Assembly (NCBI GenBank): GCA_902628335.1 | Contig: CACOMO010000002.1 | Coordinates: forward strand, 143,684 to 207,683 | Origin: an uncultured Gammaproteobacteria bacterium | GTDB taxonomy: Bacteria > Pseudomonadota > Gammaproteobacteria > GCA-002705445 > GCA-002716945 | DNA length: 64,000 bases | Direction: 5' to 3' | Shown here: piece by piece, positions 1 to 64,000 of the stretch | Position numbering within the stretch: the stretch's first letter is position 1 | How the letters are laid out: each line of letters begins with the position of its first letter | The notes under the pieces: model-generated | What the model saw: the letters and a program-made list of their open reading frames with translations, nothing else | What the model was told of the DNA's origin: nothing | Databases searched by the model: none | Translations under genes and position numbers: made by a program

Positions 1-91
1 TCAGATTTAGATATCCTTATTTCAATTTTTTTACAGATTTTTTTAGTGTGCCCATCTACTGATGAGTAAATAATTAGTGTATTAAGCATAT

Positions 92-577
92 TCAATTTTT
101 TTCCAAAATATTTGAGAATTCTTCTAGAATGCTTTCGTAAACTTTCCTTTTAAACTTAATCACACTCTTGATCGCAGTTTTTCTATCACTCCACTTCCAT
201 GCATCAAATTCAGCATGCTCAGTAGCATTTAAATTTATATCATCAGCATCCTCACCGATAAATCTTAATAAAAACCATTTCTGCATAGCGCCATCGTATT
301 TTTTGTTTGATCTCTGGAAAATATGAGGTATATGATACACGAGCCACTTCTTGCTAATATCAATTATCTCTACTTTGTCCTTTTTCAGACCAGTTTCCTC
401 AAATAACTCTCTATATAAAGCAACTTGTGGAGTCTCACCCTCGTCAATGCCTCCTTGAGGAAATTGCCAAGCATCTGCACCAATTCTCTTACCGAGAAAA
501 AATTGACCTTCTCGGTTAACGATAACCATGCCCACTCCCTTCCTGTAATTTTTACCTTTCATGTTAACTATTATCAT
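92..577 (-). CDS. rppH: RNA pyrophosphohydrolase RppH (Nudix hydrolase)
   Basis: Nudix box GGIDEGETPQVALYRELFEETG. Collinear similarity to E. coli RppH, including the C-terminal KFKRKVY motif. The alternative ATG at 562 would give MKGKNY. Confidence 0.85.
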   Translation of the reverse strand: MIIVNMKGKNYRKGVGMVIVNREGQFFLGKRIGADAWQFPQGGIDEGETPQVALYRELFEETGLKKDKVEIIDISKKWLVYHIPHIFQRSNKKYDGAMQKWFLLRFIGEDADDINLNATEHAEFDAWKWSDRKTAIKSVIKFKRKVYESILEEFSNILEKN

Positions 578-691
578 TATAAATATTTAATTCATATACT
601 TATCATAATACAATATGAGATAATTTAATTATGCATAATGTGAAATTTCTTTATTAATAAGTTAATTCTTGAATATGTATTTAAATGACTA

Positions 692-1342
692 ATGAAAAAA
701 CTTGTAATATTTGACTTAGACAATACCTTGTTAAATGGTGATAGTGATAGGAATTGGGGTGAATTTCTCTCAGAGAAAAAAATTGTTAATAATAATTATC
801 TATTGAGAAGTGAACAGTTCTATAATAATTATTATCAAGGAAGTTTAGATATTGACGGATTTCTTGCTTTCTGCCTAGAACCGCTAAAGAATAATAAGAT
901 GGATTTGCTTTTAGAGCTAAGAGAAGAATTTATAGAAAAAAAAATAAAGCCGATTGTGCTATCAGAGGCATTATCAAGAGTAAAAGAGGAAATGAAAGAT
1001 AATAAAGTTATTATTGCAACTGCCACTAATAATTTCGTTACAAAGCCGATTGCGGATTTATTTGGTATCGTCGACCTCATCGCCACCGAATTTGAAATAT
1101 CTAATAACAAATTCACAGGGCGAGTCTTGGGACTACCTTGTTTTAGGGAGGGTAAATTGAAAAAAGTAACAGAATGGATTAACTTAAATGGGTATACATT
1201 AACTGAATCAAAATTTTACTCTGACTCATTTAATGATTTGCCCTTATTGAAGAGGGTCAGAGAAGCAGTTGTAGTAGATGGTGATGAAAAATTATTAAAG
1301 GAGGCAGAGAAGAATGGATGGTCATGCTTATCGTTCAGGTAA
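692..1342 (+). CDS. HAD-superfamily subfamily IB hydrolase (phosphoserine phosphatase-like)
   Basis: N-terminal HAD motif I FDLDNTL and a downstream DxxxD-type motif VVDGDEK. Size 216 aa is typical of HAD-IB. Confidence 0.7.
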   Translation: MKKLVIFDLDNTLLNGDSDRNWGEFLSEKKIVNNNYLLRSEQFYNNYYQGSLDIDGFLAFCLEPLKNNKMDLLLELREEFIEKKIKPIVLSEALSRVKEEMKDNKVIIATATNNFVTKPIADLFGIVDLIATEFEISNNKFTGRVLGLPCFREGKLKKVTEWINLNGYTLTESKFYSDSFNDLPLLKRVREAVVVDGDEKLLKEAEKNGWSCLSFR

Positions 1343-1361
1343 AAAAATCACTACCTGGCTT

Positions 1362-1934
1362 ATGAGTTTATTTGTGTTAATATTTTTTTATGATTCAATA
1401 GATGCCGAGACTATGATAATAGATGATATGAATAACTCAAATGGCTCTGCAGAAAAAAGAGACTATTGTGAGGAGACAACTACCAAATGGTGTTTTGTAA
1501 CTGATAAAGTTATGGGTGGTGTTTCAGAGGGAACATTTGAAAAGCGCGAGTCTGATGATGTTCCTCATTATAACATGCGAGGTGATGTTTCAACTGAGAA
1601 CAATGGTGGGTTCATACAATTTAGGACTCAACTAGAAAATCATCCAAAAAATAAAATATATAACGGGATACGAATAAAAGTTCGTGGAAATAATGAGGAG
1701 TATGCATTGCATTTGAGGACTAAATATTTATTTCTACCTTGGCAGTATTATCAAGCAAATTTTATTGCAACAGATCAATGGTCTATTATAGATATACCTT
1801 TTAATTCATTTAAAAAATCTAACTTTTATCAGCCAACGTCTGTTACATCCATTGATATTAAAACAATCGGCGTTGTGGCAATTGGAAGAGACTTCAAGGC
1901 TAATATTGATTTAGCTTTTATGGAACTATATTAA
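1362..1934 (+). CDS. CIA30-domain protein (complex I intermediate-associated protein 30 family), secreted
   Basis: Signal-peptide-like N-terminus MSLFVLIFFYDSIDA. CIA30-like segments VMGGVSEG...GGFIQFRT. The ORF track start at 1314 overlaps the previous gene; the internal ATG at 1362 is preferred. Confidence 0.55.
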   Translation: MSLFVLIFFYDSIDAETMIIDDMNNSNGSAEKRDYCEETTTKWCFVTDKVMGGVSEGTFEKRESDDVPHYNMRGDVSTENNGGFIQFRTQLENHPKNKIYNGIRIKVRGNNEEYALHLRTKYLFLPWQYYQANFIATDQWSIIDIPFNSFKKSNFYQPTSVTSIDIKTIGVVAIGRDFKANIDLAFMELY

Positions 1935-1935
1935 T

Positions 1936-2157
1936 TTAAACAAGAAAATAATTTATATAGCCCGTTATAAAAATTGGGATTTGAAGACCAAAATTTATCA
2001 TGACCGCTTTATCATTCATTAAGTATCCAGAAATCATCCAACCAGCTGCACCTACCGAGTGGATAAAGATGTAGAGCGGGTATATATTAAACTGTGCTAT
2101 AAAGATTCCTGTTAATACAAAAGTAGTGCTCGCCCATTTGAGTGATGTTAGATTCAT
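1936..2157 (-). CDS. small two-helix membrane protein, unknown function
   Basis: 73-aa ORF with two hydrophobic segments, ending 10 nt before the start of the FemAB-like gene on the same strand. No recognisable motif. Confidence 0.3.
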   Translation of the reverse strand: MNLTSLKWASTTFVLTGIFIAQFNIYPLYIFIHSVGAAGWMISGYLMNDKAVMINFGLQIPIFITGYINYFLV

Positions 2158-2166
2158 GGTATCTCC

Positions 2167-3186
2167 TTATCGTTTTTTCTTAAAATCGAGTGCTTTGTTA
2201 AAAATATAATTATGCAAAATAGATTTAGCGATATCGAATTCTCCTACCCTTTTAATTTCCTCGCCATTGAAGCCTTCTTTAAAAAAATCTACACCTGCAG
2301 TTGATTGATCTTCGGATAACCCACCAAAATCTAAGATATCTATATCAAGTGAATATAGATAATTAATCAACTCAAAGATCATGCCGTAGGATGCATGTAA
2401 ATCACCGCCTCTGTTGGTAGATGCCGCATAATGATAAAAAGCTTTTCGATGAAACATGCTCACAACACAAGCTGCAACACATTCTCGATCTTTGTACCCT
2501 GCAAGTGTAATTATTTTATTGTAATCTGATGAATTTAATAATTTTGCGAATAAAGCAACATCTATAATAGGCAAATTCAAATTCTTCTCTTCCTGCATTT
2601 GTGCGTATATCGAGTAGAATACTGAACCAGCCTCATCGTTTTCTCTGATTCGCCAATCAATATTATTTTTAATTGATTGTTTGATATAGTATCTATGCTT
2701 TTTCCTTATTTGACTGAGAAAGTCATCGCTGGGCATTGTTTTAATTATATTTGTTCTCCTGCTAGTCAATGTATTGGAGGATTTTTTGAATTCGATAAAA
2801 AATTTGCTATTAATATCGTTATCTTCCATAAATGTTTTACATCTTAGATTCGCAAAATTGTACTCTGCAACTACATCTCTAAACTTTTTAAGGGCGCTAT
2901 TGGTATTATTTTTATCTTCTGTGTTTATTAAAGGTCCACCTGGACACCATGCTATATTTACGCCTAAAACTTTTTTCATAACAATTTGTGCAATTAAAGT
3001 TAGTTTCTCACAATTATTATCAGAAACTATAATTCGAAGAGGTTCCCATCCCTCAGATTTCTTCAATTCTCCCCATTCGTAAGATTGAAAAATATTATAT
3101 TCTTGAAATTGCAATAGAGCCTCGTTCCATTGCTTGTTATTCAAAGAATTTTTATTAAGTATTTGTAGTGTTTTATCTTTAGTCAC
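2167..3186 (-). CDS. FemAB-family / GNAT-fold acyltransferase (aminoacyl-transferase-like)
   Basis: 339 aa with two-lobed GNAT-like organisation. Segments IFQSYEWGELK and the C-terminal FKEGFNGEE resemble FemAB/lipid II aminoacyl transferases. Confidence 0.5.
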   Translation of the reverse strand: MTKDKTLQILNKNSLNNKQWNEALLQFQEYNIFQSYEWGELKKSEGWEPLRIIVSDNNCEKLTLIAQIVMKKVLGVNIAWCPGGPLINTEDKNNTNSALKKFRDVVAEYNFANLRCKTFMEDNDINSKFFIEFKKSSNTLTSRRTNIIKTMPSDDFLSQIRKKHRYYIKQSIKNNIDWRIRENDEAGSVFYSIYAQMQEEKNLNLPIIDVALFAKLLNSSDYNKIITLAGYKDRECVAACVVSMFHRKAFYHYAASTNRGGDLHASYGMIFELINYLYSLDIDILDFGGLSEDQSTAGVDFFKEGFNGEEIKRVGEFDIAKSILHNYIFNKALDFKKKR

Positions 3187-3188
3187 GA

Positions 3189-3755
3189 TTATGTTTTTGG
3201 AAGAGTGACACCTTTTTGTCCTTGATATTTACCATCTCTATCTTTATATGATGTTTCACAAACTTCATCAGATTCAAGAAATATAAATTGGGCGACACCC
3301 TCGTTGGCATAAATCTTTGCAGGTAGAGATGTGGTGTTTGAAAACTCTAAGGTAACATGTCCTTCCCACTCTGGTTCGAGTGGTGTTACATTTACGATTA
3401 TTCCGCATCTCGCATAAGTTGACTTACCTAAACAAAGAGTCAATACTTTTCTAGGTATTCTAAAATACTCAATAGTTCTGGCAAGGGCAAAAGAGTTAGG
3501 TGGTATAGTGCATACATCAGATTTGATATCTACAAAGCTTTGATCATCGAAATTTTTGGGGTCAACCATTGAAGAATTAATATTGGTAAAAACTTTGAAT
3601 TCATCAGAGCAACGGACATCATATCCATAACTTGATGTTCCATAAGATACTATTCTCCCACTACCATTTGATTTAACTTGATTCTCTTGAAATGGCTCAA
3701 TCATTCTATGATTTTTAGCCATATCCTTGATCCACTTGTCTGATTTGATTGCCAT
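3189..3755 (-). CDS. dcd: dCTP deaminase
   Basis: Collinear with E. coli Dcd. Shares [23 protein letters not shown] with [21 protein letters not shown], and the C-terminal KYQGQKG with KYRNQQGA. Confidence 0.9.
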
Positions 3756-3820
3756 TCCAGTATTATATTATAAATAGCTGACAATATTTATGTTAATTTA
3801 TTAAGAGACCTTGTATTTAG

Positions 3821-4903
3821 TTAGTCGTTTTGAATAACAATCTTTGGAAATACAGATGAGTAATCTTTTTTACGCATCGACAAAGTAGCTGCCATTTTCC
3901 TAGCGATTTCTCTAAAAGCCATTGAGGTAGGTGACTCAGGATTTTGAGAGACTGTCGGTGTTCCCTTATCCATTTCCTCTCGAATTTGTTTTTGAAGTGG
4001 TAATTCCCCAAGTAATTTGACGCCATTTTCTTGAGCTAGTTGCTCGCCGCCACCTTCACCAAATATACTTTCCATATTTCCACACTCAGGACAAATGAAC
4101 GAACTCATATTTTCGATTACACCTAACACAGGTACTTCAACCTTCTCAAACATTTTAAGTCCCTTGCGAGCATCTATTAACGAGATATCTTGCGGTGTTG
4201 TAACAATTACAGCGCCACTAACAGGTATTTTTTGACATAACGTCAGTTGCACATCACCAGTGCCTGGTGGAAGATCAATGATTAGAAAATCTATATCCTT
4301 CCAATTTGTGTCAGTAAGAAGTTGCTCAAGAGCTTGAGTCACCATAGGGCCTCTCCAAATCATAGGAGTGTCCTCTTCAACCAGTAATCCAATAGACATT
4401 GCCTGTAGGCCATGTCCTACTTTTGGCTCTAGTGTTTTACCATCTTCTGAATCTGGCTTTCCTTCAAGACCAAGCATTCTAGGGATGCTTGGGCCATAGA
4501 TATCAGCATCTAAAATAGCTGTGTTGGCTCCCTCTTCTTTAAGCGCTAGTGCTAGATTAACAGCTGTAGTTGATTTTCCTACTCCTCCTTTTCCTGATGC
4601 TACGGCTATAATGTTTTTTATGCCTTTTACCCTCTCAAGGCTTTGTTGTACAGTGTGAGGTATAATTTCATACTTAAGGTCAAGAGTCAGCTTAACATCA
4701 GGGTATGCTTCATTAATTTTCTTTGTAAGATTCTTGTGAAAATCCTGAATGATGCCCTCTGCAGGCCATCCTAGGACAATCTGGATATGGACGTTGTCAC
4801 CATCAACTTTTATATCTTTGACGGTATTCCCAGTGACTAGATCTGTGCCCATGTATGGACAATCGTAGTCCTTCAAAATCGATTCTATGTTTTCTCTCTC
4901 CAT
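3821..4903 (-). CDS. apbC: Fe-S cluster carrier ATPase ApbC/Mrp
   Basis: Walker A VASGKGGVGKST. ParA/Mrp family with an N-terminal DUF59-like domain. Divergent from metG, as in E. coli. Confidence 0.9.
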   Translation of the reverse strand: MERENIESILKDYDCPYMGTDLVTGNTVKDIKVDGDNVHIQIVLGWPAEGIIQDFHKNLTKKINEAYPDVKLTLDLKYEIIPHTVQQSLERVKGIKNIIAVASGKGGVGKSTTAVNLALALKEEGANTAILDADIYGPSIPRMLGLEGKPDSEDGKTLEPKVGHGLQAMSIGLLVEEDTPMIWRGPMVTQALEQLLTDTNWKDIDFLIIDLPPGTGDVQLTLCQKIPVSGAVIVTTPQDISLIDARKGLKMFEKVEVPVLGVIENMSSFICPECGNMESIFGEGGGEQLAQENGVKLLGELPLQKQIREEMDKGTPTVSQNPESPTSMAFREIARKMAATLSMRKKDYSSVFPKIVIQND

Positions 4904-5003
4904 GTGCCTATTTTATATAAATTTACGTTAAAATATCAATATAAGTACAATTGCTATAGTATAACGAATTACATTAATAACATAACAATTTGACATCATA
5001 TTT

Positions 5004-6641
5004 ATGAGAAAAATTCTAGTAACAAGTGCTCTTCCATATGCGAATGGATCCATCCACCTTGGTCATCTTGTGGAATATCTTCAAACTGATATTTGGGTCA
5101 GGCACCAGAAAATGTCTAAAAACCACTGTACATACATTTGTGCAGATGATGCTCATGGGACACCTATCATGTTGAAAGCAAGAGAACTTAATATTACGCC
5201 AGAAAAACTAATAGAAAAATCAAAAAAAGAGCACACTCAGGATTTTGCTGATTTTTACATCGAATTCGACAACTACTACACAACGCACTCAGAAGAGAAT
5301 AAAATACTATCAGAACTTATCTACAAAAATCTTAAAGATAAAGGTGTGATAGAGAGAAGTGAGATTGAACAGTATTATGATGAAAATGAGGAGATGTTTC
5401 TCCCAGACAGATATATCAAGGGCACTTGCCCTAAGTGTGGGGAAGAAGATCAATATGGAGACTCGTGTGAAAAATGTGGGGCAACTTATTCATCAACTGA
5501 AGTTATTAACCCGATATCTGTAATTTCAAATTCTAAACCAATTAAAAAGAAAACAGAGCATCTCTTTTTTAAACTTTCAGACTATGAAAAATTTCTTAGT
5601 AAGTGGTTAACTGATAATCGAGTACAAAAAGAAATTAATAACAAGATGAAAGAATGGCTCTCAGATGGTTTATCAAGTTGGGACATTACTAGAGATAAAC
5701 CATATTTTGGCTTCAATATACCAGGAGAGAAAGAGAAATTCTTTTACGTATGGCTTGATGCACCTGTTGGTTATATTGCATCATACAAAAATCTGTGTGA
5801 TAAAAACTCTATAGATTATCTCGCAGCATGGAAAAAAGATTCCGAAGTTGAGTTGTATCATTTTATTGGAAAAGACATTGCATATTTTCACGTCCTATTT
5901 TGGCCATCAATGCTAGAGGGGGCTGGCTTTAGGACGCCAACAAGTGTATTTTGTCATGGCTTTCTCACCATAGATGGAGAAAAAATGTCTAAATCAAGAG
6001 GTACCTTTATTAAAGCTAGAACGTATCTGAATCATCTTAATCCTGAGTACTTGAGATATTATTTTGCTAGTCGGCTCACCAGCAAAATTGAGGACATTGA
6101 TTTGAACTTTAATGATTTTGTAGCTAGAGTAAACTCCGATTTGATTGGAAAAGTAATTAACATAGGTAGTAGGTGTGCCAGATTTATAAACAAGGATTTT
6201 GATAATACACTTGCTTCGAAGTCAAATAATCAATCTTTAATTTCGCAAATCCTTGAAAAGAAAAGTACTATACAAAAAAATTATGAAAATAGAGATTTTT
6301 CCAAAAATATACGATTAATCTCATCACTTGCTGATGATGTAAATAAGTATATTGATGATGAAAAGCCGTGGATTAAAATTAAAGATAAAGATAACAGTGA
6401 GACTGTTCAAGAAGTCTGCTCTGATGGAGTAAATATGTTCAGAGTTCTTGTTGGTTATTTAAAACCTGTACTCCCAAAGATTGCAGAAAATGTAGAAAAG
6501 TTTCTGAGATGTTCGCCAATTGACTGGTATAATATTGATCAACTAATATTAAAGGAAAAAATCGAGACTTTTAAACCAATAATAACAAGGATAGATGAAA
6601 AATCTATCGAGATAATTAAAACTGAGGCGAGAAAAAACTAG
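5004..6641 (+). CDS. metG: methionyl-tRNA synthetase, catalytic core (lacks the C-terminal tRNA-binding domain)
   Basis: HIGH motif PYANGSIHLGHL, KMSKS motif, and the zinc knuckle CPKCGEEDQYGDSCEKCG. Ends at TAG 6639-6641, immediately before a separate ORF that encodes the missing C-terminal domain. Confidence 0.9.
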   Translation: MRKILVTSALPYANGSIHLGHLVEYLQTDIWVRHQKMSKNHCTYICADDAHGTPIMLKARELNITPEKLIEKSKKEHTQDFADFYIEFDNYYTTHSEENKILSELIYKNLKDKGVIERSEIEQYYDENEEMFLPDRYIKGTCPKCGEEDQYGDSCEKCGATYSSTEVINPISVISNSKPIKKKTEHLFFKLSDYEKFLSKWLTDNRVQKEINNKMKEWLSDGLSSWDITRDKPYFGFNIPGEKEKFFYVWLDAPVGYIASYKNLCDKNSIDYLAAWKKDSEVELYHFIGKDIAYFHVLFWPSMLEGAGFRTPTSVFCHGFLTIDGEKMSKSRGTFIKARTYLNHLNPEYLRYYFASRLTSKIEDIDLNFNDFVARVNSDLIGKVINIGSRCARFINKDFDNTLASKSNNQSLISQILEKKSTIQKNYENRDFSKNIRLISSLADDVNKYIDDEKPWIKIKDKDNSETVQEVCSDGVNMFRVLVGYLKPVLPKIAENVEKFLRCSPIDWYNIDQLILKEKIETFKPIITRIDEKSIEIIKTEARKN

Positions 6642-6642
6642 C

Positions 6643-6975
6643 ATGACAGACGGTAAAATATTAATAGATGATTTCATCAAACTAGACTTGAGAGTTGGTA
6701 GAGTACTTGATGCTAAGGAGGTTGAAGACTCTAGAAAAATGTTAGAGCTCACAATTGACATAGGCGTAGAGCACAGAAAAATATTTGCAGGTATAAAAAA
6801 ATCATATTCACCAACTGACCTTGTTGGAAAAAATGTTGTTGTGATTGCAAATCTTCTCCCAAGAGAGATGAAGTTCGGTACCTCAGATGGAATGGTATTA
6901 GCTACCTCAGATGATGAGGAGGTAATTATCATAAATCCCGATAAAGATGTTACACCAGGTGCAAAAGTATCGTGA
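6643..6975 (+). CDS. stand-alone MetRS C-terminal tRNA-binding domain (Trbp111/EMAP-like), split from metG
   Basis: Aligns along its full length to the E. coli MetG C-terminus ([39 protein letters not shown]). It lies in the +1 frame relative to metG, directly after an A6 run. Confidence 0.8.
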   Translation: MTDGKILIDDFIKLDLRVGRVLDAKEVEDSRKMLELTIDIGVEHRKIFAGIKKSYSPTDLVGKNVVVIANLLPREMKFGTSDGMVLATSDDEEVIIINPDKDVTPGAKVS

Positions 6976-7571
6976 AAAAAGAAATTACTAAATTAGAAAA
7001 AATAATTAATGCACTCCCTCAGCTTCAATGCAAAAAATGCACTTATGATGATTGCGAATCGTACGCACAAGCAATTTTACATTCAAATGAAAGTATAAAT
7101 AAGTGTGAGCCAGGTGCGAGCCAGACGAATAATATACTTAAGAAATTAATCGATGGGGATACTGATACTGACTTTGAAGAATCGATTATAGAGAATTATA
7201 AAATCGCGCACATTAAATATGATGAGTGTATTGGTTGTACGATATGTATCAAGGTGTGCCCCGTGGATGCAATTATAGGAGCAAGAAAGAAGCAACACTA
7301 CATAATTAATGATAAATGTAATGGATGTGAGCTGTGTATTGAACAATGCCCAGTTGATTGTATGGAAATGGTAAATAATGATTTTGAATTATCTTGGATA
7401 TGGCCATCAGTGCAATCAGAGGATTCTAAAGAAAGATACTTTAGAAAATTAACTAGAGTGAAACAAGAGAAATACACCAAGAGTATTGTTAATCAAGAAA
7501 AAGAAATTAAACAGTATCTAAAGCTAGCAGTAGAACGTGAAACAGAGAAACGTAAGTTTTTAAATAGATAG
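6972..7571 (+). CDS. soluble RnfB-like ferredoxin (N-terminal Cys-cluster domain plus two 4Fe-4S motifs)
   Basis: CxxCxxxC...C N-terminal cluster LQCKKCTYDDCESY..KCEPG resembles RsxB. Two ferredoxin motifs, CIGCTICIKVCP and CNGCELCIEQCP. No N-terminal membrane anchor. Sits directly upstream of nth, as rnfB does in rnf-nth operons. Confidence 0.7.
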   Translation: MKKEITKLEKIINALPQLQCKKCTYDDCESYAQAILHSNESINKCEPGASQTNNILKKLIDGDTDTDFEESIIENYKIAHIKYDECIGCTICIKVCPVDAIIGARKKQHYIINDKCNGCELCIEQCPVDCMEMVNNDFELSWIWPSVQSEDSKERYFRKLTRVKQEKYTKSIVNQEKEIKQYLKLAVERETEKRKFLNR

Positions 7572-7606
7572 TAAATTGAGCGATTTATATAAATCATATT
7601 TAATTT

Positions 7607-8260
7607 ATGAAAAAAAAGGATAGAGCGATTATAATTCAAGAGAAACTTGATCAATTGTATCCAACAACTCCTGTGCCATTGAATCATAAAAATAATTTTG
7701 AGCTTTTGATAGCCGTACTATTGAGCGCACAAACTACAGACGAGAGAGTTAACAAAGTAACGCCAAATTTATTCAGGGAAGCACACACTGCAGATAAAAT
7801 GCAAAAATTACATTATAAAACTATTCTCAAACTCGTCAAAACATGTGGATTGGCACCGAAAAAATCGAGAGCGATACTTGCACTTTCGAAAATACTTGTT
7901 AAAGAATATAATGGTCAGGTACCCGCTGATATTAATCAGCTCGAAAAGCTTCCTGGGGTAGGCCATAAAACAGCGAGTGTTGTTATGTCACAAGGATTTG
8001 GACAAGCTGCCTTTCCGGTCGATACGCACATTCATCGACTGGCTCAAAGGTGGGGTCTAACAAACGGTAAAAGCGTTGAGAAGACTGAGGACGATCTCAA
8101 AAAAATCTTTCCCAAAGAGACTTGGAATAAGCTTCATCTACAAATAATTTTTTATGGGCGAGAATACTGCCAAGCAAGACAGTGTTTTGGGATAGAATGT
8201 GATATTTGTAAAACCTGTTATCCAAATAGAAAAAAACCTGTTGTGACTCAAAAACAATAA
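7607..8260 (+). CDS. nth: endonuclease III
   Basis: HhH-GPD motif LPGVGHKTASVV and a C-terminal four-Cys cluster, CQARQC..CDICKTC. Confidence 0.9.
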   Translation: MKKKDRAIIIQEKLDQLYPTTPVPLNHKNNFELLIAVLLSAQTTDERVNKVTPNLFREAHTADKMQKLHYKTILKLVKTCGLAPKKSRAILALSKILVKEYNGQVPADINQLEKLPGVGHKTASVVMSQGFGQAAFPVDTHIHRLAQRWGLTNGKSVEKTEDDLKKIFPKETWNKLHLQIIFYGREYCQARQCFGIECDICKTCYPNRKKPVVTQKQ

Positions 8261-8276
8261 AGCAAATTTAAAGTGG

Positions 8277-8642
8277 CTACTCACTTTTTTTCATTTTATC
8301 CCAAATCGCCGTCATCTCATCCGGTGTTGCAAAAGTTTTATCTAATTTTTCTAATTCCGATTTTACTTTCAAGAATCTAGCATTGAATTTTAATTCGGCC
8401 TCTTTAATTACCTGATGAAGATCTATATCTAGATGTCTTGCTAAAGATATATATGTAAACAATAAATCACCTAACTCTTCTCTAATTTTTCCATTTTTGC
8501 TAGATTGTATTGCCTCTTCAACCTCTTTTGTTTCCTCGTATATTTTTGCCATGATACCCTCTATATCAATCCAATCTAATCCAATCTTTCTAGCCTCTAG
8601 CTGCAGATTAACTGCATTTCTGAATATGTCTTTATTTGTCAT
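8277..8642 (-). CDS. MazG-like nucleotide pyrophosphohydrolase (small single-domain)
   Basis: EExxExxE metal-binding motif IYEETKEVEEAI. About 120 aa, all-helical. Confidence 0.65.
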   Translation of the reverse strand: MTNKDIFRNAVNLQLEARKIGLDWIDIEGIMAKIYEETKEVEEAIQSSKNGKIREELGDLLFTYISLARHLDIDLHQVIKEAELKFNARFLKVKSELEKLDKTFATPDEMTAIWDKMKKSE

Positions 8643-8705
8643 ATAAGCACCTACATATAAAATTCTTTTTTATCAAAAAAACATAATATCATGTAAGATG
8701 AACAA

Positions 8706-9665
8706 ATGAATAAAAAAGATATATCGCAAATATCTAATTGGCTCAATGAGATCATTAAGGGCTCATTTCACATCGAGATAGCATCTTCTGATGCAAGTTT
8801 TAGAACGTATTATCGAATAACTTATAATGAAGGGACAGATATAGTAATGCATGCGCCTCCGGATAAAGAGAGTTTAAAGGATGTTATAAAAATAAACAGT
8901 AAACTTGAAAGTGCAAATGTCACTGTCCCTAAAATTAAAAAAGTAAATGAAGATTTAGGCTTAATTTTGATGTCAGATTTTGGTACAAAAGTATACCTTG
9001 ATAATTTAAATGATGAGACAGTTTTTTGTTTATATACAGATGCTATCGATGTAATACATAATATGCAAAATAACATAACTACATCTGATCTTAGCTATTT
9101 TGATATTCACGAACAAAAAGATGAAATTAATCTTTTTATTAACTGGTTTCTAAAAAAACACATTGGATATGATAATGACAAATTGGGTGATATGGGTATA
9201 GAGAAAATACTCACAGATCTTCTAGGGAAGATAGATGAAATACCAAAAAAATTTATTCATAGGGACTATCACTCCAGGAATTTAATGCTTTTAGAAAAAG
9301 GTAATCCTGGCGTATTAGATTATCAAGATGCTATGACTGGTCCAATAACGTATGATCTTGTCTCGCTATTGAAAGATTGTTACGTCAAATGGGATGATGA
9401 ATTGATAAAGAAAATGTCAAAAACTTTTTTCCAGAGGTTAGATTTAAAGACATCTTTTGATGTCTTCAATTATTGGTTTGATATCACTGGTCTTCAAAGA
9501 CATTTAAAAGCGATTGGGATATTCTCCAGATTGAATTATAGAGATAATAAGCCTGCTTATATGAATGATATACCTAGAACCCTGAGTTATATTAGAGAAA
9601 CAGTCGGTAAATATGATGAGCTCAAGGAAATAAAATTGGTTTTAGATGGGCTTAAATTGGAGTAA
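8706..9665 (+). CDS. amgK: anomeric MurNAc/GlcNAc kinase AmgK-like (aminoglycoside phosphotransferase fold)
   Basis: APH-family catalytic motifs HRDYHSRNLM and a DYQD loop. Immediately followed by the MurU-like nucleotidyltransferase, as in the Pseudomonas AmgK-MurU murein recycling pair. Confidence 0.65.
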   Translation: MNKKDISQISNWLNEIIKGSFHIEIASSDASFRTYYRITYNEGTDIVMHAPPDKESLKDVIKINSKLESANVTVPKIKKVNEDLGLILMSDFGTKVYLDNLNDETVFCLYTDAIDVIHNMQNNITTSDLSYFDIHEQKDEINLFINWFLKKHIGYDNDKLGDMGIEKILTDLLGKIDEIPKKFIHRDYHSRNLMLLEKGNPGVLDYQDAMTGPITYDLVSLLKDCYVKWDDELIKKMSKTFFQRLDLKTSFDVFNYWFDITGLQRHLKAIGIFSRLNYRDNKPAYMNDIPRTLSYIRETVGKYDELKEIKLVLDGLKLE

Positions 9666-9683
9666 AAAGTGGTAACTAAAGCA

Positions 9684-10319
9684 ATGATACTTGCATCAGG
9701 CAGAGGTGAGAGGATGATGCCACTCACCAGAGATTTACCGAAACCTATGTTAAAAATCGGAAACGTAACCTTAATTGAAGATAAAATCATTAAGCTGGCA
9801 GAAATTGGAATCCAAGACATTGTAATTAATACAGGATATCTTGGAGAGTATATTAAAGATCATGTAGGTGACGGCTCAAAATTTGGTATAAATATAGCTA
9901 TCAGTGACGAAGGCGATCAACCCATAGGTACAGCAGAGGGTGTCAGGAGAGCGCTAAGCCATTTCGATAACAAAAACTTTATTTTAGTAAATGCAGATAT
10001 ATGGACAAATTATTCGTTTATCGATCTGAAGAGATTTGATTTAAAAGAATCACTGGGTCATATAATACTTACTCAAAAACCTGATTATCATAACGGTGAT
10101 TTTGATCTTTCAGACAATACATTACAAACTGGGAATTCATTCACCTACACTGGTATCGGATTGTATTCTACAATGCTATTCTCAAAATATGATGATAAAG
10201 ATTTAGGAATAATTCTTAAAAAAGAGAAATCGATTACTGCTGATGTTTACTCTGGTATGTGGAATGATATTGGCACTCCTGAGAGACTCAAAAATGCTAG
10301 AGACGAAATCTCATTGTGA
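9684..10319 (+). CDS. murU: N-acetylmuramate-1-phosphate uridylyltransferase MurU-like (sugar-phosphate nucleotidyltransferase)
   Basis: N-terminal MILASGRGERMMPLT nucleotidyltransferase signature. The ORF track offers GTG 9669, but ATG 9684 gives the canonical N-terminus. Paired with the amgK-like gene. Confidence 0.7.
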   Translation: MILASGRGERMMPLTRDLPKPMLKIGNVTLIEDKIIKLAEIGIQDIVINTGYLGEYIKDHVGDGSKFGINIAISDEGDQPIGTAEGVRRALSHFDNKNFILVNADIWTNYSFIDLKRFDLKESLGHIILTQKPDYHNGDFDLSDNTLQTGNSFTYTGIGLYSTMLFSKYDDKDLGIILKKEKSITADVYSGMWNDIGTPERLKNARDEISL

Positions 10320-10326
10320 AAACAGA

Positions 10327-11190
10327 TTATTGAAAATAAAATATAGACAAACCCCAGATAATAAAAATTGTACCTGTTGTATATCTATACTGCATTGGAA
10401 ATTTCACCGACAGCTTCTCAAACATAACAAAGAGCGTTAGAATGACTACCCACATTATATTCATTACGCCAAGTGCAAATAATGTAAGCATAAGAAACCA
10501 GCAACATCCTACACAGTAAAAACCGTGCTTATATCCAATTACGAAAGCACCCAGGTTACCCTCTTTCCAATTGTTCATCATGAATGTTAAAGGCGATTGA
10601 CAAACTGAAAGACAAGCATCTTTGAATGAACTAAATTGATACAAGCCCGCACCTATTAAAACAAATGCGCCAAATAAAGCATGAGTAGGCTCCATCATTG
10701 GATTAAGAAGTCCGACTTTATGTAGTCCATATTGCGGCAATGTAATTACCAAACTAAACAAAATCCAACTCATTAAATAACCGCTTAGAAGATAAATAGC
10801 ATTAGCAGATGCTTTATTCTCTCTAATATTTTTTGAATTGAGTGTTGTGAACAGCATAACCATTGGAAGTATTGAAGGTGTCATCATTGCAATCATCATT
10901 ACAGCCCACATTAGGAATAAAAATAAAAAATCCGTTAATAACCATGCTCCACTCATTGGTGGCATCCATGTGATAATTGAACTAACGATAGATCTATCTT
11001 GCATATTCATCTTCATGCTATCCATTTGCATGCCATCCGTCGGTGATGATGAGATAAAAGGTAATGTGCCCATCTCCCATCCCATTCCAATAATATATGC
11101 CCATGATGCAAGGAGAACTGATACAACTCCAATATAGACAATCATTCTGTCTCTGAGGGGGGCTTTTTCTAGACTTAAATTTGATGACAT
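10327..11190 (-). CDS. DUF2182-family polytopic membrane protein (putative metal-binding)
   Basis: Multi-helix membrane protein with a Met/His-rich periplasmic loop. Encoded downstream of a DUF1326 protein on the same strand; the two families usually occur as a pair. Confidence 0.55.
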   Translation of the reverse strand: MSSNLSLEKAPLRDRMIVYIGVVSVLLASWAYIIGMGWEMGTLPFISSSPTDGMQMDSMKMNMQDRSIVSSIITWMPPMSGAWLLTDFLFLFLMWAVMMIAMMTPSILPMVMLFTTLNSKNIRENKASANAIYLLSGYLMSWILFSLVITLPQYGLHKVGLLNPMMEPTHALFGAFVLIGAGLYQFSSFKDACLSVCQSPLTFMMNNWKEGNLGAFVIGYKHGFYCVGCCWFLMLTLFALGVMNIMWVVILTLFVMFEKLSVKFPMQYRYTTGTIFIIWGLSIFYFQ

Positions 11191-11244
11191 ATGCAGACAA
11201 AATAATCACTGCCCATTAATATGGGCAGAGATTATTCAACTAGA

Positions 11245-12054
11245 TTATGACTTTTCAACTGCGGTTTGCTTATTAGCTCCATCCATATATACGAATGGTG
11301 AACTTAATCCATTTCCACCTTCATAGGAATGACTTATCCCATGATCACTATAAGACATTTTAGAAGCTCTACTTACAGTAATTGGAAATGGTGGTGCAAC
11401 TGCGAGAGGCGTGTCATGAACGACCACTGGTCGTCCTGCTGCACCTGCTAATTGCTCCATCTTATTCTCGCCTATACCATCGATTATCAAATGACGATGC
11501 GGCGAGTCTACTTTATATGAGATTCTTGCTGACCTAGTTGGTAAAAATTCTCTAGGACCACCCTCTGCTCCCTTTGCAAGGCTTGCTACTACTCCTAGAT
11601 GTCCACCATGAATCCCATGGTATGCTTCTGTTAGAGCTTTTCTCTGTGAACTACTTGCGCTGCTGTCCACATATAGCGCCATTGTGAACCCACCTTTGAG
11701 AAGGTTCTGAGGAGCATATAAAAACATAGCTACTTTAGTCCCACTCACATCAACAGTTCCAACATGACCTTTTTCAATATTCCAACCTAAAAGCGCTGTG
11801 CACGAGCCTTGAGTCGGATCTAACAAAAGTAAACACGGACAAATTGTCTCACAGGTGCAACTTTCAAAATATGATCCTCTTAAATACATAGTATGATCTG
11901 CTAGTGCTGCGTCAGCATCTTTTGTTTTGAACATTGACCCTACTATAGGTGTTGCAGCAGCTATAGTTGCTAAACTTTTGATAAATGTGCGTCTCGAACC
12001 GTGAACTTTGTCAAGAAATCCTTTTTTATTATTCTGTTTTATTTGATTAATCAT
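11245..12054 (-). CDS. DUF1326-family periplasmic protein with Tat signal
   Basis: Twin-arginine motif SRRTFIKSLATIAAA. Cys-rich segment CTCETICPC. Confidence 0.55.
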   Translation of the reverse strand: MINQIKQNNKKGFLDKVHGSRRTFIKSLATIAAATPIVGSMFKTKDADAALADHTMYLRGSYFESCTCETICPCLLLLDPTQGSCTALLGWNIEKGHVGTVDVSGTKVAMFLYAPQNLLKGGFTMALYVDSSASSSQRKALTEAYHGIHGGHLGVVASLAKGAEGGPREFLPTRSARISYKVDSPHRHLIIDGIGENKMEQLAGAAGRPVVVHDTPLAVAPPFPITVSRASKMSYSDHGISHSYEGGNGLSSPFVYMDGANKQTAVEKS

Positions 12055-12128
12055 TTTCCGCCCTCTTTCTTATAATTATTGTAATGATAACATAAATTAA
12101 CAGTGATAATATCTTTAATCAATAATTG

Positions 12129-12150
12129 TATATTAGAGAACTCTAATATA
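12129..12150. promoter_or_regulatory. perfect 10-2-10 inverted repeat TATATTAGAG-AA-CTCTAATATA, candidate operator
   Basis: Read directly in the 235-bp divergent intergenic region between the DUF1326 operon and the lipoprotein gene. Confidence 0.35.
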
Positions 12151-12289
12151 ATGATGATTAAAAATGCTGTGAGATAATTAATCAGTTATAAATATTATGA
12201 ACATTGAGTATCTAAAACAGTTTTTTATGATATCCTATCTAGGTAACTTTGGATAAAGCTACACGAATCTAGTCCAACAAGGGGGGCAA

Positions 12290-12517
12290 ATGAAAAAATT
12301 CAAAATAGTGTCTGTCTTTATGTTGACTGCTGTTTTAACAGCATGTGGTGGTGGAGTCGGAACCCCACCAAGTGAATATACTGCTAAAATTTATCCTATC
12401 GAAGGAGACTTTGATCGCTTTGAAACTGTAGGACCATTCTCTTCTAGAGATGAATGTACAGCTAAAGCTAAAGAGATGAATGCTGCGGCATATTCATGTG
12501 ATCCTAAGACAAACTAA
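12290..12517 (+). CDS. small lipoprotein
   Basis: Signal peptide with lipobox LTAC. Strong SD AAGGGGGG 5 nt upstream of the ATG. Confidence 0.6.
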   Translation: MKKFKIVSVFMLTAVLTACGGGVGTPPSEYTAKIYPIEGDFDRFETVGPFSSRDECTAKAKEMNAAAYSCDPKTN

Positions 12518-12535
12518 GGCAACAAAATGTGATTT

Positions 12536-12569
12536 ATACCACTAATATATTTTTACATATTAGTGGTAT
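12536..12569. terminator. 13-bp-stem hairpin between convergent genes (putative bidirectional terminator)
   Basis: ATACCACTAATAT-atttttac-ATATTAGTGGTAT lies 3 nt beyond the stop of the minus-strand aminotransferase and 19 nt after the lipoprotein stop. It has no long U tract. Confidence 0.4.
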
Positions 12570-12571
12570 CT

Positions 12572-13423
12572 TCACAGTGCAGAAATAAAGTTGCTAATAA
12601 GATCATACGATTTGTATGAATAGTCACCGACATTACCCTTGCCAATTTTTTTATTATCAATTTCAGTAATTGGTACACAATAGTTCGTCGAAGAAGTGCA
12701 CCATACTTCCTCTGAGGTTAATAAATCATCCTCGGTGACATCCGTCTCCTCTACAACTATATTATTTTTACGAAATAATTCGATGAGTAAATCTCTTGTT
12801 ACCCCTGGAAGTAGCTCTACACCAAGATTAGGCGTCATAACTTGTCCATTTTTTACCACGAATATATTGCTTGCTGAGCCCTCAGTAAGTTTATTGTCTC
12901 TGATAAGAAGAGTCTCATAAAAACCATTCTGAGCTGCATAATTTTTTAGCATAACATTGCCTAACAGAGAGATACTTTTTATGTTTGATTTCATCCATCG
13001 AAAATCTTCGCGAACACAACCTTTGAATCCATTTTCAAGTTTCTCTCTTGAGAATACTTTATATTCTTCACCCATAATTAAAATCGTATGTTTGATGTCT
13101 TCAGAATAGATATGATTTCTGGAGGATTGATAACCTCTTGTAATGTGGACATAAAAAAAATGATTTACATACTGATTTCTAGAAATCAATTCAAGCATTA
13201 TTTGTTCAAGATTCTCTGTGAGCCCAGAACTTGTTCTCATGCCAACGAGTTCCATACTAGATCTAAGTCTTTGTAGATGCTTATTGATTAAAAAAGGTTT
13301 CGAATTATATATTGGTATTAACTCATAAACCCCATCACCGAAAAGAAAACCTCTGTCCATGATTGATATTTTCGCGTCATCACGATTAATATATTCACCA
13401 TTTAGATAAATTGTCTGACTCAT
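12572..13423 (-). CDS. class IV aminotransferase (D-amino-acid aminotransferase / aminodeoxychorismate lyase family)
   Basis: Fold-type IV PLP-enzyme motifs RGFLFGDGVYE and EGSASNIFVV. Adjacent to dacA-like. Confidence 0.75.
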   Translation of the reverse strand: MSQTIYLNGEYINRDDAKISIMDRGFLFGDGVYELIPIYNSKPFLINKHLQRLRSSMELVGMRTSSGLTENLEQIMLELISRNQYVNHFFYVHITRGYQSSRNHIYSEDIKHTILIMGEEYKVFSREKLENGFKGCVREDFRWMKSNIKSISLLGNVMLKNYAAQNGFYETLLIRDNKLTEGSASNIFVVKNGQVMTPNLGVELLPGVTRDLLIELFRKNNIVVEETDVTEDDLLTSEEVWCTSSTNYCVPITEIDNKKIGKGNVGDYSYKSYDLISNFISAL

Positions 13424-14590
13424 TTAAAAATTTTTAAGTATAGAATCAAGAGTCCTTCTGTACAGGCTTCCTAATTGTATTTCCTCCAATGCATACAAAT
13501 TAATTTTAGTAATCACCTCATCATTCAACCTAATAGTGACATAACCCACATTTTCACCTTTTGAAACTGGAGCTGTTAAATTTTTATCTATAATGAAGGT
13601 TTTTTTAATTTTCTTAATCGATCTTCTTGGTACTGAAATGTATTGCTTCTCTAGAACACCTAACTTAATTTCCTGTTCTTCCCCATCAAATATTCTTGCA
13701 TTGAAAACTATATCATTTTTCTCATAGATTTTATGAGTTTCATAAAATCTAAATCCATACTCTAACAAAGATTTAGAAACAGCTGTTCGTTGATCGGGTG
13801 ATTTGGCGCCCATCACTACAGATATCAATCTTCTATTAGCTCTTTTAGCCGATGACACGAGACAATAACCAGCTTTTTTAGTAAAACCTGTTTTTATCCC
13901 ATCTACACTATCATCAACGTATAACAACTTATTTCTAGAGAATTGTTTGATATCATTAAAAATATATTCTTTTTTAGAATACAACTTATATCTATTTGGA
14001 AAGTTTTTTATTAAATTTCTTGATAAAATGGCAACATCTTCAGCAGAAGTAAACAGCTGGTCATTAGGTAACCCAGTCGAATTTACATAGTTAGTATTCC
14101 TTAGACCCATATTTGATGCGATTTGATTCATATAAATGGAGAATGTCTCCTCATCTCCAGAAATGTGTTCAGCAAGCGCTACACTTGCATCATTTCCAGA
14201 TGAGGTAATTATCCCTTGTAAGATATCAGAGACTTTGATTTTTTTTCCTACCTCAATGAACATTTTAGAGCCACCAGTCTTCCACGCTTTCTTACTTACA
14301 GTTATTTTATCATCCAAAGAGAGTGTTTGATTTTCCAATTCCAAAAATGCAACATAAGAAGTCATTATTTTTGTAATACTTGCAGGTGGTAATACTAAAC
14401 CAGGATTTTTTGAGGCGATTATCATTCCACTATCGTAATCCATTAGAACGAAAGACTTAATGTTAGGATTTGGAGGTTTTGGAATAGGCGATGCAAATAT
14501 GTCAGTCAATACAACACTACTAGATAAAAATAATATAAAAAAAGACAGTGCTATTTTAATTCGCTTAATCATATCGTGTAATTGTAGCAT
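13424..14590 (-). CDS. dacA: D-alanyl-D-alanine carboxypeptidase (PBP5/6 family)
   Basis: Active-site SxxK motif PASITKIMT, an SGN motif (TSSGND) and a KTG motif (IKTGFT). Confidence 0.85.
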   Translation of the reverse strand: MLQLHDMIKRIKIALSFFILFLSSSVVLTDIFASPIPKPPNPNIKSFVLMDYDSGMIIASKNPGLVLPPASITKIMTSYVAFLELENQTLSLDDKITVSKKAWKTGGSKMFIEVGKKIKVSDILQGIITSSGNDASVALAEHISGDEETFSIYMNQIASNMGLRNTNYVNSTGLPNDQLFTSAEDVAILSRNLIKNFPNRYKLYSKKEYIFNDIKQFSRNKLLYVDDSVDGIKTGFTKKAGYCLVSSAKRANRRLISVVMGAKSPDQRTAVSKSLLEYGFRFYETHKIYEKNDIVFNARIFDGEEQEIKLGVLEKQYISVPRRSIKKIKKTFIIDKNLTAPVSKGENVGYVTIRLNDEVITKINLYALEEIQLGSLYRRTLDSILKNF

Positions 14591-14593
14591 AAA

Positions 14594-15619
14594 TTATAAC
14601 CTTTCCATCTGAGATTTAGCTTCTCTTAGCTCCATACTGAGAAAATGAACAGCTAGAGCATATAAACGACTTCGATTGTATCGTGTGATGACATAGAAGT
14701 TCTTATGTGCAAAATTAAAGATATCTCCAGATGGTTCCTTTCTTGCTATTATAGATAATTTTTCATCATCTCTGATATTTGCACTAGATTTCAATCCTTT
14801 TGACATGTAAATCTCATATTTGGTTGATGGTTTATATGATTTCTTTGATTCACTTATTAAACTACTTGTGCTTCCCGTATTTATTTGTGACAGTACTGGC
14901 TGATTATATCTCCAACCATGTTTGGAAAAATAATTAGCTACGCTCCCAATTACATCAGCGTTTGAATTCCATAAATCAACTTTATCGTCGTTATTAAAAT
15001 CAATAGCATAATTCCTATAGCTACTAGAAATAAATTGTGGTTTGCCTAGAGCACCCGCATAAGAACCTTTAATCGATCTAGGATCCAAATTATTTTCTCT
15101 ACATAAAAGTAAAAAATTTATGAGTTCAGATCTGTAAAATTCTGCTCTTCTACCTTTATTTGGGCCCAATGATAGCGATGCAAGTGTGTCAAATGTTTTG
15201 AATGATCCAGTCCGACTTCCGTATTTGCTCTCAATACCTATTATCGATATTATTATCTCAGCAGGAATTTTGTATTCTTTCTCTGCTTTTTTTAGAAGAG
15301 AGTCGTTCTCTTTCCAGAATTCTAGGCCTCTTGTGATATTATTTTTAGTTATAAATAGTTTCTTGTAATTAGTACAGTTTTTATCTTTAATATCACATCC
15401 ATTCCATGTCAAAGTTCTTTCTGGTGCTTTTTTAAAAAATTTCTTTATTCTATTTTCTGTTTTTATTTCGGAGAAAAGTTCAAACAGTATCTCACTATCG
15501 TAATTGTGCTCTTTTTCCATAAATTTAACAAACTTTTTCACATCATGAGTATTATATTTATCTGCATATAGAGGGCTGACTGATGTTATGATCAAAAATA
15601 AACAAATAAAGATTCTCAT
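14594..15619 (-). CDS. mltB: lytic murein transglycosylase B
   Basis: SLT_2/MltB family motif IIGIESKYG, with a signal peptide. Confidence 0.8.
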   Translation of the reverse strand: MRIFICLFLIITSVSPLYADKYNTHDVKKFVKFMEKEHNYDSEILFELFSEIKTENRIKKFFKKAPERTLTWNGCDIKDKNCTNYKKLFITKNNITRGLEFWKENDSLLKKAEKEYKIPAEIIISIIGIESKYGSRTGSFKTFDTLASLSLGPNKGRRAEFYRSELINFLLLCRENNLDPRSIKGSYAGALGKPQFISSSYRNYAIDFNNDDKVDLWNSNADVIGSVANYFSKHGWRYNQPVLSQINTGSTSSLISESKKSYKPSTKYEIYMSKGLKSSANIRDDEKLSIIARKEPSGDIFNFAHKNFYVITRYNRSRLYALAVHFLSMELREAKSQMERL

Positions 15620-16731
15620 TTTCTTAAAATCCTCTGGTGTGATTTAATTGACATGATAATTCCAACTGTAGCAAAAAGTGTAACCATTGATGTTCCTCCG
15701 TAGCTCATGAATGGTAAAGGGGCTCCAACTACAGGTAAGAAACCTATAACCATTCCTACATTAACGATAACGTATAGAAATAATGTGAGACTGAGAGTAC
15801 CAGACAGAATTCTACCAAAATTATCTGTTGCTTTCACTGAAATAGTTAAACCTCGCAATGCTATAAACAAATATAAAGATAGTAGAAGCAAGACGCCTAG
15901 AAACCCAAACTCCTCACCAAAAGCTGAAAAAATAAAGTCAGTAGAATGTTCTGGCACAAAACCAAGTTTTGATTGTGTTCCATTAAATAAACCTTTCCCG
16001 AAAAATCCGCCTGACCCAAGGGCAATTTTAGACTGCAAAAGGTGGTAACCTGCTCCCATGGGGTCAGATTCTGGATCAAAGAAAGTCAATACTCTTTGTT
16101 TTTGATAATCATGCATATTCATCCACAACACGGGGGCAAGAAGTATAATCGTTAGGCTGCTACCAATAAAGAATTTTAGGGATATACCTGCTAGAAGAAT
16201 CGCTATAGCACCTGACATGCCAATGAGAAGTGCTGTTCCAAGGTCAGGCTGCTTCATAATCATCAAAACAGGTGCAAGGACAATAAGAGATGCGATTAAC
16301 AAGTAAGTTGATTTTGGTGGCAATGGTTTATTGGAGTAATAGTAGGCAACCATTAGTGGCACAAAAATTTTCATTAATTCAGAGGGTTGAAACCTGAAGA
16401 GATACAGATCTAACCATCTGTCAGCAGTGTTTCCTACACCAAAGAATAAGACCATAAAAAGAAGTATGAAGGTCACAAAATAAAGGAATGGAGCAAATAA
16501 TCTCAAGTTATCGGGATGTACTTGAGCTATAAATATCATAGTAATTATACCTATAACAATTCGAGTTGCCTGTTTAATTACGAGTGATAAATCACCTGAT
16601 GAGCTGCTGTAAATAGTTAATAAACCAAGAAAAGTTATGATTAGTATTGCAATAAAAATTTTAGCGTCTATCCTCAATATGCTAGAAATACCGCCGTATT
16701 GTCTTTGACTATAGCTTATAAAATCACTCAT
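15616..16731 (-). CDS. mrdB: peptidoglycan glycosyltransferase RodA (SEDS family)
   Basis: FtsW/RodA/SpoVE family, ten predicted helices. Translationally coupled to mrdA upstream. Confidence 0.9.
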   Translation of the reverse strand: MSDFISYSQRQYGGISSILRIDAKIFIAILIITFLGLLTIYSSSSGDLSLVIKQATRIVIGIITMIFIAQVHPDNLRLFAPFLYFVTFILLFMVLFFGVGNTADRWLDLYLFRFQPSELMKIFVPLMVAYYYSNKPLPPKSTYLLIASLIVLAPVLMIMKQPDLGTALLIGMSGAIAILLAGISLKFFIGSSLTIILLAPVLWMNMHDYQKQRVLTFFDPESDPMGAGYHLLQSKIALGSGGFFGKGLFNGTQSKLGFVPEHSTDFIFSAFGEEFGFLGVLLLLSLYLFIALRGLTISVKATDNFGRILSGTLSLTLFLYVIVNVGMVIGFLPVVGAPLPFMSYGGTSMVTLFATVGIIMSIKSHQRILRK

Positions 16732-18634
16732 TCTTAGTAATTAATTCCTCTTTGCTGTTGATATAGAATTCAATTGCGTCTCTTGCAATCGGCGCTGCGA
16801 CAGATGAACCTCCTCCACCATGCTCAACAATCACAGTAACTACTATTTCAGGATCCTCAAAAGGTGCATAACTTATAAATAAAGCATGATCCTGCAACTG
16901 CTTTTTGTCTGTCTTACCTTTGTCTAGAGAATAGACCTGAGCTGTGCCTGTTTTACCAGCTAATTCTATGTTACGAACTTTTTTAAGTTGAGAGGCAGTA
17001 CCAACACCTCTCTCATTTGTAACACGCCACATTGCATGATGTACGATATCTAAATAATCTAAATTTGGATAGCTTGTGATAAACTTATTATTGCTGAAGT
17101 CATATTTCTCTATCGTATCTGTTTTTGAATCACGAATTTGCCTCAACAGATGAGGAGTGTATGTTTGGCCTGCGGTAGCCAAAGAGGATGTTGCTAAAGT
17201 TAGTTGAAGCGGAGTAGCGAGAAAATAACCTTGGCCAATTCCAACGTTTAGAGTTTCCCCGGGAAACCATGGTAATTGTTTCATTTTATATTTCCAGTCT
17301 CGATTAGGCACAAGCCCTGATGATTCATTATATAAATCAATGTATGTCTTTTGCCCAAAACCATATTTATAAATTTTATCACTTATGGTGTCAATTCCTG
17401 TCAATTCTGAAATTCGATAAAAGAAGACATCGCAAGATTGTGTTAATGCATAAGAAAGGTCTGTCGATCCATGACCCTCTTTTTTCCAACACTTAAAAGG
17501 TCTTTTGTGGTTATTAAGCAAATAGGCGCCATTGCACGAGACAAGTTTATCTGAATCTACAATTCCTTCCTCTAATGCTATTAGCCCGATAAATGGCTTA
17601 AGTGTTGAGCCAGGTGGATATTGTCCATTTATCGCCCTATTGATCATAGGTTTTCTTGGGTCTTTGATAAGTTTGTTATAATTTTTACTAGATATTGATT
17701 TTGTAAACATATTTATATCGTAACCTGGAGCACTCACAAGAGCTAAGATCTCTCCATTATTTGGGTTCATCACCACGACGCTACCCTCTTTATTTTTCAT
17801 TAAACTATAAATATAGTTCTGTAGCTCAATATCTATAGTCAGGTATATGTCATCGCCTCGCCTAGGGTCTTTTGTTTCTATAGTTCTTAAAATCTCACCA
17901 CGTGCGTCAGTCTCAAGCTTTTCATATCCAAATTCACCAGATAGAATGTTCTGGTAGAATCTTTCGAGACCGAGTTTTCCGATCTCTGTCATGCCTTCTT
18001 GAATATTGACAACGTCTGAATAGATATCTGAGTCAGATACTTTTCCGATGTACCCCAGGATATGAGATGTCGAAAATGGATATATGTACTCTCTTTTAGC
18101 CTTGGGACTAAGCTCCATCTCTGGAAGCAAATGTTTGTCCACAGAAATCAAACTATAGTCTTCTAAATCAATGTTAGGAATTAAGACCACTTCTTTTGCT
18201 CGTCGATCTGTTAATTGCTCCTTAATAGAGACTATATCGAGCTTACTTTTTGGTAAAACTTCATTAATCTTATCTAAGAAAACTTCATCATCATTAATTC
18301 TCTCTTTCTTTATAATGAGGTCAAAGGTACTTACATTCTTTGCTAATATCTGACCATTCCTATCATAAATATTCCCTCTTAGTGCTTGTACAGGTCTAAT
18401 TCTAATTCGATTAGACTCGGACTTTATTGCATAATACTCATATTCAGATATCTGCACTTCATAGAGTCTAAAGAGGTAAGTAGTAAATATAATAAGTACG
18501 AAAATTGTAGCAATTGTAGCTCTCTTTCTATGTGATCGACGTTCTTCATCAGCGTCATTCATTCGATCCCAGCTATATTTTTCTTCAATCTTATTCCTTT
18601 TTCTGATATTGTCTTCTCGAGCTTTTGTTTTCAT
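16724..18634 (-). CDS. mrdA: penicillin-binding protein 2 (elongasome transpeptidase)
   Basis: Transpeptidase motifs STLKP (SxxK), SCD(V) and KTGT. N-terminal membrane anchor. Confidence 0.9.
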   Translation of the reverse strand: MKTKAREDNIRKRNKIEEKYSWDRMNDADEERRSHRKRATIATIFVLIIFTTYLFRLYEVQISEYEYYAIKSESNRIRIRPVQALRGNIYDRNGQILAKNVSTFDLIIKKERINDDEVFLDKINEVLPKSKLDIVSIKEQLTDRRAKEVVLIPNIDLEDYSLISVDKHLLPEMELSPKAKREYIYPFSTSHILGYIGKVSDSDIYSDVVNIQEGMTEIGKLGLERFYQNILSGEFGYEKLETDARGEILRTIETKDPRRGDDIYLTIDIELQNYIYSLMKNKEGSVVVMNPNNGEILALVSAPGYDINMFTKSISSKNYNKLIKDPRKPMINRAINGQYPPGSTLKPFIGLIALEEGIVDSDKLVSCNGAYLLNNHKRPFKCWKKEGHGSTDLSYALTQSCDVFFYRISELTGIDTISDKIYKYGFGQKTYIDLYNESSGLVPNRDWKYKMKQLPWFPGETLNVGIGQGYFLATPLQLTLATSSLATAGQTYTPHLLRQIRDSKTDTIEKYDFSNNKFITSYPNLDYLDIVHHAMWRVTNERGVGTASQLKKVRNIELAGKTGTAQVYSLDKGKTDKKQLQDHALFISYAPFEDPEIVVTVIVEHGGGGSSVAAPIARDAIEFYINSKEELITKNE

Positions 18635-18705
18635 GACATTACATTGTGAATATATAAAGGACTATAACATAAACAGTAATATGTGATCTAGAAAAGAGGA
18701 TTTTT

Positions 18706-20736
18706 ATGATAAATTTAGAATTCGTGCCAATTATACTTGGTTTATTTGGGCTCATAACGGCTCTTTTTTTATACAAATTTGTACTTACGTTCTCCGCCGG
18801 GGATGGCAAAATCGTTGAAATATCCGACCAAATCCACTTAGGTGCCATGGCGTTCATCAGAAAAGAATACTCTATCTTATTTGTGTTTGCTCTTATCCTG
18901 ATATTTGGTATTTATATTGGCTTGGGTATACCTAGCACAATAGCATTTATTATAGGGGCCGCTTGCTCCTCTGCTACAGGTTTTATTGGTATGTATACAG
19001 CCACAAAAGCAAACGTTAGGACAACTAACGCGGCGAATCAAACTGGTCTATCGGATAGTCTAGTTATAGCTTTTTTTGGCGGCTCAATCATGGGTTTAAC
19101 TGTTGCTGCCATGGGTCTACTGGGCCTTGGCGTGCTCTACTATTTATATGCCAGTGATCCAAGCACTGCCTCTGTTATTCATGGGTTTGGAATGGGCGCA
19201 TCTACGGTCGCTCTCTTTTCCAGAGTTGGTGGTGGAATTTTTACCAAATCAGCAGACGTGGGCGCAGATCTTGTAGGTAAAGTTGAAGCTGGCATCCCAG
19301 AGGATGATCCACGTAACCCAGGTGTCATTGCGGATAATGTTGGCGACAATGTGGGCGATGTGGCAGGAATGGGATCGGATATTTTTGAATCTTACTGTGG
19401 CTCAATAATAGCATCAATAGCAATCGCCTCCACGATTAGTTTGTCAGTAATTGACGTACTTGGTCCAAGGGAATCACTTATGTTCCTACCTTTAGCTCTA
19501 GCATCAGTGGGACTGTTATGTTCAATTGCTGGTATATTCATAGTAAAAATTCTCGCAAAAAGTACATCCACTGATAGAATAAGTGGCGCCCTTAGGGGAG
19601 GTACTTTTTCAGCGGCAATAATATTTATTATAATATCTTATTTCATAATCTTATTATTAGATCTTAATTCTAACATTTGGTTAGCTGTGCTAGCTGGTGC
19701 AGTAGGTGGGGTTATAATTGGTTTGGTAACAGAATATTATACAGGCGGCTCTCCTGTGAGGAAGATTGCAAACCAAGGTGAAACTGGTTCTGCAACTGTA
19801 ATAACATCTGGATTGGCAACTGGCTTAGAGTCTGTAGTTGTCCCTATTCTATCAATTGCTGTTATAATTTTTATCTCCAACGAGTATGCAGATCTGTATG
19901 GAGTTGGGATTGCTGCTGTTGGTATGCTTGCAACGGTTGGTATCACAATGGCAATCGATGCGTATGGGCCAGTGGCAGATAACGCAGGTGGTATAGCAGA
20001 GATGGCTGGCCTTGGTGAAAGTACAAGAGAAATTACTGACAGTCTTGATGAAGTCGGAAACACAACTGCTGCTATAGGCAAAGGTTTTGCGATTGGTGCA
20101 GCTGCTTTAGCAGCTCTTGCAATAATCACAGCGTTTGTCCAAGAAGTTAATCATCATTATGCTATTCAAGGAAAAGAGAATATTGAACTATTGCTCACTG
20201 ATACTAGAGTATTGATCGGTATATTTATAGGAGGAATGATACCATTCCTAGTTGGATCGCTTACAATAACTGCTGTTGGTGATGCAGCATTTGAAATGAT
20301 CACTGAAATAAGAAGACAATTTAAGGAAATTCCTGGTTTATTAGAAGGGACTGGTGAGCCCGATAATAACAGGTGTGTAGAAATTGCAACAACAGCAGCT
20401 CTAAAAAGAATGGTACTACCTGGCGCTATTGCAATATTCGCACCAGTAGTTGTAGGATTTGGCTTTGGTCCGGAAATGCTTGGAGGTCTTCTTGGTGGGG
20501 GGCTTTTGAGTTGTGTTTTACTGGCATTAACAATGTCAAATGCTGGTGGAGCATGGGATAACGCAAAAAAATATATTGAACAAGGTAATCTCGGTGGCAA
20601 AGGGTCAGAAACTCATAAAGCTGCTGTCGTCGGAGATACAGTTGGTGATCCACTGAAAGATACCTCAGGGCCTTCGATGAATATTCTTATAAATGTGATG
20701 GCTATTGTTAGTCTTGTAATAGCGCCACTTTTATAG
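18706..20736 (+). CDS. hppA: membrane-bound proton-translocating pyrophosphatase
   Basis: H+-PPase signature [20 protein letters not shown]...[21 protein letters not shown]. 676 aa. SD AAAGAGGA upstream. Confidence 0.95.
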
Positions 20737-20755
20737 TTAAACAAGGGGGGAGATA

Positions 20756-21397
20756 ATGAACATACTTTTTTTAGGTGCACCAGGCTGTGGTAAAGGTACT
20801 CAGTCAAAAATTTTGATTGAGAAATATGGTATAGCGCAAATATCGACAGGTGATTTACTCAGAGAAGAAATGAGTTCCCAGAGCGATCTTGGGGAAAAAA
20901 TAAGGAGCATAATGGCGAAAGGTGATTTTGTAGACGATAAACTTGTCTTGTCGCTAGTATCAAAAAAAATAGAAAGTAACGAATGTAAAAAAGGATTCAT
21001 CCTTGATGGATTCCCAAGAAATTTATCACAAGCAAAAAGCTTAGATACGTTATTAGAAAACATGTCTAAAAGTATTGATCATGTTCTTTTTATCGATGTT
21101 CCAGATGAAGTTCTGATTCAAAGATGCACCGGAAGATTGCTCTGTGATACTTGTGACTATATCGGAAATAAAGATAGAGGAGAGAATATTGGTGACCCGT
21201 GCCCTGTTGCCGAAGGAACATTATATCAAAGAGAAGATGATAAAGAAGAAACAGTGAGAAATAGATTAGAAGTCTTTAAGGATCAAACCCAACCAATAAT
21301 AGAGTTTTACGAAGAAAAGGGTAAGCTAAATAAACTTATTGGTGGTAATGACCCAAAATTACTCGCAAGCAAAATCAATAAAATAATCAACATATAA
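20756..21397 (+). CDS. adk: adenylate kinase
   Basis: P-loop [10 protein letters not shown]. Long-type lid containing Cys residues ([10 protein letters not shown]...DPC). Confidence 0.95.
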
Positions 21398-21459
21398 TCA
21401 AAGAAGTTTTGAAAAATAGTCAATTCTGATAAAATCTTAGTGATTAACAATTAATACAG

Positions 21460-24171
21460 ATGTTTTTACTAAGAAATTTTATATTTATAGCAGTATTCAC
21501 TACATCTAGTAGTGCTTCTGCTAATTGGTTCTCAGCTATAGCTGAGATAGACTTGTTTGAAAAAATAAAAGATACTACGGACATTATTCCAAAACCTTAC
21601 AAGATTCCTGTTACACAAGGGAACTTAATACCTGAGGAAAACATCAGGAGATTACAATCTGGTCTGAGCAAAGAGCAAGTAAGATTTTTATTAGGTACCC
21701 CGTCATTTATTGATGCTTTCCATGAAAATAGATGGGATTATGTTTATTTCTCACGTAACTCGGAAGAAGTTAAAAATATTGCAATTATTTTCACTAACGA
21801 AAAAGTTAGAGAAATTATTGTCGATGATGAAAGCATACCTGATATTGATAATCTCAATTCTGAGAGAATATCAAAAAGCATCCCCATTCTAGAGGAACAA
21901 GATACCACTGAGAGACCATCTCAGGAAATCGTTGTAGCAAAAAGAGAGGATTTTCTAACTTTAAGAAAGACTAACAAATTACCAGTTTGTATTGATGATG
22001 AATTTGAAAGTTATCAGTCACAACGCACCCTCGTTCAAGCAGATGAGGATGCTTTAGAAGTAAGGTCCGACGAGCAAAATCAAGATGAAAATGGAATATT
22101 CTATGCAACAGGTAATGTAGAAATAGAACGAAGAGATGATTTGGTTAAATCTGATAAAGCTCAGTATGATGGTGATACAGGAGTCCTATTTGCTGAGGGA
22201 AATGTTAGATACCTTACAGAAGATCTAACATTATACGCTGATAAAGGAGGTTATAACAGTCAAAATGATACAGTAAATTTTTCATCAACTAGTTTTTATT
22301 TTGCTAATCAAAAAAGCTCAGGAAAAGGTAGAGCTGATGAAATTCTAATTGATGACGATGGTATTGTATATATGACGCCAAGTAGTTATACAACCTGTTC
22401 TATAAATAATCCTGACTGGGAATTTTCATCATCTGAAACAATTCTTTATCGTGATTCTGATCGCGGTCATGCTTATAACATTTTTTTGAAATATAAAGGT
22501 GTCCCAGTATTATACTCTCCTTTTGTCAGCTTTCCATTGAGTCGAGAAAGACACAGTGGATTTTTACTACCATCAGTTGGAAGCTCTGGTGAGAGTGGTA
22601 CCGTGATTTCAACGCCATACTATTTTAATCTCTCAGAAAATTTCGATCTTACATTAACACCAACTAATTATTCTGGGAGAGGTCAAATGCTTGAAGCTGA
22701 GTTTAGGCACAAATCTGAAAACAGTAATACAGTAATTGAACTTGCTAATCTCAATGACGATGATATTTTTGGTAAGAATAGACACGCCTACTTTATAAGA
22801 GATACTAGAACATATAAAAATACGCTTGTTCAACAAAATAATAGTTGGAGAGGAACGCTTATTTCATCAAATATAAATATAGGGGGTATATCTGATATTA
22901 GATATTTTGATGACTTTAGTAATACTGTATCCAGAGTTGGTAGAACTCATATCACGCGTGACTTTATTCTTGAGAGAGAGGAGTATAATAACTTTGGATA
23001 TTTTAAAGCGACTATTGCTGCAACAGACTATCAATTGGCTAAACAAGATTTAGTAGAGCAATATAGTGTTTTACCAAGAGTAAATTTTGAATATCAGAGT
23101 GAGAGATCCGATAGAAATTTTAATTATAACTTTACTGGAGAAATAGCAGACTTCGATCATACTCTGCCACATAAAGCTACGGGGTTGAGGGTGGTATTGT
23201 ATCCTTCGGTTGAATATCCAATTTCTAATCCAGGTTGGGAGGTTAGTACGAAATTTGGTGTTAGGCATAGTAGCTATGATCTATCAGCAAACGGTTCTGG
23301 AATCACAAGAACTAGCATATCAAAAACTTTCCCTATATTTAGTGTTAGAGGGAAAATGATATATGAAAAATTATCAACGAGTAATATTCTCCAAACACTT
23401 GAACCGGAGATGTACTTTCTTTACGTACCTTCGAGTAATCAAGATGATATCCCAATTTTTGATTCGGGTAACATAGACTTTAAATATAACTTATTTTCTG
23501 AAAACAAATTTTATGGTCAAGATAGAATCAACGATGCCAAACAAGTTACTCTTGCATTGTCATCAAGCATGATCAATACGAATAGTGGTAATGAATTACT
23601 TCGAGCAACAATAGGTCAAATTTTTTATTTGGATGACAGATCGGTAAATATTGAAAATAGCGAGACCGATTCAACTAATACCTCAAATATACTTGGATTG
23701 GTAAATGCGAGATTAGATGATTATTGGAGGTTAACCGGCTATTCCGAGTTTAATCCACGTGGAAATTATGCTGAAAAAAATCAAATCCGATTATCCTATA
23801 AACGACCTTATGGCAAACAAAATCAAATTTTTAATACAAGTTATAGATTTAGTAGAGGTGAGCAAGAAGAAGTAGATTTCTCTGCAGTGCTTCCATTCAA
23901 CAGCAGGACCTCTATTATTGGTAAAGTCAATTATTCATTCAATAATAGAAGAAGTAATACTGAAGATGTCTTGGAGAAGATGATAGGCGTAGAGTATGAA
24001 AGTTGTTGCTATGGAATAAAGCTTGTTGCGAGAGAGTTTTGGAATGGAACAAAAATAGATGATATCCTTTATTTTGAATTTCTTCCAAAGGGGATTGCCA
24101 CATCAGATAATAGAACTGCTGAACTATTGAGAGATGGTATACTAGGCTATCAAGATAAATTTGATTACTAA
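21460..24171 (+). CDS. lptD: LPS-assembly protein LptD with an N-terminal BamE(SmpA/OmlA)-like domain
   Basis: Residues from about 195 to the end are collinear with E. coli LptD, from the OstA-N jellyroll through the barrel, including SCCYGIKLV matching SCCYAIRVG. Residues about 45-125 match BamE: KIPVTQGNLIPEENIRRLQSGLSKEQVRFLLGTPSFIDAF...RWDYVYF. One continuous frame with an SPase I-type signal peptide. Confidence 0.85.
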   Translation: MFLLRNFIFIAVFTTSSSASANWFSAIAEIDLFEKIKDTTDIIPKPYKIPVTQGNLIPEENIRRLQSGLSKEQVRFLLGTPSFIDAFHENRWDYVYFSRNSEEVKNIAIIFTNEKVREIIVDDESIPDIDNLNSERISKSIPILEEQDTTERPSQEIVVAKREDFLTLRKTNKLPVCIDDEFESYQSQRTLVQADEDALEVRSDEQNQDENGIFYATGNVEIERRDDLVKSDKAQYDGDTGVLFAEGNVRYLTEDLTLYADKGGYNSQNDTVNFSSTSFYFANQKSSGKGRADEILIDDDGIVYMTPSSYTTCSINNPDWEFSSSETILYRDSDRGHAYNIFLKYKGVPVLYSPFVSFPLSRERHSGFLLPSVGSSGESGTVISTPYYFNLSENFDLTLTPTNYSGRGQMLEAEFRHKSENSNTVIELANLNDDDIFGKNRHAYFIRDTRTYKNTLVQQNNSWRGTLISSNINIGGISDIRYFDDFSNTVSRVGRTHITRDFILEREEYNNFGYFKATIAATDYQLAKQDLVEQYSVLPRVNFEYQSERSDRNFNYNFTGEIADFDHTLPHKATGLRVVLYPSVEYPISNPGWEVSTKFGVRHSSYDLSANGSGITRTSISKTFPIFSVRGKMIYEKLSTSNILQTLEPEMYFLYVPSSNQDDIPIFDSGNIDFKYNLFSENKFYGQDRINDAKQVTLALSSSMINTNSGNELLRATIGQIFYLDDRSVNIENSETDSTNTSNILGLVNARLDDYWRLTGYSEFNPRGNYAEKNQIRLSYKRPYGKQNQIFNTSYRFSRGEQEEVDFSAVLPFNSRTSIIGKVNYSFNNRRSNTEDVLEKMIGVEYESCCYGIKLVAREFWNGTKIDDILYFEFLPKGIATSDNRTAELLRDGILGYQDKFDY

Positions 24172-24172
24172 A

Positions 24173-25423
24173 ATGCTGAAAAAAATCAAAATATTTATTT
24201 TCCTGTTTGCGATTTCTTTCTCCTATTTGCTACATGGCTTCGATGATCGCATCATTGTAGTGGTTAACGATAAGGTTATTCTAAAATCTGAAATCCAGGA
24301 TTCCATTAATAACTTATCTCGGGAAGAGGTTACAAAAGAGTATAGCACGTTAAGCGAAAGAGAGATTATAGATAAAGTTATCGAAAAAATGATCGATAAA
24401 ACTCTTATACTTCAAGCAGCCGAAAGATATGATATTAAAATTTCAGATATTGCATTAGAGAACAAACTTCGAGAAATAGCTAGCGAGCAAAAATTGACTA
24501 TTAACGAATTGAGAAATCTTGTAATCAATAGTGGGTTAGATTACCAGAGGTACATTAGGGAATTGAGAGATGAAATGACAATGAATGCACTGTTCGTTTC
24601 TCAATTTTACTCTCGAGCTAACGTAACAGAAGAAGAAGTCGATAATTTCATAAGAAGAGAGAAAATTAACGAACAAGGAAATATAATATATGAGATTATA
24701 GAGTTTGTGATCATAGATGAAAATAAAACCATTGATAGGGACTCTATAGATAACATCTATTCATACACAATCAAAACGAACTTCACAGAGGCAAAAGAAA
24801 AGTTTACTGAACATGATATAAAGATCACGAACCTAGGGACTGTCGATATTGAAAGTCTTCCACTTCTTTATGTCAATGCACTTAAGAATGTTAATTCAAA
24901 TGAATACACGGATATTATAAAGAGTTCGAAAGGATATCATATTTTAAAGGTGCTATCTGCAAAAAATCAGGCTATAGCTTATATAGATGAATACAAAGTA
25001 AGACATATACTAATTAAGCCAGATCCTATGACATCTGATAAAGAAGTAAAGCAAAAATTATTTAAACTTAGAGATGAAATATCAAACATCGATGAATTTG
25101 CTGAAAGCGCAAAAAAATATTCAGTAGATCATGTTTCAGCCTATAACGGTGGAGACTTAAATTGGCAGCGTTCAGAAAATTTAGTTCCGGAGTTCGCCTC
25201 TATAATGGAGAAAACGCCATTGAATACAATCAGTGATCCTTTCTCGACACAATTCGGATGGCATATACTCTTCGTAGAGAATAAGAGAACGGTAGATGAT
25301 GCGCAATCCATTATACGAGCTAATATAGCTAAAACAATTAGAGCGAATAAGGCTAAACGAGAAAATGATAATTGGAAAGCAAAACTAAAGGATCAAGCAT
25401 ACATAGAAATTAAGGAATTTTAA
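24173..25423 (+). CDS. surA: periplasmic chaperone / PPIase SurA
   Basis: Signal peptide, an N-terminal chaperone domain and two parvulin-like domains. Conserved lptD-surA-pdxA-rsmA synteny. Confidence 0.85.
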   Translation: MLKKIKIFIFLFAISFSYLLHGFDDRIIVVVNDKVILKSEIQDSINNLSREEVTKEYSTLSEREIIDKVIEKMIDKTLILQAAERYDIKISDIALENKLREIASEQKLTINELRNLVINSGLDYQRYIRELRDEMTMNALFVSQFYSRANVTEEEVDNFIRREKINEQGNIIYEIIEFVIIDENKTIDRDSIDNIYSYTIKTNFTEAKEKFTEHDIKITNLGTVDIESLPLLYVNALKNVNSNEYTDIIKSSKGYHILKVLSAKNQAIAYIDEYKVRHILIKPDPMTSDKEVKQKLFKLRDEISNIDEFAESAKKYSVDHVSAYNGGDLNWQRSENLVPEFASIMEKTPLNTISDPFSTQFGWHILFVENKRTVDDAQSIIRANIAKTIRANKAKRENDNWKAKLKDQAYIEIKEF

Positions 25424-25424
25424 G

Positions 25425-26396
25425 TTGAAAAAAATATTAATCACGCTTGGCGAGCCAGCAGGTATAGGTCCAGACTTAGGCGTTCTTCTCTCTGAAAAAT
25501 ATTTAGATAAATCAACGATAGTTATTGCCGATCCTAAACTACTCGAGCAAAGTGCAAAGAAAATAAAGAAAAAAATACATCTTAATATACTAGATAATAT
25601 AAACTCTGATCTAGTCAGTGGCAAAGGGTGCATTAATATTTTACCTGTTGATTTAAACACAAGAAACACTCCAGGCAAGCTGAATCCTAAAAATGCAAGT
25701 TATGTAATTAAAACAATTCAACTTGCAGCTGAATTATGTAAACAAGGATATGCGGGTGGAATGGTAACAGGTCCTATCAGTAAATCAGTGTTAAATAAGG
25801 GTGGGTTTAAAATATCTGGACATACAGAGTTTTTAGCAGAGATATGCAATTGTAAATCAGTAATGATGTTAATGAACAAAAAAATGAAAGTTGCTCTTCA
25901 TACAACGCACGTACCTCTGAATGAAATATCTAAATATATTACTAAGAAGCTAATTCGTGAGACAGTACTAATAGTTGATCACGATATGAAAGTCAAATTT
26001 AAAATAAAGAAACCTAAAATATTGATTACAGGCCTCAACCCTCACGCAGGTGAAGATGGGATGTTGGGGAAACATGAGTCTACAATTATTAAACCAACAG
26101 TGCATAAACTTAATACTGAGGGTATCCTTATTGATGGACCTGTCCCAGCCGATACAGCATTTCTGCAAAAAAATATTACAAAATATGATGTTATTTTGAC
26201 TATGTTTCATGATCAAGGATTGCCAGTGATCAAATTTGATAATTTTAAAACAACAGTTAATATTACACTTGGTTTACCCATAGTAAGAGTGTCTGTAGAT
26301 CATGGGACAGCTCTTGATCTTGCTGGTACAGGAAAAGTAGATATATCCAGTTTTGTAGAGTCGATAAAAATAGCAAAAAAAATAAGTAATGCATAA
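25425..26396 (+). CDS. pdxA: 4-hydroxythreonine-4-phosphate dehydrogenase
   Basis: PdxA family motifs GEPAGIGPD and HGTA.D.AG. Confidence 0.9.
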   Translation: MKKILITLGEPAGIGPDLGVLLSEKYLDKSTIVIADPKLLEQSAKKIKKKIHLNILDNINSDLVSGKGCINILPVDLNTRNTPGKLNPKNASYVIKTIQLAAELCKQGYAGGMVTGPISKSVLNKGGFKISGHTEFLAEICNCKSVMMLMNKKMKVALHTTHVPLNEISKYITKKLIRETVLIVDHDMKVKFKIKKPKILITGLNPHAGEDGMLGKHESTIIKPTVHKLNTEGILIDGPVPADTAFLQKNITKYDVILTMFHDQGLPVIKFDNFKTTVNITLGLPIVRVSVDHGTALDLAGTGKVDISSFVESIKIAKKISNA

Positions 26397-27153
26397 ACAT
26401 AAAAAATCTCTTAGCCAAAACTTTCTTATTGATAAAAATGTAATAATTAAAATTCTTGATCGAGTGTCTCCATCGAATTCAGACTTTTTTCTTGAGATTG
26501 GACCGGGGGATGGTGCTCTAACTTATCCTTTGATTGATAAAATCTCTAAACTTATCGTTATTGAGAAAGATCAAGCACTCTCGGTAAAACTAAGTGATAT
26601 GTTTAGTAAAAATAATAATATTACTGTAATCAACCATGATGTTCTTAAAATAGATTTAAATAAGTATATAAAAGATCGAGTAAGAGTTATTGGTAACTTG
26701 CCGTACAATGTTGCAACTGAGATAATTTTCTTATTACTTGATTCTAAGATCATAATTCAAGATATACATATCATGCTACAAAAAGAGATGGTAGATAGAA
26801 TATCTGCTCCTCCAGGGAATAAACAGTATGGAAGAATTAGTGTTATGGTACAAGCTAATTACGAAGTTAAAAAATTGTTTGACATTTCACCAAATGTGTT
26901 TGAGCCCAAGCCAAAGGTATGGTCTTCATATATGAGATTAATCCCGAAAAAAAAAGTTTTTATTGACGAAACTCATAAAGAAAATTTTAGGAAACTTGTT
27001 ACTTTGGCATTCCTATCAAGAAGGAAAATGATTAAGACATCACTAAAAGATAGCATCTCATTAAATGAAATACATCATATTATTGGTGATGAAAAGATTA
27101 GGCCGGAACAGTTAAGTTATAATCAATTTATTGAGATGGCGAAATATGTTTAA
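26389..27153 (+). CDS. rsmA: 16S rRNA (adenine1518/1519-N6)-dimethyltransferase
   Basis: KsgA family: SQNFLID, EIGPGDGALT and NLPYNV motifs. Confidence 0.9.
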   Translation: MHKHKKSLSQNFLIDKNVIIKILDRVSPSNSDFFLEIGPGDGALTYPLIDKISKLIVIEKDQALSVKLSDMFSKNNNITVINHDVLKIDLNKYIKDRVRVIGNLPYNVATEIIFLLLDSKIIIQDIHIMLQKEMVDRISAPPGNKQYGRISVMVQANYEVKKLFDISPNVFEPKPKVWSSYMRLIPKKKVFIDETHKENFRKLVTLAFLSRRKMIKTSLKDSISLNEIHHIIGDEKIRPEQLSYNQFIEMAKYV

Positions 27154-27811
27154 AAAAAATCTACTTTACATATTGTTTCTTTATTCCATATATAATTTTT
27201 TCGTCTTTTTTACATGGTATCTTGGTGATACACAAATGATTATAGAGAGTGCGTACTACTTGTCACTTAAAGCTTCAGTCCCACTATTTTTATTTATCTT
27301 TTTTATACACATCTTTTATCATAAAAATGAGGTTGATGCAGCTCAAGTCATTTCATTTCCGCCGATAATCTTCCTCTTTTCATCAAATTGTGGTTTCTTA
27401 CTAGCAACAACGAACATGTACTTCCTTCAAATGTATAAGGTACCAGAGTTTTTTGATGTATTGAGAAATAATATCTTTGGATTAATATTTATCTTTGTAG
27501 CAATAGGTATAATATCCAGTGCTTTGAGGATATTTAAATCGCACTCAGAGGACCCAAATCCAACTTCAATTTCCACACAGATTTTTTGTGATGGGATCTA
27601 CAAACACACTCGCAATCCAATGTATATGGGTCTAATTTTATTTCAAATTGGCTTGGGGATGGTTCTTAGCATGACACATATAATCTTCTTTACTTTTTTG
27701 ACATACATAGTTTTCCGTTACGGTGTGATAGAAAAAGAAGAAGTATATCTGCGTAACAAATTTGGTGATTCCTATATAAAATATATGCAAAAAACAAGAA
27801 GATGGTTCTAA
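27146..27811 (+). CDS. isoprenylcysteine carboxyl methyltransferase (ICMT/PEMT)-family membrane methyltransferase
   Basis: C-terminal signature GIYKHTRNPMYMG...EKEEVYLRNKFGDSY..Y. Occupies the position that apaG/apaH take downstream of ksgA in enterics. Confidence 0.6.
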   Translation: MFKKNLLYILFLYSIYNFFVFFTWYLGDTQMIIESAYYLSLKASVPLFLFIFFIHIFYHKNEVDAAQVISFPPIIFLFSSNCGFLLATTNMYFLQMYKVPEFFDVLRNNIFGLIFIFVAIGIISSALRIFKSHSEDPNPTSISTQIFCDGIYKHTRNPMYMGLILFQIGLGMVLSMTHIIFFTFLTYIVFRYGVIEKEEVYLRNKFGDSYIKYMQKTRRWF

Positions 27812-27854
27812 ATATGATTGATTTATAACATCGATAATACATAATATCTATGAT

Positions 27855-28037
27855 ATGGATGATTACCTACTAGAAATATTAAGATGCCCCAAGTCAGGTG
27901 GTAAATTAGAGCTCGATAAAGAAAAAATGGAGCTTGTTTGCAAAGAATCTAAACTAGCGTACCCAATAATTGATGGTATTCCAATTATGCTTTTAGACGA
28001 AGCAAGAGAGTTAAAGGAGGATATGGATGAAAATTAA
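27855..28037 (+). CDS. Trm112/YcaR-family small protein (UPF0434)
   Basis: 60 aa with the characteristic [14 protein letters not shown]...DGIPIML. Confidence 0.7.
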
Positions 28038-28494
28038 AATTGGATCAAAAATAAAAAACTTTGAAATTGAATCGACAATGTCTAGTAAAAAGAAATTATC
28101 AGATTTGCTCGACAGAAACCTAGTTCTCTACTTTTACCCAAAAGATATGACACCTGGATGTACCACAGAGAGTATTGAATTTAATGAAAATATCACAAAG
28201 TTTAGAAGGGCTGGGTGGGATGTTGTCGGCATTTCAAGAGATTCTATCAAATCACATGAAAAGTTTATCGATAAATATAACTTTAAATTTCCTTTGATAT
28301 CCGATCCAGATGAAAAAATATGTAAATTATTTGATGTTATAAAGGAGAAAAGTTTATATGGTAGAAAATATATGGGGGTTGATAGAAGTACGTTTCTTAT
28401 AGACAAGAAATCAAAAGTTGTCGCTATTTGGAATAATGTTAAGGTAAAAGGACATGTAGAGGAAGTACTCTCAAAGATTAAGGAGATAAAGTGA
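28027..28494 (+). CDS. bcp: peroxiredoxin Bcp (thiol peroxidase)
   Basis: Active-site [11 protein letters not shown]. Confidence 0.85.
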
Positions 28495-28709
28495 TGGAAT
28501 TAGTTGCCGGTCTTTTATTAATAATGGTTATCTTGACTTTGATAAATGGTATTGTATTTTTTAAAACATTAATAAAACTCCAAAAAGAAAATAATGATCT
28601 TATCAAAAAACTTTTGAGTAATAAAAAGTTAGATGATAAACCTAAAGCAATGCCATCAGCAGATCTAGAAAAACTAAAATACGAGTATATGCATAAAAGG
28701 AAGCTATAA
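28494..28709 (+). CDS. small membrane-anchored coiled-coil protein, unknown function
   Basis: One N-terminal helix, then a charged region. Start (TGATG) and stop (TAATG) overlap bcp and the HIT gene, suggesting translational coupling. Confidence 0.4.
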   Translation: MELVAGLLLIMVILTLINGIVFFKTLIKLQKENNDLIKKLLSNKKLDDKPKAMPSADLEKLKYEYMHKRKL

Positions 28710-29047
28710 TGACAGATACAATATTTTCCAAAATAATCAAAAAAGAGATTCCAGCAGACTTAGTTCACGAAGATGAAAAATGTATCGCTTTCAATGATAT
28801 AAGTCCTCAAGCACCGACACACATCTTAGTGATACCTAGGAAAGAAATTGCAAAATTATCTGATTCACAAGAGCGTGATAAAGAACTGTTGGGTCACTTA
28901 ATGTTCTCTGCAACTCTGATAGCAAAAAAACTTAATTTAGATGATTATAGATTAGTTATTAATAATGGCGCCGATGCTGGTCAAACAGTATTTCACTTAC
29001 ACATACACATACTTGCTGGACGACCATTCGGTTGGCCACCAGGTTAA
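28709..29047 (+). CDS. HIT-family nucleotide hydrolase (HinT-like)
   Basis: Histidine triad HLHIHIL. Confidence 0.85.
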   Translation: MTDTIFSKIIKKEIPADLVHEDEKCIAFNDISPQAPTHILVIPRKEIAKLSDSQERDKELLGHLMFSATLIAKKLNLDDYRLVINNGADAGQTVFHLHIHILAGRPFGWPPG

Positions 29048-29814
29048 TTTTTTTTGAAAAAACCTAGAATTTTATCCATAAAATCTGAGAAAGGGTTTAC
29101 TCTAAGCTTTTCTGATTCGACGGAAATTTCATCTATGCATTTAACTGACCTTGCTGGGTAAGGTCCCTTAGCGGTCTCTTGATAGAGTGCCACATAATCA
29201 AAACCTTCCTCTAATGTATGACCGATCTCAAAGTTTTCATCTCTCGATTGCACTTGTCCTGTCATTAGAGTTGGCATGAGTGCAAGGTAGATTGGTATGC
29301 AGTCATTAGATTTTGAACGCTCTACCACTTTTTCATCTACAATCATTTTTGAATCCGTTTCAATCATTGCAAAATCACAAGCTTTAAAATAGTCATCAGC
29401 GTCATCGACAGAATCAGATTTTACAAACCTGACACATATCTTTATATTCTCATTAATTTTTGAGCGAAGAGATTTAAAAAAATCTAGGCCAAGTGACTTA
29501 GGGAAAGTTACGATTTCAGGGATAACCTCATTAGCAAAAGCAATATATCCATCAACATCAGAAGCTCCATCATCTGAGTCTAAATATATTCTTGTTGTTA
29601 AATTTCTTTTCTTTGATTGAGCTCTAAATATTTCTATTCTATCTTTGGCTATATCTTTGCCGTCGCTATACAGAACTCGAGCAATGTCAACACCTTCAAT
29701 CCACTGTCTAGCTATACCTGCCATCAACATTGTAATAAGTTCTTTCTCATTATCGGTTGATGGTCCTAGTGTAGCAATGATGTAGCTTAACCGATGTCTT
29801 CCTTCGTTTGACAT
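29044..29814 (-). CDS. pyruvate kinase-like TIM-barrel protein (A-domain only, catalytic motifs diverged)
   Basis: IIATLGPST aligns with IVCTIGPKT. ARVLYSDG sits where PK has RLNFSHG. AMIETDSKMI sits where PK has IMVARGDLGVEI. FDYVALYQETAKGPYPARSVK aligns with DAVMLSGESAKGKYPLEAV. Only 256 aa, with no B or C domain. Confidence 0.5.
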   Translation of the reverse strand: MSNEGRHRLSYIIATLGPSTDNEKELITMLMAGIARQWIEGVDIARVLYSDGKDIAKDRIEIFRAQSKKRNLTTRIYLDSDDGASDVDGYIAFANEVIPEIVTFPKSLGLDFFKSLRSKINENIKICVRFVKSDSVDDADDYFKACDFAMIETDSKMIVDEKVVERSKSNDCIPIYLALMPTLMTGQVQSRDENFEIGHTLEEGFDYVALYQETAKGPYPARSVKCIDEISVESEKLRVNPFSDFMDKILGFFKKN

Positions 29815-29913
29815 TATTTTCTCCTTAACTAGAGTGTATTTCCATAAAATCCATAATGAATTATATTGTATATTCTACATTCCGTCCAATAGTAGTACAA
29901 AAAAATTAAATAA

Positions 29914-30705
29914 TTGTATAATAATGAAATGATTGATGTGTTAATGAATATTAAATTTGCCTTTTTTATCGTATTTTTTTCTGTTTTTTTTGTACTGGAA
30001 TTTTTCTTTAGTCAAAGACAGACAAGTAAAAAATTGCTCAGATTATTTTTTCATGGTCTCTTTGCAATCTTCAATACTATTTTAATGAGAATTCCTGGTC
30101 TTTTTTTAGTACTACCTGTTTTATTGATATCAAATGAGGGTAACTTCGGGCTACTTAAGATGCTTGATGTGAATTTTATAATTCAAGGAATTATTGGGTT
30201 TTTGATTCTTGATCTGTCATTTTACTGGCTTCATAGGCTTAACCATACTAATGATTTTCTGTGGCGATTTCATAGGGTACACCATCTGGATACACAGATG
30301 GATGTAACAACATCCTTGAGATTTCATATTGTAGAGTTATTAATATCGTCTATTTTAAAAACTGTTTTAATACTCTCTCTTGGTTTACCAATTTCTGTCT
30401 TTATTTTCTATGAAATTATTCTATCTCTATCAGCTCAATTTCATCACGCAGATATTAGACTACCTGACAAGAGTGATAAAATTCTCAGTTATTTTATTGT
30501 GACACCAAAGTATCATACAAACCATCACACTGTATCGATGTATTCTAGAAATGCAAACTATGCATCCATATTTACTGTTTGGGATAAGATTTTCAAATCA
30601 AGGAAACAAGCTAATGAGATAGACAGAGATTATTTGGGTGTAAATGACCGTACAAAAGAATTTGGTTTTATAGTCAATCTAAAGGAGCCATTTGTGAATA
30701 AATAA
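29914..30705 (+). CDS. fatty acid hydroxylase / sterol desaturase-family membrane protein
   Basis: Histidine boxes HRLNH, HRVHH and HTNHH in a four-helix membrane protein. Confidence 0.7.
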   Translation: MYNNEMIDVLMNIKFAFFIVFFSVFFVLEFFFSQRQTSKKLLRLFFHGLFAIFNTILMRIPGLFLVLPVLLISNEGNFGLLKMLDVNFIIQGIIGFLILDLSFYWLHRLNHTNDFLWRFHRVHHLDTQMDVTTSLRFHIVELLISSILKTVLILSLGLPISVFIFYEIILSLSAQFHHADIRLPDKSDKILSYFIVTPKYHTNHHTVSMYSRNANYASIFTVWDKIFKSRKQANEIDRDYLGVNDRTKEFGFIVNLKEPFVNK

Positions 30706-30799
30706 TTGACAAAATGAGACCTTTTTGTTTAAATTATGTTACGCCGTTTTGAACATCAGCTTGCCGGCGTTAAAGAGCTAAAGCGATCGGTAACCACCA

Positions 30800-30836
30800 A
30801 TGCTTTAGTCATGGTGGTTTTTTTTTGGTAGTTGAT
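30800..30836 (+). terminator. Rho-independent terminator (AACCACC-loop-GGTGGTT followed by a T9 run)
   Basis: Read directly: ggtAACCACCaatgctttagtcatGGTGGTTttttttttgg. A second hairpin, ACGCCG-18nt-CGGCGT, lies upstream at about 30750-30780. Confidence 0.55.
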
Positions 30837-30886
30837 CTTCAGCTTGTGACCAAACCGATCAGGTAAACACTAAAGAGGAGAAAAAA

Positions 30887-31249
30887 ATGAGTAAAATTGA
30901 AAACACTATAGAACTTGATAATCCCTCAAGTTCTTCAAAAATAGGTGCTACTTCTGGGCATGTAAAGGTTGGTTTCTATAAAGATGGAGTATTAGATTTA
31001 GATATCCCATTAGTAGATATCAATGATGCCTTGAGAACCGTCATTTGCAACAGCAAAGTCAAAATTAACCCATATAACATTGCTAAAGACAAAGGGTATT
31101 TTGATATTAGTCTTCCAGAGAATATCAAAGGAAGTCTTGCGAACCTAATTATAGTTAAGACACTAACGAATATCGGTCTTAAATATAAGTCTAATAGTTG
31201 CAAATTGGAGGTCGATGGTAATGAAAGAACGATATGCTTCCATTATTGA
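30887..31249 (+). CDS. hypothetical protein (first gene of a two-gene cassette)
   Basis: Strong SD AAAGAGGAG 8 nt upstream. No recognisable motifs. Overlaps the next gene. Confidence 0.45.
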   Translation: MSKIENTIELDNPSSSSKIGATSGHVKVGFYKDGVLDLDIPLVDINDALRTVICNSKVKINPYNIAKDKGYFDISLPENIKGSLANLIIVKTLTNIGLKYKSNSCKLEVDGNERTICFHY

Positions 31250-31574
31250 ACAATTAAAGTGGATTCCAATTAGTTATAGACATGACGGTTTACAAGGTAT
31301 CGTTAATGAACTGAGATTGTTATTTACTGGTAAAACAGTTAGATGTAAAGGTAAAGTTAAGGTTATTGATACAACCTTTGCAAAATACAGAAACTACAAA
31401 AGAAAGAGTGGAGAGAGTCTGACACTTTTATATAAATCTCATGATGGTAAAAAGGCAGCAATACACTTCGGGGAAAATAATCCTTGGAACTGGGCGCCAA
31501 AATTTATACAGATGAAGTTAAGGATGAGAGGGGATCTTCCAAAAACACATATAATCAAAGGATGGGAGGATTGA
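31221..31574 (+). CDS. hypothetical basic protein (second gene of the cassette)
   Basis: SD GGAGG upstream of the ATG at 31221; the ORF track start is 31215. Lys/Arg-rich. Ends 8 nt before a perfect hairpin. Confidence 0.45.
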   Translation: MKERYASIIEQLKWIPISYRHDGLQGIVNELRLLFTGKTVRCKGKVKVIDTTFAKYRNYKRKSGESLTLLYKSHDGKKAAIHFGENNPWNWAPKFIQMKLRMRGDLPKTHIIKGWED

Positions 31575-31603
31575 AAAAAAACACCCCCTCCGAAGAGGGG
31601 GTG
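31574..31603 (-). terminator. Rho-independent terminator for the alkB-like gene (possibly bidirectional)
   Basis: Minus-strand reading: CACCCCCTC-ttcg-GAGGGGGTG followed by T8. Located 39 nt after the stop of the minus-strand gene. Confidence 0.75.
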
Positions 31604-31641
31604 CATCAAGTCCTTTTGAATTTTATATTTCCTATAAAATC

Positions 31642-32835
31642 TTAACTTTCTGCAGGGAATGAAAGCTCATCGCCATCGAAACGTGTACCTTCGTAACCAA
31701 CTTCTTCGTTGATTCTTGCAGCAATACCTTTCTCTGCGTCTGTTGCAAATTTCTCATCCCATGTAGCTAATCTTTTTCTCATGTACCAATGCCATAGTGG
31801 TGGTACAAGCGCTAATGCGAAGATTGTGAAATAACCCCAACCTGTGTTAGGTGCACCCACATTTTCAAGCTCCCAGAAATGTGTCTCACCACGATCATGA
31901 TGATCTGCTTGACGACCGATTTCAATGAAGAACCAGCTTGTGAATAGTGTGTTGTTATCCCAGTTATGACGATAGTCAATTGGCTGATCTTTAACACGAA
32001 TTAAGCCGTAGTGCTCAAGATAGTTCAATGCTTCTAATTCGAAGTTTGAAACTACCCAAACTACAGTTAATGCTGCTACACCAACCCAACCGCCTGCTGC
32101 AAAGAATAATGCAACTGATGGTACTGACATTAAGTAACCTCTAATCCAACGGTTTTGCCATGAGATAAAAGATTTACCCATACGTCCAAGTCTTTCTTTT
32201 TCCATGTTGAAAAGGAATTTTGACTGACCTAAGTATGAAAGCAGGTAATGACCATAGATCGTACGACCGCGAGGTGCTGTTGCAGGATCGTCTTCACTTG
32301 CTAACTCTAAGTGATGGTTGTAAACATGTGCATAACAGAAATGTGCTGACCCTGAAAGTGCCATTGTTGCTCTTGAGATTAAGAACCCAAAGCCTTTTGT
32401 ATGTGAAAGCTCATGTCCGTAAATGATACCTATACCAGCAAATATTCCAGTTGAAAGTGTTGCACCAATTAAATCTAGACCTGTTATTCCTGAGGTAACT
32501 GGAATTAGGCCAAATAACATTGATGTTACTTCTACTGGCATACCTGACATGTATCCGTAAACTCTCCATGCTAATGCAAGTTGTAGTAATACGAAAACAG
32601 GTAACATTAAGTACATTACCAAGTTCTGAAAACCAGGATTTGCTAATGTGTTTCCATTATCGTCGTGCATTCTGCTTGAAGCTTGTTTCTTGATTGCTGT
32701 ATCAATGAAGATACCAACAAAAAGAAGAACAACGCCTGTCCACGCAAACGCTCCGCCAATTAATACGCCTGCAAACGCAACCAAAATTAGTGACGGTGCA
32801 AGTAAGTATTTCATATTGTGTAAAATTTTTAACAT
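31642..32835 (-). CDS. alkB: AlkB-family integral-membrane non-heme di-iron hydroxylase (alkane 1-monooxygenase-like)
   Basis: His boxes HELSHTK, HVYNHH and the hallmark NYLEHYGL, plus a C-terminal ADHHDRGETHF. Perfect SD AGGAGG. No rubredoxin or reductase nearby. Confidence 0.7.
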   Translation of the reverse strand: MLKILHNMKYLLAPSLILVAFAGVLIGGAFAWTGVVLLFVGIFIDTAIKKQASSRMHDDNGNTLANPGFQNLVMYLMLPVFVLLQLALAWRVYGYMSGMPVEVTSMLFGLIPVTSGITGLDLIGATLSTGIFAGIGIIYGHELSHTKGFGFLISRATMALSGSAHFCYAHVYNHHLELASEDDPATAPRGRTIYGHYLLSYLGQSKFLFNMEKERLGRMGKSFISWQNRWIRGYLMSVPSVALFFAAGGWVGVAALTVVWVVSNFELEALNYLEHYGLIRVKDQPIDYRHNWDNNTLFTSWFFIEIGRQADHHDRGETHFWELENVGAPNTGWGYFTIFALALVPPLWHWYMRKRLATWDEKFATDAEKGIAARINEEVGYEGTRFDGDELSFPAES

Positions 32836-33028
32836 AACTACCTCCTAAGTAGTGTTTATGTCCATATTAAAACGTACAACTATATTAAAATATTAACATT
32901 GTCTAATATATTTAATATTTGTTCGTATATTGTCCATAACAATATATTGACAAATAGACTATGTCAAGCCAAATAGTGCAAAATTTACTAAATGTTACTG
33001 CAGGTTAGGTTTTATAAGGGTTAACTGG

Positions 33029-33274
33029 TTATTTAGATTTGTATTTACGTCTAAATTTGGCCACGCGGCCTTCTTTCGTCTCAATTCTACCTTTTCCGGT
33101 GTAAAAAGGGTGGGATTCTGATGAAGTCTCTATCTTGTAGACTGGATACTCTTTACCATCCTCATATTTCATAGTCTCTTTAGGGTCTAGAGTAGATGAC
33201 AAGAGAAAGCTCTTGTTGCTAGATACATCAAAAAATATTATTGGTTGATGTTTTGGATGAATATCTTTTTTCAT
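33029..33274 (-). CDS. rpmE2: 50S ribosomal protein L31 type B (Cys-less paralogue)
   Basis: MKKDIHPKHQPIIF..YPVYKIETSSESHPFYTGK has no CxxC zinc ribbon. The ORF track start at 33292 adds 6 aa; MKKDIHPK at 33274 is preferred. Confidence 0.85.
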   Translation of the reverse strand: MKKDIHPKHQPIIFFDVSSNKSFLLSSTLDPKETMKYEDGKEYPVYKIETSSESHPFYTGKGRIETKEGRVAKFRRKYKSK

Positions 33275-33363
33275 AATCTGGTAATATAGCATAGTATTTA
33301 AGAACTAATAATATATTTTTAACGCAATTATCAAAGAAAATACCAGGTTTTTACTACTAGAAA

Positions 33364-34110
33364 ATGAAAATTATTCAAATAACCGACTTGCATCTTAGAT
33401 CTGATAAGAATTATAACGCTTTTGAGATAAACACATTTCAATCAGCAGAGATGATTATCAGCCATATATCCAAGCAGCACAGAGATATCGGTGCACTTGT
33501 AATTTCAGGAGACATTTCTGATGATGAGACAAGTGAGTCTTATTCGAATCTCATGGAGATAACTGATCAAATTAATACCGAAATATACTTGATGCCAGGT
33601 AATCATGACTCTATTGAAGAAATAGAGAAGTGTGCATCTAACAATAGGGTGAATTCAGAGCTTTATTTTATGAGAGATAATTGGGTCTTCTTTATGTTTA
33701 ATACAAAGAAGAATAACTCGCCAAATGGCTTATTGAAGCAACATGAAATAGACATTTTCATAAACATGCTAAGGGAGAATTCTGATAAATTCTTCATGAT
33801 ATTTCTACACCATCACCCAGTAAAAATTGGATCACCAACAATGGATAAAATGATTATTGAGAATGCGAATATTCTTCTTGAACTTATAGAGCAATATAAA
33901 TCAATACGGGGAGTATCTTGGGGTCATATTCATAATGTTTTTGAAACACAACTCAACAACGCTAAATTGTTCTCTACCCCGTCAACTTGTTACCAATCTA
34001 AACCAAAATCTAAAAGTTTTGTTATTGATGAAAAAGAGAAACCTGGTTACAGGATTATTCACTTCAGCTCAAGTGGAGAACTAAAAACAGAAGTTAGGCG
34101 TATGTGCTAA
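33364..34110 (+). CDS. cpdA: metallophosphoesterase, 3',5'-cyclic nucleotide phosphodiesterase CpdA-like
   Basis: Calcineurin-like motifs DLHL, GDISDD, GNHD and GHIH. Confidence 0.7.
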   Translation: MKIIQITDLHLRSDKNYNAFEINTFQSAEMIISHISKQHRDIGALVISGDISDDETSESYSNLMEITDQINTEIYLMPGNHDSIEEIEKCASNNRVNSELYFMRDNWVFFMFNTKKNNSPNGLLKQHEIDIFINMLRENSDKFFMIFLHHHPVKIGSPTMDKMIIENANILLELIEQYKSIRGVSWGHIHNVFETQLNNAKLFSTPSTCYQSKPKSKSFVIDEKEKPGYRIIHFSSSGELKTEVRRMC

Positions 34111-34129
34111 ACAAGGCTGATTTCAATTT

Positions 34130-35419
34130 TCAATTGTTATATCCTTTTTCACCGTGCTCAGTTAAGTCAATCCCTGTCTCTTCATTCTCATCAGTGACTC
34201 TAAGGCCTACAAGACTGTTTGTTATTTTCAATCCTATGTATGTGAAAATACCACACCACACAATTGTGAATAAAACTCCGATAAATTGAATTATTACTTG
34301 TTTAGAAATACTATTTTCTAGCCCTACTCCACCATAGGTACTGGCTGCAAAAACACCAGTAAGAAGTGTTCCAAGTATTCCACCTACACCATGGACTGGA
34401 AATACATCAAGTGAGTCATCTATCAAGAGAATCTTTTTTATGTACTGAGTAGCCTCATAACATACAACACCAGCAGAAATACCAATTATTAACGCTCCTA
34501 TTGGACCTACAAAACCAGAAGCTGGAGTAATTGTTCCCAGCCCAGCAACCATACCTGTCACAATACCAAGCACACTCGGTTTGCCCTGTTTCATCCACTC
34601 TCTGAACATCCATGATAATGAGCCAGCTGCAGCTCCAATGTGAGTAACTAACATAGCCATGCCAGCAGATTGATCAGCTGCTAGAGCAGATCCTGCGTTA
34701 AAACCAAACCATCCTACCCATAACATTGACGCACCGGCAACAGTCATTGCAAGATTATGAGGTGGCATTGGAGTGCTCGGAAATCCCCTTCTCTCTTTAA
34801 GCATAACTGCTGCAACAAGAGCTGCTATACCGGCATTGACGTGGACTACAGTCCCGCCTGCAAAATCCAATAAACCAAGCTCGCCCAGCCATCCACCACC
34901 CCAGACCATATGGCAAATTGGCGCATAGACAAAAGTCATCCAAATCAGACTAAAAATGAGCATTGCAGAAAATTTCATTCGTTCAGCAAATCCACCCACA
35001 ATCAGTGCAGGTGTTATGATAGCAAAGGTTAGTTGAAACATTGCGAAAACTGTCTCAGGAATATCACCTGACATGTTTGAGGAAGATAGCGAAGATAAAA
35101 ATAAATTATCAAGATTACCCACAAAAGCATTGAAAGATCCACCATCTCCAAAGGTCCAGCTATATAAATAAACCACCCACATTAGAGATACTAAACATGT
35201 GAGAGAAAAACACTGCATCAACACTGATAATACGTTTTTGCTTCGGACTAAACCCGCATAGAAAAACGCCAGACCTGGTAAAGTCATGAAGAGGACTAAT
35301 ACAGTAGATGTTAATATCCATGATGTGTTTGCATTAGAGATTTCATCTGCTAATACATAGCTTGGTGATAAGAAAAATAAAAGACCTAAAGGCAAAAACC
35401 TTGATATAATTTTGTACAT
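34130..35419 (-). CDS. amtB: ammonium transporter
   Basis: Amt family with signal peptide and conserved twin-His pore region. SD AGGAG. No adjacent glnK. Confidence 0.9.
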   Translation of the reverse strand: MYKIISRFLPLGLLFFLSPSYVLADEISNANTSWILTSTVLVLFMTLPGLAFFYAGLVRSKNVLSVLMQCFSLTCLVSLMWVVYLYSWTFGDGGSFNAFVGNLDNLFLSSLSSSNMSGDIPETVFAMFQLTFAIITPALIVGGFAERMKFSAMLIFSLIWMTFVYAPICHMVWGGGWLGELGLLDFAGGTVVHVNAGIAALVAAVMLKERRGFPSTPMPPHNLAMTVAGASMLWVGWFGFNAGSALAADQSAGMAMLVTHIGAAAGSLSWMFREWMKQGKPSVLGIVTGMVAGLGTITPASGFVGPIGALIIGISAGVVCYEATQYIKKILLIDDSLDVFPVHGVGGILGTLLTGVFAASTYGGVGLENSISKQVIIQFIGVLFTIVWCGIFTYIGLKITNSLVGLRVTDENEETGIDLTEHGEKGYNN

Positions 35420-35592
35420 AATACTTACTCCTACCAGGATTAATGCACAAAATATGCCAACTCTTAATTATTTGAAAAGTTTGAATCCATCGAGTAATCT
35501 ATTACTTTATATGGCATAGTTTGATTTCAAGTGAATAAACTAAGATACTTCTGTTCAAGTTACGCACATAATAAATACATGTATGCACTATT

Positions 35593-36702
35593 ATGAAGCA
35601 AATTGATAAAACATATGATGCAATTATCATTGGAGCTGGTCCTGCTGGGTGCACCTGTGCGCAATACTTACGTCAATCAGATTTAAAGGTACTTTTACTG
35701 GATAAAAATAATTTTCCGAGACATAAGCCTTGTGCCGGTGGTATTACTATGAAAACTATTAAACATTTACCTATTAACGTTGAGCATCTTGTTCAGCATA
35801 CCGCTAGAAATATGAAGTTTTCGTTTAGCAAAGATAGGTCAGTTGAATTACAACATGATACTGGTTCATGTGTAATGGTGATCAGAGATGAATTTGATAA
35901 TTATTTTTTCGAGGAAACCTTGAAAACAGGAGTTCAGTTTCAAAAAATATCAAAATTAAAAAGCATAAAACACAAGGATGATCAGTTGATTGAGGTTTCA
36001 TTTGATGATTATTTGGTAAACGCCCAGTACATTATTGGTGCGGATGGCGCAAATAGTAAGGTAAGGAAACTATCACACGAAAAACATCATCTTCATCCTG
36101 TATCAGCGTATGAAGGTAAGGTATCTCGTTATAGTGAGGATGATGCGGTGACAGAATTTATTTTTAATGATAGTGGATATGCATGGATATTCCCTAAATT
36201 AGATCACTATAATGTCGGCATTGGAAATCTTGTTAACGATCATAATATCAAGAAACGAACAAAGGAAGATTTGTTTAAATTCGTCGCAAAGAAATTTAAT
36301 GGGAGAGAGATAGCAGATATTACTGCTTTTCCCATTGGAACAGAGGGTATAGGTTATGCCGCAAAAAATAATATCTTCTTGGTAGGTGATGCAGCTGGCC
36401 TTGCTGAGACTCTTCTTGGTGAGGGTATATATAACGCTGTTATCTCTGGTAAATACGCTGCCTTATCAATCATTGATTCAAAAGAAGGTGGTCGATCTGC
36501 AACATCTATTTACAATTCATTTTTGAGAAAATTATCAAATGAGTTAACACTGTACAGCAAAGGGGCAAAAATTCTATATGGTTTTCCCAAAATAAGCTAC
36601 TACGCCATGAAGCTTTGGTTAGGTGAAAAATTTATGACCGGTTACTCAAACGGCCAAACACTCTCTGAAATAATGGGAAAGAAAAATTCACTTATTAACT
36701 GA
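35593..36702 (+). CDS. geranylgeranyl reductase-family FAD-dependent oxidoreductase
   Basis: Rossmann GxGxxG motif DAIIIGAGPAGCTCA, an early CAGG motif, and a GDAAG motif later in the sequence. Confidence 0.65.
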   Translation: MKQIDKTYDAIIIGAGPAGCTCAQYLRQSDLKVLLLDKNNFPRHKPCAGGITMKTIKHLPINVEHLVQHTARNMKFSFSKDRSVELQHDTGSCVMVIRDEFDNYFFEETLKTGVQFQKISKLKSIKHKDDQLIEVSFDDYLVNAQYIIGADGANSKVRKLSHEKHHLHPVSAYEGKVSRYSEDDAVTEFIFNDSGYAWIFPKLDHYNVGIGNLVNDHNIKKRTKEDLFKFVAKKFNGREIADITAFPIGTEGIGYAAKNNIFLVGDAAGLAETLLGEGIYNAVISGKYAALSIIDSKEGGRSATSIYNSFLRKLSNELTLYSKGAKILYGFPKISYYAMKLWLGEKFMTGYSNGQTLSEIMGKKNSLIN

Positions 36703-37677
36703 CTATCTACCCCTAGACCTGCACATCTCTGCAATATCCTTCAATAGATCACAGTGATTACTTGGTGGAATCTTGTTAAGACTTGATAATGCCAAATCAG
36801 TTTGTTCATTTATTTTATCCTGGAGATAAATGTCAGATTTATTGTTTTTAAGTATAGTGATAATTTCATCACTTTGAGTCGATGAATTTTCTCCAACTAT
36901 AGCCTCTTCTATTAGCGTTCTTTCTTTGTCAGTACAGTTTGCTAATGAGTGGATAATGGGAAGTGTAACTTTGCCTTCTACCAGATCTTCAGTTAAATTC
37001 TTTCCTGTTTCTGAACGTGTACCAAAATAGTCTAAGAAATCATTTCTGAGCTGGTATGCAATCCCAAAATGATAACCATATCTCTGTAGATTATCGATTT
37101 GAGTTTTATCACAAGCGCTTGTTATGCCTCCTATTTTTGCTGAAGCTTCAAACAAAATTGCAGTTTTTCGGTAAATAATTTCCATATAATCTTCTTCAGT
37201 AAGTTTTGTATTCTCGATATTCATTAGTTGCATAACTTCCCCTTGAGCAATGGTATTAGTAGTTTGGGCAAGTGTTTTATATATTTCACTACTATTAATT
37301 TCTACTATAATCTCGAATGCACGAGAATAAAGAAAATCACCCACCAACACTGCTCCTTTGTTTCCCCAAATGGTATTTGCAGTGTCTTTACTATGTCTAA
37401 TTTCTGACATATCCACTACATCGTCATGAAGAAGTGTAGCAGCATGAATGAATTCAATAACGACTGCAGCATCTGTGACAGTTTGATTATCTGCTTCCTT
37501 ACCTACTTTAGATGATAAAATGAGAATGAGGGGACGCATTCTTTTTCCGCCACTCTGGATAATGTGTGCTCCCAACTGATTTATTAATGAAACATTTGTT
37601 TTAGACCGTATTTTCAATCTCGACTCAAGCAAATCTAGCTCGTTACTCACTCTTTCTTTGATAGTACTCAATTCCAT
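36703..37677 (-). CDS. ispB: octaprenyl-diphosphate synthase (trans-polyprenyl synthetase)
   Basis: First DDxxD motif (LLHDDVVD) and a second Asp-rich motif, consistent with the trans-polyprenyl synthetase family; about 320 aa. Divergent from rplU, as in enterics. Confidence 0.85.
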   Translation of the reverse strand: MELSTIKERVSNELDLLESRLKIRSKTNVSLINQLGAHIIQSGGKRMRPLILILSSKVGKEADNQTVTDAAVVIEFIHAATLLHDDVVDMSEIRHSKDTANTIWGNKGAVLVGDFLYSRAFEIIVEINSSEIYKTLAQTTNTIAQGEVMQLMNIENTKLTEEDYMEIIYRKTAILFEASAKIGGITSACDKTQIDNLQRYGYHFGIAYQLRNDFLDYFGTRSETGKNLTEDLVEGKVTLPIIHSLANCTDKERTLIEEAIVGENSSTQSDEIITILKNNKSDIYLQDKINEQTDLALSSLNKIPPSNHCDLLKDIAEMCRSRGR

Positions 37678-37804
37678 ATAGACATATTACATATTATGCT
37701 GAGTTTTGACAGTAAAACTGGGAGATAAAAGCTCTAATAATTTACTCAAAAGTTGTTTATTAAATAACAAATACAGGGTAAAATTTATGCTTTCAGGTGA
37801 TAAT

Positions 37805-38113
37805 ATGATAGCAATAATAAAGAGTGGGTGCCAACAGTTTAAGGTAACAGAAGGTGATCATATTAAGGTGATGCCAGTAGCATCACCAGAAGGTTCCTCA
37901 GTTTCGTTCGATAATGTCGTTTCTGCATTTGATGATAATAACCAGTTATTACCAAATGAAAAAATTTCAACACTCAAGGTAACTGGAACAGTTAAAAGAC
38001 ACGGCAACTATAAGAAAATTAGGGTAATTAAATTTAAAAGACGTAAGCACTACATGAGATCCCATGGCCATAAGCAAGGCTATACAGAGATAAAAATAGA
38101 ATCAATCAAATAA
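37805..38113 (+). CDS. rplU: 50S ribosomal protein L21
   Basis: [14 protein letters not shown] aligns with E. coli MYAVFQSGGKQHRV. SD AGGTGA. The ORF track start at 37706 is an over-extension. Confidence 0.9.
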
Positions 38114-38126
38114 GAAGGAACAAGAA

Positions 38127-38393
38127 ATGGCACATAAGAAAGCTGGCGGAAGTACGAAAAACGGAAGAGATTCAGAATCTAAGAGATTAGGTGTCAAAAA
38201 ATTTGGAAGTGAGTTCGTAAAAGCTGGCAACATCATTATACGTCAACGTGGAACACCAGTTAAGCCTGGACAAAATGTTGGCTGCGGTAAAGATCATACG
38301 CTTTTTGCCAAAATAGATGGCTATGTTCTTTTTCAAAGAAAAGGACCAAACAAACATAAATTTGTCAGTGTTCTTCCGACAAAATTAAATTAA
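38127..38393 (+). CDS. rpmA: 50S ribosomal protein L27
   Basis: [16 protein letters not shown]. Confidence 0.95.
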
Positions 38394-38421
38394 ATAATTC
38401 AGACTTAACAATTCCAAAATT

Positions 38422-39432
38422 ATGAAATTTATAGATGAAACCGTCATCTCTGTTAAAGCAGGTAATGGTGGTGATGGGTGCCTAAGTTTTAGAAGAGAAA
38501 AATATATACCATTTGGTGGGCCAGATGGTGGTGATGGTGGAATTGGTGGATCGATTATTGCAACAGCAAAAGATGGTTTAAATACACTTGCAGATTTTAG
38601 GAACAAAAATGAATTTCGAGCAAGTAATGGTGAAAAAGGTGGTGGTAAAAATAAAAAAGGTAAGGCTGGTGAGGATCTAGTAATTGAACTACCTGTGGGT
38701 TCTGTAATTTATGATAATGAGTCAGGAAATGAGATATGTGACTTAGAATCTCACGGACAGAGTGTTGAGCTTGCAAAAGGTGGTGATTTTGGACTAGGTA
38801 ATACTAGATTTAAATCTTCGACTAATAGAGCTCCAAGGAAAATAACTAAAGGCATCAAAGGAGAAAGTAAAAAATACAAAATAGTTCTAAAAGTTCTTGC
38901 AGATGTTGGTTTAGTGGGTTTACCGAACGTAGGCAAAAGCTCGATATTATCAGCTGTGAGTATGGCTAGACCTAAAATTGCAAACTATGAATTTACAACA
39001 CTGCATCCAAACCTTGGGGTGGTCCTAATCAATGAGTACGAAAAGTTTGTTGTTGCAGATATTCCTGGTTTAATTGAGGGAGCTTCAAGTGGATTAGGAT
39101 TGGGTATACAATTTTTAAAGCATATATCTAGAACTAAACTACTTTTGCATGTAATAGATATTTCAAATAGTGATATAAAAAAAATCACAAAGGATATCCA
39201 AGTAATAGAGACTGAGCTTAAAAATTATGATGATAAATTATTTAATATGAGCCGTTGGTATGTTTTCAATAAAATCGACTTACTAAATAGAAAAGATTTA
39301 ATGGATATGAAAAATAATATTGTCAAAAATCATGACTCTAATGTATATTTTACATCATCAATAAATAAAAATGGTCTAGAAAAAATGTGTAATGATATCT
39401 GGAATCATCTTAGAGAGATTTATAATGATTAA
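38422..39432 (+). CDS. obgE: GTPase Obg/CgtA
   Basis: Gly-rich Obg fold GNGGDGC..GGPDGGDGG, with G1 GLPNVGKSS and DIPGLIEGA. Confidence 0.95.
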   Translation: MKFIDETVISVKAGNGGDGCLSFRREKYIPFGGPDGGDGGIGGSIIATAKDGLNTLADFRNKNEFRASNGEKGGGKNKKGKAGEDLVIELPVGSVIYDNESGNEICDLESHGQSVELAKGGDFGLGNTRFKSSTNRAPRKITKGIKGESKKYKIVLKVLADVGLVGLPNVGKSSILSAVSMARPKIANYEFTTLHPNLGVVLINEYEKFVVADIPGLIEGASSGLGLGIQFLKHISRTKLLLHVIDISNSDIKKITKDIQVIETELKNYDDKLFNMSRWYVFNKIDLLNRKDLMDMKNNIVKNHDSNVYFTSSINKNGLEKMCNDIWNHLREIYND

Positions 39433-40195
39433 TTATAGAAATGTAGTAATAAAAATAGGTAGTGCTCTATTAAGCAATGACAACCATGATGTTGAACATT
39501 TCATTAAGAATATTTGTAAGCAAATTGCAAATGCGAAAAGCAAAGGGACAAAATTTACTATTGTTACATCAGGCGCAATTAGTAAAGGACAAGAAATGCT
39601 TCAAGTTCAAAACAGGCCTAATGAGCTTGAGGAATTGCAGGCACTTGCCGCGATCGGGCAACAAAGTCTAATGAGAATGTATGAGGGAGAATTTGCAAAT
39701 CATGCTTGCTTAACTGCTCAAATCCTATTGACTCACGACGACATGAATAATCCAAATAGGTTTTTAAATGCGAAAGCTACTATTACTAGGATAATTTCAC
39801 AGGGTGTGATTCCAATTATTAACGAAAACGATGTGGTAGCAACAGAAGAGATTCGACTAGGAGATAATGACACATTAGCTGCGATGGTCTCTAATTTAGT
39901 TGAAGCGGATTTAATGATAATTTTAACAAATCAGAAAGGCTACTATGATAAAAACCCAGACAAATTCAATAATGCTAAACTTATTAAGAGATGTAACATT
40001 AAAGAGTTACAGGATTTTGATATCTCTTTAGACGATAAAAGTAAACTAGGTACGGGTGGCTTTAAAACGAAACTAAATGCCGTAAAAATGACAACCTCAG
40101 AACATACAACATCTATTATCGCATCTGGCTATGACACTAATGTTGTTGATAAGATATTAAATAAAAAAGTTATCGGTACTATTTTCTTTATTTGA
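39425..40195 (+). CDS. proB: glutamate 5-kinase (short form without PUA domain)
   Basis: Amino-acid kinase family motifs VIKIGS and TSGAI. Overlaps the obg stop by 8 nt. Confidence 0.8.
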   Translation: MINYRNVVIKIGSALLSNDNHDVEHFIKNICKQIANAKSKGTKFTIVTSGAISKGQEMLQVQNRPNELEELQALAAIGQQSLMRMYEGEFANHACLTAQILLTHDDMNNPNRFLNAKATITRIISQGVIPIINENDVVATEEIRLGDNDTLAAMVSNLVEADLMIILTNQKGYYDKNPDKFNNAKLIKRCNIKELQDFDISLDDKSKLGTGGFKTKLNAVKMTTSEHTTSIIASGYDTNVVDKILNKKVIGTIFFI

Positions 40196-40203
40196 TGATA
40201 GAA

Positions 40204-40464
40204 CTATAAATCTTTCAGTTGTTTATTAAGTCTAGATTTATGTCTAGCAGCCTTATTTCTGTGCAATAGACCCTTTAATACTAATTTATCCATAATAGAA
40301 ACAGCCTGTTTATAGTCCTTGCTTGATTGATCTTTATTTTTCTCTGAGATTGATTTCAACACCTTTTTAACTGATGATCTGAACTCAGATTTTTGTGATG
40401 CATTTCGTGCTCTGGCTTTATTTGCTTGTCGCACTCTTTTTCTTGCTTGACTGGTATTTGCCAA
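40204..40464 (-). CDS. rpsT: 30S ribosomal protein S20 (TTG start)
   Basis: (M)ANTSQARKRVRQ...KGLLHRNKAARHKSRL matches E. coli S20. TTG start at 40464, preceded by GAGGAG. The ORF track ATG at 40545 over-extends. Confidence 0.9.
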   Translation of the reverse strand: MANTSQARKRVRQANKARARNASQKSEFRSSVKKVLKSISEKNKDQSSKDYKQAVSIMDKLVLKGLLHRNKAARHKSRLNKQLKDL

Positions 40465-40544
40465 TGTATTCTTCTCCTCATTAAAGGTAAAATAAAACAA
40501 GATTATCTCAGTGGAGCTTTTAACTGTCAATAGTTTGATACACA

Positions 40545-42128
40545 ATGATGAAAAATAAAGAGGAAAAAATTAAGGATTCTGTAGTGAAATCATCATTTAC
40601 TGTGGGTTTGATGACCTTCGTCTCCAGGATATCAGGATTTCTTCGAGATGTAGTATTTGCAAGTTACTTTGGTGCAGGATCAAATACTGATGCTTTTTTT
40701 GTAGCTTTTAAGATACCAAACTTTTTCAGAAGACTTTTTGCTGAAGGTGCATTTATACAATCATTTGTTCCAGTCCTGAATGATTATAAGGTAAATCGTC
40801 AACAAGATTTGAAAAAATTTATTAGCTATGTCCAAGGAAATCTTGGTTTTGTTTTAATAATTATTGTAACAGCAGGTATATTTTTTTCAGATCACGTCAT
40901 TGGCACATTTGCACCTGGTTTTGAGACCTCTAGTAATAGGTTCAATTTATCTTCTAATATGTTGCAAATTACCTTTCCTTATCTATTTTTTATTTCCCTC
41001 ACAGCCATGTCAGCAGGGATACTTAATACTTATGATAAATTTCTTCTTCCATCAATAACACCTGTACTATTGAATATCTCTCTAATTATGTTTGCCGTTT
41101 TTGCTTCAGGTTTAATTCAAGAACCTATTATGTCGCTTGCTTATGGTGTATTTGTTGCTGGAATTTTACAGTATTTAATTCAGATTCCCTCGCTAATCAA
41201 AATGGATTTGTTCGTACTACCACGTATAAGTTTGAAATTTGAAGGCGTAAACAGAGTGCTTAAGCTCATGTTGCCAGCAATGTTAGGGACAGCTGTTGTC
41301 CAAATAAATCTAATAATTGATTCGATTGTTGCCTCTCTGTTGGTAGCTGGAAGTATCAGTTGGCTGTATTATTCTGATAGACTTGTTGAACTTCCTCTTG
41401 GAATATTTGGTATTGCTATCGCGACGGTAATCCTCCCGAAGTTATCAGAGAATTACTCAAAAAATTCTATGGCTGAGTACTCCGAAATGATTCGAAGAGC
41501 TCTCAAAATTGCGCTAGTATTTAGTTTACCTGCAATGTTTGGTCTATTAGTTTTAGCGGAGCATGTTATATCTACCTTATTTCAATATGGTAACTTTACA
41601 ATAACAGATACCCTCATGAGCTCACTAAGCCTCGTTACATATGCAGTCGGGCTGCCTGCTTTTATTCTGATGAAAGTTTTGTTGACAGGCTTTTTCTCCA
41701 GACAAGATACTCTTACTCCCGTAAAATATGGAGCTATAGCTGTTATGTTTAACATTGTAATGAACCTCTCCGTTATTCTCTATTATTTCAAAAATCCTTT
41801 TCAAGGTGCTCATGCTTTGCTAGCACTAGCTACATCATTGTCAGCATGGCTACAAGTAATACTTCTTTACAGAAGATTATCAAGAGAGGGAATTATAGGA
41901 AAAAATTGTTTTCTGAACAGTGATTTCTACAAGTCATTAGTTAGCTGTATTGTCATGTCTATGTTATTAATTTTGCTCTTGCCTGAACTAAGTAAATGGA
42001 TCTCATACAAATATTATCTCAGGGGACTGTATATAGTAGCTTATGTAATACTTGGTGCACTAACATATTTATTGTTAATGAAAATTTTTAAAACGAATTT
42101 TAGACGGATGGTCTATGGAAATAATTGA
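40545..42128 (+). CDS. murJ: lipid II flippase MurJ (MviN)
   Basis: MOP-superfamily 14-helix protein. Conserved N-terminus GLMTFVSRISGFLRDVVFA. Divergent from rpsT. Confidence 0.9.
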   Translation: MMKNKEEKIKDSVVKSSFTVGLMTFVSRISGFLRDVVFASYFGAGSNTDAFFVAFKIPNFFRRLFAEGAFIQSFVPVLNDYKVNRQQDLKKFISYVQGNLGFVLIIIVTAGIFFSDHVIGTFAPGFETSSNRFNLSSNMLQITFPYLFFISLTAMSAGILNTYDKFLLPSITPVLLNISLIMFAVFASGLIQEPIMSLAYGVFVAGILQYLIQIPSLIKMDLFVLPRISLKFEGVNRVLKLMLPAMLGTAVVQINLIIDSIVASLLVAGSISWLYYSDRLVELPLGIFGIAIATVILPKLSENYSKNSMAEYSEMIRRALKIALVFSLPAMFGLLVLAEHVISTLFQYGNFTITDTLMSSLSLVTYAVGLPAFILMKVLLTGFFSRQDTLTPVKYGAIAVMFNIVMNLSVILYYFKNPFQGAHALLALATSLSAWLQVILLYRRLSREGIIGKNCFLNSDFYKSLVSCIVMSMLLILLLPELSKWISYKYYLRGLYIVAYVILGALTYLLLMKIFKTNFRRMVYGNN

Positions 42129-43038
42129 TAACTTACGAAAATTAGAGGCTCTCCGTAAAAGATCTGTTGTTACTATCGGTAATTTTGACGGAATTCATGC
42201 CGGTCATAGAGAATTGATCAAAGAGACACGATTATTGTCAGAGAGAAATAATATAAGCTCTATAGTTTTGACCTTTGACCCACTTCCTGAGGAATTTTTT
42301 AAGAGAGAGGGTTTCTTTAAATTAATGCCTATGACTGATAAATTACAGCATTTTAGAGAAGCTGGTATTGATGTAGTGATAAACATACCATTTACAAAAG
42401 AATTTTCAGAGATGTCTGCTTCGGATTTTATCAATGAAATCCTTATTAATAAGCTACAGACACAATACTTAATTGTTGGTAAAGATTTCAAATTTGGAAA
42501 TAATAGAGAAGGGAATTATGATACGTTGTCAAACGAGAAAAGTTTCAAAACAAATATAGTGAATATTATCAAAGATTGCGATGTGAAAATTAGCAGTTCT
42601 ATGATAAGAAAGCTGATCATGCGCGGAGATGTGGAAAGAGCTAACAACTATCTAGCAAATAGATTTGCCATGGATGGTTATATAGTTCACGGAGAAAAAA
42701 TGGGTAGGAAATTAGGCTACCCTACTGCGAACATTGAAATATGTAAATCGTTTCCAATAAATGGTATATTTTTGGTGGAAGTAGTTATTGAAAATACGGA
42801 AGTCAAATTTGGTTTAGCGAGCATAGGCAACAAACCAACATTTTCAGGAAAAAAAGACGTGTTAGAGGTTTTTATTTTTGATTATAATTCAGAAATTTAT
42901 GGAAAAAAAATGAAAGTATATTTTTATGAAAAATTGAGAAATCAGATAAAATTTGAAAATCAGGAAGACCTCATTATGCAAATGGATAATGACACTGCTA
43001 ATGCAAAGAATGTGCTAAAGGCTAAATATGGACTATAA
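42115..43038 (+). CDS. ribF: bifunctional riboflavin kinase / FMN adenylyltransferase
   Basis: N-terminal GNFDGIHAGH and a C-terminal riboflavin kinase domain. ribF-ileS-lspA-fkpB-ispH synteny. Confidence 0.9.
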   Translation: MEIIDNLRKLEALRKRSVVTIGNFDGIHAGHRELIKETRLLSERNNISSIVLTFDPLPEEFFKREGFFKLMPMTDKLQHFREAGIDVVINIPFTKEFSEMSASDFINEILINKLQTQYLIVGKDFKFGNNREGNYDTLSNEKSFKTNIVNIIKDCDVKISSSMIRKLIMRGDVERANNYLANRFAMDGYIVHGEKMGRKLGYPTANIEICKSFPINGIFLVEVVIENTEVKFGLASIGNKPTFSGKKDVLEVFIFDYNSEIYGKKMKVYFYEKLRNQIKFENQEDLIMQMDNDTANAKNVLKAKYGL

Positions 43039-45742
43039 GGATACTCTAAACCTTCCTTCAACTAAATTTCCTATGAAGGCTAATCTACCACAAAAAGAAC
43101 CTGAAATACTCAAATTTTGGGATGATATCAATTTGTATCAAAGTATAAGATCGAAAATGAGTGGCGCGGATAAGTACACGCTACATGATGGACCACCCTA
43201 TGCAAATGGAGATATTCATATTGGTCATGCTGTTAATAAAATACTTAAAGATTTTGTTGTGAAAAGTAGAACAATGTTTGGTTATGACTGTCCATTTATC
43301 CCAGGGTGGGATTGTCATGGTCTACCTATAGAGCTTATGGTAGAAAAAAAATATGGCAAATCTAAATTTAAAGATAATAAAAATGCTTTTAGAAAAGCTT
43401 GTAGGGACTTTGCATCAAAACAAGTAAAAAAACAAAAGTTAGATTTCATCAGATTAGGCATCACAGCTGACTGGAGTAACCCATACCTTAGTATGGATAA
43501 AGATTTTGAAGCATCAACTATTGAGAGTTTTGCGAAAATATTATCCAATAATCATGTCTATTATGGTTCAAAACCAGTTCATTGGTGTATAGAATCTGAA
43601 TCTGCACTAGCAGAAGCTGAAGTTGAATATCAGGATGTAACATCTAAATCTTTATACGTTGTGTTCAATTCGAAGATGGATAACGAGAGTGTTGGTTTAG
43701 TTGTTTGGACAACAACGCCTTGGACTTTGCCAGCTAATAGAGCTATTGCGGTTGGTGGAGACATAGGGTATTGCGTTGCCCAAAATGGAGGAAAAAAATA
43801 TATTTTTGCTATGGATCTACTCACACATATTGAGAATGAACTAAATATTAAATTAAATATTGTAAAAAAATGCTCTGCAGAAGATCTGTTGAAATTAAAA
43901 GCAAGGCATCCCTTCTATGATTTAGAAGTACCAGTAATTGTAGCACCTCACGTAAACACTGAAACAGGAACAGGGCTAGTTCATATAGCTCCTGGTCACG
44001 GACAAGAAGACTACTTAGCAGGAGTAGAGAATGATCTTGAAGTGTTCAATCCGGTTGATGAGAAAGGATTCTATAATGAATCTCTTGAATTTTTTGGTGG
44101 TATAAATGTAAGGGATGCTGATAAATCTATAATTGAAAAAATAAAAAATAATGATTGTTTACTAGGAGTAAAAGATTATTCGCATAGTTATCCACATTGC
44201 TGGAGGTTCAAAACACCTCTTATATTCCGGGCTACACCACAATGGTTCATTAGTATGGAGAATAATAACCTAAGGAGCACTGTGAGAGACTCAATAGACA
44301 GAGTTGAATGGGTGCCTAGCTGGGGCTTAGAGAGAATAAAAAATATGATAAATAACCGTCCAGACTGGTGTATATCTAGGCAGAGATTTTGGGGTGTCCC
44401 AATTCCCCTTCTGGTTCATAGAGAATCTGGTGAGCTTCACCCTAAAATACATGAATTTTTAAAAAAAGCAGCTGACATTGTAAGACAAGGTAACATTGAG
44501 GCTTGGTTTGAATATGATAAAACTAAAATCCTCAGTGAGAGTCTCGAAGATTATGAAATAGTTACAGATACACTTGATGTGTGGTTCGACTCAGGCGTGA
44601 CCCATATATCGGTAATGGAAGAAAGAGAAAATACAGAACAAGCAGATCTCTACTTAGAAGGATCAGACCAACATAGAGGTTGGTTTCAATCATCATTATT
44701 AACATCATTAGCAATTAAAGAGAAAGCGCCGTATAAAAAAGTTCTTACTCATGGATTTGTAGTAGATGCTAATGGCCAAAAAATGTCTAAATCACTTGGT
44801 AATGTGATATCGCCACAAGCAATAATTAAAGATAAAGGATCAGATATTCTTAGATTATGGGTTGCTACAACAGATTACACAAAGGAGATGAATATTTCAG
44901 ACGAAATTATCAAGAGAACAAGCGAGTCGTACAGGAGGATAAGGAATACACTTAAATTCCTCATCTCAAACATAAATGATTTTGATAATAACAGCATAGA
45001 GTTCAATAAACTTACTTTACTAGATAAATGGATTCTTTGGGAAACAAAGAACTTACAAGAGAGAGTGAAGAAAAATTACAAAGACTTTAAATTTCATCAA
45101 ATTGTTCAAGATATTCAGAATTTTTGCACCATTCACCTTGGTGGATACTATCTTGATATCATAAAAGATAGATTATACACAACGAAAAAAGAATCAATAG
45201 CGAGGAGGTCATGTCAAACATCATGCTTTGAAATACTTAATTTTTTGAATTTAGCTATTGCTCCAATTCTATCGTTTACATCAGAAGAGACTTTCAGATA
45301 CTATAAGGAGGGTAAGGACTCAATCTTCCTAGAAGAATGGAAAGATATCTCTATTGATTTAACAGAAAATGAAATTAATACAGGGAAAATACTATTTAAC
45401 CTTAAGGAACACATATCTAGAGAATTAGAGGATGTCAGGAATAACGGTGTAATCAAATCATCACTGGACGCAGACATAGAACTTAGTATTGAATCTAGAA
45501 GTTATATCGCATTAAAAGAATTCGAAACAGAGCTTAAATTTATATTTATATCATCAAAATTTTCTTTATTAGAAGCTAAAGATGGTAATCTACAAATAAA
45601 AATTAGAAAAAGTAATGAGAAAAAATGTGAGAGATGTTGGCATCGAGATGAAACTGTCGGAACAATTACTGAACATAATCAAATTTGTCAAAGGTGTTAT
45701 TCAAATATCTTCGATAGCGGCGAAGTGAGAACCTTGGGTTAA
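43028..45742 (+). CDS. ileS: isoleucyl-tRNA synthetase
   Basis: HIGH motif PYANGDIHIGH, KMSKS, and a C-terminal zinc finger CERCW..CQRC. Confidence 0.95.
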   Translation: MDYKDTLNLPSTKFPMKANLPQKEPEILKFWDDINLYQSIRSKMSGADKYTLHDGPPYANGDIHIGHAVNKILKDFVVKSRTMFGYDCPFIPGWDCHGLPIELMVEKKYGKSKFKDNKNAFRKACRDFASKQVKKQKLDFIRLGITADWSNPYLSMDKDFEASTIESFAKILSNNHVYYGSKPVHWCIESESALAEAEVEYQDVTSKSLYVVFNSKMDNESVGLVVWTTTPWTLPANRAIAVGGDIGYCVAQNGGKKYIFAMDLLTHIENELNIKLNIVKKCSAEDLLKLKARHPFYDLEVPVIVAPHVNTETGTGLVHIAPGHGQEDYLAGVENDLEVFNPVDEKGFYNESLEFFGGINVRDADKSIIEKIKNNDCLLGVKDYSHSYPHCWRFKTPLIFRATPQWFISMENNNLRSTVRDSIDRVEWVPSWGLERIKNMINNRPDWCISRQRFWGVPIPLLVHRESGELHPKIHEFLKKAADIVRQGNIEAWFEYDKTKILSESLEDYEIVTDTLDVWFDSGVTHISVMEERENTEQADLYLEGSDQHRGWFQSSLLTSLAIKEKAPYKKVLTHGFVVDANGQKMSKSLGNVISPQAIIKDKGSDILRLWVATTDYTKEMNISDEIIKRTSESYRRIRNTLKFLISNINDFDNNSIEFNKLTLLDKWILWETKNLQERVKKNYKDFKFHQIVQDIQNFCTIHLGGYYLDIIKDRLYTTKKESIARRSCQTSCFEILNFLNLAIAPILSFTSEETFRYYKEGKDSIFLEEWKDISIDLTENEINTGKILFNLKEHISRELEDVRNNGVIKSSLDADIELSIESRSYIALKEFETELKFIFISSKFSLLEAKDGNLQIKIRKSNEKKCERCWHRDETVGTITEHNQICQRCYSNIFDSGEVRTLG

Positions 45743-46234
45743 ATGAATCGACTATTTATACCAGGCATTTTTTCAATAGTCTTGCTAGATCTTTTTGTAA
45801 AATATGCCATCGAGTTTTTTGACTGGGGAACAAAACCTACATCAATCTCTCACTTTCTAATGATAAGTAAAACGTACAATAAAGGTTTATTCTTTGGGAT
45901 AGCGCACTCTAGCGATCTATTTGTAAATTATTCTATCATCCTCCTGATGACTTTAGTTATCCTAGCGCTCATTTTTTATGTCTGTAAGCTTCTAGATAGT
46001 AATAATAATTTATCTAGAGTATCAAAAATATCTTGGATGCTATTACTAGGTGGTGGGATTGCCAATTATATAGATCGAGTCATGGACAATAAGGTAACAG
46101 ATTATATTATCTTACATTATGACGAATTTTATTTCCCAGGAATTTTTAATATTGCTGATTTTTTTATATCAGTAGCATTCATTTTTCTTGTTATAGATAT
46201 ACTAATTTCTAATGAAAAAAAAGATAGAATATAA
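45743..46234 (+). CDS. lspA: lipoprotein signal peptidase II
   Basis: Four-helix membrane protein with conserved NxGxxF and FNIAD motifs. Confidence 0.85.
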   Translation: MNRLFIPGIFSIVLLDLFVKYAIEFFDWGTKPTSISHFLMISKTYNKGLFFGIAHSSDLFVNYSIILLMTLVILALIFYVCKLLDSNNNLSRVSKISWMLLLGGGIANYIDRVMDNKVTDYIILHYDEFYFPGIFNIADFFISVAFIFLVIDILISNEKKDRI

Positions 46235-46658
46235 GACAAAAGTTGATTTACATTATTCCATATCAAATAAGGATAATATAATATTTGAGTCCACTTTTGA
46301 TAAAAAACCAATTACATTAGAAATTGGTGACGGGACAATACCTCAAAAATTAGAAATAACTCTATATGGTCTTTGTGAACATGATTTACAGGAGATTGAA
46401 CTTCAACCAAAAGATGCTTTTGGATTAAGGGATGATAAAAATTTAAAAAACATCGCAAAAAAGGATTTCCCAAACGACCAAATGGTTAAAATAAACAACG
46501 TATTAGAGGTTGACGTGAAACAAAATGATGGGAAAATTACTTCGACATTTGCTATTATTAAAGAGATTAAACAAGATCAAGTAACGCTTGATTTAAATCA
46601 TCCTCTAGCAGGTATGATAATTAAATTTAAAGCAGAAATTGTTAAAATATATGACTAA
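46212..46658 (+). CDS. fkpB: FKBP-type peptidyl-prolyl isomerase (FkpB/SlpA-like)
   Basis: Short FKBP domain with an IF insert. Conserved position between lspA and ispH. Confidence 0.75.
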   Translation: MKKKIEYKTKVDLHYSISNKDNIIFESTFDKKPITLEIGDGTIPQKLEITLYGLCEHDLQEIELQPKDAFGLRDDKNLKNIAKKDFPNDQMVKINNVLEVDVKQNDGKITSTFAIIKEIKQDQVTLDLNHPLAGMIIKFKAEIVKIYD

Positions 46659-47607
46659 AAAATTAGATGGACTAAAAATTGTATTGGCAACTCCTAGAGG
46701 ATTTTGTGCAGGAGTTGAACGAGCCGTGGGAACGCTACAAAAAGCGATTGACTCATTTGATAGTCCTGTCTATGTTAAACACGAAGTTGTTCATAACAAA
46801 TTTATAATAGAAGACTTCAAGAAAAAAGGTGTCAAATTCATAGAGGATATAGACCTTGTTCCAGATAATTCTGTATTGATTTATAGTGCACATGGCGTAT
46901 CAAAAGATGTAAAAAAAGCTGCCCAGGAGAAAAATCTTAAAATCTTTGATGCAACATGTCCTCTAGTCACAAAAGTACACATTGAGGTCCATAAACACGC
47001 AAAAAATGGGACAGATGTAATTCTCATAGGCCATAATGGTCATCCTGAAATAGAGGGCACTATGGGGCAATATGACTCTGATAGAGGTAATATATATCTT
47101 ATTGAGGACGAGGAAGATGTTAGGAACCTAGAAATCGAAAATAATGACTTAGCTTACGTTACTCAAACTACATTATCCATGGATGATACGAGTAAAATCA
47201 TCCATTGCCTAAAAGAAAAATTTCCTCATATCCAATCTCCTGCAAAAGAGGATATTTGCTACGCTACACAGAACAGACAAGATGCAGTAAATTCTATTAT
47301 AGAATACTGTGATTTTTTAATCGTAATAGGATCAAAAAATAGCTCTAATTCAAAGAGACTAGCTGAACTAGCAGAAAAGAACTCAGTGCCCGCAGTTTTA
47401 ATAGATCATAAAGGTGATCTTGATATGGAATCATTGAGCGGTAAAAAAGTCATAGGCATAACAGCTGGAGCGTCAGCTCCTGAGATTCTGTTTAATGACG
47501 TACTCGATTATCTAATATTTCACGGAGCGAAGATCAAAGATTTTGGTCAAGAGAATAAAATAGAAAATATAACATTCGGACTTCCAAAGGAACTTAGGAA
47601 CCTATAA
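46639..47607 (+). CDS. ispH: 4-hydroxy-3-methylbut-2-enyl diphosphate reductase
   Basis: LytB family: PRGFCAGVERA, the three Cys motifs and SxN. Confidence 0.9.
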   Translation: MLKYMTKKLDGLKIVLATPRGFCAGVERAVGTLQKAIDSFDSPVYVKHEVVHNKFIIEDFKKKGVKFIEDIDLVPDNSVLIYSAHGVSKDVKKAAQEKNLKIFDATCPLVTKVHIEVHKHAKNGTDVILIGHNGHPEIEGTMGQYDSDRGNIYLIEDEEDVRNLEIENNDLAYVTQTTLSMDDTSKIIHCLKEKFPHIQSPAKEDICYATQNRQDAVNSIIEYCDFLIVIGSKNSSNSKRLAELAEKNSVPAVLIDHKGDLDMESLSGKKVIGITAGASAPEILFNDVLDYLIFHGAKIKDFGQENKIENITFGLPKELRNL

Positions 47608-47955
47608 GTCATGTGTAACATTATCATCTAGTTCCTCATCAGGCGGTGCGTATGAAGGGTCATTAGGATTAAGGAAGATAAACTCAAATTTATCTTTTTC
47701 AATTTCTACGAAATCAAGTTTACAATTTTTTAAGTTAACCATGGAATCAGGTGAGATAACTATTTCGATACTATTTATCTTAAGACGCAAGTCCTCTTCC
47801 TTTGATTGATCAAATCCCATCAGATAATTATACTTACCATCTTTAATGTCTACTGCAATCCTCAATGGCCATCCTTTTGAATCCGATGCCTCTGATGCCT
47901 TAGATATCTGCTTTGCCGCCTTGTCAGTTATTTCAAATATTTGTTTTTGTTTCAT
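47602..47955 (-). CDS. dsrR: IscA/HesB-like protein lacking the three conserved cysteines (DsrR-like)
   Basis: A-type carrier fold without the C..CGC motif. Last gene of the dsr operon, as in Allochromatium. Confidence 0.55.
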   Translation of the reverse strand: MKQKQIFEITDKAAKQISKASEASDSKGWPLRIAVDIKDGKYNYLMGFDQSKEEDLRLKINSIEIVISPDSMVNLKNCKLDFVEIEKDKFEFIFLNPNDPSYAPPDEELDDNVTHDL

Positions 47956-49310
47956 TTATTTTTCACTATAAAATCTAAGAAATTTTTTATCCATCTTATT
48001 TTACTGGTATCTCTTATATGACTATATGTAGCTATAAGATTTTTAACAATTATTCCATCAGACTTTCCATCTACGCCATATCCTCTTTTGACGTTAAAAG
48101 CGAAATCATTTCTAGCAAAGTCTCCCTCCAACCTTGAGTGGTGAAATTCATGACCAGGAATAGATTTTTTATGAGGAAGCCATAGATGTTTTTGTTTAGT
48201 TTCTAAATGCACGTAGCCTCTTCCAACAGGTTGGTCATGCATTGTTGTATCACCATCAATAGCTCCTATCATTTTGTATTTCCTATTTTTGAATTTTATA
48301 CTTTTAGATAAATACATCAACCCACCACACTCAGCATAAGTTGGGCCATAGTTATTTATAAAAGATTTTATCTCTTTTTTTAACGAGGTATTTCTGGATA
48401 ATTTGTCCAGATATAACTCTGGAAATCCACCACCAATTATCAATCCGTCAATACATGGGAGCTTCTTATCCTTGAGTGTGTTTATGTATTTGATCTTTAC
48501 ACCATGACTCAAGAGCTTATCAATATCATCTTGATAATAAAAACCAAATGCTTTATCACTAGCTATGCCTATAGTGATATTTTTAAATTTTTTTAAACGA
48601 TTAGTTGTCGTTGGCATAATTGAAGTATGATTTTTCTCACAAAGATTAGTAAATTTGACAATATCAACTGATGTTCTTATGACTTTTTTTATGGCTTGAA
48701 TTTTCTTATGAGCAAGACTTTCAAGGAAATAAGGTTTTAGACCTAGGTGCTGTTCTTCTATTATCAAATCCTTATTTTTCCAAATCGATCCTAATATCCT
48801 TATGTCTGAATATTTTTGAATAGAAGCTATTAACTTATCCTCGTGTCTACTTCCATTGACTTGATTGAGGATTAGACCATGATATTTAATTTTTGTGTCA
48901 AAAGATGTGTATCCATTTACTAGAGGTGCAATACCTCTCGTCATGCCCTCACAATCTATTACTAGTATGACTTTGAGACCTAATAATTTTGCCAATGCAG
49001 CATTACTGTCACTTCCATTTAATTTTACACCGTCAAAAAGACCCTTGTTAGCCTCAACCATCGATATTTCTGATTTGGCTGTTTTTTGACAAAACAAATC
49101 TCTTACCTCGTTGTTAGTCATGGTGTGAAAGTCAAGATTATAACAAGGGCGATTTGACGCAGCTGATAACCATAAAGGGTCTATATAATCTGGGCCTTTC
49201 TTGAATAAGGAGAGTTGTTTACATTTTTTTGACAAAATAGCTGTCAAGCCAATGGTAACTGTTGTTTTACCTGAAGATTTTTTTGTTGATGCTATTAGAT
49301 AGGAATTCAA
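47952..49310 (-). CDS. dsrN: siroheme amidase-like DsrN (cobyrinic acid a,c-diamide synthase family)
   Basis: CobB/CbiA-type N-terminal AAA domain STKKSSGKT plus a GATase domain. Position after dsrP. Confidence 0.8.
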   Translation of the reverse strand: MNSYLIASTKKSSGKTTVTIGLTAILSKKCKQLSLFKKGPDYIDPLWLSAASNRPCYNLDFHTMTNNEVRDLFCQKTAKSEISMVEANKGLFDGVKLNGSDSNAALAKLLGLKVILVIDCEGMTRGIAPLVNGYTSFDTKIKYHGLILNQVNGSRHEDKLIASIQKYSDIRILGSIWKNKDLIIEEQHLGLKPYFLESLAHKKIQAIKKVIRTSVDIVKFTNLCEKNHTSIMPTTTNRLKKFKNITIGIASDKAFGFYYQDDIDKLLSHGVKIKYINTLKDKKLPCIDGLIIGGGFPELYLDKLSRNTSLKKEIKSFINNYGPTYAECGGLMYLSKSIKFKNRKYKMIGAIDGDTTMHDQPVGRGYVHLETKQKHLWLPHKKSIPGHEFHHSRLEGDFARNDFAFNVKRGYGVDGKSDGIIVKNLIATYSHIRDTSKIRWIKNFLDFIVKNK

Positions 49311-49319
49311 AACTCACCA

Positions 49320-50534
49320 TTAACTATCAGATCCAACAGCTTTCTTTGCCTCTGGAGACTTTATGACTGTAGGTAAAAAATCTAGATTTGCAATACCTAT
49401 TAGCACAATAATAAGAGATAAAGCAACACCACCTAGTCCTAGACCTAACTCCCATATAGTTGGAATATAAGTATGGATGACATTGTCATAAAAACTACTC
49501 TCCAGAATTTCATAATTAGTGAACATTTTAAGTGGGTATGCTTGTCCAGCAATTATGATAACGTACATAGCAAGGAAACTTCCAACAAGTATTAACAAGG
49601 TAGCGCTCATTAAACTGGATTCTGATTTGTTTTCATCTCTGAATAATATATATAAAGGTAATATCAGACCTATGACAACCTGCCCAACCCAAAATGCAAT
49701 AGTATAAACACCACCATTTAAAAGAATAAATTTCTCAAATTCAAGGTGTTTGGATATATATAAATTTGTTACATGATATAAAATAAGAAAGTAAAGATTT
49801 GCAAATAGAAAAAGTAGGGTTAGTTTCCGTAAGTTTTGTAATATCTCTTCAGAAAAAAGTGTCTTTTGAAAATAATTAATTGCTTTCACTATAAGAAAAT
49901 ATACTACTGTCCCATACAGGAGAGACATTATTATAAATAATGGAGCTAATATTGCTGTGCCATAAGCCTCGCGTGAGATGAGGAAACCAAATATTGAACC
50001 TGTTCCTGTCGTTAAAACAATCCTCCAAGTGAAAGCGAAAATTCCAGCTGGTCTAGAAAACTTGTTTACATTTCTATCTAGCATGGTCCAAATATATATT
50101 GCTAAAATCCCTGCAAATCCAGAGTACAGGAAAATATTCCAAGCGAAGATGGATTTAAAATTATATGTCGTCATCGCTACTATTAATCTATCCGGCCTAC
50201 CAAGATCTAGGACTAATATGGCTAGTCCTGATATTAAAAAGGCCATAGCCAGTAAAGCTGACAATGGGGCAAGGGGTTTGTATAACTTTTTATCAAATAC
50301 CGATGATATAGACGCAATGTTTAATACACCAGACGCTATGACTATTAAGAGGACTGCAAAGATATGAGGTAATCCCCAAACAATTTGATTATTCATTCCT
50401 GTAACATAGTGACCCTCTGTCTCCATATAATGTGAGCACAAATAACCAATCAAAATGACAAAACCTAAACCAAAAAACATCATCCAAAAAGTTTTTGATT
50501 CTATCTGAAATTTCTTAAATATTATTTTTTCCAT
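49320..50534 (-). CDS. dsrP: DsrP (NrfD/PsrC-like quinone-interacting membrane subunit)
   Basis: Ten-helix NrfD-like membrane protein, translationally coupled to dsrO. Confidence 0.85.
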   Translation of the reverse strand: MEKIIFKKFQIESKTFWMMFFGLGFVILIGYLCSHYMETEGHYVTGMNNQIVWGLPHIFAVLLIVIASGVLNIASISSVFDKKLYKPLAPLSALLAMAFLISGLAILVLDLGRPDRLIVAMTTYNFKSIFAWNIFLYSGFAGILAIYIWTMLDRNVNKFSRPAGIFAFTWRIVLTTGTGSIFGFLISREAYGTAILAPLFIIMSLLYGTVVYFLIVKAINYFQKTLFSEEILQNLRKLTLLFLFANLYFLILYHVTNLYISKHLEFEKFILLNGGVYTIAFWVGQVVIGLILPLYILFRDENKSESSLMSATLLILVGSFLAMYVIIIAGQAYPLKMFTNYEILESSFYDNVIHTYIPTIWELGLGLGGVALSLIIVLIGIANLDFLPTVIKSPEAKKAVGSDS

Positions 50535-50536
50535 AT

Positions 50537-51277
50537 TTAAATGTTAGAGTAAGTAACTCTTTGCTTCAATGAGAGATCAGCTCGAAGTCGTCTATTTTGC
50601 TTAGTTTTAAGAGCTTGGCTTACTCTGCTGTTAGGATCAGATAAATCACCAAAAGATATAGCTTTGTGACCCTCTTTCATGCATGCTTCCTCACATGCGG
50701 TAGTGGGAATACCATGATCAATTCTATTAACACAAAAATTACAACTTTCCACGCAACCTTTGCCCCTAGGTGCAGTTGTAACTTGTTCAGTTAAATTTTC
50801 GTGAACAAATGATCTAGCTTTAAATGGGCATGCCATCATACAGTAACGACAACCTATACATGTATGCTGATTTACCATAACTATACCATCAACTCTCCGA
50901 AATGAAGCACCAGTTGGGCAAACGTCACAGCATGGTGGATTCTCACAGTGCTGGCATAACATTGGCACAACTTTAACCTTATCTGTTTTGATATCCTTTA
51001 TTGTTAGTTTTCTTATCCATTGTGAGTCTGTCTCAGGTCTATCAAAACCATACAAACCATTCTCTTCTACGCACGCATCAACACATGCTGTACAACCTTT
51101 AGCGCACTTATCAACGTCTATACTCATCGCCCATTTTGTATCTGAGTTAACTTCCTCGTTAAGTGGTTTTGCAGCTTGCGCAGAGGTAATTATGTCAGGA
51201 ATAAAATATACAGTCGACAGTAGAGAAATCGATTTCACTATAAAACCTCTTCGACTAAGTTTAGTGTCAATAGTCAT
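50537..51277 (-). CDS. dsrO: DsrO (periplasmic 4x[4Fe-4S] ferredoxin-like subunit, Tat signal)
   Basis: Twin-arginine motif SRRGFIVKS. Multiple CxxCxxCxxxCP motifs. Confidence 0.85.
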   Translation of the reverse strand: MTIDTKLSRRGFIVKSISLLSTVYFIPDIITSAQAAKPLNEEVNSDTKWAMSIDVDKCAKGCTACVDACVEENGLYGFDRPETDSQWIRKLTIKDIKTDKVKVVPMLCQHCENPPCCDVCPTGASFRRVDGIVMVNQHTCIGCRYCMMACPFKARSFVHENLTEQVTTAPRGKGCVESCNFCVNRIDHGIPTTACEEACMKEGHKAISFGDLSDPNSRVSQALKTKQNRRLRADLSLKQRVTYSNI

Positions 51278-51750
51278 TTTGCACCTTCGACATAACTGAC
51301 TAATTTTTCAATCTCTTTTGATACATGGTCGTGTGAATGATTGTAATTAAGACTAATATGAGCTTCTGGTTTTCTTCCTCTAGGCACGGACGCGTGACAT
51401 GAAAAACAATCTATATTAACAGCTGTTTGAATATGGCATGTTTGACAAAATTGTCCCTCAGAATTTATTGGTATCGGCTCGCCAACTTCATCATATGAGA
51501 CATGACAATCAATACAATTTGCAAAACTGTGATTCTTTGTTCTTAAGCCATTAATTACTGTTTTGTCTCGTTGATGATATAGAAAAACAAAGTGTTCTTT
51601 CTGCATTATCTCAGTAGGTTCCACACACTGTGTTGCATCATCTGCTTTTGATTTGCCTTTGATTGAGTGGTTTATGCCATCATGACTGTATATGTCAGGA
51701 GAGATTAAGAAAATTATCAGTAACAGAAGCCTTATCGCTAATTGGTACAC
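51274..51750 (-). CDS. dsrJ: DsrJ (periplasmic triheme cytochrome c)
   Basis: Three CxxCH motifs, CIDCH, CQTCH and CFSCH, with a signal peptide. Confidence 0.85.
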   Translation of the reverse strand: MYQLAIRLLLLIIFLISPDIYSHDGINHSIKGKSKADDATQCVEPTEIMQKEHFVFLYHQRDKTVINGLRTKNHSFANCIDCHVSYDEVGEPIPINSEGQFCQTCHIQTAVNIDCFSCHASVPRGRKPEAHISLNYNHSHDHVSKEIEKLVSYVEGAK

Positions 51751-51785
51751 TTTCTCCCTCCCAGATTTCTACCAATTGTGGGTAG

Positions 51786-53759
51786 CTATTCTCCAAGACC
51801 CATTTTTATATAACCAGTTGGACACACATCTGCGCAAATGTGACATCCGATGCATTTGTTATAATCGGTATCGACATATCTACCAGTTGTTGATTGATCT
51901 TTTTTTACTCTAAATACAGCGTCTTGAGGACAATATATGACACAGTTATCACATTCGAAACACATACCACAACTCATACATCTGCCTGCTTCTTTAATTG
52001 CTTCTTCCTCAGTTAATCCAATAATTCGATCCTCATAATGATCTATGACGTCATCTCCTGTAGGTACTGCTTCACCACGCTTATATCTTGCTTCATGTTT
52101 ATAGTGACCCAGAAATAACTCTGTCGAAGGGATTACCTCCTGTCCAGATCTATCCTCATAATTATGAACCACAGCATTATTATTATCACTTCCTCTAAGT
52201 TTGTCTGGATCTTCAATTTTAGCCTGATAATCTTCAGGTGAGAGATCTGATTCTCTGAGTTTATCTAATAATTTGAAATGATGGACATCAACTTTAGGTC
52301 TTCTTTTAAAATCATCATTTTCAAAATAACTCTCAATCGTATCTGAAACTATTGAGCCTTGACCTATTGCTGTTGTTAATAAATGTGGTCTAATAATATC
52401 ACCTGCTACAAAATGACCTTCTTTTGTTTTATGTCTGTAGAAGTCGTCAACTTCAAAGAAGCCTTTTTCATTTCCCATTTCCTCATAACCTTCAATGTCA
52501 GGACTTTGCCCGATAGCAGAGATAATCAGGTCAGCCTCAATAACTTTTTCAGTTCCTTCAATAGGTTTTGGTACATTCTCTTCAAAGGTACAATCAGCAA
52601 CAACAAGAGCAATTGCTCTTCCATTCTCATCTTGCTCTACTTTTACAGGAATTACTCCATTTAATATTGATACACCTTCGTGCATCGCATCATTAACTTC
52701 TTGTTCAGCTGCGGTCATTTCCTCTCTCTTGAATAAGGAAGTTAGTGTTACCTCGGCACCCTCTTTGATGGCTTGCTCAGAAACATCTTGAGCAACATAC
52801 CCATGAACAACTGCTTCTGGTTTTTCTTGAGGGTTCATATTAGAGATATGGCCAAGTCTTCTTGCTACTGAGACCACATCAATAGATGTATCACCACCAC
52901 CAACGCAAACTACTTTTTGTGCACCTACTTTTAATCTACCTTGACTGAACGCTTCTAAGAATTCTACACCGTTCAAACAGTTTTCTGCATCACTCCCTTC
53001 AACTGGGAGCGATCTTCCATTCCAGCAGCCAATAGTCCACAGAACAGCATCATGAGATTTTTCAACATCTTCTAAAGGTACGTCTTTGCCAACTCTTGTA
53101 TTAAGTACTACTTCAATATCACCCAAGTCTAAGATACGTTTTATTTCTGCATCCAAGATATCTCTTGGTGTTCTATAATTAGGAATGCCGTAGCGCATCA
53201 TGCCACCAAGTTTTTCTCTCTCTTCAAAAATAGTGGATGCATAACCTTTCTTTCTTAACTGATATGCAGCAGACATGCCAGCTGGTCCACCTCCTATAAT
53301 TGCTACTCTCTGTTTTTTAAGTTCAGGCGCAGGGTCAAATTTAAATCCTTCTTTAAATGCTGTATCTCCGATGAACTGTTCTACTGCATTAATTCCAACA
53401 TAATCATCAACTTCGTTTCTGTTACAGCCACTTTGACATGGAGCGGGGCAAACTCTTCCCATTTGTGATGGAAAAGGGTTTGCAGTTGTTGATCGCCTGA
53501 AAGCATATTCAGACATTGTCATACCCTCTGGTGCTTTTTCTATACCTCTAACGATTTGTAACCAACCTCGTATATCTTCACCAGATGGGCAACTACCTTG
53601 GCAAGGTGGTGTTTTATGAATATATGTAGGACACTTATGGGATTTGTCTTGATTAAAGATATCCTCTGAAAAGTCTGTATACTTATGATCACCATCAGAG
53701 AATCGTCTATAGGTATTCTCCTCTTTCATCAAGTTGACTGTTTTTTCTAGCTTAGACAT
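51786..53759 (-). CDS. dsrL: DsrL (NAD(P)H:acceptor oxidoreductase, GltD-like with C-terminal ferredoxin domain)
   Basis: N-terminal Cys clusters, an FAD/NAD Rossmann motif IIGGGPAGMSAA, and a C-terminal 2x[4Fe-4S] domain CMSCGMCFECDNC...CIGCHICADVCP. Confidence 0.85.
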   Translation of the reverse strand: MSKLEKTVNLMKEENTYRRFSDGDHKYTDFSEDIFNQDKSHKCPTYIHKTPPCQGSCPSGEDIRGWLQIVRGIEKAPEGMTMSEYAFRRSTTANPFPSQMGRVCPAPCQSGCNRNEVDDYVGINAVEQFIGDTAFKEGFKFDPAPELKKQRVAIIGGGPAGMSAAYQLRKKGYASTIFEEREKLGGMMRYGIPNYRTPRDILDAEIKRILDLGDIEVVLNTRVGKDVPLEDVEKSHDAVLWTIGCWNGRSLPVEGSDAENCLNGVEFLEAFSQGRLKVGAQKVVCVGGGDTSIDVVSVARRLGHISNMNPQEKPEAVVHGYVAQDVSEQAIKEGAEVTLTSLFKREEMTAAEQEVNDAMHEGVSILNGVIPVKVEQDENGRAIALVVADCTFEENVPKPIEGTEKVIEADLIISAIGQSPDIEGYEEMGNEKGFFEVDDFYRHKTKEGHFVAGDIIRPHLLTTAIGQGSIVSDTIESYFENDDFKRRPKVDVHHFKLLDKLRESDLSPEDYQAKIEDPDKLRGSDNNNAVVHNYEDRSGQEVIPSTELFLGHYKHEARYKRGEAVPTGDDVIDHYEDRIIGLTEEEAIKEAGRCMSCGMCFECDNCVIYCPQDAVFRVKKDQSTTGRYVDTDYNKCIGCHICADVCPTGYIKMGLGE

Positions 53760-53830
53760 AAATCTCCCACCAAATATAAGTTTATTATTCTAATCTAATA
53801 TTCAATAATTATAGCACATGGATTCAGACC

Positions 53831-55330
53831 CTAAAGCTCTTTTTTGTTCATAATTAGAGCGTTTCCAACAAGCTGATGTAAGCTTATAATCTGGTCGATT
53901 TCAAACCCGTAGTATCCTAGAGCTTTCGAGAACTGTGACTTACAAATAGCACATATAGCAGCCATATGAGTGACACCATAGTCATCGACAACCCTCTTTA
54001 GTGCCTCCATTCTGGGGAGAGCACCTTTCATGCGTAATTCCATAAGATCATCTGTCAAGAGGCCTCCTCCGCCGCCGCAGCAGAAAGTTTTCTCTTTAAT
54101 TGTACTTTCGTCCATATCGTAAAAATGATTAGTAGTTGCCCTAATGATGTCTCGCGGAATTGTAAATTGCCCACCTATCACATCACCCATATTTGATGCT
54201 CTAGCCACATTACAGGAGTCATGATAAGTAACGACCATGTCATCGTTGGCAGACTTATCAAACTGTAAAACATTTTTCTGAATTAAGTCGTATGTTACTT
54301 CGCAAATGTGTTGAGGCACAGGATATTTAGGGTCTAGAAAATCAAAAGGTCCGGCAAGTGTGTTGAGAAAACTATATGCAACACGCCATGCGTGACCGCA
54401 CTCACCAAAGACAATCCTTTTCACATTTAAATCTAGTGCGGCTTCCCTAATCCTCATTGCAAGTTTACGCATGTTTGCATAACTTCCAATGAACATACCA
54501 AAATTAGCAGCTTCACTAGCATGAGAGCTCAAAGTCCAACTTAGGCCTGCTTGATGAAAGACCTTTCCATAACCAATTAAGCCATCTACGTGTGGTTCGG
54601 CAAAAAAATCTGCTGAGGGTGTAACTAGTAAAATATCAGAATCTTTCTGATCAAGTGGGTATTTTACATCAATATCAATCTCATCTTTGACATCCTCTTC
54701 AAGACCCTCGAGCGTATCAGCGAGGGCAGGTTCAGGTAGTCCTAAATTATTACCAATCTTATGAACTTTACCGATAATTTCATTACAATATTTTTGACCA
54801 ACGCCCACGGAATCCATAATTTCTCGTGCTGCCATTGATATTTCTGCAGTATCGATTCCCATAGGACAAAATACCGCACATCTCCTGCACTGTGAACACT
54901 GGTGGTAATAGGAATACCAATCATCTAAAACTTCTTTTGTTAAATCTACTGCTCCTACAAGTTTAGGGAAGTATTTACCAGGTAAAGTGAAGTATCTCCT
55001 ATAAACACTTCGAAGCAAGTTTTGCCTACCTACGGGCATGTTACTTGGATCTTTCGTTCCTAGATAATAATGGCATTTATCTGTGCAAGCACCACATTGA
55101 ATACACGAATCTAGGTAGACTCTTAGTGATCTATATTTTTTTAGCAGATCACCCATTTTGTCGAGGGCTGCATCTTGCCAGTTATCGACAAGTTCTCCCG
55201 GGTAACCAAGGGATGACTGGAATTCCTCTTTTGATTTAAAAGGTGCTAAATGTGCAGTTGCTTTTTTTTCAAGTAAAGGAACATCAGAGTATTCTTTAAG
55301 TTCAGGTTTTTCGAATTCTTTAACTGCCAT
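53831..55330 (-). CDS. dsrK: DsrK (HdrD-like catalytic subunit with CCG domains)
   Basis: Ferredoxin motifs CIQCGACTDKC and CSQCRRCAVFCP, plus CCG domains FCCGGGGG. Confidence 0.9.
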   Translation of the reverse strand: MAVKEFEKPELKEYSDVPLLEKKATAHLAPFKSKEEFQSSLGYPGELVDNWQDAALDKMGDLLKKYRSLRVYLDSCIQCGACTDKCHYYLGTKDPSNMPVGRQNLLRSVYRRYFTLPGKYFPKLVGAVDLTKEVLDDWYSYYHQCSQCRRCAVFCPMGIDTAEISMAAREIMDSVGVGQKYCNEIIGKVHKIGNNLGLPEPALADTLEGLEEDVKDEIDIDVKYPLDQKDSDILLVTPSADFFAEPHVDGLIGYGKVFHQAGLSWTLSSHASEAANFGMFIGSYANMRKLAMRIREAALDLNVKRIVFGECGHAWRVAYSFLNTLAGPFDFLDPKYPVPQHICEVTYDLIQKNVLQFDKSANDDMVVTYHDSCNVARASNMGDVIGGQFTIPRDIIRATTNHFYDMDESTIKEKTFCCGGGGGLLTDDLMELRMKGALPRMEALKRVVDDYGVTHMAAICAICKSQFSKALGYYGFEIDQIISLHQLVGNALIMNKKEL

Positions 55331-55339
55331 TTTATAATC

Positions 55340-56071
55340 CTATGATTCTAGTTTTCTAGCCCAATCTGCAATATGTCTTGAATCCCTTGCGGTATCAGTC
55401 TGATTTCTGGTAGGACTAAAGAATAATCCTGGGGCATGGAGCAATTTACTATAAGGAAAAATAATCATAAGAAGTAATACAAGTCCTAGGTGAAGTAATA
55501 GCATAAAATCGGATGGTAGCTCAGACCAATTAAAATATATCAAACCCAGTATAAACTGCTTCAATGCAAAAATATCTGTTGGGTACCATTTCATCAACAA
55601 TCCAGATAAGGCAATGCCGATAATTAAAAATAGAATTAAATAATCTGAGGGTGCTGAAATATGGCGAACTCTATCTACGAATATCCTTCTCACAAGTAAA
55701 CCAAGCAAGCCGAGCAACATCATATATGCCGCATAGTGACCAGCTGCTTGAACGATCTCCCATGATACCCAAAACCATACTGGATCAGTAGCATATCGGA
55801 GGTGTCTAAAAAATGCTAACAATAAAGCAAAGTGAAACAACCATCCAAACAACCATGTCCACTTAGCTGAATGAAATAGACTTTCAAAAAAAACTACTTC
55901 TCTGAATAGTCTCACTGCAACGCCACGTTTAGTCTTAGGTGCCGGTGGCGTTGGTATTTTTAGAGGAGCTGGAATAGTTGCATACTCATAAATTCTGTAT
56001 GCTATCCCTGCAAACAAAATCAAGGTTGCAAAATAAAACAACGATCCATATATAATTGTCACAAGTGACAT
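55340..56071 (-). CDS. dsrM: DsrM (NarI-like dihaem cytochrome b membrane subunit)
   Basis: Five-helix membrane protein with conserved His pairs. Precedes dsrK. Confidence 0.85.
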   Translation of the reverse strand: MSLVTIIYGSLFYFATLILFAGIAYRIYEYATIPAPLKIPTPPAPKTKRGVAVRLFREVVFFESLFHSAKWTWLFGWLFHFALLLAFFRHLRYATDPVWFWVSWEIVQAAGHYAAYMMLLGLLGLLVRRIFVDRVRHISAPSDYLILFLIIGIALSGLLMKWYPTDIFALKQFILGLIYFNWSELPSDFMLLLHLGLVLLLMIIFPYSKLLHAPGLFFSPTRNQTDTARDSRHIADWARKLES

Positions 56072-56103
56072 GCTCCTCTCCTCTCATAACCTTGCTAAGA
56101 ATA

Positions 56104-56436
56104 TTATACGCAACCAGTAGGCTTTGGTAATCCTGCAAACTTACAAGCTTGCTTACCAGGGCCATATGGGAAAAGTTCATAAAGGTATTTGCTGTTACCT
56201 TTTTCTTTTCCGAGTTTTTTACCGACTGCTTTGGTCAATACCCTAACCGCTGGAGCGATTTGATACTCTTCATAATATTCTCTTAGGAAATTAATAATTT
56301 CCCAGTGATCTTCGCCAAGATCAATGCCATCTTCTTTAGCCATTATCTCCGCGACATCTTTTTCCCAGTCGTTAAGGTTACTTAAGTAACCCTCTTCGTC
56401 TACTTCTAAGCTTTTACCATTTACTTCTATTGGCAT
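56104..56436 (-). CDS. dsrC: DsrC (sulfur-carrier / sulfite reductase substrate protein with CysA and CysB)
   Basis: C-terminal arm QACKFAGLPKPTGCV with two Cys spaced 10 residues apart. TusE/DsrC fold. Confidence 0.9.
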   Translation of the reverse strand: MPIEVNGKSLEVDEEGYLSNLNDWEKDVAEIMAKEDGIDLGEDHWEIINFLREYYEEYQIAPAVRVLTKAVGKKLGKEKGNSKYLYELFPYGPGKQACKFAGLPKPTGCV

Positions 56437-56450
56437 AGTCTACTCCTGAT

Positions 56451-56753
56451 TTATAGCCAGTTTTGAATTCTCTCATTCTCAACGGCAAGTTTAACAAAAT
56501 CTTGATAATCTATTATCTCTATATTATTGATTAGAGAGTTTTTATCAAGCCCTCTGGCCATTAAATCTGGCCCTAAGACGTACATTTTTACAGTATTAAG
56601 CGACTCTTTTACAGTTGCCTCAAACTTAGTGCCCTTTAGTGCACCATAAACACCATCCTCGATCAATAGAACGGAAGAATCTTTACCAGACAGTCTTAAA
56701 CATGTCTCAAGACTGTTTTTTTCAAAAGGTGATTTATTAACAGTGTGTAGCAT
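56451..56753 (-). CDS. dsrH: DsrH (DsrEFH sulfur-relay complex subunit)
   Basis: TusB/DsrH family; the N-terminal segment contains a conserved Cys. Confidence 0.8.
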   Translation of the reverse strand: MLHTVNKSPFEKNSLETCLRLSGKDSSVLLIEDGVYGALKGTKFEATVKESLNTVKMYVLGPDLMARGLDKNSLINNIEIIDYQDFVKLAVENERIQNWL

Positions 56754-57136
56754 TAGAAATTTAGAATTACCTCACTATCAGTAATTAATTGTTTCATTTC
56801 ATCTGATGAAATAATTTTGACGTCAACAGCAAGATCATCTGCAGATATTCCCCTTTCATCAAGTGACTCTTTTTCTACATATAATTTCTCAACATCATAC
56901 ATCTCAAGTGCAGAGAAAGTCTTTGTAAAATTTTTAGTACTAATCTGATCTGTATTCTGATCTTTTTTTAACTGAAAGACTCCGTCATCAAGAAATGCCA
57001 TGCTAACGTCTTGTTCGAAAGCAGCACCAATCAAGACAACTTCAAGAGCCTCGTGAGCATAAATTGTTCCATGAGGAGCACGTCTATTTATGTATAAAAA
57101 TTTTTTTATAACACCACTTTGAGCTTCTTCTTCCAT
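56753..57136 (-). CDS. dsrF: DsrF (DsrEFH subunit)
   Basis: TusC/DsrF family, translationally coupled. Confidence 0.8.
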   Translation of the reverse strand: MEEEAQSGVIKKFLYINRRAPHGTIYAHEALEVVLIGAAFEQDVSMAFLDDGVFQLKKDQNTDQISTKNFTKTFSALEMYDVEKLYVEKESLDERGISADDLAVDVKIISSDEMKQLITDSEVILNF

Positions 57137-57529
57137 CTAGTCACCAAAAGTAATTAATCTATCTGCTTGAATACCGGCCTCTATTAGCTGTCCTAAGCCT
57201 GATATTCTAAAATTATCTGCAATGTTATCTGCATCTTTTTTATTTCTTTTCATTTCGTCAGGATCGACCATACCTCTACGTTGAGCTGCTGCTACGCATA
57301 ACACTAAATCTAAATTATGTTCTTTAGCAAGTTCGGACCACCTGTTAGGGATATGACGATCATCTTGTGGAGGAGTAGCTAGACGTGTGCCGTTGTTTAC
57401 ACCATCATGATAGAAGAATATCCGATAAATCTCATGTCCTTGATCTATTGCGGCTTTTGCAAATAAATAAGCACTATCTGAAGCTTGGTGTGTGTAAGGT
57501 CCCTCGTTTACAAGAATTCCAAATTTCAT
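57137..57529 (-). CDS. dsrE: DsrE (DsrEFH subunit with active-site Cys)
   Basis: TusD/DsrE family; the conserved Cys lies in LVLCVAAAQRRG. Confidence 0.85.
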   Translation of the reverse strand: MKFGILVNEGPYTHQASDSAYLFAKAAIDQGHEIYRIFFYHDGVNNGTRLATPPQDDRHIPNRWSELAKEHNLDLVLCVAAAQRRGMVDPDEMKRNKKDADNIADNFRISGLGQLIEAGIQADRLITFGD

Positions 57530-57540
57530 AATATCTAGTA

Positions 57541-58626
57541 TTAAAATCTAACGTATGCAGATGAGTTGAGGGTTTTTCGACCGCCACGCCAATTATCAAT
57601 ATGGAACTTAGTAAATGGTAGCTCTGTTAATTCGAAGAATCTTGGCCAACCAATTCTCTCAATCCAGTCATTTATTCTTTCCCAATCCTTTGCGTCTTCT
57701 TTGTAAACTTTTAGAATACGTTTAACGATTGCGGTAGCCTCTGGCCATCTTGGAGGATTATTAGGTATACCCGCGGCTACTAGTTTTTGGAATGTAGGTT
57801 TGCCTCTAGCATTAGAATGATTTCCGCCTACCCATATAGCAAGTTTACTGTGTTCAGGGTCATTGATTTGCATTGGAGGACATGGAGGGAAGCAGGCTCC
57901 ACAGCAAATACATTTTTTTTCATCGACTTCTAAAGATGCTTTACCGTTAACCATTGCCGGTCTTATTGCTGCCACAGGACAACGTGCCACAACAGATGGT
58001 CTCTCGCAAACATTTGATACAAGATCATGGTTAATTTTAGGTGGTTTAGTATGTTGTATATTGATTGCAATATCACCTTGTCCACCACAATTAATTTGAC
58101 AACACGATGTAGTCATGTGGACTCTATTTGGCATCTCATTACCTTTAAATTCGTCAATTAATTCATCCATCATTGCTTTTACAACACCAGATGCGTCAGT
58201 TCCAGGGATATCACAGTGTAGCCAACCTTGTGTGTGCGAGATCATAGCAACGCTATTTTTTGTCCCACCAACTATAAACCCGTTCTTTTCTAATTCTTCT
58301 ATTAAAGGTTCTACTTTACTCCCATCTTTAACCATATACTCAATGTTACTTCTAATTGTAAACCTGACGTAACCATCAGCATATTTATCACCAATGTCAC
58401 ATAATGTCCTTAATGTGAAAACGTCAAGTATACGTTGGGTCCCGGCTCTAACTGTCCATATCTCTTCACCACTTTTTGCAACATGTTTAAGAACTCCAGG
58501 TTTTGGGTGCTCATGATACTGCCATTGACCATAGTTCTTACGCATAGTTGGATGCATATATTGAAAACCATCAGGTGCTCCTGTTTCAATCGGAGCTCTC
58601 ATCTCTTTTTTTTGTTCTTCACTCAT
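57541..58626 (-). CDS. dsrB: dissimilatory sulfite reductase beta subunit (reverse-type)
   Basis: Sirohaem/[4Fe-4S] Cys motifs and a ferredoxin insert CxxCxxC. Collinear with DsrB. Confidence 0.95.
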   Translation of the reverse strand: MSEEQKKEMRAPIETGAPDGFQYMHPTMRKNYGQWQYHEHPKPGVLKHVAKSGEEIWTVRAGTQRILDVFTLRTLCDIGDKYADGYVRFTIRSNIEYMVKDGSKVEPLIEELEKNGFIVGGTKNSVAMISHTQGWLHCDIPGTDASGVVKAMMDELIDEFKGNEMPNRVHMTTSCCQINCGGQGDIAINIQHTKPPKINHDLVSNVCERPSVVARCPVAAIRPAMVNGKASLEVDEKKCICCGACFPPCPPMQINDPEHSKLAIWVGGNHSNARGKPTFQKLVAAGIPNNPPRWPEATAIVKRILKVYKEDAKDWERINDWIERIGWPRFFELTELPFTKFHIDNWRGGRKTLNSSAYVRF

Positions 58627-58629
58627 AAT

Positions 58630-59883
58630 TTATGCAGACTCTTTTTTAGCATCAGCTTTTTCGTACCACTTTACTGCTTCGTCATCCCATTCATCTGTCC
58701 TTACATAAGAACTCTCTCTTGGGTTAGCAACCATGTTAGGGTCAACGTCAACTCCGATACCCTCTAAGAAATTGACAAGACCGATTCTTTCAATCATCTC
58801 ACCACATCTTTCATGTTCAAGTGCATTATCTGCCCAAAAATCAATGGACTCTTCGGCAATCTCGACGAGACGTTCCCAGTCTTCATCAGTTTCTAGCTTC
58901 ATAAACGGAACGATTACAGTTCCCATCAAATCACCAATTTTTAGGGTTCTCTTCCCACCTATCAGAATTGTAACACCCTTATCATCCCCAGGATGGAGTG
59001 CTTTTGGCACAACGTTGAGACAGTGCATACATTTCACACAGTTTTGATTATCAATCGCCACAGTGTCATCATCATTCAACGAAATTGCATTTGTAGGGCA
59101 TCTTGTAACGATATTATCAATCACATATTTTCTACCTTTCAATGCTACATATTTTTTAAATTCTTCTTGGTCAATTTGAATGTCATCTCTCCAAGTACCT
59201 ATCACTGACATATCCGCTCTTTCGATTGAGTTCATACAGTCATTTGCACAACCAGATATTTTAAATTTAAATTTGTATGGTAAGGCTGGACGATGCATAT
59301 CATCCATGAAGTTATTTACCAACAAACGCATAGCTTTCTGCTCATTCAAATTAGACATCTCGCAACGACCAGCGCCTACACAAGCCATAGCCGTCCTCAC
59401 ACATGGCCCAGCACCACCCAGATCAAATCCATAATCATTAATTTCATCAAAAAAGTGCTGCGTGTTCTCGGTAGACGAACCTATAAACATAATGTTTCCG
59501 GTTTGCCCATGAAAAGTCACCAGTCCAGATCCGTATTTTTCCCAACTGTCTGCTAATTGACGAAGGATATCAGTTGTATAAAAATTACCTGCAGGTGGTT
59601 GGACTCTTAGGGTATGAAATTCTTTTGATTTAGGGAAAGCATCACCAACTTCAGAAAAGCGAGGTATTATTCCTCCACCATATCCATAGACACTTACTGT
59701 GCCACCTTTCCAATAGCCTTTGCGTGTCTCATAGGAGTGCTCTAATTGACCAAGTAGGTCATTAGTCATCTCATTAATTCTCTCTTCTGGATGATTGTCT
59801 CTTAAGCGCTTTATCCCACTAATAAAACTAGGCCAAGGGCCGTTCTCCAGCTCATCAATCATCGGGGTGTCGTGTTTTTTCAA
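58630..59883 (-). CDS. dsrA: dissimilatory sulfite reductase alpha subunit (reverse-type); TTG start
   Basis: Collinear DsrA homology: GGGIIPRFSE..; Cys motifs CVRTAMACVGAGRCEMS and CANDCMNS. Start codon TTG at 59881-59883, with SD AGGGAGA 6 nt upstream. Confidence 0.95.
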   Translation of the reverse strand: MKKHDTPMIDELENGPWPSFISGIKRLRDNHPEERINEMTNDLLGQLEHSYETRKGYWKGGTVSVYGYGGGIIPRFSEVGDAFPKSKEFHTLRVQPPAGNFYTTDILRQLADSWEKYGSGLVTFHGQTGNIMFIGSSTENTQHFFDEINDYGFDLGGAGPCVRTAMACVGAGRCEMSNLNEQKAMRLLVNNFMDDMHRPALPYKFKFKISGCANDCMNSIERADMSVIGTWRDDIQIDQEEFKKYVALKGRKYVIDNIVTRCPTNAISLNDDDTVAIDNQNCVKCMHCLNVVPKALHPGDDKGVTILIGGKRTLKIGDLMGTVIVPFMKLETDEDWERLVEIAEESIDFWADNALEHERCGEMIERIGLVNFLEGIGVDVDPNMVANPRESSYVRTDEWDDEAVKWYEKADAKKESA

Positions 59884-60048
59884 TCGTTTCTCCCTGTAAA
59901 CCCTTTAAATACTGCTACCCTGCAGATTAGCTATATTGAATCCATCCAATATCTTTATTATATTATCATTATTTTCTAATATAATGCTTGGATAATCAAT
60001 ATAACATTGATATTAATTGTATTACAAGCTAAAAAAAACCATAATTTT

Positions 60049-60897
60049 ATGAATATATTGAATGTAAAAAGTGATGATTATAGGCGTTGGAGAGACCGTA
60101 AATTAGCTTGTTTCACATCGGATATGAGTAAACTGATGGTGGAGATAAAAAATCCCCTAAAATTGACATCATCAGAGATCAAGTTATCAGCAAAGATCAT
60201 AAATCAGAGCAATTTACTATTTTTTGAATTGGGGCATTATAAGGGCGACATCAGATCATCCCTAGTGATACTTGCAAAACAGTTCGGTATGGGGCAATTC
60301 GAAATATTAGAGTCAAGTGAAAAGAGTGGATTGACAAAGATAGAGGTATCCTCTTTATCTAAAGCAAAAAGTGAATATATTCCTTATACAAACAAATCAT
60401 TAAATTGGCATACTGACGGTTATTACAACGAGGTTAACGATCCGATTTTGTCATGGTTACTATTTTGTAAATCTAATTCCAGTAATGGAGGCGACAATAA
60501 ATTTATGGACCATGAGATTGCTTATATTCTATTTAATGACCACTCGGCAGATATCGGAGATTTAATGGATAGTGAGGCATTTACCATACCTGAGAATACT
60601 CAAAATGGTAGGAAGGCTGTGAGCAGTTACGTATTTAGATTGTTAGACAACAAGTTACATATGAAGTTTAGCATGAGAGAGAAAAATATAATCTGGAGAA
60701 ATAAAATTAAATCATCGGTAGAATTACTTAAAACGATTATTAAAGAAAATGAATACTATCAAATAAAGTATAAGTTGAAACCTAACCAAGGCGTTATCTC
60801 TAATAATGTTATTCATATGAGGTCATCATTTACAAATACGTCTAATAAGAATAGGCTGTTATATAGGTTGCGATCTAAAAGAAGAATAGATATCTGA
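60049..60897 (+). CDS. TauD/TfdA-family Fe(II)/2-oxoglutarate dioxygenase
   Basis: Facial-triad motif NWHTDGYYN, matching TauD NWHTDVTF. NGGDNKFMD matches GGDTLW. C-terminal VIHMRSS...R matches RIMHRAT. Divergent from dsrA across a 165-bp AT-rich region. The ORF track start 60007 is possible; ATG 60049 is preferred. Confidence 0.7.
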   Translation: MNILNVKSDDYRRWRDRKLACFTSDMSKLMVEIKNPLKLTSSEIKLSAKIINQSNLLFFELGHYKGDIRSSLVILAKQFGMGQFEILESSEKSGLTKIEVSSLSKAKSEYIPYTNKSLNWHTDGYYNEVNDPILSWLLFCKSNSSNGGDNKFMDHEIAYILFNDHSADIGDLMDSEAFTIPENTQNGRKAVSSYVFRLLDNKLHMKFSMREKNIIWRNKIKSSVELLKTIIKENEYYQIKYKLKPNQGVISNNVIHMRSSFTNTSNKNRLLYRLRSKRRIDI

Positions 60898-61088
60898 TGT
60901 TATATTTAAGTACGCTGTTGATACAAGAGAAAGATGTAGAGAGTTTCGAAGAACTATTAGAGGTAATTAAAATGAGAGCTAAATCTGGAGAGCGTTTCAT
61001 CCGACTTGATCTCAAGCCTCCATACCCTGATACACCTAAAGATTGGGAAGAGAGAGTTGAATCTGCATTTACAGGATACATTGAGTGA
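60897..61088 (+). CDS. small hypothetical protein (63 aa), translationally coupled in the TauD-like operon
   Basis: ATCTGATG and GTGATG overlaps with the genes on either side. No motif recognised. Confidence 0.35.
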   Translation: MLYLSTLLIQEKDVESFEELLEVIKMRAKSGERFIRLDLKPPYPDTPKDWEERVESAFTGYIE

Positions 61089-61765
61089 TGTGGATTGAAG
61101 AAGAAGAAAAACAATCAATCTCAGAGATGTCAAAGATGGTAGATGTGGCGTTTAAGATAAATTGTAAAACTCTGCCATATGATCATGCCTTCTCACTATC
61201 AAATGAAATACTTAAACACCTACCTTGGTTAGAAGACAATAAATTGACAGGCATACAAACACTTCATGGGCCAGAATCAGGCAATGGTTGGACAAGGTCG
61301 GAGAATGAAGAAATTTTTTTATCGAAAAGGACCAGGCTTATCCTAAGGATTCCAAAGTCGGAATACGATAAAGCTTGTGAACTTGAGGGCGAAACACTCA
61401 AGGTGCTTGGAAATGATATTAGAATCGGTAAAGCAAATAAAAAGCCATTTCTCACTGTAAGAGATTTAATATGTAGATTTGTGCTAACAAACGAAGATCT
61501 GGATGAAAGTGAGTTTCTTAAATATGTTGCTGAAGAGTTTAAAAATCATGAAATTCATCTTCGCAAAGCCATATGTGGAAAAACAAAATCATTTACAATA
61601 AACGGTGATCAAAAATTTACAAGAAGCCTTATGATTGCTGATTTATCTAAAGAAAATTCTATCAAGCTTCAGGATGTCGGAGTTGGTATAGGCAGAATTT
61701 TTGGCTGTGGGATTTTCCTGCCTCATAAATCAATTGATGCAGTTGCAAATTTCAAAGAAGATTGA
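61088..61765 (+). CDS. hypothetical protein with C-terminal Cas6/RAMP-like glycine-rich loop (GVGIGRIFGCG)
   Basis: About 225 aa. Near the C-terminus, GhG-xxxxx-GhG appears as GVG IGRIF GCG, the pattern of Cas6 G-rich loops. No CRISPR array or cas genes are in the window, so homology is unproven. Confidence 0.4.
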   Translation: MWIEEEEKQSISEMSKMVDVAFKINCKTLPYDHAFSLSNEILKHLPWLEDNKLTGIQTLHGPESGNGWTRSENEEIFLSKRTRLILRIPKSEYDKACELEGETLKVLGNDIRIGKANKKPFLTVRDLICRFVLTNEDLDESEFLKYVAEEFKNHEIHLRKAICGKTKSFTINGDQKFTRSLMIADLSKENSIKLQDVGVGIGRIFGCGIFLPHKSIDAVANFKED

Positions 61766-61851
61766 GTAATCTCTGTAGACATATTTATCGCAGTATATTA
61801 GAATTTTCCAATATAGTAATTATTGATATAGTATAAAAGTGGAGTGATACT

Positions 61852-62190
61852 ATGAAAGTTGAAGTAGACGGAAAAGAGATCCCAACAACAGATACTGGTT
61901 TTTTGACAAACTTAGAGGACTGGTCTGAAGATGTTGCAAAAGTTATTGCTGAACAAGAGGGCATACAACTGGCTGAGAGGCATTGGGATGTAATAAATTA
62001 TCTTAGAGATGAGTTTATTAACAACAAGGAAAATCAACCAAACACCAGAAACATGGTCAAGGACTTAGGTAAACTCTGGGGAGAGAAAATTGACACTAAA
62101 ACGCTTTTTGATTTATTCCCTGGAAATCCAAGCAAACAAGCCGGAAGAATTGGCGGTTTGCCAGAGAGTAGACGAAAAGGCGGATATTAA
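61852..62190 (+). CDS. DsrC/TusE-family paralogue lacking both C-terminal cysteines
   Basis: Collinear with the window's own DsrC (MKVEVDGKEI..ERHWDVINYLRDEF..LFDLFPGNPSKQAG). The C-terminal arm reads RIGGLPESRRKGGY, with Gly where DsrC has CysB and CysA. Confidence 0.8.
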   Translation: MKVEVDGKEIPTTDTGFLTNLEDWSEDVAKVIAEQEGIQLAERHWDVINYLRDEFINNKENQPNTRNMVKDLGKLWGEKIDTKTLFDLFPGNPSKQAGRIGGLPESRRKGGY

Positions 62191-62519
62191 TGTCAGAAGA
62201 TAAAGTCAGTCAGAATGACACAAAGGCAGAAGATACCAATCAGGATAATAATGAATCTCCTGAAGAAAATAATGAATCTCCAGAAGTAGAGAAAAAACCT
62301 GATAAAAAAGCTCTAGAAAAAGAAAGGAAAGAAATTATTACTAAAATGCTAAGAATTCAGAAAGAATTCATGGAGTTAGAGAGAGAAAAAGGTGTCACAG
62401 AAAAAGATATTCATCATAACCCTCAAGGAATTGTTAAAGAGTACAAAGAAGAGCATGAGAAACTTGCTAATAGACTAGTTGATATCGCACATGCATTAAA
62501 AGGGTCTATAAGAACATAA
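62190..62519 (+). CDS. acidic low-complexity protein with tandem NNESPEE/NNESPEV repeat
   Basis: TAATG overlap with the DsrC-like gene. Asp/Glu/Lys-rich. Contains a 24-nt near-duplicate tandem repeat. Confidence 0.4.
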   Translation: MSEDKVSQNDTKAEDTNQDNNESPEENNESPEVEKKPDKKALEKERKEIITKMLRIQKEFMELEREKGVTEKDIHHNPQGIVKEYKEEHEKLANRLVDIAHALKGSIRT

Positions 62520-62713
62520 TGAATAAAGAATATTTTGATTTAGTCACAAAACTGGAAGATATGGGTGTCTCAGATGATTATTTACTTGGTTGGCAAGAGG
62601 GCTACATGAGATCACCAAAACTGGAAGAGCAGAGAGTTACTGATGCGTATGATGCTGGTTATGAAGACGGTGAGAATAAAGTTACAGATAACGCGGAGAA
62701 ATTTAAAAAATAA
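62519..62713 (+). CDS. small acidic hypothetical protein (64 aa)
   Basis: TAATG overlap with the preceding gene. No motif recognised. Confidence 0.35.
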   Translation: MNKEYFDLVTKLEDMGVSDDYLLGWQEGYMRSPKLEEQRVTDAYDAGYEDGENKVTDNAEKFKK

Positions 62714-63274
62714 TTATTTCGTTAAAGAAGTGTAAACTTCTACGAACTTTTTACAAATCTCAACCGCATCAATATCAACAATCTGATCCATTACCCATTT
62801 GTTAGTTTGACTAGAGCCCATAGCATCCTGAATTTTTTTTGCTAAGTGTCTATAAATAGAATAATTGGTCTCTCCTGGGCTGAAATCAAAGTCCGAGTAT
62901 TCAGAAGATCTGAGGTTTAGCGTTTTAATATACCCTGTTCTATAATCCCCAGCTCCAAATAGGTCCTCGCAATTCTCTTGCATCGTTCTTGCTGAATGAC
63001 TCCCTATTTTATTCATTACCTCTATCCTAAAATCCTCGGGGTGGTCATCTCTAAATAACAGTCTGTCAGCTATATGAACTTGAAATGACATAAATTCAAC
63101 AATGACACTCACTCTTTGATGATCAGATGTGTACTCAAAATCCTCTCCGTGCAAGTTTTTAGCTTTGTCTAAAGATAACCTCCACCCAATATACGACATT
63201 GCACTTGCAAAATCCTCACTTGTTTTTTCTCGTTTAACGGTTTTGGACCATTTACTCTTAATTCTTATAACCAT
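62714..63274 (-). CDS. hypothetical protein (186 aa)
   Basis: Long ORF with no recognised motifs. Convergent with the preceding operon. Confidence 0.4.
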   Translation of the reverse strand: MVIRIKSKWSKTVKREKTSEDFASAMSYIGWRLSLDKAKNLHGEDFEYTSDHQRVSVIVEFMSFQVHIADRLLFRDDHPEDFRIEVMNKIGSHSARTMQENCEDLFGAGDYRTGYIKTLNLRSSEYSDFDFSPGETNYSIYRHLAKKIQDAMGSSQTNKWVMDQIVDIDAVEICKKFVEVYTSLTK

Positions 63275-63329
63275 TTTAAAAATTTAATCTTTATATATAA
63301 TGACTATATTATATAAGATATGAGTAAAT

Positions 63330-63926
63330 ATGGATATTAAAATAGATAAACGTCTGATTGAAGTAAGTTCGGGAAGCTTTATTTTCGAATTTACTCATTC
63401 CCTTGATAGCACTATTTGTACTGATATTATCAAGCGTTTTGAAGACTCTACAGAAGATCATTATCGAGGTCGTGTCGGGCAAAATTTTATTGAGAACACA
63501 GATGTTAAAAAATCGACAGATATGGTCATTAGCGGAAAAGACGCGTGGAAAGATGTTGATGAGTTATTATTTAGAAGTCTGTCGAAAGCACTCTCCAGTG
63601 TTAAAAAAGAATATGATTTTTTTAATGGGCCTTTTAAAGATATAGGTTATGCTGTTCAACGAACAGAGCCTGGAGAATATTTTAATTGGCACATTGACAG
63701 CGGTAGTCACCAATTTAGTGATAGGCAACTGGTTGCAATTTGGTATCTTAATGACGTAGAGGGGCCAGGTGGTGAGACAGAGTTTATTCATCAAAATGTT
63801 AAGGTTAAACCTGAGAAAGGAAAACTGATTCTCTTTCCACCATTTTGGACTCATGAGCATCGTGGTGTTAAACTTCAAAAAGGAGTTAAGTACATAGCAA
63901 CAACATGGATAGTATTTAAAACATGA
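63330..63926 (+). CDS. 2OG-Fe(II) oxygenase, prolyl-4-hydroxylase-like
   Basis: HxD...H triad with WHIDSG and WTHEHRG. A double-stranded beta-helix of about 200 aa. Confidence 0.65.
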   Translation: MDIKIDKRLIEVSSGSFIFEFTHSLDSTICTDIIKRFEDSTEDHYRGRVGQNFIENTDVKKSTDMVISGKDAWKDVDELLFRSLSKALSSVKKEYDFFNGPFKDIGYAVQRTEPGEYFNWHIDSGSHQFSDRQLVAIWYLNDVEGPGGETEFIHQNVKVKPEKGKLILFPPFWTHEHRGVKLQKGVKYIATTWIVFKT

Positions 63927-64000
63927 TTAAAGAAATAAAAAATTTGTCCTCTGAAGAGCTCATGAAATCTGTAATCCAAAGGGTAGCAACTGGTCCAGAG

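Follow-up and report, generated by a model that had tools for sequence, protein, structure and literature searches.

The window analysed here is a 64-kb stretch of DNA from an uncultured gammaproteobacterium. It carries a gene in which bamE and lptD are fused, situated between adk and surA and followed by pdxA and rsmA. The features of the locus are as follows:

20756..21397, + strand: adk, the conserved upstream neighbour (Pfam ADK)
21460..24171, + strand: bamE::lptD fusion gene, 903 amino acids plus stop (Pfam BamE, LptD, and OstA_2/LptD_N)
21460..21522, + strand: signal peptide, residues 1-21, SPase-I type without lipobox (MFLLRNFIFIAVFTTSSSASA|NW by direct reading)
21523..21594, + strand: variable pre-domain segment, residues 22-45, ending in W/I-x-P-K-P before Tyr47 in the alignment
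21595..21822, + strand: BamE (SmpA/OmlA) domain, residues 46-121, alpha-alpha-beta-beta-beta fold (Pfam, 66 bits)
21823..21969, + strand: variable acidic linker, residues 122 to ~170, predicted to be disordered
21970..22479, + strand: mature LptD N-terminus and beta-jellyroll, residues ~171-340, with Cys177 and Cys313 (OstA_2, LptD_N)
22480..24168, + strand: LptD beta-barrel, residues 341-903, including the adjacent Cys849 and Cys850 and, at the C-terminus, an aromatic residue
24161..25423, + strand: surA, the conserved downstream neighbour (Pfam SurA_N and Rotamase)
25425-26396: pdxA, after surA
26389-27153: rsmA, after pdxA
45743..46234, + strand: lspA, encoding signal peptidase II (Pfam Peptidase_A8, 84.8 bits)

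The fusion gene forms one uninterrupted frame among the open reading frames of the window, with the ATG at 21460 being the first start after the upstream stop. From N- to C-terminus, its product consists of a signal peptide of the SPase I type, a variable segment of ~24 residues, a BamE domain, a variable linker of ~50 residues, and a complete LptD. The original prediction of an in-frame fusion to canonical LptD is borne out by this continuous 903-residue frame with its Pfam BamE and LptD matches, and the interval proposed for the N-terminal part (21460-22050, residues 1-197) rightly encloses the signal peptide, BamE domain, and linker. A protein 100% identical to the window product (P0001) is present on six contigs.

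The classical gene order lptD-surA-pdxA-rsmA is kept at the fusion locus. On every looked-up contig that reaches far enough, adk lies 5' of the fused gene; surA lies 3'. A scan of the fusion gene for promoters and terminators returned nothing above chance. Genes for lptE, fur, and smpB were found neither in the window nor in the related loci searched; as a result, synteny is unusable for locating a separate bamE. The window also contains a reverse-dsr cluster. The suggested placement within SUP05/Thioglobus is unconfirmed, since the names Thioglobus, SUP05, and vesicomyid symbiont are absent among the relatives despite the presence of this cluster.

Domain composition of the fusion protein

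The N-terminal domain is a true member of the BamE family on the basis of profile, PDB, and fold matches, as had been proposed for residues ~45-125. Pfam places PF04355 at residues 54-118 with 66-68 bits (cutoff 23.2, E=2.6e-18). When E. coli BamE was used as a phmmer query, the fusion ORF was the sole match in the window (E=7e-9), and the alignment spans the whole domain including its three beta-strands. A profile of the fused-domain family yields 2860 hits below 1e-10, and standalone BamEs of the lipoprotein type score as high as 98 bits with it. In the AF2 model, the domain has a mean pLDDT of 80 (87-96 in the core) and comprises two helices (38-42, 50-57) and three strands (70-76, 83-91, 94-100) in construct numbering. 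The best Foldseek matches of this model are BamE chains from BAM complexes, with an rmsd of ~3.4 Å over 73 columns. Within the fusion family, the BamE part has a mean pairwise identity of 0.59. The LptD parts reach 0.66-0.69, and values of 0.23-0.39 apply to the signal peptide, pre-domain segment, and linker. Judged by such sequence identities, the BamE domain is under purifying selection comparable to that on the LptD barrel.

The signal peptide was predicted by eye from the N-terminal sequence, which reads ...SSSASA|NW, and is weakly conserved (mean pairwise identity 0.23). No cysteine precedes C177, which rules out a lipobox. Among homologues, a lipobox occurs in 0 of 99 fusions versus 90 of 105 standalone BamEs. 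The expected combination of an SPase I signal peptide and a lost lipobox is thereby upheld, and the fused BamE domain, as read from its sequence, is without a lipid anchor of its own. The presence of lspA in the window indicates that the lipoprotein pathway exists and hence that the lipobox was not lost through loss of this pathway.

Two variable segments flank the BamE domain. The pre-domain segment (identity 0.39 in the family, 0.05 to a distant subgroup) has a predicted helix at residues 24-42, of low confidence in AF2 (pLDDT ~60), and its closing W/I-x-P-K-P motif is conserved in the alignment. Some homologues contain PD(I/F)EL repeats in this segment. A role for residues 22-45 as an amphipathic-helix anchor was considered and dropped, since the hydrophobic moment there peaks at an unremarkable 0.56. 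The linker (identity 0.30 in the family, 0.15 to the distant subgroup) measures about 50-65 residues, from 122 to about 170-185, which is close to the ~70 first estimated. At residues 124-181, pLDDT falls below 50 in the full-length AF2 model, making the placement of the BamE domain relative to LptD in that model uninformative.

The remainder of the product has the sequence hallmarks of a complete LptD, with jellyroll, 26-strand barrel, and four canonical cysteines. PF04453 is matched at residues 464-815 (222.9 bits, cutoff 22.4) and OstA_2 at residues 188-274 (22.2 bits, cutoff 21.2); the LptD_N match at residues 213-331 lies slightly under its cutoff (19.6 versus 20.4 bits). NCBIfam LptD models align over residues 186-901, and the full-length AF2 model yields Foldseek matches to LptD barrels (TMt 0.77-0.80), with jellyroll strands at residues 199-345 (pLDDT ~80). 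Profiles and model thus agree with the assignment made from the sequence at first. The NCBIfam LptD equivalogs are not reached (PRK04423, 312 bits versus a cutoff of 944; PRK03761, 297 versus 683); these models are lineage-specific, and the LptD of the fusion shares only ~25% identity with its enterobacterial and Xanthomonas counterparts. Even so, NCBI names the relatives ‘LPS assembly protein LptD’. None of the residues C177, C313, C849, and C850 varies across 47 homologues, and from the alignment offset we take them to correspond to E. coli C31, C173, C724, and C725. The motif ‘QEIVVAKREDFL...LPVCIDDEFE’ is conserved in the alignment at the mature LptD N-terminus.

Known LptDs from E. coli/Shigella (4Q35), Klebsiella (5IV9), and Pseudomonas (5IVA/8H1R) share with the fusion the jellyroll, the 26-strand barrel, the four cysteines, and the lptD-surA-pdxA-rsmA order. 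They are alignable over residues 188-900 of the fusion (E=1e-53 to 1e-60), and the model superposes on the solved barrels. Where the fusion differs is in the ~150 extra residues, BamE domain plus linker, that follow its signal peptide; the view that this is not a standard architecture is therefore justified. PDB LptDs align from query residues 188-210, equivalent to E. coli LptD residue 39 (E=1e-48 to 1e-60), and direct reading of the BamE-LptD junction revealed neither a hydrophobic stretch nor an internal start with a second signal peptide. Hence the insert falls precisely where the signal peptide would otherwise meet the N-terminus of mature LptD. One further suggestion, that the BamE domain stands in for the additional N-terminal domain found in Pseudomonas LptD, finds no support: 8H1R aligns only from query residue 210, and the Pseudomonas extension has no sequence similarity to the BamE insert.

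Distribution of the fusion

All 28 species-level genomes of the clade carry the fusion architecture. Proteins combining PF04453 and PF04355 fall into >100 clusters at 90% identity, ranging from 100% down to 41% identity, and identical fusion genes are found on dozens of contigs independently assembled with different assemblers and from different samples. Inspection for a frameshift or stop between the two parts found the junction intact on these contigs and in 26 of the 28 genomes. In the two others, the frame is interrupted by an A7-homopolymer frameshift (a nanopore assembly) and by one TAA stop within the jellyroll, respectively; both interruptions lie away from the junction and look like sequencing or assembly errors. 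In outgroups, bamE never adjoins lptD. The clade in which this old fusion has become fixed consists of uncultured marine Gammaproteobacteria of 29-35% GC, whose genomes are apparently very small (single contigs of ~1.08 Mb). No published description of a BamE-LptD fusion was found. That an assembly or sequencing error joined adjacent genes, or that the similarity to BamE arose by chance, is wholly improbable, as the interrupted frames in two related genomes look like errors themselves, the LptD part lacks a separate signal peptide, no outgroup has bamE beside lptD, and the Pfam E-value is 2.6e-18.

Proposed roles of the fused BamE domain

The outer membrane is built by BAM, which inserts proteins, and Lpt, which inserts LPS; both are antibiotic targets. 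LptD is one of the two essential substrates of BAM, and the largest and slowest-folding. The roles of individual BamE residues were reportedly addressed by Kumar & Konovalova in 2023, whose work is relayed in a later preprint. According to the latter (bioRxiv 10.1101/2024.10.31.621230), E. coli BamE Y28 contacts turn 2 of the BamA barrel and is required for outer-membrane integrity, BamD is bound via D66 with the adjacent M64 and F68, and L63 is near D66.

By alignment, Y28, D66, and F68 correspond to Y47, D85, and F87 of the fusion protein. Among 109 fusions, these residues are conserved in 100%, 96%, and 100% of sequences, respectively, and position 83 is hydrophobic. In E. coli, Y28 is not part of the folded domain; that its equivalent never varies among the fusions therefore suggests a contact that has been kept, not a requirement of fold stability. 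Other positions have changed. In the ‘I-Q-Q-G-N’ motif, the fusions preserve Q34 and G35, Q33 varies, and N36 is replaced by S, V, or T; in addition, D31 is Pro in 98% of fusions and L63 is S or T. Across standalone BamEs, D31, Q33, N36, and L63 are 63-91% conserved (N36, 91%). These four changes suggest that the fused copy has specialised and is not simply a stand-in for BamE; given the proximity of L63 to D66, the BAM interface may be altered or lost. Residues N113, E114, K105, R99, and E118 are invariant specifically in the fused domain.

On balance, we favour the reading that the fused domain is a tethered BAM-docking module for LptD, to which we assign a probability of about one half. The domain would keep the BamE activity of docking on POTRA5 and the barrel turn of BamA and on the BamD surface and, covalently tethered to LptD, would act in cis. 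It could hold the LptD N-terminus at BAM during folding of the barrel around LptE. Alternatively or additionally, the finished LPS translocon might be kept within the length of the linker from BAM. In either case, the LptD barrel would replace the acyl-chain membrane anchor of lipoprotein BamE. With the equivalents of Y28 and D66 kept, it is plausible that the fusion couples LptD biogenesis to BAM. A conserved natural fusion of this kind, joining LptD to an accessory subunit of BAM, acts as a ‘Rosetta stone’: it hints that BamE and LptD work physically close to each other, and it provides a ready-made construct for probing this. It also implies that the lipid anchor of BamE is replaceable by a tether to an integral barrel.

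A second reading, which we consider possible but doubtful, is that the BamE fold has been repurposed to bind a non-BAM partner and might stabilise or regulate the translocon. Its model is TpgA of Acinetobacter sp. Tol 5, in which a BamE-like N-terminal domain is combined with an OmpA_C peptidoglycan-binding domain (PMC12523085). As in the fusion, a BamE-fold domain is built into a larger envelope protein; TpgA docks from the periplasmic side onto one particular outer-membrane barrel, that of AtaA, and is not a BAM subunit (PMC12523085). By analogy, the partner could be the periplasmic turns of the LptD barrel, LptE, an LptM-like factor, LptA, or peptidoglycan, although the data point to no particular one. 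The four substituted motif positions and the five newly invariant residues would fit such a change of role. So would the score against the NCBIfam BamE equivalog PRK11548, which at 33-35 bits is the lowest among the BamEs tested (48-73 bits for ordinary standalone non-enteric BamEs, which likewise fall short of the cutoff of 93). However, the fused domain groups with BamE proper: its profile scores 54-79 bits against PDB BamEs and 33 bits against TpgA's N-terminal domain, which forms a sequence cluster of its own apart from BamE. The TpgA entry behind the 33-bit match is 9vnj_B. The NCBIfam TpgA family model gives 24.6 bits (cutoff 350), and Pfam detects no OmpA_C domain in the fusion protein. 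TpgA joins the fold to a soluble peptidoglycan-binding domain, whereas here the barrel protein itself is the fusion partner. The invariance of the Y28 equivalent and near-invariance of the D66 equivalent likewise argue against repurposing.

It is unlikely, in our estimation, that the clade has no BamE besides the fused domain, the gene fusion having replaced the standalone lipoprotein gene. Searches with phmmer and hmmsearch detected no second BamE-like ORF in the six-frame ORFs of the 64-kb window and no separate bamE in 55 related loci or within ±10 kb of lptD in 28 genomes, though the sequence surveyed amounts to ~5% of the genome. The domain is conserved like an essential protein, retains the functionally validated Y28 and D66 equivalents, and resides in apparently very small genomes, a setting that favours loss of a redundant gene. 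The loss of D31, Q33, N36, and L63 is unexpected for a full canonical role.

The same reading is opposed by a compositionally similar lineage that has a canonical lipoprotein bamE (P0426 family) at the ancestral fur|bamE-dapB site. This lineage has the same GC as the fused clade and contigs of ~1.02 Mb, and its tetranucleotide usage correlates with that of a fused-clade locus (L018) at r=0.92, a value obtained from non-homologous regions and without a negative control of ~33% GC. One of its MAGs, CAYFEV01, comes from a submission batch that also yielded two fused MAGs. Nonetheless, members of the P0426 cluster have no contig in common with the fused clade, and the samples of five fused variants do not overlap with P0426 samples. 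The proteins flanking P0426 led to the bulk metagenome MDSY01 and to CAYFEV01, neither of which is among the 28 fused MAGs, and blastp and blastn between the two sets of loci identified the BamE domain as the sole shared gene content. When DapB from the P0426 locus was used to scan metagenomes, the patterns proved too generic: 80 loci were kept, and 79 of them belonged to unrelated lineages with ~50% identity. P0426 was also rejected as the closest standalone relative, being no closer (38-40% identity, 87-89 bits) than many BamEs. Both P0426 and the fused domain have ‘FKNE’ and a pre-domain hydrophobic segment. Another AT-rich standalone BamE, P0141, was discarded as the bamE of the clade when the search led to a Leucothrix/Cocleimonas lineage, and the best 120 matches of a profile of 18 AT-rich standalone BamEs were mainly from Methylophaga and Piscirickettsiaceae.

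If the fused domain were nevertheless the sole BamE, each BamE-containing BAM complex would be physically coupled to the LPS translocon. It is improbable, then, that in these ~1-Mb genomes the translocon is a stoichiometric, tethered BAM subunit forming a BAM-Lpt supercomplex; in that event, OMP and LPS insertion would be spatially coupled. Such an arrangement would represent a new merged architecture of outer-membrane biogenesis in streamlined marine bacteria.

We give very little credence to a polyprotein, in which a cut in the linker after export would yield an ordinary LptD and, separately, a periplasmic BamE that is soluble and carries no lipid. Being acidic, variable in sequence, and disordered by prediction, the linker should be protease-accessible, and the conserved QEIVVAKREDFL motif directly precedes the LptD N-terminus. 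Yet there is no evident cleavage motif or dedicated protease, and a freed BamE without an anchor would lose the membrane proximity needed by its N-terminal extension. None of the data require cleavage, and we know of no precedent for such processing of LptD or BamE.

The tethered docking module favoured here can also be compared with BamE proteins in general. The fused domain shares with them the Pfam family, the fold, nearly all core residues, the tyrosine of the extension, and the BamD-contact aspartate; it differs in being neither a lipoprotein nor a separate polypeptide and in the changed D31, Q33, N36, and L63. Unlike many non-enteric BamEs, it is without a C-terminal low-complexity tail and the ‘GFFxRxLxxIG’ end. 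Fusions of BamE to Cds6_C in other Proteobacteria (P0144, P0156, P0211, P0168) demonstrate that BamE tolerates a C-terminal partner after a long linker. Those proteins keep the lipobox, and their partner is a small NTF2-like domain rather than an integral outer-membrane protein.

The bamE-lptD fusion and its distribution

The lptD gene of the window encodes a BamE-like domain and LptD in one frame, with the features described in the original prediction present at the coordinates it gave (21460-22050).

21460..24171, + strand: bamE::lptD fusion, single ORF of 903 aa

The stop-to-stop frame of this gene begins at 21448, and its first in-frame start codon is the ATG at 21460. In HMM searches of the ORF against Pfam, the N-terminal region matched BamE (SmpA/OmlA, PF04355) at aa 54-118 with 66 bits (gathering score 23.2), followed downstream by the jellyroll profiles OstA_2 and LptD_N within aa 188-331 and the LptD barrel domain PF04453 at aa 464-815 (222.9 bits); NCBIfam LptD models cover aa 186-901. 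Barrel, jellyroll, four Cys, and operon context are all those of an LptD, and only lineage-specific NCBI equivalog thresholds were missed. Solved LptDs start aligning at query residue 188-210, equivalent to residue 39 of E. coli LptD, which places about 150 extra residues exactly between the signal peptide and the usual mature N-terminus. The N-terminus reads directly as MFLLRNFIFIAVFTTSSSASA/NW. As the first Cys of the protein is C177, there is no lipobox, and no hydrophobic stretch able to serve as a second signal peptide was found between the BamE and LptD parts of the window ORF. The full-length AF2 model is of moderate quality (mean pLDDT 66.8). It again contains the BamE fold, joined by a linker below pLDDT 50 (aa 124-181) to the LptD body, whose superposition on solved LptD barrels gives TMt 0.77-0.80.

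A homologue search with the fused protein returned 385 proteins below 1e-10. Among the best 120, essentially all full-length proteins carry both PF04453 and PF04355, from 100% down to 41% identity; the few listed homologues without a BamE annotation are N-terminally truncated fragments. We also scanned one genome per GTDB species. An lptD matching the query from residue 1-45 was present in 28 species-level genomes, all of them MAGs or SAGs of uncultured marine ‘Gammaproteobacteria bacterium’. In Woeseiaceae, Steroidobacteraceae, Burkholderiales, Methylococcales, and others, the match starts only at ~190-216 and lptD is thus unfused. The BamE domain is in the lptD frame in all 28 genomes. Two have an interrupted frame: in one, a nanopore/pilon assembly, the frame shifts at an A7 run, and in the other, a single TAA falls within the jellyroll (‘KSD*AEFN’). 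Both look like errors, and in neither are the two domains cleanly separated at their boundary. In the Tara, JGI, SPAdes, MEGAHIT, and Logan assemblies, exact-sequence look-up recovered six fused variants on dozens of contigs, and the gene lies between adk and surA on every looked-up contig that reaches far enough. No outgroup has bamE adjoining lptD, and hence the fusion does not represent two neighboring genes read through. With the ORF uninterrupted in 26 of the 28 genomes and on these dozens of contigs, the fusion is real and conserved, and an artefact of assembly by a stop or frameshift between the two parts is practically inconceivable. As far as seen, it is confined to a single clade of marine Gammaproteobacteria that are uncultured and AT-rich. 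Assemblies with the fused gene include CACPCG01 (SAG AH-326-M18), JABIVC01, CAJQLO01, and PBCF01.

Several fused homologues (P0104, P0106, P0107, P0109, P0121; loci L018, L021, L027) carry 2-6 tandem ‘PD(I/F)EL’ pentapeptide repeats in their N-terminal 30-80 aa, after the signal peptide and ahead of the BamE domain. The window protein lacks these repeats. Directly 3' of lptD is surA (24161-25423, + strand), which overlaps it by 11 nt and encodes a SurA in which only a single PPIase stretch (aa 276-375) can be recognised. A contact between BamE and SurA PPIase-2 has been proposed in E. coli, according to a 2026 review (PMC13067283).

Public annotations of the fused proteins read just ‘LPS assembly protein LptD’ or ‘hypothetical protein’. 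Since both Pfam matches are precomputed, the architecture is visible in databases, though apparently not discussed: full-text literature searches for a BamE/LptD fusion, or for LptD with SmpA/OmlA, returned no description of it. The earlier view that the architecture is non-standard is supported. An LptD with a built-in, anchor-less BamE domain appears to be new with respect to the literature searched, and would surprise specialists in outer-membrane biogenesis. It had also been suggested that the BamE part substitutes for the extra N-terminal domain of Pseudomonas LptD; this has no support, as that extension shows no similarity to the insert in sequence. The only other BamE fusions seen here are of the TpgA type or join BamE to a Cds6_C NTF2-like domain. 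The latter (PF24125) is C-terminal in BamE lipoproteins of other Proteobacteria (P0144, P0156, P0168, P0211).

Identity and conservation of the N-terminal domain

A profile built from the fused domains was searched against 1.84 billion representative proteins, giving 4393 matches below 1e-3 and 2860 below 1e-10. All matches above 100 bits are fused proteins or truncated pieces of these, which end at a contig end, adapter read-through, or frameshift. From 98 bits down, they are lipoprotein BamEs of the ordinary kind, 100-250 aa long and bearing the motifs QQGN and FHxNRWDYVYY. In the PDB, the profile scored 79 bits with Xanthomonas OmlA, 78 with 7jrk and 9pxg_E, 71 with Neisseria BamE, and 54 with E. 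coli BamE, but only 33 with TpgA, a BamE-like, non-BAM protein of Acinetobacter sp. Tol 5. Foldseek matches of an AF2 model of the domain are BamE chains of BAM complexes (rmsd 3.3-3.7 Å, ~73 columns, TMt 0.56-0.70), with TpgA's N-terminal domain also among them. The NCBI BamE equivalog model gives the fused domain 33-35 bits against a cutoff of 93, which ordinary non-enteric BamEs likewise miss (48-73 bits). The insert belongs to the BamE domain family. Because it lacks the lipoprotein signature and part of the canonical motif, we name it a BamE-family domain rather than BamE, one that probably still acts in the manner of BamE.

A lipobox is absent from all 99 fused homologues, and such Cys as are present sit within signal-peptide h-regions. 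In contrast, 90 of 105 representatives of standalone BamE have a lipobox Cys, placed 9 residues (median) ahead of the conserved Tyr. The lipoprotein pathway itself exists, given that signal peptidase II is encoded in the window. Residues were compared column by column between 109 fused and 134 standalone domains (E. coli numbering; add 19 for the window protein). A core of Y28, Q34, G35, G49, Q54, V55, G60, P62, D66, F68, W73, Y75, and F95 is invariant or near-invariant in both. In the fused set, D31 is replaced by Pro in 98%, Q33 is unconserved, L63 becomes S/T, and N36, which is Asn in 91% of standalone domains, becomes S/V/T; N113, E114, K105, R99, and E118 are invariant residues peculiar to this set. 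In BamE, Y28 is part of an unstructured extension that links the lipidated Cys to the fold, touches turn 2 of the BamA barrel, and is required for OM integrity; Y37 is a further BamA contact, and BamD is bound via D66 and M64, with L63 and F68 nearby (Maruno et al., bioRxiv 10.1101/2024.10.31.621230). The fused domains keep Y28 (100%), D66 (96%), and F68 (100%), and their position 64 is again hydrophobic. Position 37 is Leu in them, and V/L/I in most non-enteric BamEs as well.

Many non-enterobacterial standalone BamEs (P0136, P0138, P0142, P0426) end in a conserved, amphipathic-looking ‘GFFxR(M/L)LxxIG(F/L)’, preceded by a long tail rich in Pro/Ala or in acidic residues. This end is absent from E. 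coli BamE and the fused form.

Conservation along the fused protein, from a full-length alignment of 47 sequences (mean pairwise identity; then window versus 41% subgroup)
Signal peptide: 0.23; 0.20
Pre-domain segment: 0.39; 0.05
BamE domain: 0.59; 0.42
Linker: 0.30; 0.15
Jellyroll: 0.69; 0.41
Barrel: 0.66; 0.44

By these values, the BamE domain is constrained to about the same degree as the essential modules of LptD, and the segments flanking it behave as spacers.

Possible role at the BAM complex

A bona fide BamE fold, lacking its own anchor, is carried on the N-terminus of a complete LptD through a flexible linker of about 50 residues across a deep clade. LptD is regarded as the largest and slowest BAM substrate. 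It is also one of the two essential ones, and folds around LptE on BAM (PMC13048289). As the domain retains both the extension Tyr and the Asp that contacts BamD, and falls within BamE proper and not with TpgA, the simplest reading is docking at BAM. We put a probability of about 0.5 on the fused domain docking there and bringing or holding LptD in place. The domain would dock on the BamA(POTRA5/turn 2)-BamD surface during LptD assembly, afterwards, or both, with the LptD barrel replacing the lipid anchor of BamE. The changed motif positions suggest a specialised rather than generic BamE. Through the fusion, coupling between BAM and Lpt becomes open to direct test, for a function that we infer in uncultured organisms.

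A less likely alternative is that the domain has been repurposed as a binding module for LptD's own barrel, LptE, or another partner; TpgA, which binds the AtaA barrel, would be a precedent by analogy (PMC12523085), albeit one from which the fused domain stands apart in its profile scores. Slightly less likely still is that it serves as the sole BamE in a BAM-Lpt supercomplex. This would be attractive in genomes of ~1 Mb, but the loss of canonical motif residues is mildly against it, as is circumstantial evidence from a lipoprotein BamE lineage of like composition. That the product is a polyprotein cut within the linker seems very improbable.

No separate bamE was found in the window or within ±10 kb of lptD in the 28 genomes, a small part of each genome. 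A search for AT-rich standalone BamEs led to the lipoprotein family P0426 (246-258 aa), always in the ancestral order nadK-recN-fur / bamE-dapB-carAB-greA.

L056-L062, L176-L187 (e.g. L057, 9455-11556): P0426-type bamE loci, recN-fur / bamE-dapB-carAB-greA

In these proteins, the lipobox is followed by a linker of ~30 aa, a hydrophobic segment precedes the domain, and the long tail is acidic and ends in ‘YFELLIESIGF’. Their loci share the GC content of the fused clade (0.32-0.35), and tetranucleotide correlations with fused-clade loci reach 0.92 between non-homologous regions, compared with 0.19-0.61 for contrast loci, all of higher GC (0.38-0.40). A MAG with this family, CAYFEV01 (GCA_964342245.1), was submitted in one batch with the fused MAGs CAYFEQ01 and CAYFGJ01. 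A P0426-type bamE and a fused lptD were not found together on any contig or in any MAG or sample. The P0426 lineage may be the fused lineage itself or a sister lineage, and we give about an even chance, perhaps a little more, to fusion-bearing genomes also keeping a lipoprotein BamE. The P0426 family (L176, ERZ1699694 contig_2786, 1,017,602 bp) and the fused lptD (L175, ERZ28548063 broomfield_1__contig_21495_pilon, 1,084,941 bp; P0449, 1,077,534 bp) each occur on single contigs of 1.02-1.08 Mb, which suggests that these marine gammaproteobacteria have genomes of only ~1 Mb.

Other features of the window

49320-59883, - strand: complete reverse-type dissimilatory sulfite reductase cluster
5004-6975, + strand: metG, apparently split
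8706-10319, + strand: APH-family kinase and nucleotidyltransferase gene pair

In the first of these, dsrA and dsrB were confirmed by Pfam NIR_SIR, and dsrEFH, C, MKLJOP, and N were assigned by visual inspection. The cluster marks the organism as a sulfur-oxidising marine gammaproteobacterium of ~35% GC; an attribution to SUP05/Thioglobus was not confirmed. In metG, the MetRS core (545 aa) ends at a TAG (6639-6641), and one base beyond it, in another frame, is a separate 110-aa ORF with a Trbp111-like tRNA-binding domain (PF01588), the usual C-terminus of MetRS. The split is either genuine or a frameshift. The kinase and nucleotidyltransferase pair, ~11 kb upstream of the window lptD, resembles the cell-wall recycling genes amgK/murU, which adjoin lptD in Pseudomonas.

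What the first reader, a model, noticed from the sequence alone, without database searches (positions are those of the whole stretch)
60049..61765. Divergent three-gene operon (TauD/TfdA-like dioxygenase, 63-aa protein, 226-aa G-rich-loop protein) sharing a promoter region with dsrA
Three ORFs overlap by ATCTGATG and GTGATG, a sign of translational coupling. They are transcribed divergently from dsrA across a 165-bp AT-rich spacer, so they are likely co-regulated with sulfur oxidation. The first shows the TauD motifs NWHTDGYYN, GGDN and VIHMR..R. TauD-type enzymes release sulfite from sulfonates, and sulfite is the product of rDsr, so an organosulfonate link to the dsr pathway is one hypothesis. 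The O2 dependence also hints at an oxic or suboxic niche. The other two proteins have no assignable function. The combination appears uncharacterised.
Basis: partly seen in the sequence, partly recalled or inferred. Interest (0 to 1): 0.65.

Follow-up and report, generated by a model that had tools for sequence, protein, structure and literature searches.

The report
CRISPR-less Cas6 operon beside dsrAB
Next to the sulfur-oxidation genes dsrAB sits a widely conserved three-gene operon: a known oxygenase of unknown function (DsrQ), a 63-residue protein, and a homolog of the CRISPR RNA-cutting enzyme Cas6 that has no CRISPR system around it and probably acts on some other RNA.

Summary
Three tightly packed ORFs (60049-61765, + strand) diverge from dsrA across a 165-bp spacer of 25% GC.

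The interpretation needs correcting on two points.
1. The TauD-like gene is not new. It matches "dsrQ", a tauD-like gene already reported divergent from dsrA, whose function is unknown. The sulfonate idea has already been published as speculation. My profile search puts it nearest TmpA and gamma-butyrobetaine hydroxylase, and finds no TauD, AtsK or TfdA.
2. The "226-aa G-rich-loop protein" is a Cas6/Cmx6-family protein. It scores 180 bits on PF09559 and exceeds the TIGR02807 cut-off. Its model has pLDDT 91 and TM 0.74-0.78 to the Cas6 of a type I-B Cascade. It keeps the G-rich loop, plus a His and two Arg that are invariant in CRISPR-linked Cmx6. No CRISPR array or cas gene lies nearby in the window or in 91 related loci.

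The order dsrA <-> dsrQ-s63-Cas6-like, followed by a cysteine-less DsrC-like gene, recurs across sulfur-oxidising Gammaproteobacteria (at least 585 species matches), including cultured Thiothrix nivea.

Best reading: this is a dsr accessory module whose Cas6 homolog binds or processes a non-CRISPR RNA. That mechanism is inferred and no RNA target was found.

Overall, this is a new variant of a known kind, and moderately to highly interesting.

The parts
58630..59883 (-). dsrA (417 aa), first gene of the dsrABEFHC-MKL... cluster on the minus strand. It is the divergent neighbour of the operon.
   Evidence: ORF list. Homologous loci carry NIR_SIR Pfam families in the same position. 71-98% identical DsrA in 59 related-locus ORFs.
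59884..60048 (.). 165-bp AT-rich divergent intergenic region (25.5% GC), presumably holding the promoters for dsrA and for the three-gene operon.
   Evidence: Only weak sigma-70-like matches, no more than in shuffled sequence. The conserved operator-like element found in non-SUP05 relatives is not detectable here.
60049..60897 (+). DsrQ-type TauD/TfdA-superfamily Fe(II)/2-oxoglutarate oxygenase, 282 aa.
   Evidence: PF02668 36.4 bits against a cut-off of 27. H121-x-D123...H256 plus R258/R269/R273/R275 are invariant in 15 family members. Nearest solved relatives are TmpA and BBOX. The literature name dsrQ is given in PMC7596348.
60897..61088 (+). Conserved 63-aa protein ('s63') with no cysteines, predicted to form three helices. 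Motif: MLxLS...F..L....RA..GE.FFR.DvKPPxPDTPxDWEDRLEaAF.
   Evidence: No Pfam, NCBIfam or PADLOC match. 87 homolog clusters, always in the same position. Present in 59 of 63 loci. AF2 pLDDT 71 with three helices. No fold match.
61085..61765 (+). Solo Cas6/Cmx6-family RAMP protein, 226 aa (alternative ATG start at 61088 gives 225 aa). G-rich loop G199-V-G201-IGRIF-G207-C-G209.
   Evidence: PF09559 180 bits, E=6e-53. TIGR02807 112.9 bits against a cut-off of 98.85. PADLOC Cas6 profiles up to 196 bits. AF2 pLDDT 91. Foldseek 8fcj_B TM 0.74/0.78, followed by other Cas6/Cse3 structures. Shares invariant H34, R88, R131 and the G-rich loop with CRISPR-linked Cmx6.
61852..62190 (+). Cysteine-less DsrC/TusE-family (RspA-type) protein, 112 aa, with the invariant C-terminus ...GLPESRRKGGY. 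It is a constant downstream partner and probably has its own promoter (86-bp gap).
   Evidence: PF04358 and TIGR03342. Present in 71 of 78 loci. C-terminal RKGGY in all 73 sequences; both DsrC cysteines are absent. Promoter-like site TAGACA-17-TAGAAT at 61776-61804.
62190..63926 (.). Further conserved neighbourhood: p109 (62190-62519, +), Alvin_2107-family protein (62519-62713, +), p186 (62714-63274, -) and a P4H-like 2OG-Fe(II) oxygenase (63330-63926, +).
   Evidence: These recur in the related loci.

Best explanation
The three ORFs form a conserved accessory operon of the oxidative dsr (reverse dissimilatory sulfite reductase) system in sulfur-oxidising Gammaproteobacteria.

Gene 1 is DsrQ. 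It is an apparently active Fe(II)/2-oxoglutarate oxygenase from a distinct clade of the TauD/TfdA superfamily. Its substrate is unknown and probably not a sulfonate.

Gene 2 is a 63-residue helical protein. It is most likely an adaptor or partner subunit of one of its neighbours.

Gene 3 is a Cas6/Cmx6-family protein working outside any CRISPR system. It keeps the double-RRM fold, the canonical G-rich RNA-binding loop, and the His/Arg residues it shares with genuine crRNA-processing Cmx6. The most likely mechanism is therefore that it binds, and perhaps cleaves, a specific non-CRISPR RNA, giving RNA-level control or RNA-dependent assembly tied to dsr function. It probably works with the cysteine-less DsrC-like protein encoded just downstream.

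Shown: gene identities, fold, retained motifs, absence of CRISPR/cas, operon architecture, and conserved linkage to dsrAB.

Inferred: RNA binding or cleavage, the identity of the RNA, partnership with s63 and the DsrC-like protein, and any regulatory outcome.
For: Family and fold:
- PF09559 at E=6e-53, TIGR02807 above its cut-off, and Cas6 PADLOC profiles.
- AF2 pLDDT 91 and Foldseek hits only to Cas6/Cse3 structures, with TM 0.74-0.78 to 8fcj_B.
- Profile E=3e-26 to that crRNA-bound Cas6.

Retained functional residues:
- H34, R88, R131, F144 and G199/G201/G207/G209 are invariant both in the dsr-linked family and in CRISPR-linked Cmx6 from cyanobacterial plasmids. There the gene is followed by cas3-cas8-cas7-cas5.

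Non-CRISPR context:
- No CRISPR-like array in the window or in 91 loci totalling 1.18 Mb.
- The neighbours are dsr genes, not cas genes.

Conservation:
- At least 585 species-level matches in GTDB genomes and 757 50%-identity clusters.
- dsrA is adjacent in 55 of 63 loci, s63 in 59 of 63, and the DsrC-like gene in 71 of 78.
- Gene gaps of 3 and 15.5 nt (medians) support co-translation.
- The same layout occurs in cultured Thiothrix nivea DSM 5205.

DsrQ:
- The active site is intact.
- The gene is named and noted as of unknown function in the literature.
Against: - No RNA target was found. There is no Rfam hit and no shared hairpin in the Cas6-like/DsrC-like intergenic regions.
- The one conserved palindrome in the dsrA/dsrQ spacer of non-SUP05 relatives behaves like a DNA operator. 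Its half-sites vary independently, with 22 pairs that are G-U on the + strand against 14 that are G-U only on the - strand. It is also absent from this window.
- The family has clade-specific features whose meaning is unknown and which could reflect a non-RNA function: an N-terminal MxWxE motif, an SGNGWxRP insertion, and a C-terminal PHKxI motif.
- The assignment of H34 as catalytic rests on its position and on recall of other Cas6 enzymes, not on a test.
- No expression or genetic data were accessible.
Confidence: 0.45

Rival explanations
1. Organosulfonate link. The TauD-like enzyme oxygenolytically releases sulfite from taurine, isethionate or alkylsulfonates. The sulfite then feeds the sulfite-oxidising branch downstream of rDsr. 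The other two proteins would be accessory.
For: - Pfam TauD family membership and an intact HxD...H/Arg site.
- Conserved adjacency to dsrA.
- Absence from the anaerobic Halochromatium loci fits an O2-dependent enzyme.
- The idea is cited in PMC7596348.
Against: - The family profile finds TmpA, gamma-butyrobetaine dioxygenase, DfmD, FrbJ and glutarate hydroxylase among solved structures. It finds no TauD, AtsK or TfdA even at E<=10.
- NCBIfam hits are only to TmpA, BBOX and TMLH, all far below their cut-offs.
- No sulfonate transporter or aldehyde-handling gene is part of the conserved neighbourhood.
- The idea does not explain the obligatory Cas6-like, s63 and DsrC-like partners.
Confidence: 0.15
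2. Protein-modification or O2-sensing module with no RNA role. DsrQ, and elsewhere the neighbouring P4H/PiuC-like oxygenases, hydroxylates a protein. The obvious candidate is the flexible C-terminal arm (...GLPESRRKGGY) of the cysteine-less DsrC-like protein. That protein then modulates rDsrAB or dsr transcription according to O2. The Cas6-like protein and s63 would serve only as protein scaffolds, the RRM fold having been repurposed.
For: - The DsrC-like partner is present in 71 of 78 loci and has an invariant, cysteine-free C-terminus RKGGY.
- Up to three different 2OG-Fe(II) oxygenases recur in the neighbourhood.
- DsrQ's nearest relatives act on lysine-derived or trimethylammonium substrates.
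- The TauD-like gene is missing from the anaerobic phototroph loci.
- The Cas6-like family has unique conserved insertions.
Against: - Purely inferential. There is no fusion, modification data or precedent for TauD-family enzymes acting on DsrC-like proteins.
- The RNA-contacting G-rich loop and the shared His/Arg residues of Cas6 remain under strict conservation. That would be unexpected if RNA binding had been lost.
Confidence: 0.2
3. The Cas6 homolog is an ordinary CRISPR component that processes crRNA in trans from an array elsewhere in the genome. Its position next to dsr would be incidental.
For: It passes the curated NCBIfam equivalog threshold for type I-MYXAN Cas6/Cmx6, and annotation pipelines name it that way.
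Against: - The same non-cas neighbours recur in essentially all of roughly 80 species-level loci. None has cas genes or arrays within +/-8 kb.
- Identity to CRISPR-linked Cmx6 is only 25-29%.
- The top 150 50%-identity cluster representatives share the clade-specific sequence motifs; their genomic context was not examined.
- True Cmx6 genes sit directly upstream of cas3-cas8-cas7-cas5.
- From general knowledge, not tested here: streamlined SUP05 genomes commonly lack CRISPR-Cas.
Confidence: 0.03

Closest known systems
Cas6/Cmx6 (type I-MYXAN, I-D and I-B Cas6; for example the Cas6 of the type I-B CAST Cascade, PDB 8fcj_B, and plasmid-borne cyanobacterial Cmx6)
   Same: - Same Pfam and NCBIfam family.
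- Same double-RRM fold, TM 0.74-0.78.
- Same GhGxxxxxGhG loop.
- Shared invariant His and two Arg.
   Different: - No CRISPR array and no cas3/5/7/8/1/2 nearby. It is embedded in a dsr sulfur-oxidation neighbourhood instead.
- Only 25-29% identity.
- Extra N-terminal MxWxE segment, a roughly 10-residue SGNGWxRP insertion, and a C-terminal PHKxI motif.
- Always preceded by a conserved 63-aa protein.
DsrQ (tauD-like gene divergent from dsrA; named by Lenk et al. 2012 as summarised in Loeffler et al. 2020, PMC7596348)
   Same: A TauD/TfdA-family gene immediately upstream of dsrA and transcribed in the opposite direction, found in aerobic or facultatively aerobic sulfur oxidisers. This matches the window and 52 of 63 related loci.
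   Different: In the accessible text, DsrQ is described as a single gene of unknown function. The coupled 63-aa and Cas6-like genes are not mentioned there. I could not read Lenk et al. directly.
E. coli TauD and P. putida AtsK (sulfonate and sulfate-ester dioxygenases)
   Same: Same superfamily (PF02668) and the same HxD...H Fe(II) triad plus a 2OG-binding Arg.
   Different: The family profile does not retrieve them from the PDB even at E<=10. TmpA, BBOX and DfmD are retrieved instead. Substrate specificity is therefore not transferable.
[quoted passage not shown]
   Same: DsrC fold family (PF04358, TIGR03342) without the two C-terminal cysteines. This is the definition of the RspA group cited in PMC8477390.
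   Different: It carries a sharply conserved alternative C-terminus, AGLPESRRKGGY. It is genetically tied to the Cas6-like operon, which I did not find described.

Membership tests
Cas6 (RAMP crRNA endoribonuclease), Cmx6 subgroup | Sequence-profile membership above curated thresholds | tested here: met
   PF09559 180.1 bits (cut-off 26.7). TIGR02807 112.9 bits (cut-off 98.85). PADLOC Cas6 profiles 72-196 bits.
Cas6 (RAMP crRNA endoribonuclease), Cmx6 subgroup | Two tandem ferredoxin-like/RRM domains | tested here: met
   AF2 model pLDDT 91.2 with beta-alpha-beta-beta-alpha-beta x2 topology. Foldseek top 36 hits are all Cas6/Cse3 structures, best TM 0.74/0.78.
Cas6 (RAMP crRNA endoribonuclease), Cmx6 subgroup | C-terminal glycine-rich loop GhGxxxxxGhG | tested here: met
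   G199-V-G201-IGRIF-G207-C-G209. G207 and G209 are invariant and G199 and G201 at least 90% conserved across 44 family members. All four are invariant in the 13-sequence alignment that includes CRISPR-linked Cmx6.
Cas6 (RAMP crRNA endoribonuclease), Cmx6 subgroup | Conserved His at the beta/alpha1 junction (the usual general-base position) | tested here: inconclusive
   H34 is invariant in alignment A5, including two CRISPR-linked Cmx6, and lies at the start of helix 35-45. It is replaced by Asn in 8fcj_B. A catalytic role is inferred from memory of other Cas6 enzymes, not tested.
Cas6 (RAMP crRNA endoribonuclease), Cmx6 subgroup | Genomic association with a CRISPR array and other cas genes | tested here: not met
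   No array in the window or in 91 related loci. Neighbours are dsr genes. Compare cas3-cas8-cas7-cas5 next to true Cmx6.
Cas6 (RAMP crRNA endoribonuclease), Cmx6 subgroup | Sequence- or structure-specific RNA binding and cleavage | not testable with these tools
   No candidate RNA found. Biochemistry is needed.
TauD/TfdA Fe(II)/2OG dioxygenase superfamily | Profile membership and the HxD/E...H facial triad with a 2OG-binding Arg | tested here: met
   PF02668 36.4 bits (cut-off 27). H121, D123, H256, R258, R269, R273 and R275 are invariant.
Taurine/sulfonate dioxygenase (TauD sensu stricto) | Closest characterised relatives are sulfonate or sulfate-ester dioxygenases | tested here: not met
   Profile against PDB gives TmpA 3e-7, BBOX 2e-5, DfmD 2e-5. 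TauD, AtsK and TfdA are absent at E<=10. NCBIfam gives only weak TmpA, BBOX and TMLH hits.
DsrQ (literature name) | tauD-like gene directly upstream of dsrA and divergently transcribed | tested here: met
   Window: 165-bp divergent spacer. 52 of 63 related loci. Definition taken from PMC7596348.
DsrC sensu stricto (for the downstream 112-aa partner) | Two conserved redox-active cysteines in the C-terminal arm | tested here: not met
   The window protein has no Cys at all. Its C-terminus is ...GLPESRRKGGY. All 73 homologs end in RKGGY. This makes it RspA-type.

The most novel reading that the evidence does not exclude
A Cas6 ribonuclease lineage has been recruited, or never belonged to CRISPR, as a core accessory of dissimilatory sulfur oxidation. 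Together with the 63-aa protein and the cysteine-less DsrC-like protein, it would form an RNA-binding complex that processes or controls dsr-regulon transcripts, or another RNA linked to sulfur relay. DsrQ would supply O2-dependent input. This would be the first housekeeping or metabolic role for a Cas6-family protein outside CRISPR immunity and CRISPR-derived systems.
Probability: 0.35. Interest if true: 0.85.

Novelty: new variant of a known kind. Interest (0 to 1): 0.66.

Why it matters
Cas6 is known almost exclusively as the crRNA-maturation nuclease of CRISPR systems. Here a large family of Cas6 homologs (at least 585 species, 757 50%-identity clusters) sits in the most conserved position next to dsrAB. 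These proteins are strictly CRISPR-free and are conserved from SUP05 to Thiothrix and Halochromatium.

For CRISPR biology, this would be a clear case of a Cas protein working in core energy metabolism.

For sulfur microbiology, it gives concrete and testable candidates (Cas6-like, s63, RspA-type DsrC, DsrQ) for the poorly understood regulation and accessory functions of the rDsr pathway. That pathway drives sulfide detoxification in oxygen-minimum zones and in chemosynthetic symbioses.

There is also a practical consequence. Annotation pipelines label these genes 'type I-MYXAN CRISPR-associated Cas6/Cmx6', which will produce false CRISPR calls in sulfur oxidisers.

Tried and rejected
1. CRISPR array or repeated hairpins. 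TRF, direct-repeat search and an exact 20-mer array scan over the window and 91 loci found nothing.
2. Known RNA families. Rfam E-value mode on window 50000-64000 and gathering mode on 9 loci gave no hits.
3. A shared hairpin between the Cas6-like and DsrC-like genes. Folding of 60 intergenic regions showed no common structure.
4. The conserved 80-nt element with the CTATCCC-N4-GGGATAG palindrome in the dsrA/dsrQ spacer as a Cas6 substrate. I rejected it as an RNA hairpin. Half-site changes are independent (CG compensatory 3 observed against 2.6 expected) and G-U asymmetry is weak (22 against 14). It is also absent from the window.
5. The extra 234-239-aa protein found between s63 and Cas6-like in 16 loci as a second RAMP. 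hhalign probability 0.1%, and no family hit.
6. s63 as a DsrC fragment (one NCBI record names a homolog 'sulfur relay protein DsrC'). hhalign found no relation to either DsrC family, so this looks like a misannotation.
7. s63 fused to DsrQ or to Cas6-like. No fusions were found.
8. Viral carriage. No relatives in IMG/VR.
9. Fold search for s63. No match with E<1.
10. Literature. Searches for Cas6+TauD, Cas6+dsr, Cmx6, I-MYXAN and Alvin_2107 found nothing on a dsr-linked Cas6. Lenk et al. 2012 is not held.
11. Expression data from the Ca. Thiosymbion oneisti supplements. The only TauD hit there is a different locus.
Full report
**1. Observation**

The three ORFs exist as described:
- a 282-aa ORF at 60049-60897;
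- a 63-aa ORF at 60897-61088;
- a 226-aa ORF at 61085-61765. It has a GTG start, and an ATG at 61088 gives the 225-aa length used in database homologs.

The junction sequences are ATCTGATG and GTGATG, so stop and start codons overlap. dsrA (58630-59883, minus strand) is divergent across 165 bp of 25.5% GC, in a window of 34.7% GC. Downstream of dsrA on the minus strand lie dsrB, E, F, H, C, M, K, L and further genes.

**2. What the proteins are**

*Gene 1.* It passes the Pfam TauD/TfdA threshold only modestly (36.4 bits, cut-off 27).
- Aligned with 14 orthologs from other loci, it has invariant H121-x-D123, H256, R258, R269, R273 and R275. It also has a family-specific YIPYxxxxLxWHxDGYYN block (the residue after the His is Thr in 14 of 15 sequences). 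It therefore looks like an active Fe(II)/2OG oxygenase.
- The family profile retrieves these solved structures: TmpA (3e-7), gamma-butyrobetaine dioxygenase (2e-5) and DfmD (2e-5), then weak FrbJ, glutarate hydroxylase and CarC.
- It retrieves no TauD, AtsK or TfdA even at E<=10.

*Gene 2.* It has no match in Pfam, NCBIfam or PADLOC.
- It is nevertheless highly conserved, with 20 invariant positions in 30 sequences.
- It is predicted to form three helices at pLDDT 71, and no fold match was found.

*Gene 3.* This is the surprise: it is a Cas6/Cmx6 protein.
- PF09559 at E=6e-53, TIGR02807 112.9 bits against a cut-off of 98.85, and Cas6 profiles in PADLOC up to 196 bits.
- A 44-sequence alignment gave an AF2 model of pLDDT 91.2.
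- The best PDB matches of that model are the Cas6 subunit of a type I-B CAST Cascade (8fcj_B/8fcu_B, TM 0.74-0.79), followed by Pyrococcus and Thermus Cas6 and Cse3.
- The family profile matches the 8fcj_B sequence at E=3e-26.

**3. Is it a CRISPR component?**

No CRISPR-like array exists in the 64-kb window.

I fetched 80 species-level loci from GTDB genomes. At least 585 stretches encode a relative, and the listed organisms are sulfur oxidisers: SUP05, Thiothrix, Thiolinea, Cocleimonas, Thiomargarita, Halochromatium, Thiohalobacter, Thiogranum, Sulfuricaulis and Acidiferrobacterales. I added 11 metagenomic loci. None of the 91 loci contains an array, and the flanking genes are not cas genes.

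By contrast, the nearest plasmid-borne relatives are 25-29% identical and come from cyanobacteria. They sit directly upstream of cas3-cas8-cas7-cas5(-cas4/1-cas2).

Aligning the two groups shows what is shared and what is not.
- Shared invariants: H34, L38, G68, R88, G102, R131, F144 and the G-rich loop G199/G201/G207/G209.
- Specific to the dsr-linked clade: an N-terminal MxWxE extension, an SGNGWxRP insertion, TRSLMxADL, and a C-terminal PHKxI.

The top 150 50%-identity cluster representatives share these clade-specific motifs.

**4. Conserved context**

Among loci with complete flanks:
- dsrA lies upstream and divergent in 55 of 63;
- the TauD-like gene is present in 52 of 63;
- s63 is present in 59 of 63;
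- the cysteine-less DsrC-like gene is present in 71 of 78.

Median gaps are 3 nt (TauD->s63), 15.5 nt (s63->Cas6-like), 85.5 nt (Cas6-like->DsrC-like) and 471 nt (dsrA<->TauD). The three-gene operon structure is therefore conserved, and the DsrC-like gene probably has its own promoter. In the window, a TAGACA-17-TAGAAT site lies at 61776-61804.

Further recurrent neighbours are p109, an Alvin_2107-family protein, p186, a P4H-like and (elsewhere) a PiuC-like 2OG oxygenase, a Sfum_1244/DUF6866 protein and p196.

Sixteen loci insert a 234-239-aa protein of unknown family between s63 and Cas6-like.

The three Halochromatium loci lack the TauD-like gene but keep s63-p238-Cas6-like-DsrC-like.

The cultured strain Thiothrix nivea DSM 5205 has the full arrangement.

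**5. Literature**

Loeffler et al. 2020 (PMC7596348) state the following:
- Lenk et al. 2012 termed the tauD-like gene upstream of and divergent from dsrA 'dsrQ'.
- It was speculated to release sulfite from sulfonates.

Another paper lists DsrQ as 'unknown function'. I found no paper mentioning a Cas6 homolog or the 63-aa gene in this context. The original Lenk paper is not held, so I cannot exclude that its figures show these ORFs as hypothetical genes.

**6. Search for an RNA target**

- No Rfam family was found.
- The Cas6-like/DsrC-like spacers share no hairpin.
- Masking the known proteins revealed only further protein-coding conservation.

In 44 of 56 non-SUP05 loci, the dsrA/dsrQ spacer holds a conserved ~80-nt element: AGTCTAGG...GAAnA-CCCTACCCWTGGGGTG...CTATCCC-N4-GGGATAG. 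The palindrome is almost unique to this spacer, with 51 of 57 matches in 1.07 Mb lying there.

Its half-sites vary independently and show no clear strand-specific G-U bias. RNAalifold support is marginal. I read it as a DNA operator of the dsr regulon, not as the Cas6 substrate. It is absent from the compact AT-rich spacer of the window.

**7. Mechanism**

Shown:
- a conserved, co-translated DsrQ-s63-Cas6-like operon welded to dsrAB;
- a Cas6 fold that retains the RNA-binding loop and the shared His/Arg residues;
- no CRISPR context;
- an intact oxygenase site in DsrQ, whose nearest characterised relatives do not act on sulfonates;
- a constant partner that is a DsrC-fold protein with an invariant cysteine-free RKGGY tail.

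Inferred as the best explanation (confidence about 0.45): the Cas6 homolog is a specific RNA-binding or RNA-processing protein acting on a non-CRISPR transcript connected with dsr function. s63 would be its, or DsrQ's, small partner.

Rivals:
- an O2-dependent protein-hydroxylation or sensing module targeting the DsrC-like tail, with Cas6-like acting as a protein scaffold (0.2);
- the published sulfonate-desulfonation idea (0.15);
- an ordinary CRISPR Cas6 acting in trans (0.03).

**8. Verdict**

The finding is real and conserved. One part of it, DsrQ and the sulfonate idea, is already in the literature.

I rate it a new variant of a known kind, with interest 0.66.

Noticed in passing
Related loci, e.g. 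L049 6480-6560, L066, L031, L052 (dsrA<->dsrQ/s63 spacer); absent from window 59884-60048: A conserved ~80-nt element about 100-280 nt upstream of dsrA, found in 44 of 56 non-SUP05 loci: AGTCTAGG-N20-GAAnA-CCCTACCCWTGGGGTG-N17-CTATCCC-N4-GGGATAG. The terminal 7+7 palindrome is almost unique to this spacer (51 of 57 matches in 1.07 Mb). It also occurs 83 nt from Alvin_2107-family genes in L064 and L067. It behaves like a DNA operator of a dsr regulon. The regulator is unknown.
   Followed up: partly
window 61852-62190 (+): A DsrC/TusE-family protein with no cysteine at all and the C-terminus ...GLPESRRKGGY. All 73 homologs from the related loci end in RKGGY. The usual redox-active arm has therefore been replaced by another strictly conserved tail of unknown function. 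Databases name it TusE or 'tRNA 2-thiouridine synthesizing protein E', which is unlikely to be correct without the cysteine.
   Followed up: partly
window 62190-62519 (+), repeat at 62247-62286: p109 is a conserved small acidic protein that is 74-77 aa in other SUP05-like loci. Here it is lengthened by a 21-nt tandem duplication encoding NNESPEE-type low-complexity sequence (TRF score 73).
   Followed up: no
window 62519-62713 (+), 62714-63274 (-), 63330-63926 (+): An Alvin_2107-family 'globule sulfur oxidation' protein (NF049856, 93.5 bits), a conserved 186-aa protein with no family, and a P4H-like 2OG-Fe(II) oxygenase (PF13640). All recur with the operon in other genera. Other genomes add a PiuC-like 2OG oxygenase and a Sfum_1244/DUF6866 protein, so up to three different 2OG oxygenases accompany dsr.
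   Followed up: partly
L006 8192-8908, L010 724-1428, L052 7185-7991 and 13 other loci: A 234-268-aa protein with no detectable family is inserted between s63 and the Cas6-like gene in 16 loci, including all three Halochromatium loci. It is not a diverged RAMP by hhalign (probability 0.1%). It is absent from the window.
   Followed up: partly
P0158 (63-aa homolog of window 60897-61088), NCBI MBK47087.1: One GenBank record names the 63-aa protein 'sulfur relay protein DsrC'. Profile comparison shows no relation to DsrC or to the DsrC-like family, so this is probably an annotation transfer error.
   Followed up: yes
L065, L072, L082, L090: In four loci s63 is genuinely absent. In three of them (L065, L072, L090) the TauD-like gene abuts the Cas6-like gene directly. 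L082 has neither s63 nor the TauD-like gene. s63 is therefore not strictly essential to the pairing.
   Followed up: yes

Follow-up and report, generated by a model that had tools for sequence, protein, structure and literature searches.

A cysteine-less DsrC-family paralogue in a conserved gene module divergent from dsrA in an uncultured gammaproteobacterium

The dsr locus and the module divergent from dsrA

The window analysed here is a stretch of 64,000 nucleotides from a contig of an uncultured gammaproteobacterium. It contains an oxidative-type dsr operon and, divergent from it, a set of genes leading to a cysteine-less paralogue of dsrC. The product of this paralogue (61852..62190) is called DsrCl, a label used in the present analysis. 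The following features are relevant (coordinates are those of the window):

47605..59883, minus strand: oxidative-type dsr operon dsrABEFHCMKLJOPNR, with the genuine two-cysteine dsrC at 56104..56436 (minus strand)
59884..60048, no strand assigned: spacer between the divergent dsrA and TauD-like genes, containing a conserved block and, on the dsrA strand, the element TATATTAGAAAAT (59971-59983)
60049..60897, plus strand: TauD/TfdA-family Fe(II)/2-oxoglutarate oxygenase, 'TauD/DsrQ' by position (PF02668, 8e-9)
60897..61088, plus strand: acidic conserved protein of 63 aa, family unassigned, translationally coupled to both neighbours
61085..61765, plus strand: Cas6/Cmx6-family (RAMP) protein (PF09559, TIGR02807)
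61776..61815, plus strand: predicted promoter-like element TAGACA-17-TAGAAT, overlapping the palindrome TATATTAGAA-TT-TTCCAATATA upstream of DsrCl
61852..62190, plus strand: DsrCl, cysteine-less DsrC-family paralogue of the RspA type, 112 aa, with PF04358/TIGR03342 match and DsrC fold
62190..62519, plus strand: protein of 109 aa, its N-terminus acidic and of low complexity, its conserved helical core about 60 aa long; TAATG overlap with DsrCl
62519..62713, plus strand: small protein of the Alvin_2107 family (NF049856)
62714..63274, minus strand: conserved neighbour of 186 aa, family unassigned, no more than 10 kb away in 43 of 52 loci
63330..63926, plus strand: prolyl-hydroxylase-like 2OG-Fe(II) oxygenase, conserved neighbour (PF13640, 8.5e-14), HxD...H invariant

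The TauD-like gene, the gene of the 63-aa protein, the Cas6-like gene and DsrCl, the fourth and last, follow each other in this order and form a conserved module divergent from dsrAB. This module was overlooked in an earlier note on the same DNA, which had placed the paralogue about 2 kb from dsrA (measured: 1,969 bp from the dsrA start) and had tied it to dsr by its location. The tie extends well beyond the window, with dsrA located divergently upstream of the module in 64 of 67 evaluable species. The Cas6-like gene is immediately 5′ of DsrCl in 74 of 77 loci, each from a different species, and the same module order was found in a divergent member (L082) and in the cultured Thiohalobacter sp. 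IOR34 (L085).

The TauD-like open reading frame opens at a TTG (60007), but the ATG at 60049 is the likely start. Its motifs WHTDGYY (HxD) and NN..H.R are invariant, and the gene is present in 69 of 72 loci. With its PF02668 match and its position directly beside dsrA it conforms to DsrQ, the TauD-family gene at this place. The 63-aa protein, with a median identity of 50%, was found in 62 of 75 loci. In 43 of 52 loci, the prolyl-hydroxylase-like gene is no farther than 10 kb away.

In the window's clade, DsrCl is followed by the genes of the 109-aa acidic protein and the Alvin_2107-family protein. TAATG overlaps at 62188-62192 and 62517-62521 couple DsrCl translationally to these two reading frames, as the earlier note had recognized. 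It had described their products as two acidic small proteins. Of the first, a 67-aa homologue consisting of the core only follows DsrCl in L020 and in Thiohalobacter. The second belongs to a named family, reaching 93.5 bits against NF049856 ('Alvin_2107 family globule sulfur oxidation protein', cut-off 60). In other clades, the Alvin_2107-family gene is found on the opposite strand and a few kb off. The view that DsrCl heads its operon applies to the window's clade only, in which the gene possesses its own promoter-like element; in other clades DsrCl begins 8-37 nt after the Cas6-like gene. Such short spacers in several clades imply co-transcription.

A thiol-free protein with the DsrC fold

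The DsrCl reading frame starts with ATG and is preceded by the Shine-Dalgarno-like sequence GGAG at 61841-61844, 7 nt 5′ of the start. The homology to the window's own DsrC, already noticed in the earlier reading, is clear: BLASTP yielded 44% identity over 105 residues (E 3e-32). DsrCl matches the Pfam DsrC profile PF04358 (E 1.6e-32, 112.6 bits, cut-off 24.9) and TIGR03342 (97.1 bits, cut-off 53.5), with the PF04358 alignment ending at profile position 102 of 107. An AlphaFold2 model (pLDDT 89, the last four residues, 109-112, disordered) found DsrC of Allochromatium vinosum (1yx3) as its top Foldseek match at a TM score of 0.84, and the scores for 1yx3, 1sau and 2v4j_C ranged from 0.81 to 0.84. 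Model and matches place DsrCl in the DsrC fold, with its N-terminal β-hairpin, helical bundle and flexible C-terminal arm.

With DsrC (41-44% identity; references were the window gene and the A. vinosum structure 1yx3) DsrCl shares the N-terminal hairpin, the HW[ED]vINyLR helix, the LFP..P.KQ motif and the GLP hinge. In both, the body is acidic (net charge about -6 and pI 5.0 in DsrCl) and the mobile arm carries a net charge of +2. It differs in lacking CysA, CysB and the signature AGLPKPTGC[VA], and in the tree the DsrCl family forms a monophyletic clade apart from DsrC. At the penultimate CysA site TGCV is changed to KGGY, and at the CysB site, ten residues before CysA in bona fide DsrC, KQAC is changed to KQAG. 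The replacement of both arm cysteines by glycine, reported before, thus stands, with the correction that the tail is two residues longer than that of DsrC. In fact, DsrCl contains no cysteine at all, and the same is true for 79 of 80 orthologues. Therefore, it cannot carry a persulfide or trisulfide, in agreement with the earlier conclusion.

Beyond the GLP hinge, the C-terminus reads GLPESRRKGGY. The motif AGLPKPTG(C)(A/V), which the tool DiSCo applies for DsrC (PMC8477390), is absent and the tail is GGLPESRRKGGY instead. The sequence ESRRKGGY is identical in 76 of 80 species, the other four having ESMRKGGY, and a second DsrCl subgroup, likewise cysteine-less, ends in QSTRKGGY. Hence, the core S-x-RKGGY-COOH is almost invariant and a hallmark of a tight DsrCl subfamily. 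Two divergent variants were also seen, P0248 (...RRDGY) in an unrelated gene context and the chimeric-looking P0265. The substitution of the DsrC tail by a near-invariant new motif, which the earlier reader had overlooked, argues for a specific new ligand over a mere loss of function, and against a degenerate tail.

DsrC-like proteins without CysA have been termed putative 'regulatory sulfur-related proteins' (RspA) (PMC9371685), a class that PMC8477390 and PMC9371685 trace back to Venceslau et al. 2014. In this usage DsrCl, a DsrC-like protein without CysA, is by its sequence a member of RspA, and the regulatory idea is not new for this class (PMC9371685). In Methylovirgula thiovorans HY1, MHY1_00075 is DsrC-like, MHY1_00078, preceding dsrAB, was named TauD/DsrQ, and MHY1_00079-80 encode DsrAB (PMC9371685). 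MHY1_00075 and DsrCl have in common that they are DsrC-like, lack CysA, are encoded beside the dsr cluster and are presumed to be regulatory. By gene numbering, the DsrC-like gene of strain HY1 is three genes away from TauD/DsrQ and near dsrAB, as in the window. However, RspA is a catch-all based on a missing cysteine, whereas DsrCl is a sharply delimited subfamily in which both cysteines are absent and a full-length arm, extended by two residues, ends in the S-x-RKGGY tip. The other cysteine-poor paralogues in genomes with DsrCl kept CysB and have quite different tails.

Distribution and the counterpart in A. vinosum

Orthologues of DsrCl were found in at least 539 species among the species-representative genomes scanned. 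These include abundant lineages of the ocean plankton and several symbionts of animals and protists. Thiohalobacter sp. IOR34 is a cultured carrier. Across 80 species the median identity is 71% for DsrCl, 80% for DsrC and 78% for DsrA, and much lower for the neighbours (39% for the Cas6-like and 34% for the TauD-like protein). A search of 2.9 million viral contigs yielded one match, on a contig that looks truly viral, and the idea of a widespread phage auxiliary gene was rejected on this count. The phage contig contains the DsrCl gene alone, without module partners but with the tail intact, suggesting that DsrCl acts on host machinery.

In A. vinosum, the genes Alvin_1248-1250 (Cas6-related, hypothetical, hypothetical) adjoin dsrA without an adjacent DsrC-like gene, and Alvin_1248, next to dsrA, has the same Cas6-related annotation as the window's Cas6-like gene. 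The module can thus exist without DsrCl in cis. In a re-tabulation of the data from Weissgerber et al. 2013, in which the column is apparently inverted, the values for Alvin_1248-1250 on elemental sulfur are 12.5, 6.3 and 17.7 versus 0.24 for dsrA, that is, opposite to dsr. In pyrite RNA-seq data the three genes were unchanged while dsrAB dropped more than 20-fold. Therefore, the module is not simply co-expressed with dsr. Candidate orthologues of DsrCl in A. vinosum are Alvin_0028, Alvin_0732 and Alvin_1508, and the expression of Alvin_1508 tracks dsr.

A shared cis-element upstream of dsrA and DsrCl

Just two perfect matches to the 13-mer TATATTAGAAWWT exist in the 64 kb, one upstream of dsrA and one upstream of DsrCl. 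The corresponding ATATTAG[AT]A copies each point in the direction of transcription, and the core of the element was kept in 16 of 16 relatives for the dsrA copy and in 15 of 16 for the DsrCl copy, which forms a 22-bp palindrome. Although synonymous sites are saturated, 15 of the 16 members of the clade to which the window belongs retain the promoter-like element at 61776..61815, a putative promoter or operator. The shared element was found in the window's own clade only, and a similar AT-rich inverted repeat is also located upstream of an unrelated desaturase gene. The shared, conserved element supports a co-regulation of dsrA and DsrCl, and would also fit an autoregulation.

It is plausible that DsrCl might be a regulator or decoy, as the earlier note had proposed. 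The specific suggestion that DsrCl is a dedicated transcription factor, binding operators 5′ of both dsrA and the DsrCl gene and thereby controlling dsr, appears rather unlikely. The DsrC fold has an HTH-like motif, and in the Foldseek search the DsrCl model showed weak likeness to the winged-helix proteins PerR, Fur and LexA (probability 0.3-0.6, E about 1). A regulatory role for DsrC has been discussed in literature cited in PMC7787665, and RspA proteins bear 'regulatory' in their name. Both the exclusive pairing and the conservation of the element fit such a factor, and a palindrome at DsrCl would be expected of an autoregulated dimeric regulator. On the other hand, the protein body is acidic, and the most conserved part is a disordered tail, which DNA binding leaves unexplained. 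The co-transcription with the oxygenase and the Cas6-like protein in many clades and the restriction of the motif to a single clade do not fit well either. The element overlaps a sigma-70-like -10 box and may simply represent a promoter shared by the two genes or be recognised by a different regulator. The similar inverted repeat at the desaturase gene also counts against the factor. DsrD calls for caution, too: this small Dsr protein with a winged helix, formerly taken for a DNA-binding protein, is now reportedly described as an allosteric activator of reductive DsrAB. Its likeness to DsrCl is a conceptual analogy (small, helical, HTH-like fold, encoded in a Dsr cluster, no redox group, possibly a non-catalytic modulator in both cases) between unrelated fold families, but it warns against equating HTH-like Dsr proteins with DNA binders. 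Taken together with the operon partners, the acidic body and the invariant tail speak for an accessory role in which DsrCl would bind protein or RNA, rather than for simple DNA binding. A function as decoy for DsrEFH was judged unlikely because the published interaction between DsrEFH and DsrC strictly needs Cys111 of DsrC (PMC3397948) and DsrCl has no cysteine.

The Cas6-like neighbour

The protein encoded at 61085..61765 matches PF09559 (6e-53), TIGR02807 (112.9 bits, cut-off 98.85), the PADLOC Cas6 profile (2e-58) and the type I-B Cas6 structure 8fcj_B in the PDB (1e-7). It possesses an invariant DH pair and a Gly-rich loop, the latter typical of Cas6 RNA-binding proteins. The AlphaFold2 model, computed from the single sequence, reached a pLDDT of 44.6. 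With Cas6/Cmx6 endoribonucleases, which act in crRNA processing, the protein shares the scores above the curated cut-offs and the Gly-rich loop. It differs in that there are no other cas genes near it, the neighbours being dsr-associated, and no CRISPR array or Rfam match was found in the 64-kb window. Rather, the gene is fixed in the dsr context in dozens of species, and array-like repeats were detected in 2 of 81 loci. A CRISPR context was therefore rejected.

DsrCl could be the partner of this CRISPR-independent Cas6 homologue in an RNA-directed function, in which the homologue would bind or cut RNA, for example dsr mRNA or tRNA, and the RKGGY tail would contact this RNA or the ribonucleoprotein. 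The near-constant adjacency of the two genes, with spacers down to 8 nt, is consistent with such a partnership, as are the curated Cas6/Cmx6 score, the retained Asp-His pair and Gly-rich loop, the scarcity of array-like repeats and the basic, Gly-rich character of the DsrCl tail. The arrangement would be reminiscent of TusE and its cooperation with MnmA and tRNA. Nevertheless, we consider this partnership unlikely. The spacers between the Cas6-like gene and DsrCl contain no conserved RNA hairpin or structure common across clades, and no Rfam family matched at the locus. The Cas6-like protein evolves much faster than DsrCl, which is unexpected for an obligate pair. Furthermore, the phage carries the DsrCl gene without it, the Cas6-related gene of A. 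vinosum is not accompanied by a DsrC-like gene, and the structure model is of low pLDDT.

Sulfur relay and duplicate decay

Public records name identical or near-identical proteins 'Sulfurtransferase TusE' or 'tRNA 2-thiouridine synthesizing protein E'. TusE needs a conserved C-terminal cysteine, which accepts a persulfide from TusBCD, and DsrCl lacks this residue. DsrCl and TusE (E. coli YccK) belong to the same superfamily, and there is partial similarity to the TusE equivalog NF008562 (E 8e-24), but the 83.8 bits obtained are below the cut-off of 191, and the gene context is dsr instead of tusBCD or mnmA. With virtually all orthologues free of cysteine as well, it is highly improbable that DsrCl truly relays sulfur for tRNA 2-thiouridine synthesis in the manner of TusE. 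The earlier note had stated that a TusE with a differently placed cysteine would speak against its regulatory reading; with no cysteine anywhere and a sub-cut-off TusE score this possibility was rejected, and its own test therefore favours that reading.

We regard a functionless, decaying dsrC duplicate as hardly credible: although both catalytic cysteines are gone, the dN/dS of 0.008-0.022 relative to the closest relatives, the wide distribution with a near-invariant new tail, and the intact reading frame, Shine-Dalgarno sequence and translational coupling already refute a pseudogene or relaxed duplicate. These data show DsrCl to be a strongly constrained, expressed-looking, thiol-free protein of the DsrC/TusE fold without a role as persulfide or trisulfide carrier.

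Possible functions of DsrCl

The best explanation, to which we assign an even chance of being correct, is that DsrCl serves the oxidative Dsr system as a non-catalytic adaptor or as a regulatory subunit. The DsrC-like body and the GLP hinge would still present a mobile arm, the tip of which would have been re-specified from a sulfur-carrying cysteine to the basic RKGGY peptide. This tip may insert into a conserved partner or be a target of modification by it, and the Cas6-like protein, an Fe/2OG oxygenase or a Dsr enzyme are candidates for this partner, with the outcome that Dsr activity or expression would be modulated rather than sulfur transferred. The substrate channel of sulfite reductases is anion-binding and positively charged, and three consecutive basic residues at the tip would fit poorly there, which weakens DsrAB as its target. 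In the window's clade, the promoter or operator element common to dsrA and DsrCl would make DsrCl part of the dsr regulon. The support counted for the adaptor function consists of fold and family, cysteine loss, selection, tail, synteny, cis-element, phage copy and the DsrD precedent; counted against it are the A. vinosum trio without DsrCl in cis and its expression unlike dsr.

A more far-reaching and decidedly unlikely possibility is that the whole module might be an unrecognised control device of sulfur oxidation, assembled from exapted parts: a Cas6-family protein, a sulfur-inert DsrC fold and Fe(II)/2-oxoglutarate oxygenases. In one version, the invariant RKGGY arm would be hydroxylated in an O2-dependent manner, which would act as a switch for the binding of the arm to a Dsr enzyme or dsr mRNA. 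In a second, more radical version, the terminal tyrosine would be removed and the Gly-Gly end activated as a thiocarboxylate; if true, this would be a new kind of sulfur carrier on the DsrC scaffold.

Significance

DsrCl is a real feature and a further member of the known but uncharacterised RspA-type class. The labels 'TusE' and 'sulfur relay protein' in databases assign it a function beyond its capacity, and this mislabelling inflates the numbers of dsrC and tusE genes tallied by metagenomic surveys or listed among phage auxiliary genes. The module of a TauD-like protein, a small protein, an orphan Cas6 homologue and DsrCl is among the few conserved dsr-linked gene sets without an assigned role. 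Tractable hosts are available with the cultured Thiohalobacter sp. IOR34 and with the genetic model A. vinosum, which has part of the module beside dsrA. Among the routes of the marine and sedimentary sulfur cycle, Dsr-based sulfur oxidation is a major one, and the conservation of DsrCl almost reaches that of DsrC; identifying what the RKGGY arm binds would shed light on the control or maintenance of the oxidative Dsr system.

A cysteine-free protein of the DsrC fold

The subject of this study is a Cys-less, RspA-type paralogue of DsrC, from here on DsrCl, which is encoded by the following gene:

61852..62190, + strand: DsrCl ORF, 112 aa, ATG start, GGAG 7 nt upstream

The earlier note had considered this protein a homologue of the DsrC encoded in the window (56104..56436, − strand), and this was confirmed by 44% identity over 105 residues (E 3e-32), a match to the Pfam DsrC profile at 1.6e-32 and a TIGR03342 score of 97 bits (cut-off 53.5). 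In the AlphaFold2 model (pLDDT 89) disorder is limited to the last four residues, and TM scores of 0.81–0.84 were obtained on Allochromatium vinosum DsrC (1yx3) and the DsrC chains of DsrAB crystal structures. The loss of both functional cysteines also holds. At the site of CysB, ten residues before the penultimate CysA of genuine DsrC, KQAC is changed to KQAG, the C-terminal end reads ...KGGY in place of ...TGCV, and the whole protein contains no cysteine at all. Past the GLP hinge the arm exceeds that of DsrC by two residues, and the body is acidic with a net charge of −6. DsrCl is a sulfur-inert protein of the DsrC fold, and its public names "Sulfurtransferase TusE" and "tRNA 2-thiouridine synthesizing protein E" are functionally wrong.

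Conservation and selection

With one genome scanned per species, at least 539 stretches coding for a relative were recovered. Among 80 fetched loci, identity to the DsrCl of the window is 66–97% with a median of 71%, compared with 80% for DsrC and 78% for DsrA, and cysteine is absent from 79 of the 80 copies. In a neighbour-joining tree the family forms a single clade apart from DsrC (mean identity to DsrC 41%). Its most conserved part is the tail, which reads ESRRKGGY in 76/80 species and ESMRKGGY in the remaining four. Searching 1.8 billion cluster representatives, plus a follow-up search, revealed a second Cys-less subgroup of the Thiohalobacter/Thiogranum type with the tail GL[PS]QSTRKGGY; hence, the family signature at the free C-terminus is S-x-R-K-G-G-Y. 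The catalytic tip of DsrC is replaced in this family, not merely lost.

Comparison with the two closest relatives gave dN/dS values of 0.022 and 0.008; in more distant relatives synonymous sites are saturated, yet pN is only 0.06–0.13. DsrCl is under strong purifying selection with a re-specified mobile arm. That it is a relic is ruled out by these dN/dS values, the low pN and the near-constant tail.

The dsr-linked module

The genes at this locus are:

59883..47605, − strand: complete oxidative-type operon dsrABEFHCMKLJOPNR
60049..60897, + strand: TauD-family oxygenase, invariant HxD...H and Arg residues
60897..61088, + strand: 63-aa acidic protein
61085..61765, + strand: Cas6/Cmx6-family protein (PF09559, TIGR02807, PADLOC Cas6, 8fcj_B)

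Together with DsrCl, the latter three form a group of four co-directional genes diverging from dsrA. The Cas6-like gene is located immediately 5′ of DsrCl in 74 of 77 evaluable loci, the TauD-like gene is found in 69/72 and a divergent dsrA in 64/67. The four-gene order is retained in a divergent family member (L082) and in the complete genome of the cultured Thiohalobacter sp. IOR34 (L085). DsrCl belongs to a conserved dsr-linked module. The dsr operon of the window (47605..59883, −) terminates with dsrR and has no dsrS.

Of the translationally coupled operon with two small acidic proteins described previously downstream of DsrCl, both ORFs and the coupling stand, with TAATG stop/start overlaps, but the second ORF has to be assigned to the Alvin_2107 family (NF049856, 93.5 bits, cut-off 60). 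A conserved 60-aa helical core, the C-terminal half of the first, 109-aa ORF, travels with the locus despite rearrangement, as do the Alvin_2107-like protein, a 186-aa protein, a prolyl-hydroxylase-like (P4H-like) oxygenase and often a third DsrC paralogue that kept CysB without CysA. The acidic, low-complexity N-terminus of the 109-aa ORF, which the 67-aa homologues of other clades lack, harbours a 21-bp tandem duplication (AATAATGAATCTCCAGAAGAA, 1.9 copies) at 62247..62286.

The Cas6-like protein matches PF09559 (6e-53), TIGR02807 (above cut-off), PADLOC Cas6 (2e-58) and the type I-B Cas6 8fcj_B (1e-7). Neither a CRISPR array nor an Rfam family was found in the 64-kb window, and any array-like repeat in just 2/81 loci, which places this Cas6 homologue outside a CRISPR system here. 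Its sequence suggests a Cas6 homologue exapted for a role outside CRISPR. In dozens of sulfur-oxidiser species a Cas6/Cmx6 gene of this kind has a fixed place next to dsrA, accompanied by neither an array nor further cas genes (L001–L085; Alvin_1248 in A. vinosum).

Clustered around the dsr operon are two or three distinct Fe(II)/2-oxoglutarate oxygenases (TauD-like, prolyl-hydroxylase-like and, in other genomes, PKHD-type), each with intact metal-binding residues:

63330..63926, + strand, window
60049..60897, + strand, window
10791..11459, − strand, locus L020
11209..11883, locus L085

These O2-dependent enzymes form an unexplained concentration at a sulfur-oxidation locus. In L020 and L085 a conserved DUF6866 protein of 349–355 aa, a candidate for DsrS, is encoded near the P4H-like oxygenase.

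Promoter-like and cis elements

In the clade of the window, the 5′ spacer of DsrCl measures 78–89 nt and contains a conserved, predicted sigma-70-like promoter, T(A/G)GAC(A/T)-17-TAGAAT. In other clades the spacer is merely 8–37 nt with a ribosome-binding site as its sole content; therefore, DsrCl is co-transcribed there with the Cas6-like gene. The 13-mer TATATTAGAAWWT has only two perfect copies in the entire 64-kb window, 59971..59983 (−) and within 61794..61815 (+), located 88–100 nt 5′ of dsrA and 46–58 nt 5′ of DsrCl, each on the strand of its gene and oriented along its transcription. The core ATATTAG[AT]A is so arranged in 16/16 clade members on the dsrA side and 15/16 on the DsrCl side, these being two of the 2–5 copies per 20-kb locus. 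Hence, DsrCl and the dsr operon have a cis-element in common in this clade. The DsrCl-side element is one half of a 22-bp palindrome (61794..61815, +); a looser inverted repeat of like kind precedes an unrelated desaturase gene. The shared element may be a promoter used by both, a binding site for a different regulator or DsrCl's own operator.

The dsrA/TauD-like intergenic region also contains a conserved block at 59940..59975, ...TTATCATT(A/G)(T/A)TTT(C/A)CTAATAT..., with AATAATGATAAT on the dsrA strand. Recognised by eye only and in AT-rich DNA, it resembles a Fur box with its GATAAT hexamers in tandem, and through it iron status could bear on dsr or on the gene of the Fe(II) oxygenase.

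Further DsrC-like proteins and a phage copy

The CysB-only paralogue was found in L008 (13417, +), L020 (14013..14351, −) and about 15 more loci, and is expected just past the end of the window in this genome. Its tails end in ...AGMRQPKKLWLDM or ...AGLHVPAGAVDKGFGSVA, and it mostly adjoins a P4H-like 2OG oxygenase; in L020 a 156-aa ORF beside it appears GNAT acetyltransferase-like by eye. Two to five tandem DsrC-like domains per protein occur among cluster representatives (P0241 with 541 aa and five matched stretches, P0245, P0250, P0253, P0255).

The sole match in 2.9 million viral contigs is a stand-alone DsrCl copy (7974..8315, tail GLPESRRKGGY) on the phage-like contig IMGVR_UViG_3300032087_002997 (L081), which also encodes a tail protein, a Mom-like DNA modification protein, nucleases and a 2OG oxygenase. 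This lone copy with its intact tail hints that DsrCl acts on host components.

Relation to published systems

The family containing DsrC is named "DsrC/TusE/RspA" in PMC8477390, and the RspA kind, to which DsrCl belongs, is known but functionally uncharacterised. According to PMC9371685, the alphaproteobacterium Methylovirgula thiovorans HY1 carries two additional DsrC-like proteins, and MHY1_00078, named "TauD/DsrQ", lies ahead of DsrAB (00079-80), the same arrangement as in the window, judged by gene numbering. Thus, the RspA class, the DsrQ name of the adjoining TauD-like gene and the arrangement in at least one genome paper are already known. Within the literature in reach of our search, the RKGGY subfamily as a sharply defined group, the constant presence of an orphan Cas6 homologue in its operon and the promoter element common to dsrA and DsrCl appear not to have been described.

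Expression of RuBisCO, SgpB, AprBA and the dsr genes is known to rise on reduced sulfur. In the column "elemental sulfur (Weissgerber 2013)" of Table S2 in PMC11267869, the values are 0.009 for RuBisCO, 0.05 for SgpB, 0.12 for AprB, about 0.1 for AprBA and 0.1–0.3 for dsr genes. Since RuBisCO, SgpB and AprB are all below 1, we infer that the column gives malate/sulfur; its fold changes seem to be inverted. The Cas6-related and two hypothetical genes next to A. vinosum dsrA (Alvin_1248–1250) have values of 12.5, 6.3 and 17.7 (p < 0.01) there, and dsrA 0.24. The table thus holds an anti-correlation, whose direction under the malate/sulfur reading would be a trio lower and dsr higher on sulfur. 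The paper's statement of dsr down-regulation on elemental sulfur may rest on the inverted column. In its pyrite RNA-seq data the trio is unchanged and dsrAB is down more than 20-fold. Alvin_1247, as listed in that table, is unrelated; therefore, no DsrC-like gene adjoins the trio there.

Possible function of DsrCl

We give an even chance to DsrCl being an adaptor or regulatory subunit. Its arm is invariant across species whose overall identity is only 66%, and this speaks for a ligand that is itself highly conserved. Considering what is generally established on sulfite reductases, an RRK tip would, for electrostatic reasons, be poorly accommodated in the anion-binding channel of DsrAB. Gene linkage makes the co-encoded Cas6-like protein and oxygenases the obvious candidates, but their evolution is much faster than that of DsrCl. 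DsrEFH is an unlikely ligand, because its interaction with DsrC strictly needs Cys111 of the latter (PMC3397948).

The dedicated DNA-binding regulator envisaged in the earlier note is improbable: the HTH-like fold and the palindromic element common to dsrA and DsrCl would suit DNA as ligand, but the acidic body (net charge −6) argues against it, and DNA binding would not account for the tail. Slightly less probable again is an RNA-directed role together with the Cas6 homologue. A TusE function and a dead duplicate are each extremely unlikely. As an adaptor or regulatory subunit, DsrCl would serve as a non-catalytic component.
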